A DNA stretch of 64,000 nucleotides from an uncultured virus (IMG/VR IMGVR_UViG_3300042465_003390) (IMGVR_UViG_3300042465_003390), one strand, 5' to 3'; counted from the first letter of the stretch, positions 1 through 64,000 are shown. Notes: generated from the letters alone by a model not told the origin. Program-made: numbers and translations.

Positions 1-664
1 GTGCCACCGTGTGCAGCCCCGGCACCTGCCAGATTTCCTCGTCGCGCTCCTTGGGGGCGTGCTCGTCAAGGTGGTTGAAGTCGTAGTCGAAGTCGCTGAT
101 CTCAAGAAACTCGTGGATGCGGGCCAGTTGCTTCTTGGGGTCGGCGATCAGGTCTTCGTACTCGACAAAGAGGAAGCAGGACTTATCGTAGTTGAAGCCT
201 GTGAGAAGCACCTGATAAGACTTCTTGAGGTGGTCGATCAGGTCACTGTTGCGGAGGAAATCCTCAACGTCGTTGGGCTTCGCCACGCGCACGAAGGATG
301 CCGCGCAGTCGTCGATGTTGCGAACGGTGGCGATGATCTTCGGCTTTCGGCCCAGAAGTTCGTGCAGCACGCGGAGGCTTGAGACCTCGGCCCAGTTCCG
401 CGCCTTGTCGATCACGACAGGCTTTTCCACCTTGGCGTACTTGGCATCCATGATGCCGCGCAGCACGGCCTTGATCTGGTCTTCGTCCGGTGCCGCCTGC
501 TCAGCCGAGCTGCCCTGCCACGCCTTGAAGGTGTTGAACATCACCTCGCCCATGCCGCTGGTTGGGCTGGCGTGGAGGTCAGGATGCTGGTTCAACAGCG
601 CGGCGAGGACGGTGCTGCCTGAGCGGGGGAGGCCAGCGAGGAAGTGGAAGGTTTTCTGGGGCAT
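1..664 (-). CDS. Sulfotransferase-family protein (N-terminal part; runs off the window start)
   Basis: Not in the ORF track. Manual translation from the ATG at 664 (overlapping the upstream stop, TAATG) gives MPQKTFHFLAGLPRSGSTVLAALLNQHP...DKARNW...VRNIDDCAASF...VEYEDL, containing the PAPS-binding motifs PRSGST and R-x7-S. Confidence 0.85.
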   Translation of the reverse strand, partial: MPQKTFHFLAGLPRSGSTVLAALLNQHPDLHASPTSGMGEVMFNTFKAWQGSSAEQAAPDEDQIKAVLRGIMDAKYAKVEKPVVIDKARNWAEVSSLRVLHELLGRKPKIIATVRNIDDCAASFVRVAKPNDVEDFLRNSDLIDHLKKSYQVLLTGFNYDKSCFLFVEYEDLIADPKKQLARIHEFLEISDFDYDFNHLDEHAPKERDEEIWQVPGLHTVA

Positions 665-1824
665 TAGTTGGTGACGATCTGTGTGTTTGCTAGAGAGTGA
701 ATGTCCCCGCCAGCCATGGAAAACCAATTAGTAAGAGAGCCGATTTGAACGGGACTTGATTTGGTAACCACTGTGCCATCACCAAGCCGACCGCTTCCAT
801 TGCTTCCCCACATCCACAGTGTGCCATCGGTCTTTACAGCACCAGTATGCTGGCTTCCCGTTTCAACACGTTGCCAAGTCGTCAATGATCCAACTTGCGA
901 AGGACTATTTCTCGCAATGGCCGTATTTACACCCAATTGGCCCTGACTGTTTTGACCCCATCCCCACAACGTGTTGTTAGTTTTTACGGACATCACAAAG
1001 GTTCCGCCTGCACTAACTGTTGACCAGTTTGTCAGACCGCCAACTTGAACAGGGCTGGAACGAGAGTAGGCATCGCCTGTATAGCTTATACCCAACTGGC
1101 CGTCATTATTTCGGCCCCAACTCCACAATGTCCCATCTGTTTTTACAGCAACTGAAAAGTTTGCCCCCGCCGTTGCTGCCGCCCAAGTGGTCAATGCTCC
1201 AACCTGAATGGGACTGGATTTGCTGGAAACTGTGCCGTCTCCCAATGGGCCATTTGCTCCATTTCCCCAAGCCCAGAGCGTTCCATCTGTTCTCAATGCA
1301 ATCGTGTGCTCTCCGTTTGCGGAAACGCTATACCAAGTGGTCAGCGCGCCAACTTGAACAGGACTAGATTTAGCAGCTATAGTTCCGTCGCCAAGTTGGC
1401 CGCCGCTATTACTTCCCCAAGACCACAGTGTACTGTCTGCTTTAATAGCGCAGACATGAGCAGAGCTTGCCCTTGTAGAAACCTTAGACCAATTAGATAA
1501 AGAACCGATCTGTATGGGTGAGGACTTAAAAACTGTTGTGCCGTCGCCAAGTCTCCCTGTATTTCCGTTGCCCCACGACCAAAGCGTTCCATCCAGTTTT
1601 ACGGCGACGGAGAAGTAAGCACCTGCGGCGATCTCGCTCCAATCATTTAGAGCCCCAACTTGAACAGGGGAGGATTTGTCTATTATGGTGCCGTCTCCAA
1701 GTGCTCCAGACGGGCTGTTATCCCCCCACGCATACAACTCATACAGCGGAATCCCCGTCCACGTCCCTGCGGCCACGGCCTGCAGTTGCTCCATCAAGCC
1801 CCATTTTGCGGAGAAATTCGGCAT
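664..1824 (-). CDS. RCC1/BLIP-II repeat beta-propeller protein (putative tail/receptor-binding)
   Basis: About 7 repeats of SSPVQVG.LT.W...AG..H..AVKTDGTLW.WG.N..G.LGDGT. Confidence 0.85.
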   Translation of the reverse strand: MPNFSAKWGLMEQLQAVAAGTWTGIPLYELYAWGDNSPSGALGDGTIIDKSSPVQVGALNDWSEIAAGAYFSVAVKLDGTLWSWGNGNTGRLGDGTTVFKSSPIQIGSLSNWSKVSTRASSAHVCAIKADSTLWSWGSNSGGQLGDGTIAAKSSPVQVGALTTWYSVSANGEHTIALRTDGTLWAWGNGANGPLGDGTVSSKSSPIQVGALTTWAAATAGANFSVAVKTDGTLWSWGRNNDGQLGISYTGDAYSRSSPVQVGGLTNWSTVSAGGTFVMSVKTNNTLWGWGQNSQGQLGVNTAIARNSPSQVGSLTTWQRVETGSQHTGAVKTDGTLWMWGSNGSGRLGDGTVVTKSSPVQIGSLTNWFSMAGGDIHSLANTQIVTN

Positions 1825-3219
1825 TTAGGTTACTCCGTAGAGGGCGAGGGTGGAGGTGAATCCAGAAGAAATTTGAAGCCAATTTGTCTGGGCTCCAACC
1901 TGAACCGGGCTGGAGCGGTTGATTTCTGTGCCGTCGCCCAACATCCCCAAAAAATTAGCGCCCCATGCCCACGCAGTCCCGTCGGTTTTGATAGCGGCCA
2001 TTTGAAAGCCCCCCACAGAAACTTGAGACCAATTTGTTAGTGCGCCAACCTGAACAGGACTAGAGCGATTTATGCGAGTGTTGTCACCAAGTTGGCCGTA
2101 ATTGTTATATCCCCACGCCCAGAGAGTGCCATTCGTTTTTACGGCGGCGGTTTGCTGTCGTCCTGCTGAAACTTGAGACCAATTTGTAAGAGCGCCAACC
2201 TGAACAGGACTGGAGCGGTTTATGACAGTGCCGTCACCAAGTTGGCCCTTATTGTTGTATCCCCACGCCCAGAGAGTGCCGTCTGTCTTTACAGAGGTAA
2301 TTACGTAATCTCCTGCCGACACTTGAGACCAATTTGTAAGCGCTCCAACCTGAACAGGACTAGATCGCCGGAAAGAGGAACCATTGTTTTGACCGAGTTC
2401 GCCTTTCTGATTATACCCCCACGCCCAGAGAGTTCCGTCGGTTTTCAAAGCTGCGCTATGACTATTACCCGCTGAAACTTGAAGCCAAGTAGTCAAAGCG
2501 CCAATTTGTACAGGGCTGGACTTGCCGGAAACAGTGTCATCGCCCAACCTACCTCCACTTCCTCTTCCCCAAGCCCACAACGTTCCATCTGTTTTTACAG
2601 AGGCCGTAAACTGACCCCCTGCCGATACCTGCTCCCAGTTGGTAAGAGCGCCCACTTGGACAGGGCTGGAGCGGTTGATGACGGTGCCGTCTCCGACTTG
2701 GCCGTTGCTGTTGAGCCCCCACGCCCAAAGAGTGCCGTCAGTTTTTACGGAAGTTTCGTGCGCAGCTTGACCCGCTGAAACCTGAGCCCAATCTGTTAAT
2801 GCTCCGATCTGAACAGGACTGGATTTATTGACGACAGTGTTGTTACCAAGTTGACCTTTATCGTTTTCACCCCAGGCCCACAGCTCTGCCCCGGAATAAA
2901 TCTCATTTCCCGTATTGAATGCAGATACCCGACCCGGCCCATAGATGTTGGAAGCCGCCGCGCGAACCTTAAACGTACCGCTGCCGGGGGAAATGCTAAT
3001 CGGAGACGCCGACCCCGTCGCTCCGACCGATGCCCCGGTGCTTTCGTTGATAGCCGTGACCGTATAGCCCGTGACCGCACTTCCGCCGGGGTTGGCGGGT
3101 GCGGTAAAGGCCACGGACATAGACCCGATGCTGGTCGTGACAGACGTGATGGTCGGGGCGTCGGGGGCTTTCAGAAGGTCAAAGCCGCCGTTGACGTAGC
3201 CGCCTTGGGACGTAGCCAT
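1825..3219 (-). CDS. Fibronectin type III-like domain + RCC1-repeat protein
   Basis: N-terminal PDAPTITSV...F.APANPGGSAVTGYTVT (FN3-like) followed by about 7 RCC1 repeats. Confidence 0.85.
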   Translation of the reverse strand: MATSQGGYVNGGFDLLKAPDAPTITSVTTSIGSMSVAFTAPANPGGSAVTGYTVTAINESTGASVGATGSASPISISPGSGTFKVRAAASNIYGPGRVSAFNTGNEIYSGAELWAWGENDKGQLGNNTVVNKSSPVQIGALTDWAQVSAGQAAHETSVKTDGTLWAWGLNSNGQVGDGTVINRSSPVQVGALTNWEQVSAGGQFTASVKTDGTLWAWGRGSGGRLGDDTVSGKSSPVQIGALTTWLQVSAGNSHSAALKTDGTLWAWGYNQKGELGQNNGSSFRRSSPVQVGALTNWSQVSAGDYVITSVKTDGTLWAWGYNNKGQLGDGTVINRSSPVQVGALTNWSQVSAGRQQTAAVKTNGTLWAWGYNNYGQLGDNTRINRSSPVQVGALTNWSQVSVGGFQMAAIKTDGTAWAWGANFLGMLGDGTEINRSSPVQVGAQTNWLQISSGFTSTLALYGVT

Positions 3220-3234
3220 ACTAGCCTCCTAACG

Positions 3235-3609
3235 TCACGAAATGTCCTCGTAGGAGATTATCACCTTGAGGTCGTTTGCGGAACCCGCCGTCGCACCGAT
3301 CGACTTGTCTTCCTCAAGATAAATCGAGGTGTTCTTGTCGATAACCACGAGCGAGGCGTCCGCAGGAACCGAGACCGTGCTTACGATCTGAGTCGCCGTG
3401 CCGCCGATGTTGTCCTCGCTGTAGAGCGAAACCGTGATGTCGGCGGCGTTGGTTCCGTCCACGTTTGAAATGATCAGCGAATTGATCTTAAAGACCTTGT
3501 TGGACGCTGCCGTATTTTCGACGACAAGCGTTGCGTTGGTGGTGGTCAGATCAACCACGGCGGACTTGCCGAGGATCGAGGTGACGTTGACGATATTAGG
3601 GTTTGCCAC
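3235..3609 (-). CDS. Putative virion structural protein
   Basis: Beta-rich 124-aa ORF in the late operon, with an RBS. Confidence 0.6.
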   Translation of the reverse strand: MANPNIVNVTSILGKSAVVDLTTTNATLVVENTAASNKVFKINSLIISNVDGTNAADITVSLYSEDNIGGTATQIVSTVSVPADASLVVIDKNTSIYLEEDKSIGATAGSANDLKVIISYEDIS

Positions 3610-3620
3610 AGTTTATCTCC

Positions 3621-4424
3621 TTAGCCGAACACGATGGCCATGGCGATGGCCTTGCCTGTAGAAATTCCCGCACTCCCAAAGCTTAGCGCCCCGGAGCCGT
3701 TTGTCACCAGAGCCTGTCCGCTTGTGCCATCCGCTGCAGGGAGCGTTAAAGTGTAGCTGGCAGAGACAGTGCCGGGTGCCTGAAGCGCAACATACTCCCC
3801 GCCCGTAGTGTCTTGAAGACGAAGGTCTCCTTGCGCCGTAATGTCCACCTGACCAGCAGTGACTGCAGTAAACGTCGGGCTGTCTCCAGTTCCAAGCCCA
3901 AGATTCGTGCGCGCGGCAGATGCAGACGACGCCCCAGTACCGCCATCCGCAACAGCGAGGTCGGTGATCCCAGTAATCGAACCGCCCGTGATGTTGACGC
4001 TCGACATGGCAAGGTCAGCGGTAAGGTCTACCACGGCAGCCCCTGCACCAGCGCCATCGCTGTATACAATTTTTGTGTCGCCATTGGCTACAGTGACGTT
4101 TCCGCCAGAGCCTTGCGTCAGAACCACGCTCTGTCCCGAGGAATTCTTAACAACATACAAATGCTGTCCGTCATTGGGAGAGATGGTTACCGTGTTAGTG
4201 CCACTCGGGCTCCCACCAAAGACCAGAACCGCATACTGTCCGTCAGACAACGTTGCATCAGTTGTCGTCAGTGTGTGTGTCGTTCCAGAAAGTGCAATTG
4301 CACCAACGCCGTTGGTCAAGCGGTCGATGATCTGCAGGTTGGTGTTTGTGGTCGAGCCCCAAGTGCCTGACTGTTCACCAGTGGCAATCAGCTCTATGCC
4401 TGTCTGAGTATATGAACTTGGCAT
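3621..4424 (-). CDS. Tail fibre-like structural protein
   Basis: G/T/S-rich; contains GEQSGTWG..TNTN, LAVADGGTGAS..ARTNLGL and TLTLP..DG..GQ.L.TNGSG.LSF, motifs typical of phage fibres. Confidence 0.7.
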   Translation of the reverse strand: MPSSYTQTGIELIATGEQSGTWGSTTNTNLQIIDRLTNGVGAIALSGTTHTLTTTDATLSDGQYAVLVFGGSPSGTNTVTISPNDGQHLYVVKNSSGQSVVLTQGSGGNVTVANGDTKIVYSDGAGAGAAVVDLTADLAMSSVNITGGSITGITDLAVADGGTGASSASAARTNLGLGTGDSPTFTAVTAGQVDITAQGDLRLQDTTGGEYVALQAPGTVSASYTLTLPAADGTSGQALVTNGSGALSFGSAGISTGKAIAMAIVFG

Positions 4425-4433
4425 TTTGGTTCC

Positions 4434-5048
4434 TTACGCCGCGATTTCAGTCCAGATGGTGCCGACTGAGGGTGTAATCTCAGTATAAACAGTTCCGGGG
4501 TCTGGGACAATCCTGCCCCACACTAGCACAGGTTTGACCAATCCTGTAGCTGAAACGCCAATTACAAAGACATTGGCATCACAGATGGTGGTAACCTGAC
4601 CGACCTGCCCAGTGCTGCTAACGCCAGTAACGTTAACGTTTGCAGCGCCAATGATGGCAACGCTTCCGACATTGCCAGTCGCCTCAACCCCGGTAACACT
4701 TACCGAAACGGACTCCTGAACTCCTGCGGTTCCAACCTCACCAATTGCTTCAACGCCCGTGACGTTTACCGTAACACCAGCTCCCTCAGAAACGGTAACG
4801 TTGCCAACCTGCCCTGTTCCAAAGACGCCTGTGACCGAAACACTGGCATCCGCTTCAACAGTTACCGTTCCGACTTCACCCGTCCCGAATACGCCCGTAA
4901 CGCTGACAGATATGTTTTCAGTTGTAGTAACTGCAACACTGCCGACTTCGCCCGTGGCAAAGCCAACAGCAACGCTGCCTTCGCCCCAAGCGAGTTCGCC
5001 GAACCCCGCTCGGCCCCAGCCGCTAAAGGGGACGACGACATCTGTCAT
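4434..5048 (-). CDS. Repetitive V/T/G-rich virion protein
   Basis: About six ~22-aa repeats of V.VTGV..TG.VG.V. Confidence 0.65.
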   Translation of the reverse strand: MTDVVVPFSGWGRAGFGELAWGEGSVAVGFATGEVGSVAVTTTENISVSVTGVFGTGEVGTVTVEADASVSVTGVFGTGQVGNVTVSEGAGVTVNVTGVEAIGEVGTAGVQESVSVSVTGVEATGNVGSVAIIGAANVNVTGVSSTGQVGQVTTICDANVFVIGVSATGLVKPVLVWGRIVPDPGTVYTEITPSVGTIWTEIAA

Positions 5049-5051
5049 GTC

Positions 5052-5489
5052 TTAGGCGATCCTGATAAGGGCGTTCGATGCGTCTGCCGTTGGGAAGACA
5101 ACAGTGAAGTCCCCAGCCGTTGAGGTTTTATCAGACCCAAAGTCCAAAACAACAACAGCAGGATCACCAGCAGCAGAGTCATTGTAGATCAACGCGCCGC
5201 GAGCCGTGATGGTGGCCGAGGTAAATGTTAGATCGTTGAAGTCAGCAAACCCTGTCGTTCCACTGGTAGTCGGAGTGACATTTGTCAAAGCACCACCACC
5301 TGCCGAATACGACCCAGAAGCACTCACTTCGTTTGAGGAAGTGTATGCTGTCGTTGCAGCCGTGAATGAGGCACTGTTGGTGTATAGCGCGAGCTTAAAA
5401 GTGTTGCCCGTGCCGTTAGTAAAGTTGTGCACTCCCTGCAGGACTTCCTGCTTGAAGGACGTAGCCATAAAGTTGCCAGTGAAGGCCAT
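5052..5489 (-). CDS. Conserved phage virion structural protein
   Basis: SFKQE.L.G.HNF...FKLALYT...ARGALIYN...VLDFG.DKTST pattern; late operon. Confidence 0.65.
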   Translation of the reverse strand: MAFTGNFMATSFKQEVLQGVHNFTNGTGNTFKLALYTNSASFTAATTAYTSSNEVSASGSYSAGGGALTNVTPTTSGTTGFADFNDLTFTSATITARGALIYNDSAAGDPAVVVLDFGSDKTSTAGDFTVVFPTADASNALIRIA

Positions 5490-5490
5490 G

Positions 5491-5787
5491 TCAGAGTCTC
5501 CTTATGAGTTCGGCCAGTTCTGGATGGCCAGCATCGATCAGCGCATTATACACAGTTGTGCGGTCGCTGCGAATAGCCTGCCGCATATAGCTCGCCACAA
5601 GCGTTTCAATGTGGCTTTGAAATGCGCGAGCCTGATCTCGAATCCCCGGATGCGCGCTATCGGAGACAGACACAATTCGATTCACGCACTGCTCCGCCAA
5701 TTCTTCTGGCGTGAAGCCACGGTTGTGAGTTGTCTTTACTAAGACAACAGGCTCATCGCGTGGAATGCTTAGCTTGACCTCAAACAT
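5491..5787 (-). CDS. Hypothetical phage protein
   Basis: Translationally coupled ORF in the late operon. Confidence 0.6.
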   Translation of the reverse strand: MFEVKLSIPRDEPVVLVKTTHNRGFTPEELAEQCVNRIVSVSDSAHPGIRDQARAFQSHIETLVASYMRQAIRSDRTTVYNALIDAGHPELAELIRRL

Positions 5788-6443
5788 TACATGTTGATCC
5801 TTGGCTCACCGTCACGGTAGCTGTCGCGCTTCAGGCGTCCTTCGCCAAGGGTCACAAGGCGGCGAAGTGCATTGTCGTATGATTGCTGGTAGGCAGCCAT
5901 GACATCCTGCTCACCTTTCATGAAGATGTAAGCATTGATCAAGCTTCCATACAGCAATACCTCTTCTGCATTGGTGCCAAGCCAAGATGTGCCGGAATCA
6001 ACAATCGACGGCGGATCAAAGTAGTAGTGAAGCTCAACGCTATAGCTGGCGTTCGGAGTCGGCCCAAGGATAAAGTGACCCGGCGAGTTTGTTGACTGCA
6101 CATCGCCGTCAAACTCTGCGTAGTACTTTGGCAAGCCAGTAGTCGATATGGATGGATAAGCTTCTCGAATGAAGTTCACGTCCTTATCAAGAAGAAACGT
6201 GTAGTTCCCATCTCCATCAATCACAGCAAGGGAAAACGGAGATAGAAAGTCAGAGGGCCGAGCCAAGAAACGATTTGATGCCGTCATGTTTGCGGTGACG
6301 TTCTTGCGAAGCTCTGGGATCATTACTGTGCGGTAAATTCTTTCCTCAGCCTGACGCACAAACGTAGGGATATTGGACACGAAGGTTGTCTCCGTGTTCT
6401 CCGTGTAATCCTCAATCGCTTCTACTAGCTCAGAATAGTTCAT
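5787..6443 (-). CDS. Putative tail tubular protein A / head-tail adaptor
   Basis: MNYSEL..AI.DY.E, G.PKYYA, GPTP...Y.VELHYY and LLYGSL..AY.FMKG patterns of podoviral adaptors. Confidence 0.65.
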   Translation of the reverse strand: MNYSELVEAIEDYTENTETTFVSNIPTFVRQAEERIYRTVMIPELRKNVTANMTASNRFLARPSDFLSPFSLAVIDGDGNYTFLLDKDVNFIREAYPSISTTGLPKYYAEFDGDVQSTNSPGHFILGPTPNASYSVELHYYFDPPSIVDSGTSWLGTNAEEVLLYGSLINAYIFMKGEQDVMAAYQQSYDNALRRLVTLGEGRLKRDSYRDGEPRINM

Positions 6444-6449
6444 TTGAAC

Positions 6450-6656
6450 TTACCCCATACGGTACTGGCCACCCTTGGAGGCAGCGCCCATGCCACGGCA
6501 CTTTCCGCCCATTTCCATCTTCTTGACTTTGCCACCCATGGCCATCTTGCCAACGCCGTCAGCAGCAAAGGCCGGGACTTTCTTCCCGCCCTTTTCAACC
6601 ATCTTCATACCGCCGCCCATCATCTTTTTCATGTCTTTTTTCATGTCATGCTCCAC
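6450..6656 (-). CDS. Small Lys/Met/Gly-rich basic protein
   Basis: 68 aa with repeated MxxGG motifs and RGMGAA.KG. Confidence 0.65.
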   Translation of the reverse strand: MEHDMKKDMKKMMGGGMKMVEKGGKKVPAFAADGVGKMAMGGKVKKMEMGGKCRGMGAASKGGQYRMG

Positions 6657-6969
6657 TGGTGGTGTTGACAGTCACGGTTCCAACAGACCCTACCATATAC
6701 TGTGCTGGATTCCCAACCGGATTCCAACCCCATAGCTGCCTGCTGGCATCCTGAGATGTATCTGGCCTTGGGTTCATCAGAGATTGTGGATCATTGATCT
6801 TCACGCGCCCAAGAAAGTTTTGGGGCTGATCTGGATCAACGACATCTCGCCCAACTCGAAAACCAGTCTTTGTTCCGTTGTTATACTCCCAAACAAGATC
6901 ACTAAGCGGATAGCGAAACCCGGTCTTGTCGCAGAAGCCAAACGCATATTTTCCTTTAGCGTAAGACAT
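6646..6969 (-). CDS. Conserved hypothetical phage protein
   Basis: YA.G.CD.TGFRY...DPDQPQ...DPQ.L.NPRPD; coupled to its neighbours. Confidence 0.65.
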   Translation of the reverse strand: MSYAKGKYAFGFCDKTGFRYPLSDLVWEYNNGTKTGFRVGRDVVDPDQPQNFLGRVKINDPQSLMNPRPDTSQDASRQLWGWNPVGNPAQYMVGSVGTVTVNTTSGA

Positions 6970-7652
6970 TAGCCACCCATCATGTAAGAGCTGAACGGCA
7001 CAAACCTTACAGATGCACGCTCTTCATCCTCGCCGGATGCCAGATTAAACTGGAACTCATATTCCTGCTTGAGGGCAGCAACGCGATCTCCAGCTTCTGG
7101 CTTTTTCATGGCGATGTAATAAGCGAGTCCCGACACAAGAGCAGGAACGAACCGAGGCGGCACAGAACTGGTAGATGATCCAATACCAGACGATAGACCA
7201 TCAATCCCCTTCAGGCGATAATACACCAAGGTGTATGGCGTTGTAGCGTCGGGGACTGGCCACAGAGTTACCTTTGTTTCAGTTGGCAGTCTTTGCACAT
7301 AAATCTGAGTTGGCCGTCCCTGCGTGTTCTTGTTTGTCTGCTGGGCATAAGTAGACACGCTAATACGCTCAAGCGCCGTGTCGGTCTGACTTGTGCCAGT
7401 TCCTGTACGAAGCTGATGCTCTAGAAGGTCGATGGTATCTGACGGCATTGTATAGGTTGCAGTACCTGCCGTGATGGCAAGTGTGCCGGAATCAATCGTG
7501 AACAGATTAAGCCCACGATTCTGCCACTCCAGCGTCATCAGGTTAAGACTACGCCGCGCTGTTTTAAGATCGTATCCCGAGCGCATTTCAAGGCCAGCCC
7601 GTTCGTAGGCTTCCTCAAAAAGTTCTGGAAGATCGGGTGTGACTACAGCCAT
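6969..7652 (-). CDS. Putative head-tail connector/adaptor protein
   Basis: EEAYER.G...GYDLKTARRSLNL...W.NRGLN, GRPTQ and P.RF.PALV.GLAYY patterns. Confidence 0.65.
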   Translation of the reverse strand: MAVVTPDLPELFEEAYERAGLEMRSGYDLKTARRSLNLMTLEWQNRGLNLFTIDSGTLAITAGTATYTMPSDTIDLLEHQLRTGTGTSQTDTALERISVSTYAQQTNKNTQGRPTQIYVQRLPTETKVTLWPVPDATTPYTLVYYRLKGIDGLSSGIGSSTSSVPPRFVPALVSGLAYYIAMKKPEAGDRVAALKQEYEFQFNLASGEDEERASVRFVPFSSYMMGG

Positions 7653-7912
7653 TATTTGGCCTTTCTGTGAGCAGCGGTTTTCTTGGCGATATTCTTGGGC
7701 TGGGCTACAAACTGCTTACCCTTGCGTGTGCCTTCACGCTTGGCCTTAGTGCTTGCGGCATACTCAGCAGGCGAGAGAGCCTTTATTGCCGATTCAGGCA
7801 AGTAACGCTCTCCCGTTGCTTTGGGCCCCTGAGTGGACGGCTTACCAGATTTGGTTCGCCACTTCTGCTTTGTCCAACTGTCTAGGCTTCTTTGAGGCGC
7901 AGCCTTTGACAT
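7652..7912 (-). CDS. Small basic protein (DUF5872-like)
   Basis: QRSL..WTKQKWRTKSGKPS...TGERYLP. Confidence 0.6.
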   Translation of the reverse strand: MSKAAPQRSLDSWTKQKWRTKSGKPSTQGPKATGERYLPESAIKALSPAEYAASTKAKREGTRKGKQFVAQPKNIAKKTAAHRKAK

Positions 7913-8049
7913 TACTTCTTCTTGGCTTTGCCGCCGCCACGCATGGGTTTGGCTTTACCGCCATCCTTCATGCCCATCGGCTTGTCGGTCATGCCGCCAC
8001 GCATCATTTTTTTAGCTCCGCTCTTCATTGCTCTGGGCTTCATCGCCAT
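7912..8049 (-). CDS. 45-aa Lys/Met-rich basic protein
   Basis: Manual translation MAMKPRAMKSGAKKMMRGGMTDKPMGMKDGGKAKPMRGGGKAKKK; AGGAG RBS; stop overlaps the next start. Confidence 0.65.
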   Translation of the reverse strand: MAMKPRAMKSGAKKMMRGGMTDKPMGMKDGGKAKPMRGGGKAKKK

Positions 8050-8569
8050 GGTTCAATCTCCTTTTGCGGTTGATGACGAGAGCTTCGTACTCGTCTTGGG
8101 GATAGGCGGAATAGTACCCTAGTATCTCAAGCCTGTCACTAGCAGCAACAACGAGCCGAAGGTCTTGTATGAACATCATACAGTAGTCTTGTTCAATTGA
8201 ACTTTCCCAGTCGTTGTCCGTTAGAAAGTCCATCTCCGCGTCATCAGCGCCGTAGTCTGGATGGAACTGCATGCAGTGTAGGGACGGGTGTTTTTCATTA
8301 AGCGCGTCGGTAAAGGCGCTGAAGTCGTCTATGTCCGGGATGTCGTATGTGCCAACAACAATGAGTTCTTTGTCAAACTCGTAAAATTCTCGGCAGTACT
8401 TGGCAACATCTTCCTCGAAGTTGTCTGATTCGATAACGAGAACTTTGTTTTCCCGCCATGCCTTGCGAGCATAAGGACATGGCGGCATGCCGTTTAGGTG
8501 TTTGCTTGGCGGTTCAAGAACCTCACGCGACCAACTTCGAAGGTCTTGCTCAATCGCGGTAGCCACCAC
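8012..8569 (-). CDS. DUF1415-like hypothetical protein (start uncertain)
   Basis: W...V......PCPYARKAW...FHP motif; acidic. Confidence 0.55.
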   Translation of the reverse strand: MVATAIEQDLRSWSREVLEPPSKHLNGMPPCPYARKAWRENKVLVIESDNFEEDVAKYCREFYEFDKELIVVGTYDIPDIDDFSAFTDALNEKHPSLHCMQFHPDYGADDAEMDFLTDNDWESSIEQDYCMMFIQDLRLVVAASDRLEILGYYSAYPQDEYEALVINRKRRLNHGDEAQSNEERS

Positions 8570-8798
8570 CAGAATCCTTGTACCGCTTTGCGAGCATCTG
8601 CGCCTTGCGAGCTGACCACTGACCCGGCTTGCCGCCCTTGCCGCCAGCCTTAATGCTCTCAAACATAGACTTGCGCATTCCCGGCTTGGTATAGTTGCCA
8701 GCCTCGTTGACGCGGCTCTTGCCGCCGTCCTTCATCTTTACGGGCTTCTTTGGAGAGTTAACAATTTGTTTGCTCATGTTGGCGCGACTGATTGTCAT
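8550..8798 (-). CDS. Small basic protein (DUF5872-like)
   Basis: AGNYTKP.MRK...IKAG.KGG.PGQWSARKAQMLA..YK..GGGY. Confidence 0.65.
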   Translation of the reverse strand: MTISRANMSKQIVNSPKKPVKMKDGGKSRVNEAGNYTKPGMRKSMFESIKAGGKGGKPGQWSARKAQMLAKRYKDSGGGYRD

Positions 8799-8932
8799 TT
8801 CTTCGCCTTCTTAGCTACGCCCTTGATAGAGCCCTTGTTCTCAGCAGCATAAAAAACCTGCTCGCCTTTCTTTTTTCCATACTGCTTGGCCATGGCGGCT
8901 TTGATCTTCTTGCCCTTAGATGTTAGCGGCAT
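8795..8932 (-). CDS. 45-aa basic protein
   Basis: Manual translation MPLTSKGKKIKAAMAKQYGKKKGEQVFYAAENKGSIKGVAKKAK; GAGG RBS; ATGA coupling. Confidence 0.65.
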   Translation of the reverse strand: MPLTSKGKKIKAAMAKQYGKKKGEQVFYAAENKGSIKGVAKKAKK

Positions 8933-8940
8933 ACATCACC

Positions 8941-9381
8941 TCAGCAGTTCCATTTTCGTAGATAAGCCGCAAGCTTATCGGCCATATCCGAGGAGTCTAG
9001 CACGTTTCCTGCCGCAAGGTTACACCTACCGCACAGTAGTGATCTGACTTCCCCTGTTTTGTGATTGTGATCCACGCACGGGCGATCCGCCTTACGACCC
9101 TCCATTGCGAACTGAGAGCCGCAGCAGTCGCACTTGCCGCCCTGCTTGAGGAGCATCTCCGCAAAGTCGGCTGTAGTGATGCCGTATTTTGCCGGAAGGT
9201 TTAGCGACCTGACATGAGCCGTCGAACAGTCTCGGCACATATAGTTCAGGCCGGACTTCTGGTTCCTGTTTTTGTTAAAAGCGGACGTTGGCTTCCATTC
9301 GCGGCAGCGGCTGCAGCGATAATCCCCATTAGAATTGGGTGTTTTAGGAACTCTGCCCCAATCACGTTTTAGCATCGCCAC
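8941..9381 (-). CDS. Endonuclease VII-family (His-Me finger) putative homing endonuclease
   Basis: Two N-terminal CxxC pairs, then KYGIT, Q.G.CDCC and VDHNHKTGEVRSLLCGRCN. Confidence 0.85.
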   Translation of the reverse strand: MAMLKRDWGRVPKTPNSNGDYRCSRCREWKPTSAFNKNRNQKSGLNYMCRDCSTAHVRSLNLPAKYGITTADFAEMLLKQGGKCDCCGSQFAMEGRKADRPCVDHNHKTGEVRSLLCGRCNLAAGNVLDSSDMADKLAAYLRKWNC

Positions 9382-9635
9382 GCCCTAAGGCTTTTGTTAA
9401 TGCGACTGTTAGGGTCTCGCTTGGTCTTTTCGCTCGTAAGCTTCTTCTTCATGCCTGTCATCCGGGCACAAAAGGAAGCCCTACGACCCTTGTCTTCTTT
9501 GGTCTTAGGGCTCGGAGCTGGAGGCTTGAGGTTCATGCCCTGAGCCTTGGCTGACGCCCGCCCTTTTGCATTCAGGCCACCCTTAGGGTCTTTGCCTTCT
9601 GCCCTTTGCCACGCAGGGGATTTAGGTTTAGCCAA
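9369..9635 (-). CDS. Small basic protein (DUF6321-like)
   Basis: SPAWQR.EGK.PKGGLNAKGRAS...RR.SFCARM.GM...DPNSRINKSLRAW.C. Confidence 0.7.
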   Translation of the reverse strand: MAKPKSPAWQRAEGKDPKGGLNAKGRASAKAQGMNLKPPAPSPKTKEDKGRRASFCARMTGMKKKLTSEKTKRDPNSRINKSLRAWRC

Positions 9636-10128
9636 CTTCTACCTCCATTGCAGCCACAGAGCGACAAAACCTAACCACGTCGGTGTGCGAGAACTCCGCT
9701 TTGCACACATTATACATGTACACGACAAGTTGCACATTGTCCTTGGAGTACACCCCCGCACTGTCGATGCGATCCAAGGACGGCACCCAAGGGTTTTTCG
9801 CTTGAGTGGTGTCTGACGTCTGGGAGGTCAGATCAAAGGGAAGCCCTGTGACCTCGCAGTGACCAAAAAGGATTTTTTCCTCGATCCAGACGGAGCCGAA
9901 GTCTGGCGGGGGCCATCCCATATCCCTCGCTCTTTTTTGAGCGTTGCCGTACAGACGTTGCGCCCGCAACTTTACGGGGTTCCCCGCGTTCCAGCGAACC
10001 TTTGCACAAAAGTTGCACTCACCTGCACGACCCCCGCCAAAAGAAGCATCGGGCGCACCCCTCCCGCAGGAGGAGCAGACACCGTCCCATTCAGGTAGCT
10101 TGTAAGAGCGAGCTGGCGTCTTTGCCAT
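9628..10128 (-). CDS. HNH-like putative homing endonuclease
   Basis: CxxC pairs, CEVTGLPF, PSLDRIDS..VY.KDNVQLV...N..K. Confidence 0.75.
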   Translation of the reverse strand: MAKTPARSYKLPEWDGVCSSCGRGAPDASFGGGRAGECNFCAKVRWNAGNPVKLRAQRLYGNAQKRARDMGWPPPDFGSVWIEEKILFGHCEVTGLPFDLTSQTSDTTQAKNPWVPSLDRIDSAGVYSKDNVQLVVYMYNVCKAEFSHTDVVRFCRSVAAMEVEVG

Positions 10129-10132
10129 GGGA

Positions 10133-10660
10133 TCATCCGTAGTAGATATTTATTGAGGCAAGCTCATCGGCATAAACATAAACGCTAATCCGAGCCAACA
10201 ATCCGTTGCCGGGGATTGTGAACCCGTTAAAGAATATGTCGCTAGCCGATGTATGATAGGTAGCCATCCATCGAGCATTGTTTCCATCTACTACAGCCGA
10301 AACATAACGGCACACTGTAGAGGTAGCAATTGTACCGCTGTTGATGTCAGTGATGGTAAACGTATTTGCATCAGTGACCGTGATCGGGTAGTTCCCCGGA
10401 GTCGCAATAACGCCGCTGGCCTCTTCATAAGAAATGCCAACGAAATCACCAGTCTTTAACCCGTGAGCATTTTTGGTAACAGTAACTACCGCCAAAGAAC
10501 GCCCATAAGTAGCTGCTGTTGGGGCCACATCAGTGTCCCATAGCTCCAAAATGCCAGCAGCTGCGCTACCTACAACATCGATAGCCTTTACGGCAGCTCG
10601 CCCTTTGTAGATAAACCCACTGCTGTGCAGATGGCCAGATCGAACGTATACGTCGTCCAT
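10133..10660 (-). CDS. Putative virion structural protein
   Basis: Late operon; V.K.AHGL.TGD and Y.ITV.DANTFTI motif seen in tail proteins. Confidence 0.55.
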   Translation of the reverse strand: MDDVYVRSGHLHSSGFIYKGRAAVKAIDVVGSAAAGILELWDTDVAPTAATYGRSLAVVTVTKNAHGLKTGDFVGISYEEASGVIATPGNYPITVTDANTFTITDINSGTIATSTVCRYVSAVVDGNNARWMATYHTSASDIFFNGFTIPGNGLLARISVYVYADELASINIYYG

Positions 10661-10672
10661 GAGAGACTCCTA

Positions 10673-11269
10673 TTAGGCGTCGTAGCCGAAGATTTCGATC
10701 AGCAGACGACCTGCGGTGTAGGCCGCGTTAGCGGTGCCCTGACCAACGAGGTAGAGATACTGGTTGGCAGCGATGTTGGTGCCGAAGACCGCCGACCCCA
10801 AAGCCAAAGTGCCGGAGTTGATGATCTGGGTTTCGGTCAGGGTCGAGATCGCGACATCCTCTACGCCCGTACCTTCGGTGGCCGAGTACAGGTCAATGTC
10901 GGTGTCGCCGCCAGCCGGAAGCTCATAGCAGGTCATACGAACGCCGAACACGGTGCCGTTGTCGGCGGTCGTGATCCGAGCAATGTAAGCCACGCCCGCA
11001 CCGTTAGTACCAATGATGTCGCCAGCCGTGCCGCCAGACTGCAGGCCAGTCAGGTCAATCATGATCGAGGTGGTCACGATGCCATTGTTGCGGGCAACGG
11101 AGGTCTCGTAGACCGTACCCGTACCAGCGGTGATGCCAACACCTGCGGGGTTCGCGATGCCAAAACCGAACGAACCAGTGAGGGTTTCGGCTCCGCTGTC
11201 TGCGTTTACGGAAATGGTCTGAAAGCCGTTCTGTGAGCGGACGGGGCCGCTGAAAGTTGTATTAGCCAT
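10673..11269 (-). CDS. Putative virion structural (decoration) protein
   Basis: MANTTFSGPVRS.NGF N-terminus, directly downstream of the capsid gene. Confidence 0.65.
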   Translation of the reverse strand: MANTTFSGPVRSQNGFQTISVNADSGAETLTGSFGFGIANPAGVGITAGTGTVYETSVARNNGIVTTSIMIDLTGLQSGGTAGDIIGTNGAGVAYIARITTADNGTVFGVRMTCYELPAGGDTDIDLYSATEGTGVEDVAISTLTETQIINSGTLALGSAVFGTNIAANQYLYLVGQGTANAAYTAGRLLIEIFGYDA

Positions 11270-11378
11270 GGTAGTACCCCTTGCACAAGGATTCGCCGCG
11301 CAGTCTGTGCATCGTCAGGTCGGGCGTCCTGTCTGCGTGGCTGATGTTACCCTGCGCGCAGTGTACACGCCGTAGAGT

Positions 11379-11410
11379 AAAAAAGAAAGGCCCACCGAAG
11401 CGGGCCTTTC
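11379..11410 (-). terminator. Rho-independent terminator after the major capsid gene
   Basis: Minus-strand hairpin GAAAGGCCCGC-TTCG-GTGGGCCTTTC followed by a T-run. Confidence 0.85.
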
Positions 11411-11438
11411 ACTACATACCCGAAGGGTATGTAGGGGG

Positions 11439-12344
11439 TTATGCACCCGGCGAACCGTAGATGCCCAGCGGATCAGAGACGCCAAACGAATAACGCTCCC
11501 GAGCCTTGTAGCGAACGTTTCCGGTGTCAAAATCGCCATCCATCGCGGTCTGCATCGCAGTACGCACGAAGTGCTTCATGCCATTCGGAACGTCCGTGGT
11601 CAGGAACCATGCATCAGAATCAGTAAGATAGTGATTAACACGGTAGCCTTCCGGGATCGAACCGTTCGACTTGAGAGCGTTGATGTCATTATCGGCGGTG
11701 CCGACACGCAGCTCGGTCTGCAGCAGACGAGTTGCAACAAACATCAGAGACGGCGGCACGATCAACTTGCGCGGACGTGCAGCAATCAGCAGGCCACGCT
11801 CGTCAGTGTATGCTGCGATATCAATCACAGCCTGTTCGAGCGAGGTTTCGTTGAGGTCAGCCGCGACCGACGGACGGTTGGCGTTGTTGGTGCCAGCCAC
11901 AGTCGGGTGCGTCGTGCTGAACAGGAACGCGCCGTCACCGGAGGTGAAGACGTCGAACCCGGTGTTCAGCAGCGATGCTGCCTTAACCTGCTTGGTATAA
12001 GCCATGGCGCGAGCCAGAGCCTTCGTATAACGCGCAGACAGCGAGTCATACAGGTTATCTTCCATCGCTTCTTCAGTGATGGAGAAGCCCATTGCCACGG
12101 TTTCGTGGTTGTAACGGGCAGTGAAAGATTCCTGTGCGTTGTCATACGAAAGAGATGCACCTTCGGCTTTCACCGGAGCTGCGCCAAAACCAGACAGCTT
12201 GACTTCTTCTTCGAAGCTACGCTCAGAGGTTTCGGTTTCGTAGATTTCTGCGTGCTCGTTTTCGTACTTACCGTACTCAAAACCGAACAGGGCGTTAAGA
12301 CCCGGCAGGAGTTCTTTCAGAAGTTGGGCGCGTGAAATAGCCAT
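11439..12344 (-). CDS. Major capsid protein
   Basis: MAISRAQLLKELLPGLNALFG...SERSFEEE...ARY.HET.A.GFSITEEA...GDFDTGNVRYKARERYSFG; position after the scaffold; followed by a terminator. Confidence 0.85.
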   Translation of the reverse strand: MAISRAQLLKELLPGLNALFGFEYGKYENEHAEIYETETSERSFEEEVKLSGFGAAPVKAEGASLSYDNAQESFTARYNHETVAMGFSITEEAMEDNLYDSLSARYTKALARAMAYTKQVKAASLLNTGFDVFTSGDGAFLFSTTHPTVAGTNNANRPSVAADLNETSLEQAVIDIAAYTDERGLLIAARPRKLIVPPSLMFVATRLLQTELRVGTADNDINALKSNGSIPEGYRVNHYLTDSDAWFLTTDVPNGMKHFVRTAMQTAMDGDFDTGNVRYKARERYSFGVSDPLGIYGSPGA

Positions 12345-12355
12345 GTCACAACTCC

Positions 12356-12967
12356 TTACAGGCCGACGTTGTTAGTCATCTGATGAGCGCCCGGATTGAA
12401 CTTTACAAGTACATCCGGAAACGCATCACTTGCAGGTGACACATGAGCAACGATGCGGAATGCAGCCGCTGCGGTTTGGACGGTGGCATCCAGTGCCGAA
12501 GTCGAGTTACCTGTCGAGGTCGAGCCTGTCGAGGTAGACTGAGCTGCAGCAAAGAACGTGTTGGTGCCAATGACCGTCTGAGCACCTGACCCGTCAAGCT
12601 GTGCTTGGAACAGGACGTTGGGGTCATCGACGACATAAGCTTTAATCGTGCCACCGTTGGCAGTACCAGAGGGGTAGTATTGTGCCTGAACGAGTTGCCC
12701 CGAAGAGTTCACATACTCACAACCAACGAAGACGCCGATAGCGCCGACACCAGTCGTGCCGCTGATGCTGTTCGTGGTCAGGTCGGAACCCGTCCCGGTA
12801 GCAAGAGCAATGTATCCATCCGCGCCAATGATGACGACTTGACCGTAGAACAGGTTCGTCGCTTCACCAGCCGGATCGATGAGGTACTGGGACGTAGCCC
12901 CAGCGTAAGGCATACCGTCGGCGCGTTTCACCGGACGAAGGCCATAAGGAGCGGCAGTAGTAGCCAT
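12356..12967 (-). CDS. Putative capsid-associated (cement/minor head) protein
   Basis: APYGLRPV...GVFVGCEY...AYVVDDPNVLF; immediately upstream of the capsid gene. Confidence 0.65.
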   Translation of the reverse strand: MATTAAPYGLRPVKRADGMPYAGATSQYLIDPAGEATNLFYGQVVIIGADGYIALATGTGSDLTTNSISGTTGVGAIGVFVGCEYVNSSGQLVQAQYYPSGTANGGTIKAYVVDDPNVLFQAQLDGSGAQTVIGTNTFFAAAQSTSTGSTSTGNSTSALDATVQTAAAAFRIVAHVSPASDAFPDVLVKFNPGAHQMTNNVGL

Positions 12968-13012
12968 ATCTCATCCTCCTAGATTTCAACAAAGGCAAGC
13001 GACTGTTTAGGT

Positions 13013-13456
13013 TCACTTACCAAACGAAGTTCGCGTAGCACGTTCTGGTTTCAAAACGGGCATGCGAGGGTCTGAGTTCTTGAGGTAGTTGTTGTCCACA
13101 GCACTCATTTGACTTTCGGCCATAGTGCGCTGGGCATCCATCCTTGCCTCAACTTTTTCGGTTGCGTTTTGACAAAGCAGCAAGCCACCGACCTCAATGT
13201 TGTCCTTAAATCGAGAGTCGATATCGGACACAATTTGAAGGCTTGGATGATCAACTGCACGGACAGGTGTCCAACCCTCACGAAATCTGGAAGAAACATT
13301 CGTATTGTCTGCTTTACCCAGAGTCGATGTGCGAATCCAGCGGTAGGTGATGCCATCGCGGGGTTCGGGGGTAGGCAGCATCGAAGGTCTTTCCCATGTC
13401 ACCTTGCGTTTACCCTCTTCTCGGGTTTCAGCGTTGCGTGGGGTGCGATCCGTCAT
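13013..13456 (-). CDS. Conserved head-module hypothetical protein
   Basis: W..PS.LP.P....G..YRWIR...EGW.PV...VGGLLLC. Confidence 0.65.
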   Translation of the reverse strand: MTDRTPRNAETREEGKRKVTWERPSMLPTPEPRDGITYRWIRTSTLGKADNTNVSSRFREGWTPVRAVDHPSLQIVSDIDSRFKDNIEVGGLLLCQNATEKVEARMDAQRTMAESQMSAVDNNYLKNSDPRMPVLKPERATRTSFGK

Positions 13457-14406
13457 TTGTTCATTTCCTTCAACAATTGCGCCGCATATTGTTCATTTGA
13501 CAGCCCAAGTCGCTTGGCGAGAGCGACCTGCGTCGAGGTCAGTTGCACTTTGCGTGGTTTCTTTCCGCTCCTTGCAGCGGGGGCGACCACGTTACCAGCT
13601 TGACGGAGGGGTGCCGTTTCCTCAATTTTCCCACTGTCAAACCTATCCGGGAACATGCGGCGAACCGCACGGTCAATTTGATTGTAATACTCATCGCTTC
13701 GCGGATCAACTCCACTTCTTACGAGCTTCTCGTGAAGCCCATAAGCGTATCCGGTCATTTCAGAGTCTCGCTCGAACCAAGTGTTCTTCTGGGCCCAAGA
13801 CATTGCCTTCTCGTCGGGACGAGGCGGCTGTGGCTGCGGTCTTGTATATTCCGGTGCAGGGGTTTGAGCCTGACGCGGTTGCGGGCGATAGCTGTCATAC
13901 CGCAACTTTTCGGTTTGAAGCGCGGTCAAACGCTCTTGCGCCTCAATTAGCGCATCTGAGTCGCCAGCCTCATAGGCTGCCTTGTAAGCTGCCTTTGCTT
14001 TATCTAGCTCGGCAGCAACGCGACCCTTAGCCTGATTAACGAGAACGCCTTCGCCCTCTTCAAGTGTTTTGCGAAGCTTGTCGTTTTCAGCCTTAACCTG
14101 CTGGGCGTAGCGCAGCGCCTCTTCCTGAAGACGAGCGGCCTCTTCTTTGCGGCGGCGCTCTTCGTGGTATTCAAACTTCAACTGCTTGATGCGCTTCTGC
14201 ACACCTTCGCTGTAAGATTGAATTTCATCGTCTTCTGGAACCTGAGCCTCGGCATCATCCGCACGACGCGCCTTGCCGCGATCCGGTTCTGGCGTGTCGT
14301 CGATTACCTCGATCTCGAAGTCTTCATCTTCAGATTTGTTCGATTGAACTTTTGAGGAGGTCTCTTCCTCAAATTCAAAATCGTCTTTTTCCATTACGCG
14401 ATTCAT
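13453..14406 (-). CDS. Putative scaffolding protein
   Basis: Acidic N-terminus, long coiled coil, W...N.WF, C-terminal LT..QV..AKRLG....YA; lies between portal and capsid. Confidence 0.7.
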   Translation of the reverse strand: MNRVMEKDDFEFEEETSSKVQSNKSEDEDFEIEVIDDTPEPDRGKARRADDAEAQVPEDDEIQSYSEGVQKRIKQLKFEYHEERRRKEEAARLQEEALRYAQQVKAENDKLRKTLEEGEGVLVNQAKGRVAAELDKAKAAYKAAYEAGDSDALIEAQERLTALQTEKLRYDSYRPQPRQAQTPAPEYTRPQPQPPRPDEKAMSWAQKNTWFERDSEMTGYAYGLHEKLVRSGVDPRSDEYYNQIDRAVRRMFPDRFDSGKIEETAPLRQAGNVVAPAARSGKKPRKVQLTSTQVALAKRLGLSNEQYAAQLLKEMNK

Positions 14407-14771
14407 GCTCGGCTATACCCCCGTGGATCGTCAACAACCGCCTCGACGGTGTCGTCGTTGATGAGTCGAAACTCTGTCCCATGAATCTTAAATCTCGTGC
14501 CTGAGTACGAACGGAAGATCACGAAGTCGCCTTCTTTGCAGTAAGCGCCATTCGGAAACTTTTTTTCGTCTTTGTAGGCATCTGGCCCAAGCTTCATGAC
14601 AAAGCCAATAATTGACGCTGTTTCTTCAGCAGTCTTCAAGCCGTCTGGAAGGAAGACACCGCCTTCGGTTTTTTCGCTGATTTCCGGAACGCCAATAAGG
14701 ACTTTGTATCCCTGAGGCTGCGGTAGTTTGGACGCTACGCGCTCGTCTGTTGTATTCTCACCCGTGTACAT
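14403..14771 (-). CDS. groES: Phage co-chaperonin GroES (Cpn10)
   Basis: P.GYKVLI...EKTEGGVFLP...G.V..LGP...GD.V.F..YSGT......FRLINDD.V.AVV. Confidence 0.85.
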   Translation of the reverse strand: MYTGENTTDERVASKLPQPQGYKVLIGVPEISEKTEGGVFLPDGLKTAEETASIIGFVMKLGPDAYKDEKKFPNGAYCKEGDFVIFRSYSGTRFKIHGTEFRLINDDTVEAVVDDPRGYSRA

Positions 14772-14859
14772 TCTCGTTCCTGCAGTGATTTAAGGCTCAC
14801 AGTCACCCTGCGCGGACTACCCGCGAAGCTCTCCCAGTTTGCAAGATACCCTAAAAGTT

Positions 14860-15048
14860 CTAACTTTCAACGTATCTTTTTTCTATGTCCGCTATTTCTC
14901 CTTCTATGATACACAGGGCTTCGTATCGGCCAACGGCACGATTGTATTTTTCGAAGCTATCCGCGCCACCACCCGCGAGAAATTGTTCTAGACTTTGCTT
15001 GGACTCTTGTATCGTGCGCCTTATCAGCGCGATCACAGTATCATCCAT
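14860..15048 (-). CDS. Hypothetical protein
   Basis: Small ORF coupled to the portal stop. Confidence 0.55.
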   Translation of the reverse strand: MDDTVIALIRRTIQESKQSLEQFLAGGGADSFEKYNRAVGRYEALCIIEGEIADIEKRYVES

Positions 15049-17485
15049 CTCCCTTAGCAAGCTCCTTTGCTATTTCGATTCCAAGTTTTGCGCCAGCCTG
15101 TTTGTCTTCACGCTGTCCTTTGTCAAGTTCCGCAGCGAGTCGAGCACCAATCTGCGCGCCAGCCCTTTGGTTTTCGGAAGTAATCCGCTGGGCCTGAAGC
15201 TGTGCGTTGGTTTGCTTGTTCAGCGCATCAAGCTGCAGCTTTGCTTCGTCCATTTTGATCTTATGCTGCAGTTCCTGCTGCTTGAGCTGAAGCTCTTGTT
15301 GCTGCATCTGCACAACAGGGTCTTGCATTTGCTGCTGTGCCTGCGCGGCCTGAGCTTCGGCCTGATCCTTTTGGAGGAGTTTTTCTGCTGCATCTTTGGC
15401 AAGGCGAGAGATTTCGATCTCGACATCCTCGGGCAGTGCCTGATCTTCGTTTGGCAATTCGACACCAAGCATCTTCTCGATGTTGCGACGATACTGGAAT
15501 GCAACGTGCTCGGTAACATGCGCTGCCATAGCCTGACCGATTGCCTGAGCAAACGGCGACTGACCAACTAGTTCGCGCATCTTCGGGTCTTGCATCGCCG
15601 CCATGTGGACAGCGATATGAGCTTCGTGATCTTGGTACTTGAATGCCTTCACTGGCTCTTGCTTCAGCATCATCATGTTTTCGGTCACTGGGTCTGCTGG
15701 CTTGATGTCTTCCGGCAGCTTGATGATGTCGCTTGCGTCCTGAATGCCAAGAACCTCCAGCATTTGACGGTGAAGCTTTCCCATGTCGTAGAGTTGGGGT
15801 GCCTGCTGTGCAAGTTGTAGGGCGGCTTGATACTGCATGATCCGCTGCGCCATGGTGGCAGCATTCGGGTCAGAGACTGGGATAACATCAATGCGCTTGT
15901 CGAAATCCTCGATGCGATTGAAGTCACCATCCATTTCGTAGGTGTACTCGGCTGGCATGTAGTCATGGATGATCTTCGCAAGAATGCGAAGTTCATTCTT
16001 CATGGCAGCATGTAGGCGGGCCTGTACGCCGCTCATGACCTTCATGGAGCGTTCCATCAGTGCCAGCGTTGTACCAACGGGTGCCTGCGCGCTGATGTCG
16101 CCAACTTGAATATCTGCGACTGAGCCCACGCGGCGGCTCTCCTCAACGATATTCCCAAGAAGCGAGTATAGAACTGATGATGGTTCCTTGTAGGGAATGA
16201 ACGTGATCGAGTCGCGGATTGCTCCACCCGGTACGTCTACATCCCTAAATTCACCCGGCATAAGGGGCGTGTCGTCACCTTTGATGCGCAGGCCACGGGC
16301 TTTAAGACCAGCAGGAAGGTTTGACAAAGTGCCAGCATCAATGAGCTGACGCAGAATCGATGTCGCGGACTTGGCCAGTCCACCCATAAGGTGGATAAGA
16401 CCTGTGCCATAGAACCCTAGACCCGGAAGGTATTTGTAGTGGACGAAGTGCATCCGCTTCTTTTTCTTCTGGTCGTCTTCATACCAGTTCCTGCGGATGG
16501 CAAGAATCTCTTTGGATGACTTATCGATAGTCACCACATATGAGCGCGCGATCCCGTTTTCATCGTCAAATCCTTCTGGCATGTTCATGGTGACATGCAT
16601 TTCAAGAAGAGTGTGTCGGTCGTCATCCTCAACGACTGCACTCTCTCCATCAAGCTCGTCGTATTTGTCTTGGATGTCGGAGAAATCAGGCTCAGGATCG
16701 GGCAGCTCGATGTCTCGATACATGCCAGCAACTTGCATCTCCAAGATTTCATTCTTGGTTTTCTTCATGACATGCGTGTAGCGCGGGCACGTCATTAGGT
16801 CTGAGGCACCATAAGAGACAACGAAGTCTTCTGCCGGAATGAACATGGAGCATGGGCGCTCAAGGATGGGGTCGTAGTAGACCTTCTTGAACGAAGAGCC
16901 AGCAAGCGGAAGCTTGAACAGCATCTGCTCCATCTCATCGCGGTATTCGGTCATTTCCTCGGTGATGATGTAGTTCATCTCCGTCTTTACCCGGTCAGCC
17001 TGATCCATTTTCTCAGGCGTCAGCTTTCCCATGATCTTAGTACGAACTGGGCCAGAGGCCGGATAAAGCTCACTCATGGCCTGTGCTTGGAAGCGAACAA
17101 CGGCTTCGGTCAGGACGGGGTGGAACACACCAGAGGCACCCTGCCACGGCTGGCTGCGCTCTTCGATCTTCATGCCGAGAAGGTCTAGGCCTTTGACATA
17201 GGCTCGTGCCCACTCCTTGCGGGATTCCCGGTCTGAATTGAAATCGTCGATAAGTTCGGAAGCCATGGCCTGAAGGTCGGCCTCGTCAATAAACTCAGCA
17301 AGGTTGGAATCGTGATCTGGCGCATCAGTCTCTTCGGAGTCATCGCCTTCGAAGTCAATGATCACACCACCGTCTTCTGTGTTGATGGACACAGCTTCCG
17401 GGTTGACGATCTCAACTTCGATTTCCTCGGCATCGGTGCCTTCGATGTCGAAGTCCGACGGCTCCATGCGCTTTTCAATAGCCAT
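15041..17485 (-). CDS. Portal protein (P22-like, long C-terminal coiled coil)
   Basis: 814 aa directly after terL; PW.GASGV.HP, LPLAGS.FKKVYYD, GFYG.GLIH..GG; Q-rich C-terminal barrel. Confidence 0.85.
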   Translation of the reverse strand: MAIEKRMEPSDFDIEGTDAEEIEVEIVNPEAVSINTEDGGVIIDFEGDDSEETDAPDHDSNLAEFIDEADLQAMASELIDDFNSDRESRKEWARAYVKGLDLLGMKIEERSQPWQGASGVFHPVLTEAVVRFQAQAMSELYPASGPVRTKIMGKLTPEKMDQADRVKTEMNYIITEEMTEYRDEMEQMLFKLPLAGSSFKKVYYDPILERPCSMFIPAEDFVVSYGASDLMTCPRYTHVMKKTKNEILEMQVAGMYRDIELPDPEPDFSDIQDKYDELDGESAVVEDDDRHTLLEMHVTMNMPEGFDDENGIARSYVVTIDKSSKEILAIRRNWYEDDQKKKKRMHFVHYKYLPGLGFYGTGLIHLMGGLAKSATSILRQLIDAGTLSNLPAGLKARGLRIKGDDTPLMPGEFRDVDVPGGAIRDSITFIPYKEPSSVLYSLLGNIVEESRRVGSVADIQVGDISAQAPVGTTLALMERSMKVMSGVQARLHAAMKNELRILAKIIHDYMPAEYTYEMDGDFNRIEDFDKRIDVIPVSDPNAATMAQRIMQYQAALQLAQQAPQLYDMGKLHRQMLEVLGIQDASDIIKLPEDIKPADPVTENMMMLKQEPVKAFKYQDHEAHIAVHMAAMQDPKMRELVGQSPFAQAIGQAMAAHVTEHVAFQYRRNIEKMLGVELPNEDQALPEDVEIEISRLAKDAAEKLLQKDQAEAQAAQAQQQMQDPVVQMQQQELQLKQQELQHKIKMDEAKLQLDALNKQTNAQLQAQRITSENQRAGAQIGARLAAELDKGQREDKQAGAKLGIEIAKELAKGDG

Positions 17486-17495
17486 TCACAAGCTC

Positions 17496-19004
17496 CTAGT
17501 AGTACTCGACTGGCCTGCGATATTTTGGCTCGTCATCCCAGTCATCAGATTCGGCCCTCACCCAGCCACCTTGCCTGAACCTTAGCAGAGCTTGAGTGGT
17601 CGAGTCCACAAAGTCATCGTGCTCCCCAGAAGGAAACGCGGCGCATTCCTCGATGACCTCTTCTGCCCATCGCGTGGGAGGATACCATATCGCTCCGCTG
17701 GCGAACAGGTCTGTAACTGCGTTCACCCTCGCGATCTTATCCTGCCCCCGTGAGGGAGTGAACTCTGTCACTGGAATGCCCATGGCCCTAAGCTCAAAGA
17801 TCAATGGCGCACCAGATGCTTTCTTTTCAACGATCATCTGGTCAGGGTCAAATTCTTTGAACTTATCGTAAGCTGCACGCTTTAGGTCTGGGAACTCAAG
17901 CTTCTCCTTGTAGGCATCCAGTAGGATAATGTTTGGCATAGACTTGCCATTCTTGTCCGGGTGATAGAACACACCCCACGTCGTGCAGGCGCTGTAGTCG
18001 CTTCGCTGCGTTTTCAAGAATGCGGTGTCCCAAGACTGGATGATAGCTTCGCAGGAGGGAGGTTCCTCATCCGGCCACTCTCGCCACCAGTCTCTCTTGA
18101 TGAGTGCCCCCTCTTCAGAGGTTGGGTCTTGCTGATACTGGGCAGACCACTTCGAGATAGAAAGTTCTGCCTTCAGTGCTTCCAGTTCTTCCAATGACCA
18201 GAACTCAGGCCAGAGAGGGTTTCCTGATGGCATGATTGCCGGGAACTCAATCACCTCCCAGTCATCCATGCCCTTGCGGTCTCCCGTGGATTTCAGAATC
18301 TGACCTGTCAGGTCTCGCTTTGCCCATCGGGTCATAACGATGATGATGGCACCACCGGGCTGGAGACGCTGACGTGGGCCGGAGGTATACCATTCATAGA
18401 CCCGGTCATAGACTTCCGGGTTGAACTGCCCCTGCTGTGCCTCTTGTTCAGAATGCGGGTCGTCAATGATCAACAGGTCAGCACCTTTACCAGTGACGGC
18501 ACCACCAACACCGATAGCGAAGTAGTCGCCGCGCTTGTTGGTGTTCCAGCGACCAGCGGCCTTTGAGTCTGACGACAGCGTGATGCCGGAGAAAACCTTA
18601 TTGAAGTCTTCTGACTGAATCAGGTTCCTGACCTTACGACCAAAGCCGACGGCCAGTTCCGCAGTGTGTGCCGTCTGAATGACCTTCTTTTCTGGGAACT
18701 TTCCAAGAAACCAAGCAGGCAGCAGGTAAGACGCGAACTCTGACTTGGTGTGTCGAGGTGGCATGTTGATGATGAGGCGCTTCAACTCTCCGCGCGCCAC
18801 ACGCTCGAAGGCCTCGGCCATTGTCTTGTGATGCTTGCCGCCGATAAAGCTCGGCCACATCATCCTGACAAATGCCATGAAGTTATCCTTCGCGGCAGTT
18901 TTGTTCTCAGCCTCCTCAAGCTCCGTCAGGAGATCAAGGAGCTTGGCCTGCTCCTCCAGTGGTAGGGTTCCGATCTTGTCCTTCAGTGCGGCAAGACTGC
19001 TCAT
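17496..19004 (-). CDS. terL: Terminase large subunit
   Basis: LIINMPPRHTKS (Walker A), LLIIDDPH (Walker B), QSWDTAF and HDDFVDSTTQAL (RNase H-like nuclease); AGGAG RBS before ATG 19004. Confidence 0.92.
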   Translation of the reverse strand: MSSLAALKDKIGTLPLEEQAKLLDLLTELEEAENKTAAKDNFMAFVRMMWPSFIGGKHHKTMAEAFERVARGELKRLIINMPPRHTKSEFASYLLPAWFLGKFPEKKVIQTAHTAELAVGFGRKVRNLIQSEDFNKVFSGITLSSDSKAAGRWNTNKRGDYFAIGVGGAVTGKGADLLIIDDPHSEQEAQQGQFNPEVYDRVYEWYTSGPRQRLQPGGAIIIVMTRWAKRDLTGQILKSTGDRKGMDDWEVIEFPAIMPSGNPLWPEFWSLEELEALKAELSISKWSAQYQQDPTSEEGALIKRDWWREWPDEEPPSCEAIIQSWDTAFLKTQRSDYSACTTWGVFYHPDKNGKSMPNIILLDAYKEKLEFPDLKRAAYDKFKEFDPDQMIVEKKASGAPLIFELRAMGIPVTEFTPSRGQDKIARVNAVTDLFASGAIWYPPTRWAEEVIEECAAFPSGEHDDFVDSTTQALLRFRQGGWVRAESDDWDDEPKYRRPVEYY

Positions 19005-19130
19005 GTGGCTCTCCTTTGTGGCGGCAGACAGACGCGGGTGGGGTGCGCCTGCCTGCCTATGAGGCACGGGTGGGAGAAACCCAAACCTCACGGCCCTAAG
19101 TATATAACTACTAACGCGCGCGCGTAATAG

Positions 19131-19192
19131 TATATATATAATACTTACTACGTCTTCCGACTTATATACACTATACATAACGTCTTCCGACT
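19131..19192. repeat. Dispersed repeat copy 1: (TA)5 + two ACGTCTTCCGACT units
   Basis: Matches 33861-33919; CGTCTTCCG units are 30 bp apart in both copies. Confidence 0.85.
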
Positions 19193-19406
19193 CCTTAACG
19201 TCTATACGTCGTTCGCGCGCATGCGCGAGAAAAGTTCAAAAGAACTTCTTACACCAAAAGAGTTTTGTCACACGACATTGTGGCATCTCATGTCTGGCAC
19301 CTTGTTGAGCAAAGGGCTCGATTCGTGTATATCTTTGATGGTCTGAGGCGGGAGACTCAGGCGGTAGAGCCGCCATGGAAGTCGTCCCAATCTCGGAGAA
19401 CATCAA

Positions 19407-19871
19407 ATGATCGACCCAATTACCGCCTTGTCCGTCGCAGCAAGTGCCGTGTCTAACATCCAGTCGCTCATTTCTGCAGGGCGTGACGCCACCCAAGCCA
19501 TGTCGAAGTTCGCTGGTGCCTACGCGGACATCAACTACGCCGCCGAAAAAGCCCAAAACCCACCATGGTGGAAGTTCGGTGGCTCCGCCGAAGAAGAAGC
19601 CATGAACATCTTTGCTGCACAGAAGAAGGTGCAGCAGATGAAGAAGGACGTTGAGACAATGATTGGCTACACATACGGCCATGACGGTCTGGAAGAGTAC
19701 AAAGAAACCATCCGGCGCGTCCGTAAGCAACGCCAAGACAACGAATACCGCAAAGCAGAACTTGTCGAGGCACTCATCCTTTGGAGTGTCGGCATAGTCG
19801 CCGTTATCTGCGCGGCCCTCATCCTCGCAGCCGTCGTCTACTTCATCGGAAAAGCCAGAGGTAACTGGTAA
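19407..19871 (+). CDS. Hypothetical membrane-anchored protein on the opposite strand between terS and terL
   Basis: GGAG RBS; MIDPIT N-terminus; C-terminal transmembrane helix. Confidence 0.75.
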   Translation: MIDPITALSVAASAVSNIQSLISAGRDATQAMSKFAGAYADINYAAEKAQNPPWWKFGGSAEEEAMNIFAAQKKVQQMKKDVETMIGYTYGHDGLEEYKETIRRVRKQRQDNEYRKAELVEALILWSVGIVAVICAALILAAVVYFIGKARGNW

Positions 19872-20145
19872 ACCGCGCATCTCACGCACGGCACCCAACT
19901 TCGTAGGGTCAAAACAAAAAAAAACACCCGCCTCCCAGACCTGCAGCCGTTAAGAGCTTGCAGTTGCGTTGGCGGGTAATCCCAGACGACACGCTTTGTG
20001 TAAAAAGTTCAAAGAAATAGCATAACAGTTTTGAATTTTAGCCAAAAATACTACCGGGGGGTGTAGGATTCCTTGCCATGTCCAGTGTTTTTCCGGGTTT
20101 TTACCTATCTCCGGTTGAGTAGTGAAAAATAAAGGGGGGGGTAGG

Positions 20146-20222
20146 GGTGTTTTGGGAGTGTTTGGTAATTGTTTGAGCGGAGAAAGGTGTTTTGGGAGAA
20201 TTTAGTAATTGCTTGAGCGGAG
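20146..20222. repeat. Tandem repeat (2 x 37 nt, 40-nt period) in a G-run-rich intergenic region
   Basis: GGTGTTTTGGGAGTGTTTGGTAATTGTTTGAGCGGAG / GGTGTTTTGGGAGAATTTAGTAATTGCTTGAGCGGAG. Confidence 0.8.
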
Positions 20223-20562
20223 CATCATGTATGTCTCGGCCATCGGCCAGCCCGCGATCAGGGGGGGTGGGGGTAGGTGGGGGTCGCCCCATGGCCGTTT
20301 CCGTCGTGGGCCGACCGTCCTGCCGCCGCTGCACCGTGCCGAGGTCTGGGCGCAAGTGTCTCAGGCTGCGACACATGGCCAGCAGATGCGCCGCAGATGC
20401 ACCGTAGACGCGCTGTGCTGCCCGGCAGATGGCCACGTCGATGCTGTCTGCGGTCACCCTACCTGACAGCACGCACCGCTGCTGTACGGCCCGCGTTTGC
20501 AGTGTGAGGGAACAAGAGACACCCCCCCCGCCAAGACCCCCCCTGCCAGAAGTGCAATTGAA

Positions 20563-21114
20563 CTATCCCATCAGCCTGTTGATCCGCTGCTCCAGTTCAG
20601 CACGGATGCTGTCTGCATCACGCGGTGTCTTGTCCTCGGTCTCAACCCGATCAACAAACAGGCCCAGCGTCTTGCCCAGCAGTTCCAATGCACGCACCTG
20701 TGTGCCGTCAGCAGTATCGCCCCGGACACCGATTCCTTCCAGCTTTTCAATCACGCGCTCCGCTCGAGAGAGCCGCTGCATGCGCTGTTCTGCTTGTTTT
20801 TCCCTCTCTGCCCTTTCCAACCTCTGGGCAATCTTAGGGTTTGTCGCCAGCTTGTACGCCTCTTGATGGATGCTTGCTGCACTCATGTTTGATGCGTCAT
20901 AGGCCTCGCGGTATGCGTCACTGAAACCTTTGCCGTTGAGGATGGCCATGCAGAACGCCTCCTGCTTGGCTGTGAGGCCTTCGCTGTTCACTGGCGTCTT
21001 TGGGCCGCTGGTCTTTGGCTGGCCTTTGTATGCCCTTCCCCTTGGGGTCTTGGCCTCTGTGTTGGTGCCTGTGTTCGACGTGTCGGACACCACTGTCAGT
21101 GTTGGTTTGTTCAT
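20563..21114 (-). CDS. terS: Terminase small subunit
   Basis: GLTAKQEAFC.......SDAYREAY HTH and RALELLGK.LGLF motifs. Confidence 0.8.
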   Translation of the reverse strand: MNKPTLTVVSDTSNTGTNTEAKTPRGRAYKGQPKTSGPKTPVNSEGLTAKQEAFCMAILNGKGFSDAYREAYDASNMSAASIHQEAYKLATNPKIAQRLERAEREKQAEQRMQRLSRAERVIEKLEGIGVRGDTADGTQVRALELLGKTLGLFVDRVETEDKTPRDADSIRAELEQRINRLMG

Positions 21115-21339
21115 CGATTTGTCCTGCGCTGCGCTGGGCTTTCGGGGTTTGATGCATTCAACCCCATGAATGTTTGGGGTGATTCGTTTTGGCTGATCTG
21201 GCCCCAGCGTGATGCCAGAAAAAGTTCCAACGAACTTTCAACATCCTACACGTTCCCGGTTTTTTTGCCATCCCAAACCCCTGTGATGATTGGGCTTTCT
21301 GCCATGCTGCATGTAAGGGGAAACAAGGGAACATAGGTG

Positions 21340-21368
21340 TTGACAAGGGTGCGAAAGGGAACTAAGTC
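21340..21368 (+). promoter_or_regulatory. Putative sigma70 early promoter
   Basis: TTGACA-17 bp-TAAGTC at the head of the plus-strand early gene cluster. Confidence 0.55.
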
Positions 21369-21740
21369 TATTGGTGTCGGAAGGGACGGCGCGGCACTTG
21401 GCCCCCCCACCCTGACCCCGGCACCGCCGCCACGATCCAGCGGAATTGACATAAAGGCCTCGCACGGCCAGCAGGATCAGGTTCTCGCCTAGCGCGGATT
21501 GGACAGGGGCTTTCGCCCGGCAGTCTGATCGGCCCACAAAGCGGGGTCTTCCCACCAAACGGGGTGCAGCACTGATGCTCAGGTGATCGCTTAAAACACG
21601 GTCTGGTATCGGAAGGGACACAACGGCTCTGCGTTGCGCAGGTTAGTCCCCCAGAGAACGGCAGAGGTGTTTGAGATTGAACAATTCGAACGGCCCTTTG
21701 GTGGGCCGTTTTGGTGGCTCAATCAACTGGAGGAAACACC

Positions 21741-21908
21741 ATGACTGCGAAGATGATTCTTGAGAATGCAGCCCGCACCCTGCGAGCGAACTATCCCGGT
21801 GCAGCAGAACGCTGCGCTGGCCTGATCGAGGCCTATGCCATCAAGGCTGGCGTGTCGCTGGCTGAGGCTGAGCGTCGGGCAATCATGCTCGACTGCGCCC
21901 TGAACTGA
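21741..21908 (+). CDS. Early hypothetical protein
   Basis: GGAGG RBS; ATG 21741. Confidence 0.65.
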   Translation: MTAKMILENAARTLRANYPGAAERCAGLIEAYAIKAGVSLAEAERRAIMLDCALN

Positions 21909-21919
21909 GGAGACTGACC

Positions 21920-22084
21920 ATGACGTACTATGAAAGCGCCGAGGGCGAGATGATCACCCAAGCCCGCGCCCTGAAAGAGATCGCCGACCATGGCCTGAGC
22001 GATGAGATCGGCACCTTCATCGACGACATGGGCGACCACCCGCAATACGCCGCGCAGGATGTCCTGCAGTGGCTTGGATACTGA
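21920..22084 (+). CDS. Early hypothetical protein (54 aa)
   Basis: Manual translation MTYYESAEGEMITQARALKEIADHG...DVLQWLGY; AGGAG RBS. Confidence 0.7.
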   Translation: MTYYESAEGEMITQARALKEIADHGLSDEIGTFIDDMGDHPQYAAQDVLQWLGY

Positions 22085-22100
22085 CCCAAAGGAGACCGAC

Positions 22101-22307
22101 ATGGATGAACTGATCCGCGCTGTTCGCGACCACGCCAACGCCAACTGGGGCAAGGGTGGCTGGGACTTTCTGGCCGAGTGCTGGAGTGATGAAGATATCG
22201 GCATCGCCATTGGCGCTGCCAAGACGCCCAAGGCTGCTATCGCTGCCTGCAAGCGGCAGGTGAAGGTGCTGGACGATCATCGTCGCGAGATGAGCGCCTG
22301 CTGGTGA
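22101..22307 (+). CDS. Early hypothetical protein
   Basis: AGGAG RBS; MDELIRAVRDHANANWGKGGWD. Confidence 0.7.
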   Translation: MDELIRAVRDHANANWGKGGWDFLAECWSDEDIGIAIGAAKTPKAAIAACKRQVKVLDDHRREMSACW

Positions 22308-22370
22308 CATTCCGGTGCGCAGCCTTGAGGGGCTGCCATCCAGAATGCCAATCAACAAAGGAGACTGACC

Positions 22371-22814
22371 ATGCTTTACCACGTCTACAAGCTGCACCTG
22401 TCCGACGCCGTTTCCGCTGCCGTCAACGCCAAGGGCTGGGACGGATCGCCGGAGGGCGCTGCCTACAGCCGCCTGCAATTCGCCAAGGGCGACAACCCCG
22501 AGATGCCCATGCACGTCATGTGCGCTGCGCTGATCGGCCTGTACCACCACGGCCTGACGGTCGATGCACCCAGCATTGTCGCCGTGTTCGACTACGACAA
22601 CGGCGCGCCGTTCGACACGGGTGTCCAGCCCATCTACCACTGCCGTGGGCTGCATTCGTTGTCGGTTGGTGATGTGGTCGTCAGCAAAGACGGCGTGTCG
22701 GTGTGCTGTTCCCACGGCTGGGCGTCACTGCCGAAACATGCTGCCCTCGCCTTCGCGGTGATGTCACAGCGGATCGCCTGCCAGCGCCCCAACGCACTGC
22801 CCGTTGCAGCGTGA
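22371..22814 (+). CDS. Early hypothetical protein (HSLSVGDVV motif, YodL-like)
   Basis: AGGAG RBS; HSLSVGDVV motif. Confidence 0.65.
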   Translation: MLYHVYKLHLSDAVSAAVNAKGWDGSPEGAAYSRLQFAKGDNPEMPMHVMCAALIGLYHHGLTVDAPSIVAVFDYDNGAPFDTGVQPIYHCRGLHSLSVGDVVVSKDGVSVCCSHGWASLPKHAALAFAVMSQRIACQRPNALPVAA

Positions 22815-22892
22815 CCTTCCGGTGACCAGCCCTGCGGGGCTGGCATCCCGAGGATCACCCTCGTTTTTAGACAGCCAGATGGAGGAACCCAG

Positions 22893-23573
22893 ATGTCTAA
22901 GTTCATTATCGCCGACGAAACCATCAACGTGATTAATGCCGCCGAGGCCGAGATCGCTGGCCTTAAGGCCGACAACAAGGCGAACAACGAAGTCGCCAAC
23001 AGCCGCAAGATCGGTGCCTACTGCGAACTGATCGCCAGCATCGCCCCGGTCAAGCTGGTCAAGGGCAACCTGCCCCGCGCCGTCAGCAAGGCACTGCGTG
23101 CCGCCCTGCTTGAAGAGGCGGGCCTGAAGGAGGCAACCGCCAAGCGTTACATTGAAAACAGCGTGGGTGCTGTGCGCCTGTTCGATCTGGGCGGGATGTC
23201 CAACGCGACCCCCCAGATGGTGCGCGAGTTCTTCGACGGCAACGGCATCGACAGCGAGAACAAGCTGGCCAAGGCCGTGAAGGGCGAGGCTGAGAAGTCC
23301 AAGGCACAGATGCTGGCGGAACAGGTGGTCGGCAAGTGGTCGAGCGCCAAGGACGAAGACGGCAAGGTTGTCCAAGGCAACGTCTTCAAGGATGGCCTGT
23401 CCGACGAAGAACTGGACGAGTTCCAGAACGCGATGCGCGAGTTGATGGCGGCGCGTCGTGCCTACCGCAACAGCGATGCTGCCAAGGCGGCACAGGCTGG
23501 TGCTGGTGCGGAGAACGAAACCGTGGACGCTGCCGTCGCTGCCTTCGTCGCCGAGGGCTTGGGTGAGTTCTGA
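22893..23573 (+). CDS. Early hypothetical helical protein
   Basis: GGAGG RBS; 226 aa; strong codon bias. Confidence 0.75.
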   Translation: MSKFIIADETINVINAAEAEIAGLKADNKANNEVANSRKIGAYCELIASIAPVKLVKGNLPRAVSKALRAALLEEAGLKEATAKRYIENSVGAVRLFDLGGMSNATPQMVREFFDGNGIDSENKLAKAVKGEAEKSKAQMLAEQVVGKWSSAKDEDGKVVQGNVFKDGLSDEELDEFQNAMRELMAARRAYRNSDAAKAAQAGAGAENETVDAAVAAFVAEGLGEF

Positions 23574-23631
23574 TCTATCGGTGTCTGGCCCTGCGGGGCC
23601 AGTATCCCATGGAACAGAAAGGAGATGTGAC

Positions 23632-23805
23632 ATGTTCGTCAAACAAAGCGTGATCCGCGACCCGCGAGGGAATGAACACACCCGTTGTGAGTTCGAAAGC
23701 TTCGAAGACCTCGAAGAGTACTTCATCAAGGAACTGTTGGGCCGCAGCGACCTGCGGTCAAAGGTGATCGGCAAGGTGCTGATCTGGGGAAGGAAGGAAG
23801 AGTGA
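23632..23805 (+). CDS. Early hypothetical protein
   Basis: AGGAG RBS; MFVKQSVIRDP. Confidence 0.6.
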   Translation: MFVKQSVIRDPRGNEHTRCEFESFEDLEEYFIKELLGRSDLRSKVIGKVLIWGRKEE

Positions 23806-24257
23806 CAATGAAAATAGTTTACTTCGACATGGACGGCGTCCTTGCGGATTTTGCCGCAGGGCTTGCCGCTGTGCGGCCAGAGGTGCGGGAGCGTTACGCG
23901 GGTGAGGAAGACAACATCCCCCACCTGTTCAGTGATCTGCCGCCCATCGATGGCGGCATTGAGGCGTTCCACAAGCTGTCTGAGGTGTACGATGTGTACA
24001 TTCTTTCGACGGCCCCTTGGGGGAACGTCTCTGCGTGGAGCGACAAGGCTGCTTGGGTGCGGCGGCACTTGGGTGAGGCCGCAAAGAAGCGGTTGATCCT
24101 GAGCCATAACAAGCACCTCAACATTGGTGACTACCTGATCGATGACAGAACGGCCAACGGCGCAGGCAAGTTCACCGGAATGCACATCCACTTTGGAACG
24201 GAACGCTTCCCCGACTGGGACAGCGTTGTTTCCTACCTTTTGGGAGAAGCGAAATGA
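23802..24257 (+). CDS. 5'(3')-deoxyribonucleotidase (NT5C, HAD family)
   Basis: YFDMDGVLADF, ILSTAPW, K..WV, GDYLIDDR. Confidence 0.85.
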   Translation: MTMKIVYFDMDGVLADFAAGLAAVRPEVRERYAGEEDNIPHLFSDLPPIDGGIEAFHKLSEVYDVYILSTAPWGNVSAWSDKAAWVRRHLGEAAKKRLILSHNKHLNIGDYLIDDRTANGAGKFTGMHIHFGTERFPDWDSVVSYLLGEAK

Positions 24258-24592
24258 CCTACACATTCCACCACGATGACGGCCACGGCTGGCTTGAGGT
24301 GCCGTATCAGGACATGCTGAACGTCGGTGTGACGCTCGAAGACGTGTCGCGGTTCAGCTACGCTGTCGTCAAGAACCACAAGCCCACGGTCTTCCTCGAA
24401 GAAGACATCGACATTGGGGTGTTCATGCTGGCCATGAAGAAGGCTGGCAAGCCCGTCAAGTGGAAGCACAAGGATGTCGCTGGCAGCAGCGTGATCCGCA
24501 CCTACCCCATGAACATCAAGGGCAAGCGGTTCTCCGGCGAGGAGATCGGCGCGCTGTTCAAGGCCTGCGAAGAAGTGGGGGTGTTCGCATGA
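24254..24592 (+). CDS. Conserved hypothetical phage protein
   Basis: F..D.GHGWL.V...S.FSY...FLEED.D. Confidence 0.7.
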   Translation: MTYTFHHDDGHGWLEVPYQDMLNVGVTLEDVSRFSYAVVKNHKPTVFLEEDIDIGVFMLAMKKAGKPVKWKHKDVAGSSVIRTYPMNIKGKRFSGEEIGALFKACEEVGVFA

Positions 24593-24733
24593 TGCGCGAG
24601 ATCGCAGAACTTCTGGCCTTCAAGGTCGTGGTGCTGATCATCATGTTCGCCATGCTGTCGATGCCTGACACATGGTGAAAAGTTCAAACGAACTAAACGG
24701 GAGATCGAAATGCGAACTAAACGGGAGATCGAA

Positions 24734-24976
24734 ATGGAACAGATGCAAAAGACACTCGCTCAGATCGATTTGATCGCGCGTGACGCCATCGAGCACGGCG
24801 GACACGAAGAAGACATCGACATTGGGGTGTTCATGCTGGCCATGAAAAAGGCTGAGATGCAAGAGACACTCGATCAGATCGAGTTGATCGTGCGTGACGC
24901 CATCCAGCACGGCGGACATGCCTTGGCCCTCGTCAACATCCTGCGTGAATTGCAAGCACACAAGGAGCGCGCGTAA
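24734..24976 (+). CDS. Chimeric, internally duplicated hypothetical protein
   Basis: Two copies of MQ.TL.QI.LI.RDAI.HGGH separated by a segment copied from the gene at 24254-24592. Confidence 0.6.
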   Translation: MEQMQKTLAQIDLIARDAIEHGGHEEDIDIGVFMLAMKKAEMQETLDQIELIVRDAIQHGGHALALVNILRELQAHKERA

Positions 24977-25518
24977 TGGAATACGAAGAGATCGTTGAGG
25001 CGCTGAAGCCCATGATCGAGTGGAACGATTTCGCCCACAGCCTGCTGTTACAGTACCAGCGCAAGGGCGAACTGTCGGAGCGCCAGTGGGACGCAGCCGA
25101 GCGCATGATCCTGAAGGTCAAGCAGACAGCAACGCAGAAGCAGGACATGACGCGGGCCGTCGATGTGTCGCGCATCAAAGACCTGCTCCTGCACGCCAAG
25201 GTGAAGAAGCCTGTGTTCCGCGCTGCGGCTCTGGCCTTTTCGCTGGCACCCACCAACGGCAAGAACGCTGGCGCTGTCTACGTCAAGCGCGGGCCTGACT
25301 ACCAAGGCAAGATCACGGGCAGCATGTTCGTGCCAGCCAAGACCTGTGCCTCTGACGTGCCTGACAACGTTGTCGCTGTGGCGCGTGACCCGAAAGGTGA
25401 GGCCGTCAAGCACGGCAAGCTGACCGGGCAATGCTCATGCTGTGGTCGGCCACTGACCGACCCTGTGTCCATCGAACTGGGGATCGGGCCTATCTGCCTG
25501 CACAATTGGAGCCTGTGA
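24976..25518 (+). CDS. DUF6011-like zinc-finger protein
   Basis: C-terminal CSCCGRPLTDPVSIELGIGPIC. Confidence 0.75.
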   Translation: MEYEEIVEALKPMIEWNDFAHSLLLQYQRKGELSERQWDAAERMILKVKQTATQKQDMTRAVDVSRIKDLLLHAKVKKPVFRAAALAFSLAPTNGKNAGAVYVKRGPDYQGKITGSMFVPAKTCASDVPDNVVAVARDPKGEAVKHGKLTGQCSCCGRPLTDPVSIELGIGPICLHNWSL

Positions 25519-25877
25519 TGAAGCTAGACAGCATCGAGAGACTGCAAAGCCAAGCCATCGATTACATGCAGAAAGGCGCAGCAATGCGCCTTGCTTGGGC
25601 GTGGATTGCGCAGGATCACTGGGTGCGCCGTAACTATGGCCCCGTGACCATCAAAGACCTGTCGCACGCCTTGAAAGATGCACATGCCTGCGTCCGGGTG
25701 GCGCGTCATCATGAGAAACAAAAGGCACTGGCTGACAAAGACCCGCGCGTTGTGGCGCTGCGAGAGCAACGCGCCATGCTCGAAAACAAATCGTTTCGCA
25801 CCAGCATCCGCGAGGATCAGCGGCAGATCGATCAACAAATCAATAACATCATCAGAGAACTGGAGACCGCACAATGA
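25518..25877 (+). CDS. Hypothetical protein
   Basis: Coupled ORF. Confidence 0.6.
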   Translation: MKLDSIERLQSQAIDYMQKGAAMRLAWAWIAQDHWVRRNYGPVTIKDLSHALKDAHACVRVARHHEKQKALADKDPRVVALREQRAMLENKSFRTSIREDQRQIDQQINNIIRELETAQ

Positions 25878-26893
25878 AACTTTCCCAAGCACAGGCCATC
25901 ATCGAGAAGGCCATTGCCCACGCCCTAAGCCTGAAGAACGCCCGCGATGCACAGTACGTCGTGCCCTACCTGATCGGCGGTGCTGGCCTTGGTAAGACCA
26001 CCATCGTCAAGGATGTGGCCGCTGCCATGGACATGGAGTGCAGCATCCTGTCGCTGGCACAATACGATGCTGGCGAGTTGGGCGGCTGGCCTGTCCCATC
26101 AAAGGACGGCGAGAGCATGATCCGCATGCGGCCAGATTGGATGCCGACGAAAGGCACAGGCGTTTTGTTCCTCGACGAACTGCCACAGGCACCCACCGCC
26201 AACCAGAACATCGCAGCACAGATCGTCAACGAACGCCGGGTCGGCCCTCACCAACTGCCCGAGGGGTGGGTGATCGTCGCAGCGGGCAACCGGATGTCGG
26301 ATCGTGCGGGCACCAACAACATGCCGTCACACCTCAAGGATCGCCTCATGTTCCTCGAAGTCGAAGCCGATCTCGAAGACACGATCAAGTACTTCTACTC
26401 AAAGCGGATCGACGAGCGGGTGTGTGCCTTCCTTCGCTTCCGCCCCGAGTGGCTGCACAAGTTCGACCGTGACGCGAACGCATGCGCCTCACCCCGTTCG
26501 TGGGAGCGCGTGTCATCGATCATGTCGTGGGGCCTCGAACCAGTGAACCAGCTTGAGGCTCTGGCTGGGCAGGTCGGGCGCGCAGCAACGGCTGACTTCG
26601 CTGGCTTCATCAGAATGTACAACACCGTGCCAGACATGGATGAACTGATCGCCAACCCAATGACGGCAATGATCAGCCAAGACCCGGCGGTGATGTACGC
26701 CATCTGCGCTGCGCTGTCGTCCAAGATGAACGCGAAGAACGCGGGCAACGTGATCAAGTACCTGATGCGCCTGCCACAACAGGAGTTCGCGGCCTTCGTG
26801 GTCAAGGATGCACTGTCGCGCGACAAGTCACTGAAGCAGGTCGATCCTGTGCGCGATTGGATCATGAGCGTGGGCAAGAACCTGATCCTGTAA
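25874..26893 (+). CDS. MoxR-like AAA+ ATPase
   Basis: GGAGLGKT, LFLDEL, IVAAGNR, SPRSWE. Confidence 0.85.
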   Translation: MKLSQAQAIIEKAIAHALSLKNARDAQYVVPYLIGGAGLGKTTIVKDVAAAMDMECSILSLAQYDAGELGGWPVPSKDGESMIRMRPDWMPTKGTGVLFLDELPQAPTANQNIAAQIVNERRVGPHQLPEGWVIVAAGNRMSDRAGTNNMPSHLKDRLMFLEVEADLEDTIKYFYSKRIDERVCAFLRFRPEWLHKFDRDANACASPRSWERVSSIMSWGLEPVNQLEALAGQVGRAATADFAGFIRMYNTVPDMDELIANPMTAMISQDPAVMYAICAALSSKMNAKNAGNVIKYLMRLPQQEFAAFVVKDALSRDKSLKQVDPVRDWIMSVGKNLIL

Positions 26894-26960
26894 GCAAAAC
26901 GAAACTCCCGACGAAATTTCGCTGGGGTTTTTAGTTCACTTGAACTTTTTGGAGAGAACA

Positions 26961-28088
26961 ATGGACGCACAAATGAAAATGTCCCGCGCCGTCACGCAAC
27001 TGGTGGTGCGACACCCGTTCTTTGGGTCGGTGTGCCTGTCGATCAGGGTCGCGCCGGATGACAGCATTCCGACCATGTGTACGGACGGATCGTCCATCAT
27101 GTGGTCGCCCTCCTTCGTGGATCGGATGACGCAGGACGAATGCACTGGCGTGCTGGCACATGAGGTCATGCACATCGTCATGAAGCACATGCTGCGGCGC
27201 GGCGAGCGTGATCCGCAGAAATGGAACTACGCCTGCGACTACGTCATCAACCCCATCCTCGTAGAGGCTGGCTTCACCTTGCCAAAGGGTGCCCTGATCG
27301 ATGATCAATACAGCAACCTCAATGCTGAGGCTGCCTATGATCGACTGCCGGATAACGTGGGAGAGAAGGCGCAGGGCAGTGGTTTCGGAGAGGTGACAGA
27401 TGCCAAGGGGAAACAGGGAGAAAGCCTGTCACCCGCAGAACAGCAGCAAATGGAAGCCGACATCGACAGCAAGGTCATGATGGCAGCAAGTTCTGCCAAG
27501 GCTGTCGGCAAACTACCTGCCAAGATTGAACAGATGGTCACGCAAATGAAGCGGGCGCAGGTCGATTGGCGTGACGTGCTGCGTCGGTTCATTGGTGGCG
27601 ACCAGCCCGACGACTACAGCATGCGCCGACCGCAGCGCGCGATGTATCACATGGCAGGCATCGTCGCGCCTTCAATCCAGAGGATCGGTGCTGGCAACGT
27701 GGTGATCGGCATCGACACCAGCGGATCGGTTTCGCATGAGGAACTGACCCAATTCCTCGGCGAGTTGAACGCGATCAGCGAGGACATCATGCCAACGTCG
27801 ATCACCGTCATCACCTGCGACACACATGTGAGGACAGTGCGGCGCTATGAACGCGGCGAAGTGATCGACGACATCCATGTCGGTGGGCGCGGCGGAACGT
27901 CGGTGACCCCGGTGTTCCAGTACATCGAAGAGAACGACATAGAGGTAGATAACATGATTTACTTGAGTGACCTGCAGGTTTGGGACTACCCTGATGTCGA
28001 GCCTGACTATCCAACGCTGTGGGTGTCCAGTTGGAGCCAAGCAACAGCCGCACCTTGGGGCGAGACCACATATCTGCGTGCGGCATAA
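26961..28088 (+). CDS. DUF2201 metallopeptidase + vWA domain protein
   Basis: TMCTDG, AHEVMH, WNYACDY.IN, IDTSGS (MIDAS), GRGGT. Confidence 0.85.
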   Translation: MDAQMKMSRAVTQLVVRHPFFGSVCLSIRVAPDDSIPTMCTDGSSIMWSPSFVDRMTQDECTGVLAHEVMHIVMKHMLRRGERDPQKWNYACDYVINPILVEAGFTLPKGALIDDQYSNLNAEAAYDRLPDNVGEKAQGSGFGEVTDAKGKQGESLSPAEQQQMEADIDSKVMMAASSAKAVGKLPAKIEQMVTQMKRAQVDWRDVLRRFIGGDQPDDYSMRRPQRAMYHMAGIVAPSIQRIGAGNVVIGIDTSGSVSHEELTQFLGELNAISEDIMPTSITVITCDTHVRTVRRYERGEVIDDIHVGGRGGTSVTPVFQYIEENDIEVDNMIYLSDLQVWDYPDVEPDYPTLWVSSWSQATAAPWGETTYLRAA

Positions 28089-28103
28089 TCAAAAGGTACG
28101 AAC

Positions 28104-28367
28104 ATGAAACAAAACATGACACAAGAACACGTGGACGCCGTGATGGACGCGCTACCGGATGAGTTGAGCGTGGGAGAACTGTGCGCCCTGACGCTCACAA
28201 TCTACAGCGCATTCATCGATGATCCCGCTGAGATAACCTCTGAGCTGATCACCTCGATTTATATTTACGGCGAGTCAAGAGGCATCAGCAGGGACAGGAT
28301 TTCGCTCGGCCTGCGACTGACCGCAGACATGTACGACGAACAACAAAGAAAACAAACAACTCACTGA
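28104..28367 (+). CDS. Hypothetical protein
   Basis: ORF in the operon. Confidence 0.6.
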   Translation: MKQNMTQEHVDAVMDALPDELSVGELCALTLTIYSAFIDDPAEITSELITSIYIYGESRGISRDRISLGLRLTADMYDEQQRKQTTH

Positions 28368-28378
28368 GGGAGAGAGAT

Positions 28379-28594
28379 ATGTTTTGGAGAAAGAAAACAG
28401 AGACCATGCCGCACCGTGACGTGCAGGCAGAGGCTGCACTGGGTATCAACAATGCGGCATCCGTGCTGCCAGCCAAGCGGTTCACTGACTTGGTCTACTG
28501 GGCCATCATCACCAACCGCCAGATCAGCGTCGAGGACATGGACGCGCTGGCGAACCGCCTGTCGCGGGCGGCTTGGGAACGGGGGCGGAAATGA
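28379..28594 (+). CDS. Hypothetical protein
   Basis: RBS; coupled. Confidence 0.6.
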   Translation: MFWRKKTETMPHRDVQAEAALGINNAASVLPAKRFTDLVYWAIITNRQISVEDMDALANRLSRAAWERGRK

Positions 28595-29010
28595 CCATCG
28601 ACATGACCAACAACCGAGTGCCTTACGGCCTGCTGACCGACGAGGAAAAGGCTGCGCTGCATGAGCATGAGAAGGCGGGTGGGAAGTTTCAGGCTCGCTA
28701 TAGCGGGACTATGTTTGTTGACCCCGTGGAGCCTACTTGGCACCACAACATAATCTACCGCACCGTCCCCCTGCCCAAGACCCAAGACGTGATCGCATGG
28801 GATCGACTACCTGATTGGGTTGAGTGGGTTGCGCGGGATGAAATCGATGGTGCAATTCATGCCTATGATGCCAATGAACCGTGGCTAACGGCAGAAGGCG
28901 GTGTTTGGCTCACATCTTGGGACTACCGCCGCATCGACGACTTCCCCGGCATCGTGCAGATCGGGACAGTGGATTGGAAAGACAGCAAGCAAAGGAAGCC
29001 ACGGGGATGA
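28591..29010 (+). CDS. Hypothetical protein
   Basis: ATGA coupling; W..LP.WV.WVARD motif. Confidence 0.6.
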   Translation: MTIDMTNNRVPYGLLTDEEKAALHEHEKAGGKFQARYSGTMFVDPVEPTWHHNIIYRTVPLPKTQDVIAWDRLPDWVEWVARDEIDGAIHAYDANEPWLTAEGGVWLTSWDYRRIDDFPGIVQIGTVDWKDSKQRKPRG

Positions 29011-29195
29011 GTGAACCATCGCATGACGCACAGCAAGTCTGCATCCACCTCAAGTGGGGGTGGCTCCCTGTCGTGATGGTGCGGAAGTCATACCCAGAGG
29101 ACGGATACAGTTGGGCGTGGGGGAGATGGCGCATGGCGAGGCTTGGTGAAGTTGTGCATCTGAACTCGCTGCTGATGAAAACATGGAGGGACTGA
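29007..29195 (+). CDS. Hypothetical protein
   Basis: ATGA coupling. Confidence 0.45.
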   Translation: MSEPSHDAQQVCIHLKWGWLPVVMVRKSYPEDGYSWAWGRWRMARLGEVVHLNSLLMKTWRD

Positions 29196-29196
29196 C

Positions 29197-29595
29197 ATGA
29201 CTGACGAAGAACTGGTGAAGCGGCTGCGGGACAAGCATTGCTGCGAAAGTCCGAATTGCAATTGCGACGAAGCCGCCGACCGCATCGAAGCCTTGGAGCG
29301 GGAGCGGGACAAGCATGAAGCGTTGGCGCTGCTGAACCTTCAGGAAAACGCCACGCACATTGCCCGCGCCGAAGCCGCCCGTGCTGACGCCAAGGAGGCC
29401 GAGGCTTATGCGGAGGAGTTGGAGAAGCAACTCAATATCTGCCGCATGGCTCAGGTCGTGATGGAGAACGGGATTGCTCAGGTCGAGGGCGAATTTGCAA
29501 GGGCGATGAAGCACGTCATGGATTATTCCAACGACAGTCATCTTGTTGCCTTTGCCAGAGATACGCTGGCCGAGATTGAGGGAGAGAAGACATGA
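29197..29595 (+). CDS. Hypothetical coiled-coil protein
   Basis: LVKRLR...EAADRIEALE motif common in phage accessory genes. Confidence 0.65.
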   Translation: MTDEELVKRLRDKHCCESPNCNCDEAADRIEALERERDKHEALALLNLQENATHIARAEAARADAKEAEAYAEELEKQLNICRMAQVVMENGIAQVEGEFARAMKHVMDYSNDSHLVAFARDTLAEIEGEKT

Positions 29596-29783
29596 CTGAC
29601 CTAGACAAGCGCATGCACTTCCGCTGCGGCGACTGCGACACCAACTTCAGCACCCCCGACGCGGTCTTCCCGATGGACACGCGGAAGCTGAGCAAGCTGG
29701 TGCGGGAAACCAAATGCCCGACCTGCGGGGCCGGGTCGAAGCGGCTGTATCTGCGGGCGAATGTGAAGGAGGAGAAGCCATGA
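29592..29783 (+). CDS. Zinc-ribbon protein
   Basis: CGDC...CPTCG. Confidence 0.6.
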   Translation: MTDLDKRMHFRCGDCDTNFSTPDAVFPMDTRKLSKLVRETKCPTCGAGSKRLYLRANVKEEKP

Positions 29784-30064
29784 GCGGAGCATTGAAAATC
29801 AACCATATGTATTGCCCGCTGTGCGGAGAAAAAAGTCTGGGCGGGACTGCTGACAGTAGACCCGTCCACATGGAAGCGTTTGGTGTCGCCGCCCACGCAG
29901 TCAGGAGACGCCGCGACTGTCAGTCATGCGGCGGAAGGTCTACGACCTTTGAACTCACCGAAGAAGCCCTACACGCCATCGCCCATCGGGTGACTGGCAC
30001 GAACCTGAAGATCGGTTTCTTGGCCAACCAGATCGCCCAGCTTATTGAGGGGAAGGAGCCGTGA
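29780..30064 (+). CDS. NrdR-like zinc-ribbon protein (no ATP-cone)
   Basis: CPLCG...DSRP...VRRRRDCQSCG.R.TTFE. Confidence 0.7.
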   Translation: MSGALKINHMYCPLCGEKSLGGTADSRPVHMEAFGVAAHAVRRRRDCQSCGGRSTTFELTEEALHAIAHRVTGTNLKIGFLANQIAQLIEGKEP

Positions 30065-30229
30065 AACGTCTGACCATACACATGCACAGGCAGCGCCTCA
30101 CCGTGGCTTTTGGCATTGAGGCATACAGGACTAGCGGTATGTTTTTGCTGATCCTGAAACTCTGGCCCGTAGGCATTACGATTAGGCACGGGGAGCCGCC
30201 CACTGAAATCACAAATTGGCAGGAATACG

Positions 30230-30421
30230 ATGCCGCGTGACCCCTCCAACAGCCCCGGAGCGAGAGCGTTGAGGTTGGCTGGATACGTCAAGCTGCCTGC
30301 GTGGTGGGTCACGCAGGAGCAGTTTGAGTTGATAGAGTACATGTGCCGGGGTAATTTGCCTGAGGTTACCGCCATAAAACGGAGAGCAGAAAATGAATGG
30401 CCGAAAGACTATAACCCGTGA
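30230..30421 (+). CDS. Hypothetical protein
   Basis: ORF in the operon. Confidence 0.5.
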   Translation: MPRDPSNSPGARALRLAGYVKLPAWWVTQEQFELIEYMCRGNLPEVTAIKRRAENEWPKDYNP

Positions 30422-30704
30422 CATGATGGAGGCGGCACTAGCCCGCCGTTGGAATGCTGGACAAACGGCAGCGCACTTTGGCTTTCATCGCAAGTCGATT
30501 GAGTCAGCCTGCGAAAGGTTTGGAATTGTGCTACCGTTAATGACGTTTGGTCATCCACTCACTGCACCTAAACAAATTTGGATTGATAAGATCGGCGGCG
30601 AAACCAATGTTAAACCAAAGGTCAAACTATCGGCCAGCAAGGCCGCAGTCGAACGCGCCTTGAGGAAGATAGAGGAAGGCAAGAGATTGCAGGCAACGAG
30701 TTGA
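30393..30704 (+). CDS. Putative HTH DNA-binding protein
   Basis: TAAHFGFHRKSIESACERFGI resembles a helix-turn-helix. Confidence 0.5.
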   Translation: MNGRKTITRDMMEAALARRWNAGQTAAHFGFHRKSIESACERFGIVLPLMTFGHPLTAPKQIWIDKIGGETNVKPKVKLSASKAAVERALRKIEEGKRLQATS

Positions 30705-30891
30705 GATGATAGCCTGATCAATGAGAGGCGCTGCGAAGCCATTGGCTTTGTATTGGTCGAAGATCAGACTGCGCTACGGCTCATCATCCACCACCGCGCC
30801 TCTCACAACCACCAAATCGTCCTGTCTGTAACCTGACTGTTGTCGGGCGCGGATCAATTAAAAGTTCAAATGAACAAATCGGAGATCGGAA

Positions 30892-31647
30892 ATGACAAAT
30901 CTAGATACACGCGCGATCTACGCGCGATCAAAAATGGCAGGATACTATCTCGACCAGACGTTCAAGATGCTGCACTTCACGCCGGAACAGCGCAAGGTTT
31001 TCTGCAAAGACCCATCCCAGTACAGATATGGCATTCCATCACATGATGGAATACCCGCCTTCGCAAGGGTGATAAGTGAACCCTTCAGTCAAGGTATCTA
31101 TCACTCACTCTATGCTGCGTATATGGAACTCGTTAACTGCCGTTCCGTCATGTTCAATAGAAAAGAATGTGGGGTTTTTGAGCAAGCCAAAAGAGACACT
31201 GAACTCTGGATGAAATCACTTGTTTCTAGTTGCTTTCCAAAGATGAAGGTGGATGCAGTCCACGCCAGCAAGTCCGTCCACGAATACATCGAGATGAAGA
31301 ATTCTCACTTCTTTGGGAGAAGCTACAAAATAAATGTGCCGCTGACGTGGGCAAAAAGCGTCTTTGATCGCGGTATTTCCACCGCGTCTGATGGAGATCG
31401 AGGTCACCTGATACTTCGCGCCAAAGAACGCAAGCTAGATCGCCTTCGTGCTGATGATGTGCGAGCGTACAACTGCATTACCATGACAGGCACAAATGGT
31501 ATCCCAATTCTCCACGAGGTATGGGTAATGTGCTGGGACAATGGCAGCAGGCGCATCACTGCCCTTCACAAAGACTTTGCTAAGGCTGAGAGCTTGCTTC
31601 GCCGCCGCATAAAGAAGGAGGTGACAGATGCGTTGCTTAACCTATGA
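30892..31647 (+). CDS. Hypothetical protein
   Basis: GGAG RBS; 251 aa. Confidence 0.7.
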   Translation: MTNLDTRAIYARSKMAGYYLDQTFKMLHFTPEQRKVFCKDPSQYRYGIPSHDGIPAFARVISEPFSQGIYHSLYAAYMELVNCRSVMFNRKECGVFEQAKRDTELWMKSLVSSCFPKMKVDAVHASKSVHEYIEMKNSHFFGRSYKINVPLTWAKSVFDRGISTASDGDRGHLILRAKERKLDRLRADDVRAYNCITMTGTNGIPILHEVWVMCWDNGSRRITALHKDFAKAESLLRRRIKKEVTDALLNL

Positions 31648-31720
31648 AGACAGGATCGTTAACACGTTAGAGCAATGTGTTAATGATTGCCGAAATCATT
31701 GACACGTTCTCATAAAAATA

Positions 31721-31742
31721 TGGGTGGCTAAAAAGCCACCCA
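31721..31742. terminator. Hairpin between convergent transcription units
   Basis: TGGGTGGCT-AAAA-AGCCACCCA. Confidence 0.55.
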
Positions 31743-31986
31743 CTAGGTGTGTTCTACGAACAGTCAGAGCGGAGACACACCAAGCACTGCGTGCCAATGG
31801 CTGTCTGGCACAATATGTAGCAGCATGATTTATCCCGGTCAACAATTGGCTCTTGCAGCATCGCATATCTCATGGATGTGGTTGAGATAGTGTGGGGCAT
31901 CCATCACAACCTGCGCCACTTCCTTGCCATCAACCCACACGAACAGAACAACTCCATCCGCGTGGGTTCTGACGGTGATCAGTGTC

Positions 31987-33768
31987 CTAGAATGGGAAGT
32001 CGTCGTCATCTTTGTAACTCAATGGTCTCGGTGCCACCATGGTTGCGTCTAAGAACGGATCGGGAATATGCCTTTTGTATGTCGAGGTCGGGACATCGAA
32101 GTCCAACTCAGCCTGCCCCTGCTTCCCAACCCATGAGAAGCGGCACTTCCAAATGTGTATCTCTGAACTGATAGAATTGGCGGGGTCTGGTCGGTGAACA
32201 GTCAGACCAATGTCTGCCTTGGCAAACCACGCTGCAGAGCCAGAGATGTCGTAGCCTTTTGGCGCTGGCACCTTGCCGCTTTGATCGCGCATCATCTTCG
32301 TCGGGTGTGCCACGAACCACAGGTGAATGCCATGTGCCTGAGCAAAGACGCGCAGCTTGGTCAGGACATCAGAAACCCAATCAGTCTCACTGACATCGCG
32401 CCCCTTCTGGATGTAGTTGTAGGGGTCGATGATGGCACCGCGCACGCCATGCCGCAACACTGCAACCTTCAGCCTCTCAATGATACTCTCCACTGAGGAG
32501 AGAGAGCCGTCAGCCTGATACAAAAAAGAAAAGTGCGACTGAACAAATTCCTTGCCGCGATTCAGTTCATCCTTGGTCATGCGGCCACTTGGCCCGTCGA
32601 AGAAAGGTCTGCGTAGGTACTTGCTAATCAACTTTGCAATGTGCAGGCGCGGCTCGTTTTCAAAAGAACAGATAGCAAACTTCCAATCCTTTGACTGTGC
32701 TAGGTTGACCATGATCTGATCAATAAACTCTGACTTGCCGGATGATGGGTGCCCGGTGACCACCGTAAGCTGCCCTGTCACCACGCTGTAGAACTCATCC
32801 ACATTGTCGTAGCCTGTGCTTTCGCCACGCCCCATGCCCCTGTCGTAGATGTCGTCAAGCTCTTCATAGAAATGCTCGGCGTCGTAAAGGCCAGCGACAG
32901 GCCACGGCTTGCAGTTCACAACGATGCCATCGACACCGTCCTTGCCAGCCGACATCAGCACGTCGTTGGCATCCTTGCACCCGGCAGGGAACTCCACCTT
33001 CCAGCAACGATCCTTGCCAATGCGGCGGGCCATCTCCTCAGCCATCGCCTGACCCGGCTCGTCGCTGTCAGTGGCAATGACAATGCGAGCGGCGTTGTCG
33101 ATCTGCTTCTTCGCTTCCCATAAGAACTTGAATTTGTTGTCTTCTCTCGGGTCTATCTGCCCGTCAACAACCTTCATGACCGCTCCGTTCGGGACGGAAA
33201 CAACGCTGTCGTACCCGGCTTCCATGAATGCCAGCGCATCCATCTCGCCTTCGCAGATGATCATCCAATCGTTGCGCTTCACGCTCTCGATGTTGAAGAA
33301 GGTCTGCGGTGCGCCATTGCAGGAGAAACCTTTACCCTCCATTGACCTGATCTTGTATGCGTATTCTTGCCCCTTGTTCTTGTAGGAGAACTGAATGCAC
33401 TCGGTCTCCTTGCCAAGTGCCTGCACCCAATGGCGCGTCGAAGATACGCCAGCCTTCTCGGCGGTCTCCCTCGATATGCCACGGGCGTTAAGCCATGCGA
33501 TGGCTTCGGCTGACAGCGGGTCTTTAACGACGTTCTTTGCGACGGACATAGGCACCACCTTTGGCTTTGGCATCTCCTCACGCAACGGAACAATGCCCTG
33601 TTGCTGGCAGTGCCAGCATTGATACAGGATGCGGTTTTGTTCGATGCGGAGCGAGAGCGTTCTATCGGTTTTATTCTTACGGCTGTGGCTACAGCTAGGG
33701 CACTTAATCTTGTGCTGACCTAACCCTAATCTGTATGCCTCGCCGCGAACTTGTTGTTCGATTTGCAC
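31987..33768 (-). CDS. Primase-helicase (T7 gp4/Twinkle-like)
   Basis: Zn finger CPSC...CWHC; TOPRIM ICEGEMD, ATDSDEPG, KDANDVL; SF4 helicase GHPSSGKS, IIDPYN, VAHP.K, YDISGSA. Confidence 0.92.
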   Translation of the reverse strand: MQIEQQVRGEAYRLGLGQHKIKCPSCSHSRKNKTDRTLSLRIEQNRILYQCWHCQQQGIVPLREEMPKPKVVPMSVAKNVVKDPLSAEAIAWLNARGISRETAEKAGVSSTRHWVQALGKETECIQFSYKNKGQEYAYKIRSMEGKGFSCNGAPQTFFNIESVKRNDWMIICEGEMDALAFMEAGYDSVVSVPNGAVMKVVDGQIDPREDNKFKFLWEAKKQIDNAARIVIATDSDEPGQAMAEEMARRIGKDRCWKVEFPAGCKDANDVLMSAGKDGVDGIVVNCKPWPVAGLYDAEHFYEELDDIYDRGMGRGESTGYDNVDEFYSVVTGQLTVVTGHPSSGKSEFIDQIMVNLAQSKDWKFAICSFENEPRLHIAKLISKYLRRPFFDGPSGRMTKDELNRGKEFVQSHFSFLYQADGSLSSVESIIERLKVAVLRHGVRGAIIDPYNYIQKGRDVSETDWVSDVLTKLRVFAQAHGIHLWFVAHPTKMMRDQSGKVPAPKGYDISGSAAWFAKADIGLTVHRPDPANSISSEIHIWKCRFSWVGKQGQAELDFDVPTSTYKRHIPDPFLDATMVAPRPLSYKDDDDFPF

Positions 33769-33860
33769 GGCTCGGTCTCCAACTCTGACCGAATCATCCT
33801 AAGAGATGCTGGGGGTGCCCGTCAACGAGGTCGTTCGATCTCGCCTTATACTTAGAGTTA

Positions 33861-33919
33861 TATATATATACCTACTACGTCTTCCGACTTATAGATAATC
33901 TACATAACGTCTTCCGGCT
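33861..33919. repeat. Dispersed repeat copy 2: (TA)5 + two ACGTCTTCCG(A/G)CT units
   Basis: Matches 19131-19192. Confidence 0.85.
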
Positions 33920-34319
33920 TTAGTAATAGGTGAGATGGAATTTTTTCGACGGCACTCACCCTGATGATTGTGCGTGGGTTCGTCTTGTCCAAACCCCAGT
34001 AGATCATCTTCTGTTTGACCTGCCTGTCGTTGAGGTAGATCGGGCCCTGCATGCAATCGAGGATCAAGCTCTCGTCCAGATCGGGACGACGGGATGCGTA
34101 GTAGATCAACATCTCCACGCGAACATCTTCTTCGAAAGGCACTTTCAGCTTGGGGCACTGGGCTGCGAACACATTGACGTACCCCCGCGCCTTGTCTGAC
34201 TTGATAAAAGCAGGGCGCTTACCAAACATCACAGCCTTGCGTGAGTTAGCCTTTGAAGCTGGCTCACCATGTATAGTAAACGTTATCTCTTCACACACCA
34301 TATATACCCCTGTTGACAT
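33900..34319 (-). CDS. rusA: RusA-like Holliday junction resolvase (start uncertain)
   Basis: GEPASKANSR...RRPDLD...ILD.MQ..IY.NDRQV...D..NPR. Confidence 0.75.
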   Translation of the reverse strand: MSTGVYMVCEEITFTIHGEPASKANSRKAVMFGKRPAFIKSDKARGYVNVFAAQCPKLKVPFEEDVRVEMLIYYASRRPDLDESLILDCMQGPIYLNDRQVKQKMIYWGLDKTNPRTIIRVSAVEKIPSHLLLKPEDVM

Positions 34320-34342
34320 CAATTTCCTTGTATGGTTAGAGT
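34313..34342 (+). promoter_or_regulatory. Putative sigma70 promoter of the recombination operon
   Basis: TTGACA-18 bp-TAGAGT upstream of ATG 34365, in a divergent AT-rich gap. Confidence 0.5.
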
Positions 34343-34364
34343 ACAAAAAAAAGCGGAGACATCA

Positions 34365-35267
34365 ATGAAAATCACGAACAGGTTCAACCTGCCCGACGCC
34401 TTTTACAACTTCGCTCGGAACGACAAGTACACGAAGGGCAAGGCTGACATCAGCGTCACCACGCTCATCGACTCGCCGCGTGTGCGCCTGATGCGCGACA
34501 AGCACAGAGATCAGCTTGAGACCGACGCATCAGATATGATCTGGGCATTGTTCGGCACCGCCGTGCATCATGTCCTTGAGAGTGCCGACGATCCCAGCCA
34601 CGTCATGATGGAAGAGCGCCTCTACGCAGAGGTGGCGGGCTGGACTTTGTCTGGGGCACTTGACCACCAAGAAGTTCTTCCCGACGGCACCATTCAGATC
34701 ACGGACTACAAGGTTACGTCCGCGTGGTCGGTGATCCTTGGGAAGGACGAGTGGGTCAAGCAACAGAACTGCTACGCTTGGCTGGTGGAGAACTCCAACA
34801 ACGGCACCAACCGACAGAAGAAGGTTAGCGGCATTCGCATCTGCGCTGTCTTGAGGGATTGGCAGCGCAAGAAGGCTGAGTTTGATGGCGAGTATCCTCA
34901 GTCCCCTGTGGTGATTGTTGATCTGCCGCTGTGGAGCGCCAAGGAGCGGGAGGATTACATCATCGACCGCATCACCCTGCATCAGGGGGCGCAGGCGGAG
35001 TACGATCTCTACGACCGCATGGCGATGTGCAATGAGCAAGAGCAGTGGGCAAAGCCCAGCCAGTGGGCGGTGCATAAGGCGGGTGCCAAGAGGGCGACCA
35101 AGCTGTGCGACAGCATGGACGAAGCTAAAGCCTACGTCGAAGGACAAAGCGGAAAGGACAAGTTTGAAATCCAATTCCGTAGAGGTGAACTGACACGATG
35201 CGAGGGCAACTACTGTTCCGTCGCTGAGTTCTGCGAACAATTCAAAGGGTGGAAAGCCAATGACTAA
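34365..35267 (+). CDS. PD-(D/E)XK (Cas4/RecB-like) exonuclease
   Basis: GTAVH..LE, LSGALD, ITDYKVT, Q.NCY, C-terminal C...YC....FC. Confidence 0.8.
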   Translation: MKITNRFNLPDAFYNFARNDKYTKGKADISVTTLIDSPRVRLMRDKHRDQLETDASDMIWALFGTAVHHVLESADDPSHVMMEERLYAEVAGWTLSGALDHQEVLPDGTIQITDYKVTSAWSVILGKDEWVKQQNCYAWLVENSNNGTNRQKKVSGIRICAVLRDWQRKKAEFDGEYPQSPVVIVDLPLWSAKEREDYIIDRITLHQGAQAEYDLYDRMAMCNEQEQWAKPSQWAVHKAGAKRATKLCDSMDEAKAYVEGQSGKDKFEIQFRRGELTRCEGNYCSVAEFCEQFKGWKAND

Positions 35268-36000
35268 AAAATCCGCATGGGAAACGCTCTCCAAGATCAA
35301 CGTCAACGATCACACGGAGAAGAAGAACAGCCTGACCTACCTGTCTTGGGCGTGGGCATGGGGTGTGCTGAAGGATAACTATCCTGACGCGACCTTCGAG
35401 AAGCACATCCAGCCTAACGGCATGCCGTACATCATCGACGCCAACGGCTTTGCCTATGTGCAGGTCACCGTGACGGTGGACGGAATTAGTGCGACTGAAC
35501 TTTTCCCCGTCCTTGATTACAAGAACAAGGCGGTCGTGAAGCCAGACAGCTTCGCCATCAACACTGCTATGCAGCGGGCGCTTGCCAAGGCGATCAGCTA
35601 CCATGGCCTTGGGCATTACATCTACGCGGGTGAAGACCTGCCACAAGGCGAGGATGCCCCGCAGGGCCCCGCAGAGGCACCGCAGAAGGCCAAGTCTGCC
35701 GCCGCTATGGTGACGGCACCCGCAGCCACGGCACCCGCTCCACCGCAGCCTGAGCCTCAGACGCCATCGGTAAAGGGCGTCGAGGGCGATGAGCGCAAGA
35801 CAAGTGGATGGAATATGGTGGCTGACGTTATGTGCGAGGTCGTCAACCACTTCACCAAAGACGAAGAGGAACTGAAGAAGGTCTGGTCTCTGAACGTCGG
35901 CGTCATCAACCAACTCAAAAACGCGGCACCATCCCTGCATGAGCAGGTGGTAGCAACGTTCAAGACACGCAAAGCTCATTTCCAAGGAGAAGCATCATGA
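35260..36000 (+). CDS. Sak/Rad52-like single-strand annealing protein (DUF1071)
   Basis: EKKN.LTYLSWAWAW...PVLDYKNK...INT.MQR.L.KAI..HGLG.YIYAGEDLP. Confidence 0.85.
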   Translation: MTKKSAWETLSKINVNDHTEKKNSLTYLSWAWAWGVLKDNYPDATFEKHIQPNGMPYIIDANGFAYVQVTVTVDGISATELFPVLDYKNKAVVKPDSFAINTAMQRALAKAISYHGLGHYIYAGEDLPQGEDAPQGPAEAPQKAKSAAAMVTAPAATAPAPPQPEPQTPSVKGVEGDERKTSGWNMVADVMCEVVNHFTKDEEELKKVWSLNVGVINQLKNAAPSLHEQVVATFKTRKAHFQGEAS

Positions 36001-36296
36001 GCCAATTCCCAGCATCCGGCGTCCTGTTCGCCAACGACCGCAAGCAGAACGACAAGCAGCCCGACTACACTGGCAACTTGGAGATCGACGCGGAGACCGT
36101 CCGCGATCTGTATCAGCAGATGCAGAGCGGAGGTGATCACCCAAAGGTAAACCTTGTGGGTTGGCGCAAGACATCTAAGAGCGGCAAGACCTTCCTGTCG
36201 GTGAAGGTTAGTGTCATGCGCGAGCGTACACAGCAGGCTGCCACTCGGTATCAGGCACCGCCTAGCAACGACCTCAACGATGACATTCCGTTTTAA
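35997..36296 (+). CDS. Putative single-stranded DNA-binding protein
   Basis: GVLF.N.....PDYTG; acidic C-terminal tail DDIPF. Confidence 0.75.
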   Translation: MSQFPASGVLFANDRKQNDKQPDYTGNLEIDAETVRDLYQQMQSGGDHPKVNLVGWRKTSKSGKTFLSVKVSVMRERTQQAATRYQAPPSNDLNDDIPF

Positions 36297-36310
36297 ATTG
36301 GGGGCCTAGT

Positions 36311-36796
36311 ATGACATCGATCATCGAACAACTTAGCGATGGTGACTACGTCATAGTGCCTGTCGGTAGCAGGCGCACATGCAACCCGCCGCCGACAAAC
36401 ACGGACGACGACTATCTGGTTCTGTGCAGCGACGCGAAGCAAGCAGTTAGGTCTCTCAAAGAGTTGGGCTTCGAGCCGCCGGAGAACATCGCGGAGTACG
36501 TCGCCCTTCATGCTTGCAGTTTTACGTCGCTTCGTTTCGGTGAGTTAAACTTTATCGTGACCGACGATGTAACGTGGTTCGATAAGTTCCTCACGGCGTC
36601 GTACTTCGCCAAGAAGTACAACGTCATGAACAAGGCAGACAGAATTGAGCTTTTCGACAGCGTCATGCGTGGCGGTTCTACGTCTGCAAACTACGCACCT
36701 GATTGGTTCGAGTTGGCAGAGAAAAAGGTCGTGAAGATACGCAACAAGACAACGTTCTATATGACTGCAAATGGGCCATTACCGAGTCCATTTTAA
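36311..36796 (+). CDS. Putative Pol-beta-superfamily nucleotidyltransferase
   Basis: hGSR...TDDDYLV (GS + DxD) signature. Confidence 0.55.
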   Translation: MTSIIEQLSDGDYVIVPVGSRRTCNPPPTNTDDDYLVLCSDAKQAVRSLKELGFEPPENIAEYVALHACSFTSLRFGELNFIVTDDVTWFDKFLTASYFAKKYNVMNKADRIELFDSVMRGGSTSANYAPDWFELAEKKVVKIRNKTTFYMTANGPLPSPF

Positions 36797-36798
36797 GA

Positions 36799-37080
36799 AT
36801 GCTCATTCCGAAACAAAACAAAGTTCGGGATGAGAACTACCTGAAGACCTTACGGGGTGCCCCGTGTTTGGTCTGCAGACGTGGCGCAGAGGCGCACCAC
36901 CTGCAACGTGGGGAGCGGCGTGGTGTAGGCTACAAGACGGGAGATAACTGGGCCGTGCCTCTGTGCCACGATTGCCATATGAAGCTGCACCATTTTGGAG
37001 ACGAACAAACATGGTGGGACTTGGAAGGTATCGACGCAATCGAATGGGCCAAACAGAACTGGGAGAAGTACAATGAGTAA
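36799..37080 (+). CDS. DUF968-like HNH protein
   Basis: PCLVC...AHHL...G.G.K.GD.WAVPLCHDCH..LH. Confidence 0.75.
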   Translation: MLIPKQNKVRDENYLKTLRGAPCLVCRRGAEAHHLQRGERRGVGYKTGDNWAVPLCHDCHMKLHHFGDEQTWWDLEGIDAIEWAKQNWEKYNE

Positions 37081-37522
37081 CCTCAGAGATGCAGCCATTG
37101 GGTTCGAGGCTGTGAAGGTGTCCATGTCGCAAGATAGAAACGGCATTGTGCTGCGGCTGAATGTACACCCCAACGACTGCCCGCCGGAACTTCATACCGA
37201 CTGGGTTGGCACCAGATACATGGTCGCGATGGTTCGCCTGAACGACCATGACGAACCAGAGCTAAGGGAAGAACAGCAAAGGGTAGAGCGCCTCATTGCA
37301 TCTGCTGGATTGCTTTGCCGCAACCAAGAGTTCGCCGCCTACCTCGTTGGTGTTGGCCTTGTAGGGTCTTACGATCCCCACAACATGGAACCTGCAGCCA
37401 TAAAGGCTGTTCGAGATTATTGTGGGATAGCTTCGCGAACAGAGTTTCGTGACAACCCAGAGGCACGCAGAAAGTTTGAAGAGCTAAGAGAGGACTTCAG
37501 AGTATGGAAGAAACAAAACTGA
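37073..37522 (+). CDS. Hypothetical protein
   Basis: GGAG RBS; coupled. Confidence 0.65.
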   Translation: MSNLRDAAIGFEAVKVSMSQDRNGIVLRLNVHPNDCPPELHTDWVGTRYMVAMVRLNDHDEPELREEQQRVERLIASAGLLCRNQEFAAYLVGVGLVGSYDPHNMEPAAIKAVRDYCGIASRTEFRDNPEARRKFEELREDFRVWKKQN

Positions 37523-37704
37523 TCGACATCCAGAAGCTTTCTGAGATGACGATGATCCACCACAAAACCCTACGCAAGATCATCAAAGAGGATGCATCAT
37601 TTCCCAAAGCCATAAACCTTGGGCCTCGTCTCACGCGCTGGAGATACAGCGATATCGTGGCGTGGATCGAAGGCAAAGGCGGTGATGCCGTCAATGATGT
37701 TTGA
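37504..37704 (+). CDS. AlpA/excisionase-like HTH regulator
   Basis: FPKAI.LG.R..RW...DI..WI. Confidence 0.75.
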   Translation: MEETKLIDIQKLSEMTMIHHKTLRKIIKEDASFPKAINLGPRLTRWRYSDIVAWIEGKGGDAVNDV

Positions 37705-38173
37705 TGACTTCAACGACAAGCACCTATGGTGCCAAGGCGGTCGCAAGCTTGAAGATAAGTTTGTCGCAGAGCGCAGGTTCAATGACGTACAGGTGAGGAT
37801 GAACCCTGCCAAAGAGCAGGACATCTTCACCTACGACATGCGAATCGATATGCCATGCGATCTCAAGACACTAACCACGCCGTGGATTTACTCCGAAAGA
37901 ATGTTCGGGATACCACCGACCTATGCGGTTTCCATTAACAGGAAAGACCTGCGCAGGTACTACCAGTTGTACCCAAACATCATCATCATACTGGACGTGC
38001 AGTACCCTGACTATCAGGGCACCCACTGGACAGACATGACCCGTCTAGAAAGCATGGTGCGATCTGGAAAAGTTCACTTGCACAAATACCAGACGCGCGT
38101 GGACGACACGCAAGGGAACGCCAAAGACAGTTACATCTTTGACGTTCGCTGGTTTCCTAAGCTGGCTCAGTAG
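37694..38173 (+). CDS. Hypothetical protein, possible PD-(D/E)XK fold
   Basis: G...E..F...YD......CDLKT pattern. Confidence 0.55.
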   Translation: MMFDDFNDKHLWCQGGRKLEDKFVAERRFNDVQVRMNPAKEQDIFTYDMRIDMPCDLKTLTTPWIYSERMFGIPPTYAVSINRKDLRRYYQLYPNIIIILDVQYPDYQGTHWTDMTRLESMVRSGKVHLHKYQTRVDDTQGNAKDSYIFDVRWFPKLAQ

Positions 38174-41100
38174 TCCATCAGGATTTGGTTGCCACGCAAG
38201 ATCAGCGCCTGCTTGCGCTCATCGAGTCGATCCATGATGGCCTTCTTTTGTTCATCAGCCATGTTCCGGTTGTCCCGCAGCCTGTTCATCTGCTGGTTCA
38301 CCTGACGGATCGCGTTGTCGATTGCACGAACACGGGGAAGATAGCGAAGCTCTTCGGCAAACTCTTCACGAGCAGCAAGCGCGCGCTCACGATCCTGATT
38401 GTCGATGGCCTCTTTGATCTCATCCCCTGCCAGCAAGATCGCATTGCGCTTTTCGATGTAGCGACCGTAGTCTTCGCGAGTCGATACGCTGCCAATGATC
38501 TTGCGGACGAACGGCACCTCTCGATAAAGCTCATCGTTCAAGCCCTCATCATAGACGCGGAAGGGAAGTTCCGCCGTGCGCTGCACGAAGCGTCCGACAC
38601 CGCCCGTCGCGAACTCCAACCAGAAGTTCAGGACATCTGGAGACGCATCGATAAAGCCGGGGATAGCAGAGGTGCCACCAGTAAGAGAGTTGATGTTCTG
38701 CGCCACCCAGATTGCAGACGGGTTTGTCGTTGACCAATAACGCTGACTGTCGGGCCCGCGTTCTCCGGGGAATGCCTCCTTGAAGATCGGCTTCTCAGCG
38801 AAGTCTTCGTTCTGGATGATGTCGATGAACGGATCGACAATCGTTGGGGCAGCAAAGTTGGCAAAGTTTTCAGACCCACCAAATGGATTAATCGTGTCAA
38901 CGATATTCCCAACGATGCTACCCGTTGCTTCACCTGCATCGTACTCGCCGCGCAATGCACGACTTGTGGCACGACCAATGTTGTGTGCCATGTTCAAGCC
39001 ATACGGCATGGGGATGGCAATGTAAGAGCGGTCTGTTAGGCCAAACGGATCAGGCAGAATGAAGTTATGCTCCAGAATGTAGTCTGGAATTTTGTCATAC
39101 TGCTTGGCTTCATCTTCATCCTCATCGGACAACAATGCGTTTAGCTGATCCTGCAGGAAGCCCGCACCAATCACGCCAGCCCAAATGAGCTGCACTTTCC
39201 GAGAGCGCAGCGCCGCGTTTAAAAGCGCAAACGAACCCTGAAGCGATGCGTTGTAGAACAGATAGAACGCATTCAGGAAGTTCTTGTACTCGCCGCCCTT
39301 GGCAAAGTTTACGGTTACATTGCGCGCAGCCTGCGCCGCTCGCTCACGGGTAAAGCCACGGTCGAGAAGCGCCTTGTATGCCGCGACACGGATGCCATTC
39401 TCAACCACTGTGTTGTAGTCTTCGATGAAGTTAAGGAGAGAAGCAGTGCCCTTTCCGACGAAGCTGTTCTTCACTTGGTTCCATTTACCACGGGCACCCT
39501 TGTCGGAGATGTCTCCGACCAGACCACGAATGTTCTCCATCTGATCCGCAACAGTGGACATCTGGTTCGTCACGTTCTGACCGCCAGCATTCACGAAGTC
39601 TTTGTAAATCTGCGACCACTCAGACGAATCATCATTGTTACGGATGGAACGCTTGATACCACCAAGAGCCTTACGAACGTCCTTAACAATCTGAGTTGTC
39701 AGACCCTGCTCATCGAACTGCTGGATGTTTACGCCTGCGCTTTGCAGGTCGCGAAGGAAGTTGGTGATAAAGAACTCAGGGTTATAGGACGTGTTGATAT
39801 TGGCTAGGTAGCGGTTCACCTGACCCATCGACCGCACAATGTAGCCCAGAGCGCCAGCACCTACGCCGTTGTCACCCTTGAGCGCAGCTCCAAGGTTCGG
39901 CTTGAATAGCTCGACGTACACATCTTTACCGTCCTCCTTCACAACAAAGATGTTCGGGTCTTGTGCTGCATTGAAGTCGGTGATCTGACGAACGCGCCCG
40001 CTTACCAAGGCACGGCGCTTGGGCGTCATGGTTTGGATTTCTGCGTATGCCTTTGTCCTTGATGGGTCTGAGCGAAGCAACTCCAAGAACGATTGACCGA
40101 CCTTGTTGCGTTCGCCACGAGACACAGACCTTTGGTTCTGGTTGATCAGGTTGGCCAGTACATCGGTGGCGTACTTGTAACGTCCAAGCGCACGAGGATC
40201 GGGGCGACCCTTGCCACCAAAACGCTGACCACCAGCCCCGGCTGTGGTGCCATCAGACTCAGCAGACTCTGGATCGAACATGCCGCGCAGAGGCACAAAG
40301 AATTCGTACTCTGGGCGACTGATAGTATCGCCATTCTCATCCACAATTTGATCGAATTGTGCAGGGATCAGGCCGCTTTCAACGCGAACGCGATTGGTGT
40401 CTGCCACAATGTTACGAGCCGCAGCATTGAGAGATGCGACTGCCGCAGTGTTGGCCGCATCCAATCCAGAGAACCACCGCAGGATGGCATTGGCTTCTGC
40501 GTCGGTCATGCCGGAGCCGCTGTCATTGGTCGGATCAATGGTACGGATATATTCGTTCCGCTCCTTCGCGTGCTTGGCGTATAGGTACGCTTCAGCCAAG
40601 GCCAGCTTGTCGCTGCCAGCGGACTCGCGTGCCTGTTTTACAAAGCCGTTTCGGGTGCCGGATGCAGCATCCGACACGCGCTGCAGTCCGTCGAGCATGC
40701 CAGCATTTACATTGAATGCCTTCACCGCATCGAGGGCATTCTTGTAGATGCCAACCTCGCGACGGTTCAGTTCACTGCCAACCACGCCATGATACAACTC
40801 CTCCTTCAGATAGGTATCCATGGCGTCAGTAATCGTCAGGCCGTTAGCCTGCAGTTCTTGGATCATGCGACCAACGGGCAGCACGTTGTCTTGGAACTTA
40901 CTCAGGATCGTGTCAGCCACTTTCTGCGCCTTGTCTGGCGTGGTTACGATACGCAGGCCCTTTGCTAGGAAATCTGATGCGCGCGCATAGTCTAGCTTCA
41001 GAGTCTTGGCCTGAACCTGAGGTGCCAAAGTTGCGGTGGTAGAGTACAGGCGACTATAGAGACGCCGCTGCTGTTCCTTGCGTTCTGGGGCTGCGCGATC

Positions 41101-44100
41101 TTTCTTCTTTAGGACGGGGAAGAATGTCTTGACGTAGTAAGCATCGCCAAGCGGGGCACCTCGCACCTCACTGCCGCGCTCAAGGACAAGAAGAAGCGGA
41201 GGAGAACTGAAGGCTAGATTGTTGCGCCACTCAAGGACGATGCCATCACGGCTGTTGTAGCCAACGACAGACTCGCCATCTTGATATCCTTGGTTCTGCC
41301 AACGCCGCATCAAGTCATAGATGGCATTCTCCACGCGCTTGTACTTGGAGTTCTCGATAAGCTCCCTGTCGTGCTGACGCTGTTGGATATGGAACAGTCC
41401 ATTGCCAACCTCGATACCGCTCTCATAGACGCGGTGCGAACCCTTCGGCAGAACAACGGGCAGCAAGCGGCCACGCTCCATGATGGAACCGTAGATCGGT
41501 GTCGGCCCTGCCTTGCTATCAACGGGCGCACGAGTGGGCATGTATGCCTCAGTCACGGGCATGCGCGAGTACATCTGCCTCGGCATCTCTGGATCGATCT
41601 CTGCGCCCTGCAGTGCCTGACGAACCTCGGCCCGCTCTTGGGGCGTCATGTTTGCTTCGATGGTATCTGTCTCAGGAACAAGCGTCAGTCTTCTTGGGGC
41701 GAAGAAGTCTCCCGCTTCTGGCTCTCGAACCAGTTCGCCAACCCTGCCGCCAGCATCTTGATCTCCTGCGAGTTGAGACTCGACGTCACGGACTCGGCTT
41801 CGTTCTGCCTCGGGGAGTGCGGCTTCAATTTTTGCATCGGATATTCCCTTCGCTTTGGCGATGGCAATGGCACCATCCGCATAGTCGTTGTCTTCACCAC
41901 GCCCACGCTTCACGCCGCCCGCATCGAAGATGCGCTTCTCTGCGTACCACATGAGGGCTTGGAAGTCGGCATTGGTAAGTTCCACACCAAGGTCACGTCT
42001 TAGGATTTCGCGGGCACGATTTGCTACATCACGCATAGCAGTGCGATCTTTCGAGTCCCTCGGTGCCTCCTCAAGAGACGGCTTTAGTTTCTTCACAAGG
42101 GTTGTCGCCGCCTTGGACATGGCTGGCTTTTCGGGGCGAGCCTCACGAGCAAGGCGCTTGACGCGCTCGGCATCCGGGCCGCGCACAGAACCTCTGACGA
42201 TCTCAAAGTCCATGCCTTCGTTCTGAAGGTCGCGGAGCTTGTCGTTGTAGGCCTTGTTGAAGAACTCCTTGTTCCAAACCTTGTCCATCTCGCTAGACAA
42301 AAGTGCAATGTCACTTCTTTCCAGCTTGGTCATGTTAAGGTTTTCTTGGGCACGACGAAGAATGTCGCGCTCCATATTTGTCAGGCCATCAGGATTGCTA
42401 ACGTAGCTCCACAGCTTGTTGAACGTATTGCCAAGGCTCTCCTCGGTGTGGATCACAAGCGGGTTTCCGGTGATGCGATTTACAAAGCGCATCCACCAGC
42501 GATCCATCGTCAGAGGGTTGAAGTTCCCACGCAGGTTTTGATAGAAGCCGTTGCCAATCTTCGGGCCAATGACGTATGCCACCGACACAACGGTGTCAGC
42601 CTCTTCCTTGGTGTCAGCTTGAACTGGCAGGTCTGCCAGACGGCGAACACCAAAGACTTCCTTCAGAATTTTGTTAACCTCTGAGCGCGGCAACTGCGTT
42701 GTGAGTAGCTGAGAGATTTGATTTGAGTCATACCCTACATCGACAAGCGCATTCCAGAACTCGAACGCAGACAGCATCGAGCCGCCCTGATCCCCCTTGC
42801 CAGTCACGGGGAACTTGCCATCTGGGCTGGCCTTCCACGCATCGTACTGCTCAGAGGCAAACTGATAGTTGTCCACAACGGCCATGCCATTGGAGGTAAC
42901 GGCAGTGGCGTAGTCAAAGGCATGCTCCGCTGCAGGATCATGCATCGGGTTGGCAGTGCCGTCAGGACGAGTGGGCGAAATCTCAGGGTACACAGGGTAC
43001 AGGATTTGCTTCGCCAACTTCAGTGTGCTGTCATACCAGCCCAGCGCATCGCGGCTCGACAGAAGCGCAGCCTCTGCCTCTGCAGCCATGATCTGCGCAA
43101 TCTCACGACGATCCGCTTCAGAGTTAACGATGTCGTATGTGCGCACGCCACGAAGCTCTAGCAGCTTGTTTGCAAAGCTTACCAAAGTTTCACTGCCCGC
43201 CTTCTTCTTGAAGAGCGGCTTGCCAGTGTTCGGGTTAAGATAGTCGATGATGCTTGCGGCTCTTTGTTCCGCAGTCAGCGGCACAACGAGGCGCGACTGG
43301 CGCGGACGTTCTAGTCCTCCAACAAGCTGTTCTTGGATGCGGGCACGACGTTGATCCCTTGCTTGCGCAAAGCGGCTACCAACCTCCGCAAGGTTTCTTT
43401 GGTATCCGACTGCGGCGTCACCCCGATAAGTTCCACTTTGTTTGAGTCGTTCGATTCCTGCATTTGTCCTGATCTCCTCAAAGTTATTCAGGTCAAAGAT
43501 TGCCAACTGGTCTGCAGCCTCGGCGATGTACAACGCCTCTTCCGCAGTGGGAACAATCAGTGTGTTGTCCAAGAAGTACTGCTGGCTCTGGCTGTCGAAC
43601 CATCCACCCAAGTAGACGGGACGACCGATTGCCCCTGCAATATCCTTGTTATCCTCTAGGTATCCTAATAGAACCTCTTCTGGCAAGGACTCACCGACAA
43701 TTATTTCGGCTTCTTTGAGGGGTGCCACGACAAACCCACCAGCGGCAGGATCAAATGTGGTAGGATCAATGGTAAACCCTTCAGGATTATTCCTGATAAA
43801 GTCACGCAAGCCCGCTACCGCAGGTGAGCGAGGCAACCTAGAAAACAAGGGGCGCTGCTCTGCTGGCGCATCCGGCATGTAATCATCGGAGGTAGATACA
43901 ATGGCCGAAGCTGAAGAAGCCGGGATTGCCGCGCTTAGTTGTTCGCGCGAAGTTTGCGGAACAACTCGTCCAGTTCCGGGCTGGCTAGTTCTCGCAAAGC
44001 TTTGCTCGGCTCTCGCTCCTCCACGCTCAGGATCGAATTGAGACCCCGAGAGCGGGTTTTTCCCAGAGATGTCGAGGATTCGCTTGGGCTCGTTGAGCCC

Positions 44101-47100
44101 ACCATTGTTGTCAATTTCTGCGTAACCATCAGCTATGCCCTCTTCTTTCATCCTATTGTACACAAGACGTGGACTGTTTCCAATGCTGTTAAAGTAACTT
44201 GGCGGAACAATCCTGCCAGTCCTGATGAATCGGCCAATCATACGGCGAAACGCTTCATCCGGGTCAACGTACATATTGACCAGTGAAACATCGTAGTCAG
44301 ACTCTTTAAGAGATTTAATCAAGTTGCGAATGCTTTTGTCGCTGTGACCAACCTTTTGAGCAACAAGGTTGTATCCCTCGTTTATCATTCTTTTTTGAGC
44401 TTCAGCGAGAAGCTCTACGCTTTCTTCGTGAACAGCCGCAGCGCCAATGCCGCCAGCATATTCTGGGATAAACGATTTCACCTGATCGGCATCAGGTATT
44501 GCTGCTTTGTTCGCTATAGCAAGTTCGTTTGCAATAGTTGACTTGCCAGCAGCGGGCGGGCCAATGAGAACAAAAGCCTTGCGCCCCCGCTCCGGCATCG
44601 ACAATGAGGTTCCAGTCTCGACATAGGGAAGACGAATAGCTTCCTCAACTATCACTGGCAAAAGACGCCCAGTGCCAACGACGGGAACACCTGAAACTTC
44701 GTACTTGCGATTGGTGTGCCAGCCAATAGAACCATAGGTTGGATTTTTTATTGTTTCCGGCCTAGACGACATATCCTCTACAATACGCAGAATCGCTGGG
44801 TGGTTTTCAATCTCACTTTTTGACGGATTTTTTCTAAGGAACAGGTCAAGATCATTGATGGCGTCCGCAATATTCTTGGGCATCAATGCCAACCGTGACT
44901 GCATAGGCGCAGCGGCGGCAGGTGCGACAGGTGCGGCAGGTGCCACTCGCTCACGGGCACCGATCTCACCACGGCGGATGCCTTGGAAGATATCCTCCAC
45001 ACGGGTGAAGCCCTGATCAACGTTCGCACCGATTAGAGCCTTGAAGAACTTCTTGATCTTCTCGAAGAAAGCACGCGGCCCACCGCCTAGCTTCAGACGG
45101 CCAGCCGTGTAGTCGCGAAACATTTCCGCAAAGGCTTCTTCTTTCTGCTGTGTCGGAGTGAGGTCTGGATACAGTTTATTTGCACGGTCAAGGTATGTGT
45201 AGTTCCGCTTTTGCGTACCGTCTTTTGTACGTTTGACGTACTTGGTCTTCTCTGCAAAACGCTCGAGAGTCTTCATCTCATTGGGCTTGAACAAACCCAT
45301 AGCCCGCAGCGCATGAACCACCTCATGGTTCATCACCTCAGAGGTGGCATCGAACAACTGTTGATCCGTCATCTTCGGATCATACAGGCCCATACCAAGG
45401 CTAAGCACCTTGGTAACTGGATCAAACATGCCCTCAGCACCCTCAATCCTTTGTGCGCCCTCAAGCTTTACATCTTTGAGGCCGAGACTGTTCAGTCGAG
45501 TTTGGAGTGCTTTGAGAACATTCGCTTGCTTTGCATTGAACGCCGGAGTGATCGGAGACACACCCTGATCTTCCTGCGCTTTAACCTGATCCGCTGCCGC
45601 ACGAGCGCGGGCTGCAGTAAGCTTACGCTCAATCTCACGCTGCCGTTCTTGCTCACGGAATTGCTCACCCTTTGCTTCCTGAAAAATCTTCTCAGGTGTT
45701 TTCAGGTTAGACTGCGCCTCACCAAGGCGCGTAGATACCTCAGCCTGCTGCTGCTGCAGCTTCTGCATCCGATCAAGTTCATTTGAACTTAGTGTCCGTT
45801 TTTTGGCCTGATCGTTAAGCTTGCGAACTTGCTTATTGATGGAGTTCAGTTGCTCCTTCTGCCCACGGATAGCGTTCTGTTGCGCCTCAAAGCGCGGACG
45901 CAGTGCTTCTACTGTGCCCTCAGCAATAGGCACAGCCTTCATCTGTGGCGGTATGCCAACCTTCTCAAAGCGAGGAACGTGCGTGTCCTGACCAAGTGTG
46001 CGCAGGCGCTGGTTTGCAAGCTCGATGCTTTGCTGGCTCTTCGCAATGCCCTGCTCTGTGCGGGCGATCTCTGCGTTCACCTGATCCGGCGTGACCTTGT
46101 TGCCGCTTAGATCGCGACCGTATGCTTCTGCCGCCTGCAGATCATAGCGCAGGCGCTCCAGCTTGGACTGATCCGCTTTGATGAAGTCTGCGGCGGTGTC
46201 GATCTGACGGCGGTAAGAAACGTCAGGCGTGTTTACTTCCGGTGCCAGAGCGTTCTTGGCGACGTACTTGCTCTTCTTTGCTACCGGATTTTCTACGACA
46301 AAATCGCGAGCCTGAAGCTCCTTCATGATGTCACGCACCTTGGGTACGGTAACATCAGGCATGTCAGCCTTTACGCGCTGTTGGATTGCAGGGATGTTGA
46401 TCTTCTTCCCGCTGGTAATGTCCGCCTTTACCTGCTGCAGAACACGCTCATACTGAGCCTTGTTAAAGCTCAGGTTAGCGAACTCTTCGTCAGCGATTGC
46501 GGTCTCGGGCGCAACATCAACAGTCTCAGGCGCAGGAAGCGCAAGGCGTTGCTGCGGCCCCTCAATGCCAAGCGGTGCATCAGGGTCAATGCCAGCGGAG
46601 GCAAGAGCCTTCGCACGATCTTCTGCAATCTGCCGCTCCGTTTCCTCGGCGAACTTAATCCTTCGATCACCCTCAAGGGTTAACTCTTTGTAGTCATCAT
46701 CGAGTTCCTTAGGCGCAACATCACGCTGCGCCACTCCACCAACGGCACCAATCGGGCCACCAAGAATACCAGCAGCCACACCAGCCTCGATGTATTCTTT
46801 GATGGCGTCATCACTGTCGATGGGCAGGCCAGCCTGTGCCCGCTCGATCATCTGCTGTGTGATTTCAGTTGGTACTTCTGTCGCCACACCAGTGGCAGCG
46901 CCCTTGCCTGCGCGCGCCCAGATACTGCCAACGCCGGGACGTATGGGTGCCAGAGCAAGGATGCGACCAGCGATACCTTCAATTGCAGCTTGACCACCAG
47001 CCGCCACTAGTGCGCGCTGGATATCCACGTTCTCCAGTTCACCTGCAGCAACCTGCTCTTCCTGACGCTGGACGTTGCCGCCAAACAACAGAGGGAAGGA

Positions 47101-47658
47101 TGCAACAGCACCGCCAACGACAGCACCAATGCCAGTACCAATGAGTGGCACAAACGACCCAGCCAAAGCGCCAGCGGCAGAACCAGCAAGTGTTGTTCCA
47201 AGGATTGGTGCCTGCTGTCCCGCAACCTCACCTGCATATGTGAGTGCTGTCCCAACGCCGCTGACATCTTCAAGTCGTGTAGGCGCTGTCTCTTCCTGCA
47301 GTTCACGGAGTCGCTGCTCTGCGGCAGTTTCCATGCCACGGCCAAACTCCTGCACGCCCTCGAAGCCAAGGCCGCGACCAGCTTCCTCAATCGAGGTGCC
47401 GAGCAACGAGCGAATGGACTGCACCCCGGTAGAAAGTCCACGACCGAAAGCCGTACCATCATCCTCTTCAACGGGAGCCTCGGGTGCTACAGGGGCGGGT
47501 GCGCCAAATCTTTCTGCAGAAAACCTTTCAAATTCTGCCTCTTTTTGCAGAACAAACTGATTTATTCTTTCCTGCTCTTGCGGGGTTGGGGTGTCTCCGG
47601 CGATGTTGATAGAATAAAGCGTACCCGAAACTTGGCCCGGAACCTGTATGATCGCCAT
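38167..47658 (-). CDS. Giant polyvalent internal virion/ejection protein (zincin protease, zeta-like kinase, further modules, LPD38-like C-terminus)
   Basis: 3163 aa; G/A-rich hydrophobic N-terminus; HEVVH + EEAFAE; GPPAAGKST; GPKIGNGFYQNL...TMDRWW; GLFHIQQRQH; C-terminal NP.F...NF.RD / TVNF..GG / FYNASLQG / IPMPYG. Confidence 0.8.
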   Translation of the reverse strand: MAIIQVPGQVSGTLYSINIAGDTPTPQEQERINQFVLQKEAEFERFSAERFGAPAPVAPEAPVEEDDGTAFGRGLSTGVQSIRSLLGTSIEEAGRGLGFEGVQEFGRGMETAAEQRLRELQEETAPTRLEDVSGVGTALTYAGEVAGQQAPILGTTLAGSAAGALAGSFVPLIGTGIGAVVGGAVASFPLLFGGNVQRQEEQVAAGELENVDIQRALVAAGGQAAIEGIAGRILALAPIRPGVGSIWARAGKGAATGVATEVPTEITQQMIERAQAGLPIDSDDAIKEYIEAGVAAGILGGPIGAVGGVAQRDVAPKELDDDYKELTLEGDRRIKFAEETERQIAEDRAKALASAGIDPDAPLGIEGPQQRLALPAPETVDVAPETAIADEEFANLSFNKAQYERVLQQVKADITSGKKINIPAIQQRVKADMPDVTVPKVRDIMKELQARDFVVENPVAKKSKYVAKNALAPEVNTPDVSYRRQIDTAADFIKADQSKLERLRYDLQAAEAYGRDLSGNKVTPDQVNAEIARTEQGIAKSQQSIELANQRLRTLGQDTHVPRFEKVGIPPQMKAVPIAEGTVEALRPRFEAQQNAIRGQKEQLNSINKQVRKLNDQAKKRTLSSNELDRMQKLQQQQAEVSTRLGEAQSNLKTPEKIFQEAKGEQFREQERQREIERKLTAARARAAADQVKAQEDQGVSPITPAFNAKQANVLKALQTRLNSLGLKDVKLEGAQRIEGAEGMFDPVTKVLSLGMGLYDPKMTDQQLFDATSEVMNHEVVHALRAMGLFKPNEMKTLERFAEKTKYVKRTKDGTQKRNYTYLDRANKLYPDLTPTQQKEEAFAEMFRDYTAGRLKLGGGPRAFFEKIKKFFKALIGANVDQGFTRVEDIFQGIRRGEIGARERVAPAAPVAPAAAAPMQSRLALMPKNIADAINDLDLFLRKNPSKSEIENHPAILRIVEDMSSRPETIKNPTYGSIGWHTNRKYEVSGVPVVGTGRLLPVIVEEAIRLPYVETGTSLSMPERGRKAFVLIGPPAAGKSTIANELAIANKAAIPDADQVKSFIPEYAGGIGAAAVHEESVELLAEAQKRMINEGYNLVAQKVGHSDKSIRNLIKSLKESDYDVSLVNMYVDPDEAFRRMIGRFIRTGRIVPPSYFNSIGNSPRLVYNRMKEEGIADGYAEIDNNGGLNEPKRILDISGKNPLSGSQFDPERGGARAEQSFARTSQPGTGRVVPQTSREQLSAAIPASSASAIVSTSDDYMPDAPAEQRPLFSRLPRSPAVAGLRDFIRNNPEGFTIDPTTFDPAAGGFVVAPLKEAEIIVGESLPEEVLLGYLEDNKDIAGAIGRPVYLGGWFDSQSQQYFLDNTLIVPTAEEALYIAEAADQLAIFDLNNFEEIRTNAGIERLKQSGTYRGDAAVGYQRNLAEVGSRFAQARDQRRARIQEQLVGGLERPRQSRLVVPLTAEQRAASIIDYLNPNTGKPLFKKKAGSETLVSFANKLLELRGVRTYDIVNSEADRREIAQIMAAEAEAALLSSRDALGWYDSTLKLAKQILYPVYPEISPTRPDGTANPMHDPAAEHAFDYATAVTSNGMAVVDNYQFASEQYDAWKASPDGKFPVTGKGDQGGSMLSAFEFWNALVDVGYDSNQISQLLTTQLPRSEVNKILKEVFGVRRLADLPVQADTKEEADTVVSVAYVIGPKIGNGFYQNLRGNFNPLTMDRWWMRFVNRITGNPLVIHTEESLGNTFNKLWSYVSNPDGLTNMERDILRRAQENLNMTKLERSDIALLSSEMDKVWNKEFFNKAYNDKLRDLQNEGMDFEIVRGSVRGPDAERVKRLAREARPEKPAMSKAATTLVKKLKPSLEEAPRDSKDRTAMRDVANRAREILRRDLGVELTNADFQALMWYAEKRIFDAGGVKRGRGEDNDYADGAIAIAKAKGISDAKIEAALPEAERSRVRDVESQLAGDQDAGGRVGELVREPEAGDFFAPRRLTLVPETDTIEANMTPQERAEVRQALQGAEIDPEMPRQMYSRMPVTEAYMPTRAPVDSKAGPTPIYGSIMERGRLLPVVLPKGSHRVYESGIEVGNGLFHIQQRQHDRELIENSKYKRVENAIYDLMRRWQNQGYQDGESVVGYNSRDGIVLEWRNNLAFSSPPLLLVLERGSEVRGAPLGDAYYVKTFFPVLKKKDRAAPERKEQQRRLYSRLYSTTATLAPQVQAKTLKLDYARASDFLAKGLRIVTTPDKAQKVADTILSKFQDNVLPVGRMIQELQANGLTITDAMDTYLKEELYHGVVGSELNRREVGIYKNALDAVKAFNVNAGMLDGLQRVSDAASGTRNGFVKQARESAGSDKLALAEAYLYAKHAKERNEYIRTIDPTNDSGSGMTDAEANAILRWFSGLDAANTAAVASLNAAARNIVADTNRVRVESGLIPAQFDQIVDENGDTISRPEYEFFVPLRGMFDPESAESDGTTAGAGGQRFGGKGRPDPRALGRYKYATDVLANLINQNQRSVSRGERNKVGQSFLELLRSDPSRTKAYAEIQTMTPKRRALVSGRVRQITDFNAAQDPNIFVVKEDGKDVYVELFKPNLGAALKGDNGVGAGALGYIVRSMGQVNRYLANINTSYNPEFFITNFLRDLQSAGVNIQQFDEQGLTTQIVKDVRKALGGIKRSIRNNDDSSEWSQIYKDFVNAGGQNVTNQMSTVADQMENIRGLVGDISDKGARGKWNQVKNSFVGKGTASLLNFIEDYNTVVENGIRVAAYKALLDRGFTRERAAQAARNVTVNFAKGGEYKNFLNAFYLFYNASLQGSFALLNAALRSRKVQLIWAGVIGAGFLQDQLNALLSDEDEDEAKQYDKIPDYILEHNFILPDPFGLTDRSYIAIPMPYGLNMAHNIGRATSRALRGEYDAGEATGSIVGNIVDTINPFGGSENFANFAAPTIVDPFIDIIQNEDFAEKPIFKEAFPGERGPDSQRYWSTTNPSAIWVAQNINSLTGGTSAIPGFIDASPDVLNFWLEFATGGVGRFVQRTAELPFRVYDEGLNDELYREVPFVRKIIGSVSTREDYGRYIEKRNAILLAGDEIKEAIDNQDRERALAAREEFAEELRYLPRVRAIDNAIRQVNQQMNRLRDNRNMADEQKKAIMDRLDERKQALILRGNQILMDY

Positions 47659-47672
47659 GACATTACCTCAGA

Positions 47673-49718
47673 TTATTGTGTGGCGTTATAATCAACTATT
47701 CCGCCCTGAACTGCAGCAAGATACTGATCCTCCAGTTGCTTTATAGTTACCTGCAGGTCGCGAGGTACACGACTGTAATCTTTTGTTGTGACTTCCTGCC
47801 CAAAATCATTCACAGAAGTTACTGTTGCCTGATCTTCCGCAATGCCACTGAAGTAATCAAGTATGCCTTTGAGTTCGGCAGGGCTTTGCCTCCGTGATCT
47901 ACCACCGCCAGAAGCACGAGAACGCTGAAGCCCAGCCTGAGCATTAAGGAGCGTCAAGATGTCCTTGTCGTAGGCACTGCGGGCTTGCTGCATGGCACCA
48001 ATCCCTGCAAGCCCAGCCTCACCAATAGCGCCACCAATGGTGGGCTGATCAGAAGCCATCAGTGCCAGACCAGTCTGGGCAAGAGCCAGCCACTTGTCCG
48101 CCTGAGCAGACTTCTCACGCTCTTCAATCATGCTGGCAACACGGCTTTCAATGGAGCCAAGGGCACCACCACCACCACCACCGCCGCCGCCGCCATCTGG
48201 AATGGCAGAAGTGGTCGTTGTTAGGTCAGGCTGCGTTGCAGCATCGGTCGCTGCAGTGCCGAACGAAAGCGGAATCCCGTCAGGGCCCACATCGACAGTG
48301 CCAGTATCAAGCGATCCAAGGCCATATGACAGACCCTGATCCCGCGTGCGTGGTGCTTCAGCAGAAGAAGAAGAAGCAGCGGCGTCTTCGCCACCTTCTC
48401 CAAGTACTCTTTCCCTAAAGTCTTGACCAGCGATATCGGCCTGCTCCCTAGCCCCGACTACAAATGACTCAGCTCCGGGAATGTATGTTGCAATATTTGC
48501 AAGGGTATCGGCACCTAAACCATACAAACCAGCGGTGGCACCGACGCCATAATCCGCAGCGGTTTCACCCACATCAGAGAGAAGACCTGTGGCAGCGTCA
48601 ATGCCACGCTGACGTTCTTGAGCCACAGCCATTTCTTCTGGGGTCATTACGTTTTCTACGCCACGAAACTGATTGTATGCCCGAAGACCCTCTCCGGAAC
48701 GCATGTACTCAGTCTCAGCGCGAAGACGCTCCATGGGGCTCATGGGCTGCGAGCGATCAGGTGGCGTGTAGAACGATGGCTCTTCGCTGGGAACAGGGCT
48801 TCCTTCCGGCACTGGAGGATACAGTGGCTGCGGGGGGGACGCCAAGCCTCCAGACTCAGGTGCAGTGGGGTCTGGGGCAAAGCGAGGCTGCTCGTCAAGT
48901 GACGCTCTGTAGTTTGCGGATAGGTCGGCATCAGTAGGAAGCAAAGCATTCTCGGCTTGCCGTTGCATCATACGACGATACATCGCTTCATTTTCTGGAA
49001 CACCAGAAAGGTTCATTTGCTGCAAGAAGGACGAATATCCCTGTTCGCGATCAGCCTCCGAAACACCCGCTGGAAGAAAGTCTTCTACATTTGTGCTGAC
49101 CTGTGACAGCATGGGCTGTGTCGCATCAAACACATCGGTGCGAACCCCTTGGGGCTCACGACTTGCGAGCAGACGTTCGATGCTTCTGGCCCGCGTTTCT
49201 GGCGGAAGGGATGCAATGTACTCATCCACAGTCACACCCATGCGCTCTGCCATGGCTCGGACTGTAGGGTCGCTAGCAAGGACGCTGGAAAAGTTTTGTT
49301 GCGAGTATCCCACCAACGATTGGCTGTCTGGGAACCCACCAACCTGCATCTTCCGCACATACCCACCGTCGTACATGCCCTGCACTGGCATCTCTTGAGG
49401 CTGTGGCGCACGGGTCGCCTCGGCCTGCATCATATCATTGACGCCAGTATCTTGTGCAATTGCACTTCTCGGGGCCATTGCCTGAGAGATACCCATGATG
49501 CCTTCCTGCGGCATGCCCGCCGCAGTGACGGCCTCTTCAGCCACGGTCTGCATGCCCTGTGCCTGCTGACGCTGATACTCATCGCGCATCCGCTTGCGGC
49601 GTTTTAGTTCACTCAAGACAAGGAACTGAGGCGCAGTGCCAGTCGGCATCTGCATTTCCTGCATCAAAGACTGTTCAGGCAAATCCTTCAGACGTTCCTG
49701 TAGATCGATGATGTTCAT
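47673..49718 (-). CDS. Putative internal virion (ejection) protein
   Basis: Low complexity; P.FLVLSELKRR N-terminus; LAL...GLA.MA...IG.AG..G C-terminal segment; located next to the giant protein. Confidence 0.6.
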   Translation of the reverse strand: MNIIDLQERLKDLPEQSLMQEMQMPTGTAPQFLVLSELKRRKRMRDEYQRQQAQGMQTVAEEAVTAAGMPQEGIMGISQAMAPRSAIAQDTGVNDMMQAEATRAPQPQEMPVQGMYDGGYVRKMQVGGFPDSQSLVGYSQQNFSSVLASDPTVRAMAERMGVTVDEYIASLPPETRARSIERLLASREPQGVRTDVFDATQPMLSQVSTNVEDFLPAGVSEADREQGYSSFLQQMNLSGVPENEAMYRRMMQRQAENALLPTDADLSANYRASLDEQPRFAPDPTAPESGGLASPPQPLYPPVPEGSPVPSEEPSFYTPPDRSQPMSPMERLRAETEYMRSGEGLRAYNQFRGVENVMTPEEMAVAQERQRGIDAATGLLSDVGETAADYGVGATAGLYGLGADTLANIATYIPGAESFVVGAREQADIAGQDFRERVLGEGGEDAAASSSSAEAPRTRDQGLSYGLGSLDTGTVDVGPDGIPLSFGTAATDAATQPDLTTTTSAIPDGGGGGGGGGGALGSIESRVASMIEEREKSAQADKWLALAQTGLALMASDQPTIGGAIGEAGLAGIGAMQQARSAYDKDILTLLNAQAGLQRSRASGGGRSRRQSPAELKGILDYFSGIAEDQATVTSVNDFGQEVTTKDYSRVPRDLQVTIKQLEDQYLAAVQGGIVDYNATQ

Positions 49719-51664
49719 GCTGTCAGCCCTCTATAAAGTCCAAGCGCCGAAATCCCAGCGCCCAGCGCCTGCTGGATAGGATTGTACGAAGCAAAACGCT
49801 GCTCTTCCACATTCGGCGTAACGGGAATGCCGCGCATAAAATTACCAAAGCGTTCATACATGCTCATCGGGTAGTCCCGCTGGCGCACAAAGTCCTCATA
49901 TGCCATGTCCAAACGCGCCTGATCTTCCGCCCTGATATCGCGGCCAATCGTTTCAAGAAGCTGCGCGCCCTGAATGTCGGCTGCCCGTTGACGTTCTCCA
50001 AGGCCAGCAAGGCCAGCGCCAAGTCCAGCAAGCTGTCCGGCACCACTGCCCATCGCCTGATACGCAGCAAGACCTTGGCCTGCACCGAACTGACGCGACA
50101 TCTCTCGTGCTTGCTGAATCCTAGCTAACTCTGAGGCCTCAGCAGCCTGAATACGCGCTGCTTCATCAACAGATATACCTTGAACTCTAGCGAGTTCTCT
50201 TGCCTGAGAATCCTGAATGCGCGCAACTTCACTGGCAGTAAGAGTTTGTGCCCTTCCACGTTCGCCAACGCGACCAGACTGAATACGCGCCATCTCCCCA
50301 GCTTCGGCACCCTGAGTTCGACCCATCTCCGATCTCATAAAGTCATCAAGGCGAGCTTGCTCTGATGCACGGGCTCCCTGAACGCGAGCCATTTCTTGCT
50401 GCATGACTGCATCCATGCGGGCGTTTTCTGCGGCCTGAGCCCCTTGAACGCGACCCATTTCGGATGCCTTGCCAGCCTGAATGCGTGCCAAGTCTTGGTA
50501 CTTGGACGCTTGAACACGCGCTGCCTCTGCGGCAGCCTGATCTCCGGAGCGAGCAAACTCGGCAGCTTGAGCCTGCTCACGAGAAGCCAATTCTGTATAG
50601 CGTGCTTGATCAACACGCGCTTGCTCAGCCGCTTGACCAGCTTGAACTCTAGCAAACTCACCAGCCTGTGCACGCTCTGTCTCCATGCGAGCAGCACGAT
50701 CAAGGCCGAACTGTTGAGCTGCCTGTTCAAATGCAGCCTGAGAGCCACGAGCCTGAATGTCACCCATCTGGCGACCAAGAGCTTCCTCGGCAAGCGCCTC
50801 CTGTACAGCCTGACGCGAACCACCGAATGCCCCGGCTTGGACGGCTTGAGCTGCGCGGGAAGAACCCTGCCGCTCAAACTCCAACTGAGCCTGACGCTGC
50901 TGTTGATCTACAACGGACTGCATGTACGGAGACATGTACTGCCCTACGGCAGAACCCGTAAAGCGTTCGGGCTCCTGATACTGAAAGCCCTCAAACTGAT
51001 AGTCAGGGCGGAACTCAAAGTTGCTAAACTCCGCAGGCCCACGGAACTGATACTGATCAAATTCTCCGAAAGGCGTGAACTCGGCTTCCCTAAATCCTTC
51101 GTACCGCGTTGGGTTAAAGGCTTGGAACTCATCCATCATGGATGTCGCTTGCGCTTGCTCAAACCCAGAGTACGGCGTGAACTCGTCGGCAAAGTCACGA
51201 GTGTCCGCAGCCTGAAACCCAGCATAAGGGCTTACTTGAGTTTGTGCAAACCCGGTGTATGGATCAAACTGGCCAGTCTCATAATCGGCCAAGCCACGCA
51301 GACCTTGGATGGCTTCGTCCTGATACCCCATACCACGACGCGCGGCACCCATAGCCTCCGGCATTCCAGCAATGCCAGACTCAGCAATGCCGCGCACCAT
51401 TGCACGGGAGCCCATGATGTCGCCGTACATGGCAGACGGAGCGATGCGCTCGCCCTGATACTCACGATAAGTAGTGTCGTAAATTTCCTGCCCAGTATTG
51501 GGATCAATTGCAATATTACCAGTGTTAGGATCGATACGCGGCTGAAACGGCATCATTGTCTCTTCAGCGCCCTGAAGCAGGCGACGGAAGTACGGATCAG
51601 CGTATTCAGGTAGACTCGTCTGCCGTACCGTTGAATCTCCCGGTGCCTGCTTGCCCTTGCCCAT
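49715..51664 (-). CDS. Putative DNA pilot/ejection protein with 11-residue repeats
   Basis: YMSPYMQ.VVD, AGAFGGSR, hendecad E-x-A-R-x-Q repeats, C-terminal G-rich hydrophobic segment. Confidence 0.7.
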   Translation of the reverse strand: MGKGKQAPGDSTVRQTSLPEYADPYFRRLLQGAEETMMPFQPRIDPNTGNIAIDPNTGQEIYDTTYREYQGERIAPSAMYGDIMGSRAMVRGIAESGIAGMPEAMGAARRGMGYQDEAIQGLRGLADYETGQFDPYTGFAQTQVSPYAGFQAADTRDFADEFTPYSGFEQAQATSMMDEFQAFNPTRYEGFREAEFTPFGEFDQYQFRGPAEFSNFEFRPDYQFEGFQYQEPERFTGSAVGQYMSPYMQSVVDQQQRQAQLEFERQGSSRAAQAVQAGAFGGSRQAVQEALAEEALGRQMGDIQARGSQAAFEQAAQQFGLDRAARMETERAQAGEFARVQAGQAAEQARVDQARYTELASREQAQAAEFARSGDQAAAEAARVQASKYQDLARIQAGKASEMGRVQGAQAAENARMDAVMQQEMARVQGARASEQARLDDFMRSEMGRTQGAEAGEMARIQSGRVGERGRAQTLTASEVARIQDSQARELARVQGISVDEAARIQAAEASELARIQQAREMSRQFGAGQGLAAYQAMGSGAGQLAGLGAGLAGLGERQRAADIQGAQLLETIGRDIRAEDQARLDMAYEDFVRQRDYPMSMYERFGNFMRGIPVTPNVEEQRFASYNPIQQALGAGISALGLYRGLTA

Positions 51665-52082
51665 CGCTCAACTCCATTCGGTAGGCTGTGTATTCTGGAT
51701 AGAAATTGTACTTCTCCAAGAACCTACCCCAGCCTTTTCTACCATATCCTTCGAGGTGTTCACACCCCAGTTCATCCGCGTATCGCTTCATGGTGTCGAT
51801 CATTTGATCGGCCCATTCCTTCATGCGGGTGCCACCAACCCAATCCAAGGCTAGTGCCCTTCGCTGCGGGTACACAATCAGTCGTGTGGTGAATGCAGCA
51901 ACTATGTTGTTGTCATCATCCAGCACGACCCAAAGAGCGTATGTCCCATCAAACACGCCATCTAAAATGTCGATAACATCGGACTTGTTTTTGACGGTCT
52001 CTACGCTCTTCTTTAATACCCGATCAACATCCCTCCATACCATTCTCACCGCGTCTTGCGGCACCGAACTTATTCTCAGCAC
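51606..52082 (-). CDS. GNAT-like protein in the ejection module
   Basis: YP....L....VGG..M..W......YA...GC...EG.GRKGW. Confidence 0.6.
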   Translation of the reverse strand: MLRISSVPQDAVRMVWRDVDRVLKKSVETVKNKSDVIDILDGVFDGTYALWVVLDDDNNIVAAFTTRLIVYPQRRALALDWVGGTRMKEWADQMIDTMKRYADELGCEHLEGYGRKGWGRFLEKYNFYPEYTAYRMELSDGQGQAGTGRFNGTADEST

Positions 52083-53228
52083 TTATCCCACCATTGCTTC
52101 GAGTTTCCTTGGAGCATCATCTTCCGAACGATTTACAATATCAAGGAAGCCACCACCGTATGCTTTCTCCAGAGCATCGGCGGTCTTCTTCCTCAAAACA
52201 AACTCTCCGTCAGATAGTAGCACGTCCTGCTCACCTTCGAGTGTGGCTGGCACCATGTCGTCTACGCCGGAACCGTCGCCGGGGCCGCGAACAATGCCCT
52301 TCTCGCCTTCAGCAAAACGCTCGACAGTATCGTCAAGTTCACCAGATTGAACGCGCTCAACGAGATCGCGCAGGGCGTCCTCTCCGTATTTCTGAACAAA
52401 CATTCCCAAAACGATTTCGGGCCTGTCAGATGCGCCCTTGATGGCGCGAATAGCTTCGACGATAACATCCTTTTCATTCATGCCGTTGGATGCCATTTCG
52501 TCTTCTACATCGACTTCAACATCCCCACCTTCTTGCATACGACGCAGGCTAAGGATGCCACCGCCAGAATAGTAGTACGGATATTGTGGAGTGTATCCGG
52601 GAGGTGCCGGAGGTCTTTGATACTGGAAGTAAAGCCCTTCGCCACCGCCACTTGCGAACGGGTCTGGGTTGTATGTCGCCCGCATGGGCCTTGGCATTGG
52701 CGGCTTTCCAGCTTCTTCTTTTTCTTTTTTCTTACGCTCTGCATCGCTGGCTTGTCTTTGAGCCATGCTCATGTCGGACATGGTCTGCCCAATCATGCCA
52801 GCCTGAAACACGCCCGGAGCAAATGCTCCAGCCGCTGCCTGCTGCATACCGGGCGACGAGAAGAGGTTTCCAAGAATGCCCCTGCCAGCCGTTCCAGCCG
52901 CAGCTCCACTAGCGGCGGGCGCTGCTTGCAAGAATCGAGGCGTAGGAAGGTTACCGATTGCAGTCTCCGTCATAGGCGCATTGGCAGCGCCTGATCCTCC
53001 GGTAATTCCACCAAGGACTTTTCCACCAAGGAAAGACGTTAGGCCAGTCTTGATGCCCTCTCCAAGGTCTCCCGTTTGAATAAACGATCCAAGGCCAGCA
53101 CCCAGACCAGCAAGACCTGCCGTGCCAACAGTTCCGGCTAGCGTTGTAAGGAAGGGTATAGACCCGGATGCAGCAAGCGCAGGCAGACCCAGCGACATAA
53201 GGAGTGGCAAAACCATGGCGTACCTCAA
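52083..53228 (-). CDS. Putative internal virion protein
   Basis: G/A-rich hydrophobic N-terminus; GPGDG..D..PA...LSDGEFV motif. Confidence 0.65.
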   Translation of the reverse strand: MRYAMVLPLLMSLGLPALAASGSIPFLTTLAGTVGTAGLAGLGAGLGSFIQTGDLGEGIKTGLTSFLGGKVLGGITGGSGAANAPMTETAIGNLPTPRFLQAAPAASGAAAGTAGRGILGNLFSSPGMQQAAAGAFAPGVFQAGMIGQTMSDMSMAQRQASDAERKKKEKEEAGKPPMPRPMRATYNPDPFASGGGEGLYFQYQRPPAPPGYTPQYPYYYSGGGILSLRRMQEGGDVEVDVEDEMASNGMNEKDVIVEAIRAIKGASDRPEIVLGMFVQKYGEDALRDLVERVQSGELDDTVERFAEGEKGIVRGPGDGSGVDDMVPATLEGEQDVLLSDGEFVLRKKTADALEKAYGGGFLDIVNRSEDDAPRKLEAMVG

Positions 53229-53269
53229 CGTTTGGCAGATATTAGCACCAAGGTGCCAACATTAAAAGT

Positions 53270-54157
53270 TCATTTGAACCTTTGTTGTTTGGGCGCTTTG
53301 CTGAACAGCTTCTCCATAGTCCTTGGGCCAACGATGCCATCAGCCGTTAGCCCATTGGCAGCCTGCCACTTCTTAACGGCAGCTTCTGTTCCGGGCCCAA
53401 AGTCTCCGTCAGATTTGATGCCAAGCGCAGCCTGCATCTTCTTGACAGCATCCCCCTTTGAGCCCTTGCGTAGAGTTCCAACAGGGGCCGCTGGAGCGGC
53501 GGCAGGAGCGGGCGCAGTGACGGCCCCGCCCATAGCTGCCATGGCCTTGGCATAGCGTGCCTGACGATCTGCGAGGCCAATGTCGCCGCCGTTGATGATT
53601 TTGGTGAGACGTGTCACGTCGCCTGTGTCCGCAACGTCATTTAGGTTGCGGCTGCCCCAGAACCACAGCGCGCTCTCAAGTGCACCCTTCTTGGTTAAAA
53701 GATACTCAGCAGCTTCTTCAGCAGTCATGCCAACGGTCTTGCCGAATGCGGTCGTATTCGCACGGCCAGTAACTTGTTTCAGACCTTTTCCTCTGAATAA
53801 AAAACCATCCCCCTCTTTTTGGTTGCCTAAAGCACCAGCCTTGGAGCGGTTCTTATCCATGTAGACATAGTTGGCGATCTTCTCAGGCTTGCCTGCATAC
53901 TCGGCGGCGTTCTCTTTGCCGGGGCCAAAGTATCGCGGGAACACGCGCAGGAGTGTGGCCTCCCTGTAGTTCAGGTTCTCTTCCAACACGCGGAAGTCCA
54001 TGCTCTCATGGGCGCACTGGCTGACAAAGCTGGCAATGCGCTTGTCGGTGGTGATGCCATACTTCGGCAACATCTCATTCAATGCTTCACACCACTCCTC
54101 GACCTCCTTGTTAGTCGGAATCATGGCGCGCAGTTGATCTACGGTTAGCAGGGTCAT
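53270..54157 (-). CDS. Endolysin: GH19 lysozyme/chitinase + peptidoglycan-binding domain
   Basis: QCAHES...EENLNY, GDG..FRG.GL.QVTGR.N, TK.INGG..GL.DR; LRKGSKG.AV...DG.FGP.T...DGIVGP.T. Confidence 0.9.
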
Positions 54158-54166
54158 CTACGGCTC

Positions 54167-54580
54167 CTATTCACACCACGGCTGCTTGGCGTCTCCCTTG
54201 TAGGGTCGAGCCAAGCCTGCAGCTATTAGCATTTCGGAAAGGCTCTGGTGGTCAAGGTATACCTCACCCAGCACACGGCCACCATACTTGTCCCACTTGA
54301 GGATCACGACCTCCTTCTCGAGGGCGTTGGCTACGGCGTTCTTGGTGAACTTGGTGGCAGCCTGCGCCTTGGCAGCCTCTGCGTCACACTGTGCTCTAGG
54401 TGCCTTCTCGGGGGTGTCGATACCAATTACTCGGATCGACAGTTTCTGAGGCAGAGGCTCTGGCAGGAAGTCCACCGCGATCTCCACCGTGTCTCCGTCG
54501 ATCACGCGAGTGATCTCATAGGCATCAGCGACTGAAGCCACCGCCGCAAACGAGAGACTCGAGAGCAGGAGCTTCATCAT
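54167..54580 (-). CDS. Thermonuclease (SNase-like) with signal peptide
   Basis: RVIDGDT, IR..GIDTPE, DKYGGRVL; hydrophobic N-terminus ending ADA. Confidence 0.88.
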   Translation of the reverse strand: MMKLLLSSLSFAAVASVADAYEITRVIDGDTVEIAVDFLPEPLPQKLSIRVIGIDTPEKAPRAQCDAEAAKAQAATKFTKNAVANALEKEVVILKWDKYGGRVLGEVYLDHQSLSEMLIAAGLARPYKGDAKQPWCE

Positions 54581-54804
54581 TTCTTTGGTCTCTTGATCGG
54601 CACCTTCTTAGTGATGGTTTCCAGCACAGCCTCTTGCGCCATGTCTTTGCCCATACCGCCGAGCAGGTCACCGACGTTTCCAGTGGCTGCAGCCTTGATC
54701 GCGTTCTCCACCGGGTCAGGCAGGTTTACCTTGTCCAAGACCACGTCAACAGCCTTCTCTTTGAGCTTGCGCCCCATGAACATCCCAATAAGTTTGCCAA
54801 TCAT
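54577..54804 (-). CDS. Small lysis-region protein
   Basis: Coupled ORF. Confidence 0.55.
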   Translation of the reverse strand: MIGKLIGMFMGRKLKEKAVDVVLDKVNLPDPVENAIKAAATGNVGDLLGGMGKDMAQEAVLETITKKVPIKRPKK

Positions 54805-55082
54805 TCTGTGTACTCCTGTGTCGGCGGCTCGTCGTTGCCACCACGGTTTCGGTTGTTGCCAGCGGCCATCACGCCGCCGAGCGCCCCAACGATGAACGAG
54901 GCAATGGGTGTTAGAAGTTCAAAGAACTTGCGGTCATTCTCGCTTGAATCGCCGAGCGGCTGGGTCACGAAGACCAGCGAATAGAGAATGACAAAGATGG
55001 TGCCGCCAAGGATCACGGTCAGTGCCACGCCAATGAAGTAACGCAGCTTCGCTTCCATAAAGTCAGGATCGTTCTTGCTCAT
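54801..55082 (-). CDS. Putative holin (2 TM helices)
   Basis: Two hydrophobic helices and a charged C-terminus; upstream of the endolysin. Confidence 0.55.
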   Translation of the reverse strand: MSKNDPDFMEAKLRYFIGVALTVILGGTIFVILYSLVFVTQPLGDSSENDRKFFELLTPIASFIVGALGGVMAAGNNRNRGGNDEPPTQEYTE

Positions 55083-55264
55083 TGCGAGTCTCCCGTCAGG
55101 TCAGTGGCGCACATGCCAGTGCGGAGGCAAATCGGTGGTGTGCATTCAAGCGCAGCCCAGTTAACGGGGTCTTGGCAGGGATAGCGATAAAACCCGTCTC
55201 CGCTAAACCAGAAGATTGCCGCAATAGCGGCAGCGAATAGGCCCCAGACAATCTTCTCAATCAT
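55079..55264 (-). CDS. Small membrane protein with Cys-rich C-terminus
   Basis: TM helix + YRYPCQDP.NW...C.PP.C...G.C. Confidence 0.6.
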   Translation of the reverse strand: MIEKIVWGLFAAAIAAIFWFSGDGFYRYPCQDPVNWAALECTPPICLRTGMCATDLTGDSQ

Positions 55265-55273
55265 GTTGCCACC

Positions 55274-55483
55274 TCACCCCATTTTAAAGAGTATTCCCAT
55301 GAGCATGACGATGATTGTCCCAGCAGTGCCAACAAGAATGCCTTCCAGCCGTTTTGTTCTATTGAACAATTCTTTGAACTGGATGCGAACCTCAGTTTTT
55401 ATGGACGACACATCGCGCTCCAATTGTCCAACTCGTGGCTCAATCAGATCAAGGCGCTTGTTGACAGATTCTTCTGTGGACAT
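55274..55483 (-). CDS. Small coiled-coil + TM protein (lysis region)
   Basis: Coiled coil followed by a C-terminal TM helix. Confidence 0.55.
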   Translation of the reverse strand: MSTEESVNKRLDLIEPRVGQLERDVSSIKTEVRIQFKELFNRTKRLEGILVGTAGTIIVMLMGILFKMG

Positions 55484-55506
55484 TCGGTGACTCCGCTCTG
55501 CGCAAC

Positions 55507-56337
55507 TTACTGAGGTGACATGAAACGATTACGCATGCTCATAAGGCCGCCCATGCTAGGCTTTGTGCCAGAAAAACCGGGCAATGGTCTATTGTTTACT
55601 TGGCTTGGCAGAGGCATAGGCCGTGGCGTCTGAGGCTGCACCGTTCCACCGCCCTTGCCCGCACTCATTCTGGACAGTATTGACGCAACTTCATTTGGGC
55701 CGACTTGTGGCGGAGTCTGTGGAAGCATGCCTTGCGCCATCTCGTTGATGCGTTGGCGCTCAGCCACGCTCATCATCTCCATGGGGCGATCCATCAGGCG
55801 CTGAGAACCACCAAGGCGCGAGTAGTTCTGAGCTGCGTACTGGAATGCAGGGCTTACATTGGGATTCTGCTGCATTGGCAAGCTACCAAGACCCTGCTGA
55901 TACGGCATCATCTGATACGGAACCTGCCCAGCGCCACGCTGAGATTCAAAAATACGCAGAGCCTCACGGCGCATCTCTGGTGTAACCTGAGGCGGTGGCG
56001 GCGGAGTTACTGGGCCCGGTGTGATGGGCATCGTGGTAATTGGCGGCTCAACTGGCAACGTGGCACGGGGCGGCGGATTGTCAGTCATGTCACGTCTTCC
56101 GGGATCGCGATCAGCTTGTCCCCGATTACGTTCCATCGTCGCTGCAGTGCGAGATTGGAAGTCCCGGATTTGACCTTGAGTGTAGCCTCTGTTCGAAAGG
56201 TTCGAGGCTTGCTTGTCTCGCGATGCAAACGGGCCCGCTGCAAACCCCATGGCTACGTCTCTGGCAATGCCCTGACCCACGCCGCGAATACCCTCTCCGG
56301 GTGCACTTCTTTCACTTCTGTCTCGGCCCAGTCCCAT
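55507..56337 (-). CDS. Pro/Gln/Met-rich low-complexity protein
   Basis: 276 aa with an RBS; likely disordered. Confidence 0.6.
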   Translation of the reverse strand: MGLGRDRSERSAPGEGIRGVGQGIARDVAMGFAAGPFASRDKQASNLSNRGYTQGQIRDFQSRTAATMERNRGQADRDPGRRDMTDNPPPRATLPVEPPITTMPITPGPVTPPPPPQVTPEMRREALRIFESQRGAGQVPYQMMPYQQGLGSLPMQQNPNVSPAFQYAAQNYSRLGGSQRLMDRPMEMMSVAERQRINEMAQGMLPQTPPQVGPNEVASILSRMSAGKGGGTVQPQTPRPMPLPSQVNNRPLPGFSGTKPSMGGLMSMRNRFMSPQ

Positions 56338-56367
56338 AATGTTCTTCCTCTTCCGGCGTCAACCTGA

Positions 56368-56667
56368 CTATGTCGTTGTCACGGTAACGGAGCCGACAAG
56401 GCCAGTGCCAGACGACCCACGAACGTGTGGTGTGTTTTCCTCAGTGATCTTAACATAACCACCGTGGTTAAATATAGCCCCGGTTTCCAAGCCAGAATCA
56501 TCGGTCTGGAGATTGGTGAAAACAGTAAATGTATTCCGTCCCTCGCCGGGATTGCGCGCCTGATCCAGATACAATGAGAACGCGCGGATGACCTCGTTAA
56601 AGTACTTCTGATCGTACTCTTTCGGAGGAATTGGAAAGTATGGCGCTGGTACAAGCCTGTTCGACAT
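56368..56667 (-). CDS. Putative tail-associated protein
   Basis: PP.EYD..YF N-terminus; coupled to tail tube B. Confidence 0.6.
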   Translation of the reverse strand: MSNRLVPAPYFPIPPKEYDQKYFNEVIRAFSLYLDQARNPGEGRNTFTVFTNLQTDDSGLETGAIFNHGGYVKITEENTPHVRGSSGTGLVGSVTVTTT

Positions 56668-58586
56668 CAGCGTCTACCATCAGGCCTGATATCAATACTT
56701 GGCGAACCAAGTCTCCATCCAACCCCCGTCGTCAAGGACTCAACCCGGAGCGCCATCGATCTGCCCCGCAGTCTGACATACACCTGATTGGTGAACTGTT
56801 CGACTGGGGTTGATGATGTCTTGGTGACAATCTCGTTGTCATCCTGAAGATAAGCACCGCCGGGGAAGTTTCGTGCCTTCATTGTGAACACCACAGATGG
56901 TGATGTTGCGCTAGAATTCCTGAAGGTGATGTCAGGGATCAAACGGCCAACGAAGCTAAAGTTATTGCCATCAGCGATGTCAAACGGGCTTGACTCGATG
57001 TAGGCATTGATTGCCGTAGCGGGCGACGTGCTGCCGTCGTCAAAACCGCTCTCATGGTAGTACAGGTAGCCATCCAAGCCCGCAGCTATTGGAAGCCCAA
57101 AAACGCCACGGTCGATCCACGCGCTGCGCGCTATCGATCCGTAATACCAGATGTTCTGTTCGTAGTTATAAACGACATAGCGATCTAGTACGTTGCTGTT
57201 GGCTGATGGGTAGAACCACCAGATTTCAGCAAACGATGCATTGGTAGAGCAGAAGACTTTCTCGATTTGATTCGAGTTGAAATCTGAGAAAACATAGTCC
57301 CTGACAGAACAAGGAAGCTTCTGCACAGAGCCGTTGTAAACATAAAACTCTGTTTGCCCCATCCAGTAGACAGTGTCATCTACAGCTACAATTGCATTCG
57401 GCCCAGCAATGGTTGTGCCCTCTGCCATCATATTAATGCCGAATGTAAACGGCGGGCCGAGGTACTGCATCGCGTGAACTGAGATGTCTGTCAGCACGAG
57501 TATCTGCTGGCGCGTTTCAACGGCAGTAACGATTCGCGATCCAGAACCAATGAGCAAATCACCTGCTGTGTTTGTAGTTGTTGGAGTCCAGTCTGCTGCG
57601 TTTTCTTGATCGGAGAAACGGATGAGCAACGGGTCTTGCGTTGATGAGCCAAGTGGGTTGCACCCAAAGGCGATAACATGCCTATCCACATCAGAAACAA
57701 TAATCTTGGCAGCAACAGTTGGAGCGTTGCTGGCACCACTCAGTGCCGTCAATGGAACGGCTCTCTGCGCAAGGGGTGTTGCTACAGAAGCATCCCAGTA
57801 ATAGATGCCACCATTATAGATGTTCATGATGAGGTCTTCACCGAAGTTGTCGTGCGACCATACGCGAAGCGTATCCGTCAAGGCGTCAATGGATGCGCCG
57901 GAGCCCCAAGTGCCACGGCCCCAAAATGACGCTCCCCATCCGTTCCCATAAAGGGAAGTGTTGAGACCAGTATTGATCTGATAGGCACCAACAACAGACG
58001 CGCCACCATCTCCGCTGTCAGATGCGTTGGCAAGCACAGGCACGGGTGTGTACTGCCCATCAACTGTAATGTCCGCCACTGTGTTCACAGCACGAGCGAC
58101 AATGGTGTATGAGTTGTCGTTGACGATTGTTGCAATCTGATACTCTTGGTTCAGGATTGCGGCGGTGATGTTGCCACCTAAGCTGGTGGCGCCCGTGAAG
58201 GTGACAAAGTCGCCAGCGACAGCACCATGTGCCGTGTCAGAAATCGTAAGAACAGATGATCCGTCAGTTGCAGCAAAGGTCACACCTCCGGCAGTTGTCG
58301 TTGCCCTGATTGGTGTGATGTCGTAGTAGCCTTCACCTTCTTCGATGTAGTACTTGAGGTTCGTGCCAAGACCCAGATAGTTGTCTAGGTTAATTGTTCG
58401 CCACGAATGCAGAGCACGGCACGTTCCCAAGAAGGATTTCAGGCCAAGCCGAACCCAACCGCCAATCTTCTCTGGATAACCAGCGCGAAAGCGCATCTTG
58501 TCCACGTCAAACCAGCCACCCTCATTACTGTATGAGGTTGATTCACGGTTGATGCCGGGCTGGAACTGGAGCTTTGAGAGCGGCAT
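56667..58586 (-). CDS. Tail tubular protein B / stabilisation (nozzle) protein
   Basis: F.PGINRE.T.Y..EGGW...RFR.G.PEKIGGW...IRFSDQE...EIWWFYPS...RLRGR...WRLG...I.PDGRR. Confidence 0.75.
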   Translation of the reverse strand: MPLSKLQFQPGINRESTSYSNEGGWFDVDKMRFRAGYPEKIGGWVRLGLKSFLGTCRALHSWRTINLDNYLGLGTNLKYYIEEGEGYYDITPIRATTTAGGVTFAATDGSSVLTISDTAHGAVAGDFVTFTGATSLGGNITAAILNQEYQIATIVNDNSYTIVARAVNTVADITVDGQYTPVPVLANASDSGDGGASVVGAYQINTGLNTSLYGNGWGASFWGRGTWGSGASIDALTDTLRVWSHDNFGEDLIMNIYNGGIYYWDASVATPLAQRAVPLTALSGASNAPTVAAKIIVSDVDRHVIAFGCNPLGSSTQDPLLIRFSDQENAADWTPTTTNTAGDLLIGSGSRIVTAVETRQQILVLTDISVHAMQYLGPPFTFGINMMAEGTTIAGPNAIVAVDDTVYWMGQTEFYVYNGSVQKLPCSVRDYVFSDFNSNQIEKVFCSTNASFAEIWWFYPSANSNVLDRYVVYNYEQNIWYYGSIARSAWIDRGVFGLPIAAGLDGYLYYHESGFDDGSTSPATAINAYIESSPFDIADGNNFSFVGRLIPDITFRNSSATSPSVVFTMKARNFPGGAYLQDDNEIVTKTSSTPVEQFTNQVYVRLRGRSMALRVESLTTGVGWRLGSPSIDIRPDGRR

Positions 58587-58595
58587 TGTGGCATC

Positions 58596-59345
58596 CTAGA
58601 GCATGGCGTTTGTTTTTGTCATGTCTGCCCGCGTGTACCGCTGATAACCAGAGATTTCAGGCATCGGCACGGTGACAATCTCCGCATTGGTTTCAATGGC
58701 CACGGACGTAGCAACATCCATAAAGGACTGAACGTTTCCTGTTCCTAAGTTATACACGCCGCAAACGTCCAAGTCAAAGAAGCGTTTATGAACCTCAATC
58801 AACCGCTCCACTGGCACAAAGTCTCGGAAAAATCCCTCGCTGCCCTCAAACACCCTGATTACGCCGTCAGCCGCTGCCTGTCTGCGGAACAAACTGTGCG
58901 GCGATGGCTGATCTTTATGATCCTCGTGCGGGCCGTAGACGTTGAAGTAGCGAAAGAGCTGGACGGGAATGCCCCAGTTGTGCCGCTCGACGTATTTCTC
59001 CACGATGAACTTAGACAGCGCGTAAGGGTTCAATGGCTGCGGCTTGTCGGTCTCGACAAAGGTGGTGTTGTCCGGGCCATAGACGGCAGCCGACGAGGCG
59101 ATCTGGATGGGGATGCCACGCTCCTCGCAGGCTGTGATAAGGCGCACGGAGGAGATGACGTTCTGCCGCAGGAGCGCATCCCAATCCCGGCACGCAGTGC
59201 TGCTGATCGCGCCGAGGTGGATGACCCGCTCAATGCCGTCAAGGTTTGGCTCGCCGTCGCCCCACTCGTGGCCTACGGCGTCTGGCAGAGCGGCCAACAT
59301 GTTCTGCCCAATGAAGCCCCTATGTCCGGTGATTAGGATAGGCAT
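58596..59345 (-). CDS. hldD: ADP-L-glycero-D-manno-heptose 6-epimerase-like (extended SDR)
   Basis: ITG..GFIG, HLGAISST, ASSAAVYG, YALSK, RYFNVYGP.EDHK, RDFV.V, YQ.YT.AD. Confidence 0.78.
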   Translation of the reverse strand: MPILITGHRGFIGQNMLAALPDAVGHEWGDGEPNLDGIERVIHLGAISSTACRDWDALLRQNVISSVRLITACEERGIPIQIASSAAVYGPDNTTFVETDKPQPLNPYALSKFIVEKYVERHNWGIPVQLFRYFNVYGPHEDHKDQPSPHSLFRRQAAADGVIRVFEGSEGFFRDFVPVERLIEVHKRFFDLDVCGVYNLGTGNVQSFMDVATSVAIETNAEIVTVPMPEISGYQRYTRADMTKTNAML

Positions 59346-59748
59346 GTGCCAGCCTCGCGCGCTGCAGGGTCGAAGACAGGCCATGCCTCCGGCTGTTGTA
59401 GTGGATGTGGATGCCGAGGCTCTCACAAAGTTCCCGGCCCGTGAAGGGCTTGTCGCGATACTCCTCACCCAAGAACCGAATGTTGGGCCGCACCAAGGCG
59501 ATGATCTGGAGCAGCTCCTCCTCGGTCTGGTACGGTATGATCCTGCCAACGTACTTAATCGCGGAGAGTTGGATATACCGCTCGGAGAGTGGCTGCACGG
59601 GCTTTGACTTCTCAACCCGCTCGGTGCTCGGGTCAACGTGCAGGCCGCAGATCAGCGTGTCGCACAGCGCCGCCGCCTCCTCCAGCATTGAGATATGCCC
59701 GGCATGAATCAAGTCAAAGGCCGACGCCGTGAAGCCTAGAATAGCCAT
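59320..59748 (-). CDS. Cytidylyltransferase (TagD-like)
   Basis: FDLIHAGH (HxGH) and RRHGLSST. Confidence 0.8.
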   Translation of the reverse strand: MAILGFTASAFDLIHAGHISMLEEAAALCDTLICGLHVDPSTERVEKSKPVQPLSERYIQLSAIKYVGRIIPYQTEEELLQIIALVRPNIRFLGEEYRDKPFTGRELCESLGIHIHYNSRRHGLSSTLQRARLAHAYPNHRT

Positions 59749-60038
59749 TGTGCCTTATCATCCACCCATACGTCATACGAAGGCTTGCCCATCCAAAGCT
59801 CGTGGTGCTTGCACCCCCACTCCTCGAGCTGCTGATTTGTCAAAACAGACCAGTCAGTTTTAGAGGTCATGCCTCTGGCCGTCCAATAGACGATGATGTG
59901 GCCCTTGTCGTACAGATCGTTGATCTGCGCAATGCGGGAGGTGAGCGGTTTAGACTTAGTGTAGTCACCGTTTATGGTCAGGCAGATCGTGCCATCGATG
60001 TCGATAACGTACTTCTTGCAGCCGGGATTTGGTGTCAT
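59736..60038 (-). CDS. Minimal HAD phosphatase
   Basis: IDIDGTIC, WTARG, GKP.YD..VDDKA. Confidence 0.8.
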   Translation of the reverse strand: MTPNPGCKKYVIDIDGTICLTINGDYTKSKPLTSRIAQINDLYDKGHIIVYWTARGMTSKTDWSVLTNQQLEEWGCKHHELWMGKPSYDVWVDDKAQWLF

Positions 60039-60763
60039 TGCAGGTCACTCTTCTTGAGTGCATAAACGCCGGGTCTCGTGCAAGCCAGCGCGGCGTAGTG
60101 GTTAGCAGCCATAAGTGCCGAGGGCATGTCGCCCGTCTTGGTAAACTCATAAGCCAGAGCAGCAAGGAACGTGTCCCCCGCACCGCAGACGTCAATGGCA
60201 TCGACGACCGGAGCCGGGAAGTTCTCGTCCTTGTACCAGCAGCCTCCTGCCCCGCAGGTCACGACCAACTCGTCAGGTTCGCTTATGAGTCGCAGCCGCT
60301 CCGCGCTATTGATTTTGTAAATCGGCCCCGACAGAGACTTGAGGTTAGTGAGTTTGGTATCCACGAAGATCGGCCCGTCGAATAGGGCGATGATATCGCG
60401 AAGCACGTCCGCTGTGATGAAGCCCTTGGCATAGTCGGATATGACGACCGCGTCGAATCGCTCATAGTGCTGCCGCTCCCGCACGACATACGGCAAAGAC
60501 TTTGCGTCCATATCGACGCGCAAGAGTTGTGTCACATCGTCATCGGCATAGTACCGGGACTTGCGGGAGTGCGGCGGCGGTGGCCCCTCGAAGACCACAG
60601 AGCAGAAGGCTCGCAAGTTATTGGCGACGTTGGCAGCCATGCCTAGCGTGGCCCGCATATGGGTCTGCTTCATGAGCGGAGCGTCCGATTCCGGGTTCTT
60701 CCGATCAAAGACGCCCATGTAGTGGTGGTCTTCGCACACATCTCCAATGACGAGAATCATCAT
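60035..60763 (-). CDS. PfkB-family kinase, HldA/RfaE domain I-like (heptose-7-phosphate kinase)
   Basis: VIGD...D.Y..G, GMAANVA.NL, SDYAKG, DVCGAGDTFLA. Confidence 0.8.
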   Translation of the reverse strand: MMILVIGDVCEDHHYMGVFDRKNPESDAPLMKQTHMRATLGMAANVANNLRAFCSVVFEGPPPPHSRKSRYYADDDVTQLLRVDMDAKSLPYVVRERQHYERFDAVVISDYAKGFITADVLRDIIALFDGPIFVDTKLTNLKSLSGPIYKINSAERLRLISEPDELVVTCGAGGCWYKDENFPAPVVDAIDVCGAGDTFLAALAYEFTKTGDMPSALMAANHYAALACTRPGVYALKKSDLQ

Positions 60764-61107
60764 GTCTGACTGTCTCCCGGCACAATGCGATAGTTATCAG
60801 CGGCCATGTCCCTGCTAGAAACTTCAATAATGATTCCGGGGCCGGAGATGCAATGCAGTTGGTGAGGCAGGAGCGGCGTATTTCGCCAGACGTCTTGAGG
60901 ATAAAGTTTTCGCGTGGAGAACGTAGCGGTTTCTGTGTCAATAATCGTCAGATCGAAAACGCCCTGCAGGACGTACCACGTCTCGTCCTTGTCCTTGTGG
61001 AAATGCATTGAGAACTTCTTGCCCTGCTCGAAGCACAGAAGTTTCCCACAGTATGTCTCCGTCGAGGCAAAGATTTCCTCGTGCCCCCAGCCCTTTTTGA
61101 CGCGCAT
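60760..61107 (-). CDS. Cupin (sugar-phosphate isomerase-like)
   Basis: V.KGWG.E, SMHFH..KDETWYV..G, PH, IIEVS. Confidence 0.75.
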
Positions 61108-61480
61108 CTTCAATGATCCTTGTTGTGGACTTTTCGGCAATATAGGGGAAGATAACAACCCTTGCCAAGTCTATTCCAACAACATCATCCGCTTCGTAGT
61201 CACCGCCTTTAGTAATGACGTCAGGACGCAGGCTTTTGATCAGCTCGTATGGGGTGTCCTCGTCGAAGATCACCACCTCGTCAACGCAGGCCAGCGCCCG
61301 CAGAACCTCGGCCCGATCCTCTTGAGAATTGATGGGGCGGTCTGATCCCTTGATCCGCCGGACGGATGCGTCAGAGTTCAGGCCGACGACCAGCCTCGTG
61401 CCTAGGGCCTTGGACGCCTGCAGGTATCGGATGTGGCCGACGTGCAGGATGTCGAAGCAGCCGTTGGTGAAGACTAGCAT
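60938..61480 (-). CDS. Heptose-1-phosphate adenylyltransferase, HldC/RfaE domain II-like
   Basis: [42 protein letters not shown]. Confidence 0.88.
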
Positions 61481-62166
61481 GTCAGGTCGTCGTTGCGCTT
61501 CGTGCTGCGGCCCTCTTTCGGGCGGCCCAAGATCGTCGTCTCTTGGTCTTTCACGTCATATGCGAAGACGCCCATCTGGTGAATGGGGAAAATGTCGGCG
61601 CGCAGCAAAATGTCGAGCGGGGCGCTGATGCCGTACTTCAGCACATGGGCCAGCATGTTCTTGGCCACGGCAGGATCGACGGCATAGGCGTGGGCCCGGC
61701 AGATGAAGTGGTAGTTGGGCCCCTCGCTGGCATGCGGCGGCGTCGGCATGACACCCCAGCCTTGGTTCACCTGCTCGTTGCTGCCGAGATAGCAGATCGA
61801 GTTGAAGACGGCATGCTGCGTGTAGGGCTGCACCATGACGGCGTCATGCTCAAGGATCACGAGCGGTCGGTCTTCCAACACGCACTTCTGCCAGAGGCTG
61901 ATGTGGCTCAACGCGCAGGCCACCTCGCCTCGGGTCATGTAGTGGTCGGTGACCTTGACCATGGCAGGCACGCCGCCGTGGTGTGCGGGCGGCTGGATCG
62001 GGTTCTGGATGCCGTCGTAGGCGTCCCAGTATTCCCACGGCATCCCGGCCAAGTCGCAGCTGTCGGCAGCTCTTTGGGCTTTCTCCTCGGACGAGGGGTG
62101 GCCCTTCACGCGGATGATGTGCGCTGCCGACACGCCGAGGTCATAGCTGAAGTTTAGAGAGCGCAA
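61474..62166 (-). CDS. Glycosyltransferase family 25-like
   Basis: [31 protein letters not shown]. Confidence 0.75.
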
Positions 62167-62169
62167 AGG

Positions 62170-63384
62170 TTATCCTTTGGTGATGGCGGCGATGTGATTG
62201 CTGCCCGCTGCAGCCTGTGTCCAGTTAGTCAAGGCACCAACTTGAACAGGGCTAGAACGAGAAACGCGGTCATTTTGACCAAGTTGGCCACTGCCGTTGC
62301 CCCCCCAAGCCCAAAGAGTACCGTCGGTCTTAACGGCGGCGCAGAAAGAATAACCTGCGGACACCTGCGCCCAGTTTGCAAGCGCGCCAATTTGAACGGG
62401 GCTGGACTTATTTGAAACTGTGCCATCCCCAAGGCGGCCACTGTCACCAGACCCCCAAGCCCAAAGAGTGCCGTCAGTTTTTACAGCGAGTGGGTTTTGT
62501 TCACCCAATCCGACTTTTGACCAGTTTGTAAGTGCCCCAACTTGAACAGGGCTGGAACGGTTGATGACAGTGCCATCGCCAACCGCGCCGTTGTTGTTCG
62601 CACCCCAAGCCCAAATAGTACCGTCGGTTTTTACCGCGACTGAATTAAATGTCCCCGCAGCAACCCGCGCCCAATTTGTAAGAGATCCAACTTGAACCGG
62701 ACTGGATTTACTTATAACAGTTCCATCTCCCAAGCGGCCATTACCGCCAAGACCCCAAGCATACAAAGCGCCCGCAGAAGTCACGGCAAGCGTGTGAAAA
62801 GCCCCGCAAGCCCCAGACGCCCAATTTGTTAAAGCACCAATTTGAACGGGACTGTTTCTGTCTGTTGTGCCGTTGTCCCCTAGTTGACCGTAAGCATTGT
62901 CCCCCCACGTCCACAGTGTACCGTCCGTTTTTGTGGCAAAACTATGTTGCTTTCCTGCGCTGGGAATTGACCAGTTTGTTAGAGCGCCAATTTGCACAGG
63001 GCTGGAGCGGTTGGCGAAGGTTCCATCGCCGAGCTGGCCGTTATTGTTTAAACCCCAACTCCAGATCGTGTTGTCTGTTTTTACAGAAACAAAATGATTT
63101 GCTTCACAGCCTGAGCCAATAACAGACCAGTTTGTAAGAGAACCAATTTGAACGGGGCTAGAGCGGTTGATGATATTGTTTTGGGCGAGTTGGCCAACGC
63201 CATTACTGCCCCACGCATAAAGCTCCCTCGGCAACACAGGCTTCGGCCAAGTATCAGACTTCTCACCAGCCAAGACATCCGCCAGCGTCCAGACGCCAGA
63301 CGCGCTGCCGCCCTCCCCGTCAACAGGCGGAGTGATCGTCGGTGGGGTCTTGCTGATTACGCCGCCGGGATACCGCTCGGACAT
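62170..63384 (-). CDS. RCC1-repeat beta-propeller protein
   Basis: About 7 RCC1 repeats paralogous to those at 664-3219; N-terminal ASGVW.L. Confidence 0.85.
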   Translation of the reverse strand: MSERYPGGVISKTPPTITPPVDGEGGSASGVWTLADVLAGEKSDTWPKPVLPRELYAWGSNGVGQLAQNNIINRSSPVQIGSLTNWSVIGSGCEANHFVSVKTDNTIWSWGLNNNGQLGDGTFANRSSPVQIGALTNWSIPSAGKQHSFATKTDGTLWTWGDNAYGQLGDNGTTDRNSPVQIGALTNWASGACGAFHTLAVTSAGALYAWGLGGNGRLGDGTVISKSSPVQVGSLTNWARVAAGTFNSVAVKTDGTIWAWGANNNGAVGDGTVINRSSPVQVGALTNWSKVGLGEQNPLAVKTDGTLWAWGSGDSGRLGDGTVSNKSSPVQIGALANWAQVSAGYSFCAAVKTDGTLWAWGGNGSGQLGQNDRVSRSSPVQVGALTNWTQAAAGSNHIAAITKG

Positions 63385-63387
63385 GAC

Positions 63388-63819
63388 TTACAGGCCCAGC
63401 GCATCCAGCTCGTCATGCGTAGCCGCAGCCGTGATGGCCACGATGTTCGCATCGCGAGTCGCCTTGGCAGCCGCAGCAACGGCGGCATCGTAGAAGTCAT
63501 CCGGGTTGTCGTTGACCTCCTTCGCCGCCTCGGCGTTCACGACTGCGGTATAGGCAGCCTTCTGCGCCGAGATGAGCATCTCCTGACGCTCCTCGACGCT
63601 CACCTCGCGCGAACCCCAAACAATCTGCGCAGGTTCTGCGTCGATGTTGAAGTGGTGCGCGGTGTAAATCTCGCGGTTCGGGACGATGTCGGGGTGAACC
63701 TCGACAGCCTCACGCCAGCCGGGCTCAGACGCCAGCTTGTCAGCCGACGGCTTGTAGTCCCAGACGTCCGTAACCTGACCGTTCTTGACCCGAATCCAGA
63801 AGCCCGTTTTCGTAGGCAT
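63388..63819 (-). CDS. Hypothetical tail-associated protein
   Basis: AGGAG RBS; in the operon. Confidence 0.6.
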   Translation of the reverse strand: MPTKTGFWIRVKNGQVTDVWDYKPSADKLASEPGWREAVEVHPDIVPNREIYTAHHFNIDAEPAQIVWGSREVSVEERQEMLISAQKAAYTAVVNAEAAKEVNDNPDDFYDAAVAAAAKATRDANIVAITAAATHDELDALGL

Positions 63820-64000
63820 GCTGAAGCTCCTTTTTCAATTCCCCAAAGACTGTCGTCCAGTCCCCATGTCCACTCTGACGGAAGAGGCGAACGCTGTCGT
63901 ACCACTCCGTCCGCTGTCCCGGCTTAGCCCAAAGATAATACGGCAACACCGGAACCACAATCCATGTCGGAACGCCCATGGCACCAGCCAAGTGAGCCAC
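63740..64000 (-). CDS. C-terminus of a GT9 (heptosyltransferase-like) protein (runs off the window end)
   Basis: AHLAGAMGVPTW...W...WYDSVRLFRQ...GDW. Confidence 0.75.
   Translation of the reverse strand: MAHLAGAMGVPTWIVVPVLPYYLWAKPGQRTEWYDSVRLFRQSGHGDWTTVFGELKKELQHAYENGLLDSGQERSGYGRLGLQAVG

Follow-up and report, generated by a model that had tools for sequence, protein, structure and literature searches.

The largest gene of the phage studied here encodes a giant polyvalent protein in which a short peptide tag, conserved among homologues, is repeated five times in the linkers between modules, with cassettes gained and lost between the tags, and which also carries a domain with a zincin-like fold and zincin catalytic residues. 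The gene is an uninterrupted open reading frame of 3163 aa (product P0001) on the minus strand of the window, the 64,000-nt stretch of uncultured virus DNA that was analysed. Virion packaging, cleavage, the bond that would be cut and the protease responsible are what we infer from these observations. Our preferred reading, held tentatively and at somewhat less than an even chance, is that P0001 is packaged and ejected, and that its tags are sites for its own zincin, which would release six pieces. The chain would begin with a constant N-terminal unit (aa 1 to ~920) that combines a membrane-active region with a gluzincin-like metallopeptidase, continue through a variable cargo slot (here holding a zeta-type kinase) and three conserved enzyme-like modules (one unknown, one HhH-GPD glycosylase-like, one toxin-RNase-like), and end in a constant 960-aa LPD38 C-terminal unit. 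Cut at the tags by the embedded zincin during or after ejection, it would yield products of about aa 1-921, 922-1273, 1274-1455, 1456-2031, 2032-2202 and 2203-3163. If this is true, one injected chain would become a programmed enzyme set: a membrane/protease unit, a kinase, a glycosylase-like and an RNase-like enzyme, and a channel unit. The features, in window coordinates, are as follows.

38167..47658 (-): whole open reading frame, 3163 aa, giant polyvalent protein, probably packaged in the virion and ejected
45559..47658 (-): N-terminal region, aa 1-700, from hydropathy windows and coiled-coil PDB matches
44944..45534 (-): zincin-like metallopeptidase, aa 709-905, from AF2 fold and invariant residues
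45313..45327 (-): HEVVH, aa 778-782, predicted zinc-binding and catalytic motif
45124..45141 (-): EEAFAE, aa 840-845, gluzincin-like; may supply the third zinc ligand from a later helix
44890..44907 (-): tag J1, PMQSRL, aa 918-923, inside aa 906-934 with pLDDT <50
44107..44595 (-): zeta-toxin-like P-loop kinase cassette, aa 1022-1184, from Pfam, in the variable slot aa ~924-1270
43834..43851 (-): tag J2, PLFSRL, aa 1270-1275; a folded module begins at ~aa 1279
43312..43824 (-): module 3, aa 1279-1449, alpha/beta domain, GGFVVAPLKEAE...YLGGWFD...QLAIFDL, pLDDT 62-84
43288..43305 (-): tag J3, PRQSRL, aa 1452-1457, coil between helices
41770..43284 (-): module 4, aa 1459-1963, helical, putative HhH-GPD DNA-glycosylase-like fold
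41560..41577 (-): tag J4, QMYSRM, aa 2028-2033, coil, ~8 aa before module 5
41107..41544 (-): module 5, aa 2039-2184, small alpha+beta domain, GLFHIQQRQH
41047..41064 (-): tag J5, RLYSRL, aa 2199-2204, low-confidence segment aa 2184-2229
38170..41046 (-): C-terminal conserved region, aa 2205-3163, from Pfam and PHROG 14770/616/10691
38557..39105 (-): LPD38, aa 2852-3034, Pfam E 1.5e-36

The window is phage DNA, encoding a terminase, an SU10-like portal and adaptors, a capsid protein, tail fibres and a lysin. Two proteins of 649 aa and 681 aa neighbour the giant protein, and a divergent prohead protease is possible among the other products, for example that of the 317-aa ORF at 13453-14406. P0001 unites disparate domains in one chain (zincin, zeta kinase, HhH-GPD-like, RNase-like and LPD38), as polyvalent proteins do, and the Pfam LPD38 match (126.7 bits, cut-off 27) places it with those of the phage type. 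In BFVD, its fold matches giant proteins from uncultured phages that are annotated with a 'large polyvalent protein associated domain'. P0001 has 399 homologues at E<=1e-3, and the set used for comparison consists of 120 listed among these matches.

Exactly five SR[LM] tripeptides occur in P0001, each with Q, F or Y before the Ser, in agreement with the five [QFY]SR[LM] copies reported by the first-pass annotation. The tag Ser residues are aa 921, 1273, 1455, 2031 and 2202 (their codons starting at window positions 44898, 43842, 43296, 41568 and 41055), and the tag can be written as [P/R]-[M/L/R]-[Q/F/Y]-S-R-[L/M]. Across 2000 composition-preserving shuffles of P0001, SR[LM] occurred 1.17 times on average, with five copies in a fraction of 0.006, while [QFY]SR[LM] averaged 0.14 copies and reached five in 0/2000. 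The motif was defined only after being seen, and hence its conservation in homologues is a stronger test than the shuffles.

The tags had also been proposed to fall at module boundaries, and the AlphaFold model agrees. J1, J2, J3 and J5 lie in low-confidence, non-regular segments (block means of 27, 38, 56-59 and 32, respectively) and J4 lies in coil (74); every tag stands just upstream of a folded module, and the linkers that hold the tags are indel hot spots. For each unit after the first, the spacing from tag to fold is 4 to 10 residues. This fixed short distance would also suit uncut tags acting as a start handle for each module, either by binding one shared partner or by aiding unfolding, threading and refolding through the tail channel, a reading that we consider possible but rather doubtful. 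Candidate partners are the capsid interior, the portal, the neighbouring 649-aa and 681-aa proteins, and a chaperone. The alternation of basic/aliphatic, aromatic, Ser, basic and aliphatic positions suits beta-strand addition, and no natural case of a gene split at a tag was found among the relatives searched, both of which favour such a handle. Against it, AF2 gives no confident packing of the tags onto the next module, J4 perhaps excepted, and the flexible linkers inside the N-terminal and C-terminal units lack tags (aa 1-700 contain none), so that 'release points' describes the tags better than 'threading aids'.

Conservation was assessed in a junction alignment of 30 diverse homologues picked from the 120 listed. 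Across 135 aligned junction sites, Ser is kept in 132, the following residue is R in 111 (and K in 9), and the last position is L/I/M/V in 132, making the tag a conserved island between variable linkers with indels. Its family-wide form is [R/K/M/L]-[Q/F/Y]-S-[R/K]-[L/I/M/V]. For example, the 20 of the 30 homologues that align at J1 all have the Ser and 19 have the Arg, and the 25 that align at J2 have S in 23, R in 25 and L/I/V in 25. Among 44 aligned sequences, S1455 (J3) and S2202 (J5) are invariant, R1456 is at least 90% conserved, and so is S2031 (J4). The tags are kept at the junctions in homologues down to ~45% identity, which upholds the expectation that they would be conserved there. 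A rough test for lineage-specific tag 'dialects' found only slightly higher similarity within proteins (+1 position, 0.31 vs 0.25; +2 position, 0.49 vs 0.40). Departures from the pattern include the P0082 clade, which retains the zincin and has lost the tag Arg (KQSAI, KRSKV, KFSQI, KLSAL), and untagged modules, such as a domain of ~200 aa that immediately follows the zincin in P0026 and in P0021, or an insert of ~130 aa in P0103.

The homologue alignment likewise bears out the suggestion that cassettes are gained and lost at xSR[LM], the changes being seen between the motifs. For instance, P0003 lacks the zeta cassette and has a J1-J2 spacing of ~66 aa, J1 and J3 are only 28 aa apart in P0021, a 200-aa insert in P0046 is flanked by MFSRLPSP and RQSRLTLP, and a ~300-aa insert in P0068 starts with KYSRV, followed by FYSRT. 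The description of the modules as a 'swappable set' is an overstatement: only the slot that follows the zincin (aa ~921-1273) is highly variable, many homologues having lost it or carrying something else there. Modules 3 to 5 are a core that most of the family conserves, with wholesale replacement in one lineage only. Exchange of cassettes between tags could suggest that the tags mark boundaries, neutrally or in connection with recombination, and are kept because module shuffling occurs there; swap points of polymorphic toxins do carry demarcation motifs, VENN in CdiA being one. We regard this as very improbable. The codons for Ser (TCA/TCT/TCG/TCG/AGT), Arg (CGG/AGG/CGC/CGC/CGC) and Leu/Met (TTG/TTG/CTC/ATG/CTG) from J1 to J5 are unlike among the five copies, which indicates that the tag is conserved at the protein level and is no DNA repeat. 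Furthermore, BLAST alignments break off in the linkers, 12-40 aa before a tag, or a few residues past it, and not at the tag itself, and tags are also retained between core modules that do not undergo swapping.

The protease assigned to these sites in our preferred reading is predicted at aa 709-905, and the first-pass annotation's call of a zincin with HEVVH and a downstream EEAFAE was confirmed for both motifs and in the modelled fold. The AF2 pLDDT block means are 74-93 over most of aa ~710-850 and drop at ~850-890 before a confident end helix (~887-896), and the model has an N-terminal helix, three strands, the HExxH helix and a later Glu helix. In the alignment of 44 sequences no substitution occurs at H778, E779 or H782, which the model places on helix 76-97, nor at E840, E841, A842, A844 or E845, in a stretch on helix 146-162. 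Of 121 proteins, 118 contain HExxH and the other three lack the N-terminal part. VIA matches with middling Z scores (5.3-7.1) include anthrax LF (7.1), PprI (6.8), Acel_2062 (6.6), Wss1 (6.1/5.9), SPRTN (5.9), selecase (5.3), ArdC (5.3) and PPEP, and IrrE is among the zincins of like fold. Selecase is also the best Foldseek match (prob 0.96, yet E 0.5). No Pfam peptidase family matches the region at E<=0.1, and the family profile found no match for it among PDB sequences. The topology agrees with that given for the MPTase in PMC5512222. The predicted fold and the invariant residues support a zincin-like metallopeptidase of gluzincin/MPTase type, and P0001 has, as a self-processing polyprotein does, both an embedded (putative) protease and a repeated linker motif.

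Three unrelated module families retain the tag in distant representatives, in which the Ser mostly stands 3-10 aa before the module and the form in distant lineages is [K/R]-[F/Y]-S. An [FY]S lies within 45 aa upstream of 34/49 module starts (random windows, mean 8.9 and maximum 14 in 200 draws), and [KR][FY]S at 22/49 (random mean 1.6, maximum 6). In proteins with a homologous zincin the counts are 27/34 and 21/34, respectively, as compared with 7/15 and 1/15 in proteins lacking one, an association that is confounded by phylogeny. A private cutting code across a large family of giant ejection proteins, with a module-start tag, ancestrally [K/R]-[F/Y]-S, read by the embedded zincin, is a conceivable generalisation that we would place on the unlikely side.

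Two proteins argue against an obligatory link between tag and zincin in cis. In Ruegeria phage 45A6 the homologous zincin adjoins the LPD38 unit (family profile i-E 3e-17), and the giant protein contains 0 [KR][FY]S, its S[RK][LIMV] count being about as expected (4 vs 3.8). Conversely, P0231 (2838 aa, with LPD38) carries seven [KR][FY]S tags and lacks HExxH, and a profile search found no zincin in it. P0231 favours the start handle, and both proteins favour cutting in trans by a host protease or an unrecognised phage protease, with the zincin digesting peptidoglycan or host targets, to which we assign a low probability. An invariant Ser beside an aromatic residue or Gln would suit proteases with Ser at P1', such as herpesvirus assemblin and 3C-like enzymes. 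The authors of a preprint on phi24B propose that the metallopeptidase of that phage degrades peptidoglycan (10.64898/2026.04.10.717836). Weighing against a protease in trans, scans of ORF products of the window (43 with PHROGs, 29 with Pfam) revealed no second protease. The tag is absent from the capsid protein and the scaffold-position ORFs, and the single SRL of the portal (EISRLAKD) does not fit it, these proteins being usual targets of a prohead protease; the tag also differs among phage lineages whose hosts probably belong to the same groups. The start handle gains from N4 vRNAP, ArdC and TraC1, described as MPTase-bearing polyvalent proteins that are delivered uncut (PMC5512222).

Under cleavage by the embedded zincin, the released cargo would begin with the kinase. 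The zeta-like kinase and LPD38-like C-terminus named in the first-pass annotation both score above the Pfam cut-offs, the former as Zeta_toxin (E 2.4e-14, 53.7 bits vs a cut-off of 22.3) with the P-loop GPPAAGKS read in its translation. For module 3, the Atlas gave no usable match, and there are no convincing stand-alone homologues, only 3 short matches. Module 4, a 570-aa unit, is mostly confident in AF2 (most block means >70) and has no PDB sequence match. About 20 VIA matches over model residues 71-487 belong to the HhH-GPD superfamily, with Z of 5.8-9.0, where values <13 may be unspecific for helical models; they include DUF2419 queuine salvage (9.0), Tm1821 OGG (8.8), NTHL1 (8.0), PaMx11 gp46 (7.6), EndoIII (7.1) and MutY. 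GPKIGNGF (aa 1698-1705) and TMDRWWMR (aa 1717-1724) are invariant and 12 residues apart, with 19 from K1700 to D1719, and presumably resemble the Gly-rich helix-hairpin-helix loop of EndoIII and its catalytic Asp ~20 residues later. Module 4 may thus be HhH-GPD glycosylase-like, a weaker call than that of the zincin. The 170-aa module 5 might be toxin-RNase-like, as weakly suggested by a VIA match to 7m5f_A from a CDI system of Serratia marcescens (Z 6.6, 115/119 residues aligned) and by the Atlas leads EndoU_bacteria, Ntox35 and RNAse_A_bac, every one scoring <0.9.

In the N-terminal region, hydropathy windows place Gly/Ala-rich hydrophobic segments at ~aa 152-197, 216-236 and 289-311, followed by a coiled-coil-like stretch at ~aa 465-700; coiled coils are the sole matches of the family profile to PDB sequences (profile positions 465-547). 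Over 87-95% of its length, the C-terminal region shares 28-29% identity with giant proteins from Ruegeria phage 45A6, Vibrio phages and Stx phages; identity to Ralstonia 'DarB-like' proteins is ~25%, and the PhiM1 ejectosome 8vb2 is a weak fold match (Z 5.1). LPD38-terminated relatives are virion proteins: mass spectrometry found phi24B gp47 in virions according to the preprint (10.64898/2026.04.10.717836), and JC1 gp69 according to Table 6 of PMC9144972. Because of these relatives, P0001 is probably a head-packaged protein that is ejected together with the DNA.

Several known systems resemble P0001 in part. The LPD38-terminated virion proteins (phi24B gp47 / 933W L0134, JC1 gp69, Ralstonia 'DarB-like' and 45A6 ANH49087) have a homologous ~900-aa C-terminal unit; JC1 gp69, from a Burkholderia phage and Bcep22 gp75-like, is linked to P0001 by the common Pfam LPD38, and 45A6 ANH49087 also has the zincin in common. 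These isolates differ from P0001 in showing no tag excess ([KR][FY]S 0, 0, 1 and 3 vs 1.2-1.7 expected) and in their cargo (methylase/helicase, LPD5/LPD1), and the giant protein of Vibrio phage D80 has no HExxH. In polymorphic toxins, demarcation motifs (VENN of CdiA, DPxGL of Rhs) mark the start of a variable module. They mark a single C-terminal toxin, whereas in P0001 and its relatives five or more tags serialise the whole chain, and the five of P0001 show no conservation among themselves at the DNA level. MARTX toxins and viral polyproteins also place several effectors and an embedded protease on one chain, with short sites in the inter-domain linkers, but use a cysteine CPD or a 3C-like protease, while P0001 has a zincin, probable phage-virion delivery and putative cleavage. 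Packaged and ejected proteins of T4, phiKZ and SPN3US are cut at short consensus motifs. There, a prohead protease processes the internal head and ejection proteins (PMC10052503, PMC5694885); it is a separate enzyme that cuts capsid proteins too, whereas here none was found among the ORF products scanned, and capsid and portal lack the tag. P0001 is also like the polyvalent proteins of Iyer, Burroughs, Anand, de Souza and Aravind (2017, PMC5512222), giant multidomain phage proteins with a zincin, a zeta-type kinase, a BECR-like RNase candidate and LPD38, for which processing into functional units by the zincin MPTase was already proposed. The text of that article, supplementary files aside, gives no cleavage or junction motif, 'cleavage site' occurring only in a reference title. 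The general idea of self-processing is therefore already published, and what was not found in print is a concrete junction code: a family-conserved tag defined at every module start.

The giant protein of the window (P0001; 38167-47658, - strand, a single open frame of 3163 codons) carries the tripeptide SR[LM] five times and no more; the Ser residues are aa 921, 1273, 1455, 2031 and 2202, and each copy is preceded by Q, F or Y. These copies form the core of five short junction motifs, hereafter tags (J1, PMQSRL; J2, PLFSRL; J3, PRQSRL; J4, QMYSRM; J5, RLYSRL), which separate an N-terminal region with a zincin, a zeta-kinase slot, modules 3 (aa 1279-1449), 4 (aa 1459-1963) and 5 (aa 2039-2184), and a C-terminal unit (aa 2205-3163). 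The first-pass annotation had read the protein as a self-processing effector polyprotein cut at these motifs, and a count in the translation places all five, each after Q, F or Y, where it had put them; HEVVH (aa 778-782, 45313-45327), EEAFAE (aa 840-845), Zeta_toxin (aa 1022-1184) and LPD38 (aa 2852-3034; LPD, large polyvalent protein associated domain) are likewise as it stated. Shuffled versions of the protein hold a mean of 1.17 SR[LM], and five [QFY]SR[LM] arose in 0 of 2000 shuffles, a figure that is by itself weak proof since the pattern was defined post hoc.

A word-indexed search retrieved 399 homologues of 1739-5536 aa, and among the 120 listed and scanned a tag is present at equivalent positions in most lineages. 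For example, a homologue with 47% identity (P0037) carries ARQSRLA, VKFSRLP, FRQSRLT, QRFSRMV and VRASRMF. In an alignment of 30 sequences picked for diversity, the Ser is kept at 132 of 135 aligned sites, Arg follows at 111 and Lys at another 9, and the second residue after the Ser is L, I, M or V at 132/135; the residue before the Ser is usually Q, F or Y and the one before that usually R, K, M or L, while the flanks are variable and rich in indels. The motifs are thus kept at the junctions of diverse homologues, in line with the earlier reading. Two alignments of 44 sequences each show S1455 and S2202 without exception, and S2031 and R1456 with a conservation of at least 90%. Homologue insertions concentrate at aa ~910-950, ~1270, ~1450 and ~2190-2210 of the giant protein. 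The clade of P0082, with about 20 near-identical representatives besides, retains the Ser and the aliphatic residue and lacks the Arg (KQSAI, KRSKV, KFSQI, KLSAL).

More distant relatives were collected with a HMMER search using aa 1001-2200, which returned 4565 proteins at E<=1e-3; the best 150 representatives of these 4565 were taken, and mapping modules 3, 4 and 5 on the 141 that were new gave 49 usable module starts (alignment covering the first 40 positions of the module, with at least 45 residues upstream). Within 45 aa upstream, [FY]S occurs at 34/49 starts (random windows of the same proteins: mean 8.9, maximum 14 in 200 draws) and [KR][FY]S at 22/49 (random mean 1.6, maximum 6), with the Ser mostly 3-10 residues ahead of the module; the local form S[RK][LIMV] is found at only 9 of the 49. 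This preference implies that the ancestral tag was nearer to [K/R]-[F/Y]-S, and on these sequence comparisons SR[LM] is best described as the version belonging to the giant protein's own clade. Other lineages appear to have their own flavour, such as x-[FY]-S-x-[LI]-P in P0140, K-[FY]-S-L in P0169 and [KR]-[FY]-S-[KL]-[DE] in P0231; a comparison of tag similarity within and between proteins gave a small excess only, the test being crude and the site picking noisy.

All five tags fall in low-confidence segments or coil just ahead of folded modules in AlphaFold2 models built with family alignments (aa 690-1889, mean pLDDT 62.5; aa 1440-2639, mean pLDDT 71.0), and the proposal that they lie at domain boundaries is borne out to that extent. 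J1 lies within aa 906-934 (pLDDT <50) and J5 within a low-confidence stretch at aa 2184-2229. J3 sits in coil, 16 residues that join a long helix to module 4 (pLDDT block means 56-59), and J4 in coil (block mean 74) eight residues ahead of module 5. J2 ends a long low-confidence stretch, aa 957-1277, which includes the zeta domain and has few aligned sequences, so that the model is uninformative on that domain. By the models, a variable linker precedes each tag, and a folded unit begins a few residues beyond it. Untagged flexible stretches also exist (aa 1964-1990 and several in the C-terminal unit), and hence the tags mark a specific subset of boundaries. Self-cleavage by a Ser nucleophile was considered and rejected: the 'HFS' self-cleavage sites of Nup98 and ZU5 lie inside a folded beta-sandwich, and the residues before the tags are variable and disordered.

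Cassettes are gained, lost and exchanged between tags, as the first-pass annotation had supposed. In BLAST comparisons with the 120 listed homologues, homology breaks recur at aa 923-968, ~1231-1239, ~1430 and 2190. The zeta cassette is absent from P0003, where J1 and J2 are ~66 aa apart; J3 follows J1 after 28 aa in P0021; P0046 has a 200-aa insert between MFSRLPSP and RQSRLTLP; and in P0068 J3 is the site of a ~300-aa insert that starts with EKYSRVATG, with PFYSRTIRL after it. In the P0026 group aa 927-2190 are wholly replaced by other modules with tags of their own (VMLSRLPTL and, in some members, KRYSRLPTD). Untagged modules occur as well, namely the domain of ~200 aa that immediately follows the zincin in P0026 and P0021 and a ~130-aa insert in P0103. 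The picture of a swappable effector set holds for the highly variable slot after the zincin; it does not extend to modules 3 to 5, which are retained in most of the family. Recombination at such places could leave a mark, and the breaks do adjoin J1, J2, J3 and J5; they lie in the linkers, not exactly on the tags, and the Ser, Arg and Leu codons vary among the five copies, so that the repeat is one of protein and not of DNA. That the tags are a recombination mark we regard as very improbable.

The alternative cassettes found no Pfam match in 16 cassette-variant homologues, which returned LPD38 only. In P0002 and P0082 the zeta-kinase slot (aa ~930-1000) holds a different cassette (…IRMPINPN…PWHDASHIRDSYRFKTVI…) that by eye recalls RelA/SpoT-type nucleotidyltransferases; Pfam gave no match for it, and in BFVD the model's best match is a giant phage protein that bears the name RelA/SpoT. 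In the distant relative P0140, aa 1378-1587 are an ART-PolyVal (ADP-ribosyltransferase) domain in a slot bounded by LYSALPRTT and RYSKLPRTA, an example of another effector between tags.

The zeta-like kinase of the giant protein is confirmed by a Pfam Zeta_toxin match above the cut-off and a P-loop. Module 4 is probably HhH-GPD glycosylase-like: its helical model has about 20 matches in that superfamily (VIA-align Z 5.8-9.0), including DUF2419 (a queuine-salvage enzyme), OGG, NTHL1, EndoIII, MutY and the thymidine-hypermodification enzyme gp46 of phage PaMx11. The assignment stays short of established, as the fold is helical and PDB sequences gave nothing at E<=10 for the module alone. Its blocks GPKIGNGF and TMDRWWMR are invariant, and presumably correspond in kind to two motifs of endonuclease III, that of the hairpin Lys and that of the Asp. 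For module 5 a toxin-RNase-like fold is a lead only, from a chain of a Serratia contact-dependent inhibition complex (Z 6.6, 115/119 residues aligned) and weak ESM Atlas leads to EndoU, Ntox35 and RNase-A-type toxin domains; module 3 had no usable ESM Atlas match. Modules 4 and 5 are cargo that had no name before; if injected with the DNA, they would be early enzymes of host takeover or anti-defence.

The surroundings of the gene are those of a tailed-phage genome or a large part of one.

Features of the window by PHROG/Pfam annotation of its ORFs
664-1824, - strand: RCC1-like-repeat protein
1825-3219, - strand: RCC1-like-repeat protein
5787-6443: SU10-like adaptor protein
6969-7652: SU10-like adaptor protein
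11439-12344: capsid protein
15041-17485: SU10-like portal
17496-19178: large terminase
20563-21114: small terminase
+ strand: replication and recombination genes
53270-54157, within the - strand run ending at the giant gene: lysozyme-like protein with peptidoglycan-binding domain
56667-58586, within the same run: virion structural protein
62170-63384, - strand: RCC1-like-repeat protein

The three RCC1-repeat proteins, near both window ends, are probably tail fibres; their repeats are ~50 aa long with a 150-nt period (17 detectable copies) and are the sole long direct repeats, no terminal duplication of the window being found. A megablast search of 20 kb against 50,697 phage records found no close cultured phage at the DNA level. 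The giant gene is the last of its - strand run, directly preceded by two unannotated proteins of 649 and 681 aa. The latter (47673-49718, - strand) has a run of 11 Gly and a tag-like KDYSRVPRD 32 aa before its end; in three related viral loci this is kept once (KDYSRVSPAV), altered once (YDYSSVPSD) and absent once, and it is probably incidental. A Pro/Gln/Met-rich, low-complexity protein of 276 aa (55507-56337, - strand), with no family match in the PHROG/Pfam annotation, has two tag-like sites (NYSRLGGS, ILSRMSAG). A sugar/modification enzyme block amid the structural genes (58596-62166, - strand: NAD-dependent epimerase/dehydratase, C-terminal part of a PfkB-like kinase, heptose-phosphate kinase/adenylyltransferase-like and 2OG-Fe(II) oxygenase-like proteins) could serve virion or DNA modification. 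An ATPase (phrog_1297) adjoins a large HNH endonuclease-like protein (phrog_1314) at 25874-28088 (+ strand). Between the portal gene and ORFs in scaffold/capsid position, a 317-aa protein (13453-14406, - strand; phrog_28737, no Pfam match) occupies the place for a divergent prohead protease, if the phage has one.

The zincin predicted by the first-pass annotation is upheld by both alignment and model. H778, E779, H782, E840, E841 and E845 are invariant in 44 sequences, and HExxH is present in 118 of 121 proteins (the giant protein and its 120 listed homologues), the other three having no N-terminal part. For aa ~710-850 the model is mostly confident (pLDDT block means 74-93); an N-terminal helix and three strands are followed there by the HExxH helix and further on by a helix with EEAFAE. 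Foldseek with the two 1200-residue models gave nothing at E<=0.001, the best match of the zincin model being the minigluzincin selecase (probability 0.96 but E 0.5 with a 1200-residue query), and VIA-align was used instead. Model residues 1-216 matched anthrax lethal factor (Z 7.1, rmsd 4.5, 153 residues aligned), PprI/IrrE (6.8), Acel_2062 (6.6), PPEP-3 (6.3), Wss1 (6.1 and 5.9), SPRTN (5.9), selecase (5.3) and ArdC (5.3). These structural matches are middling in Z, yet mutually consistent and in keeping with the invariant residues. The zincin matched no peptidase family of Pfam, and a PDB sequence search with the family profile gave coiled-coil matches only.

A short, conserved, extended motif at each module start together with a built-in protease makes a processing site the most economical reading, and we tentatively put forward, at less than an even chance, that the tags are cut by the protein's own zincin. 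The zincin would cut at the tag ahead of each module, possibly between Arg and Leu, given that an aliphatic residue after Ser-Arg would suit a zincin S1' pocket, or possibly at a bond flanked by the aromatic residue and the Ser, a pair conserved more deeply. Among the distant module starts, those in proteins with a homologous zincin have [FY]S in 27/34 and [KR][FY]S in 21/34 cases, and those in proteins without one in 7/15 and 1/15, an association confounded by common descent; several of the zincin-less proteins have another architecture, module 4 followed by a C-terminal HExxH, and no tags. Covariation of zincin residues with Arg at position +1 gave no usable signal, as a single clade dominates (7/12 non-Arg proteins) and position numbering is unreliable. 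A complex prediction that paired the zincin (aa 699-905) with the J3 segment (aa 1437-1476), an alignment being supplied for each, reached 0.09 where the mark is 0.32 and is weightless either way.

Our caution about self-processing reflects five observations. Ruegeria phage 45A6 has a homologous zincin and zero tags; P0231 has seven tags and LPD38 and is without HExxH or zincin; some modules are untagged; other MPTase proteins (MPTase, the zincin-like metallopeptidase of polyvalent proteins) travel uncut, according to PMC5512222; and no genes split at tags were found in the short-form searches. Of these searches for stand-alone or split forms, the one with module 3 gave three short matches and the one for shorter forms 14. 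To judge by their ends, they look like proteins cut off by the contig edge and begun at the first Met in frame; where P0070, P0110 and P0129 begin inside or beside a tag, a Met in that tag or its flank accounts for it. That the tags are cut by another protease, which would suit a protein like P0231, we consider unlikely. A non-cleaved handle at module starts would suit P0231 too, and the placement of the tags just ahead of folded units; we give it a chance only somewhat lower than cutting by the zincin. If the tags are uncut, a conserved module-start handle in a 3163-aa ejected chain still calls for explanation and would bear on packing and on threading through the tail.

Cutting by the resident zincin, the reading we favour, has a precedent in prediction. 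Two relatives of the giant protein are virion components: the 2811-aa gp47 of phi24B (LPD5, LPD1, LPD38 and a metallopeptidase) was detected by MS in purified virions and proposed by its authors to be an ejection protein (10.64898/2026.04.10.717836), and the 4515-aa, LPD38-containing gp69 of JC1 was likewise detected by MS in purified virions (PMC9144972). The C-terminal 960 aa are common to giant proteins of Ruegeria phage 45A6, Vibrio phages, Stx phages, Ralstonia/Burkholderia ('DarB-like' proteins) and others, and the BFVD matches are giant proteins from uncultured phages, labelled 'large polyvalent protein associated domain'. The topology of the zincin is that of the MPTase of Iyer et al., who in 2017 predicted that polyvalent phage proteins are cut into working units by their zincin domains (PMC5512222); the main text, as far as available, gives no cut site, and with the sites undefined the processing idea stayed untested. 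The literature outside subscription journals and supplementary files yielded no account of a cleavage or junction motif for proteins of this kind. The present analysis contributes a large family, conservation tested deep into it, and counter-examples from nature. Exact candidate cut sites are now on offer, five in the giant protein and conserved in hundreds of its relatives, and the natural variants (tags without zincin, zincin without tags, tags without Arg) make the processing idea of 2017 directly testable.
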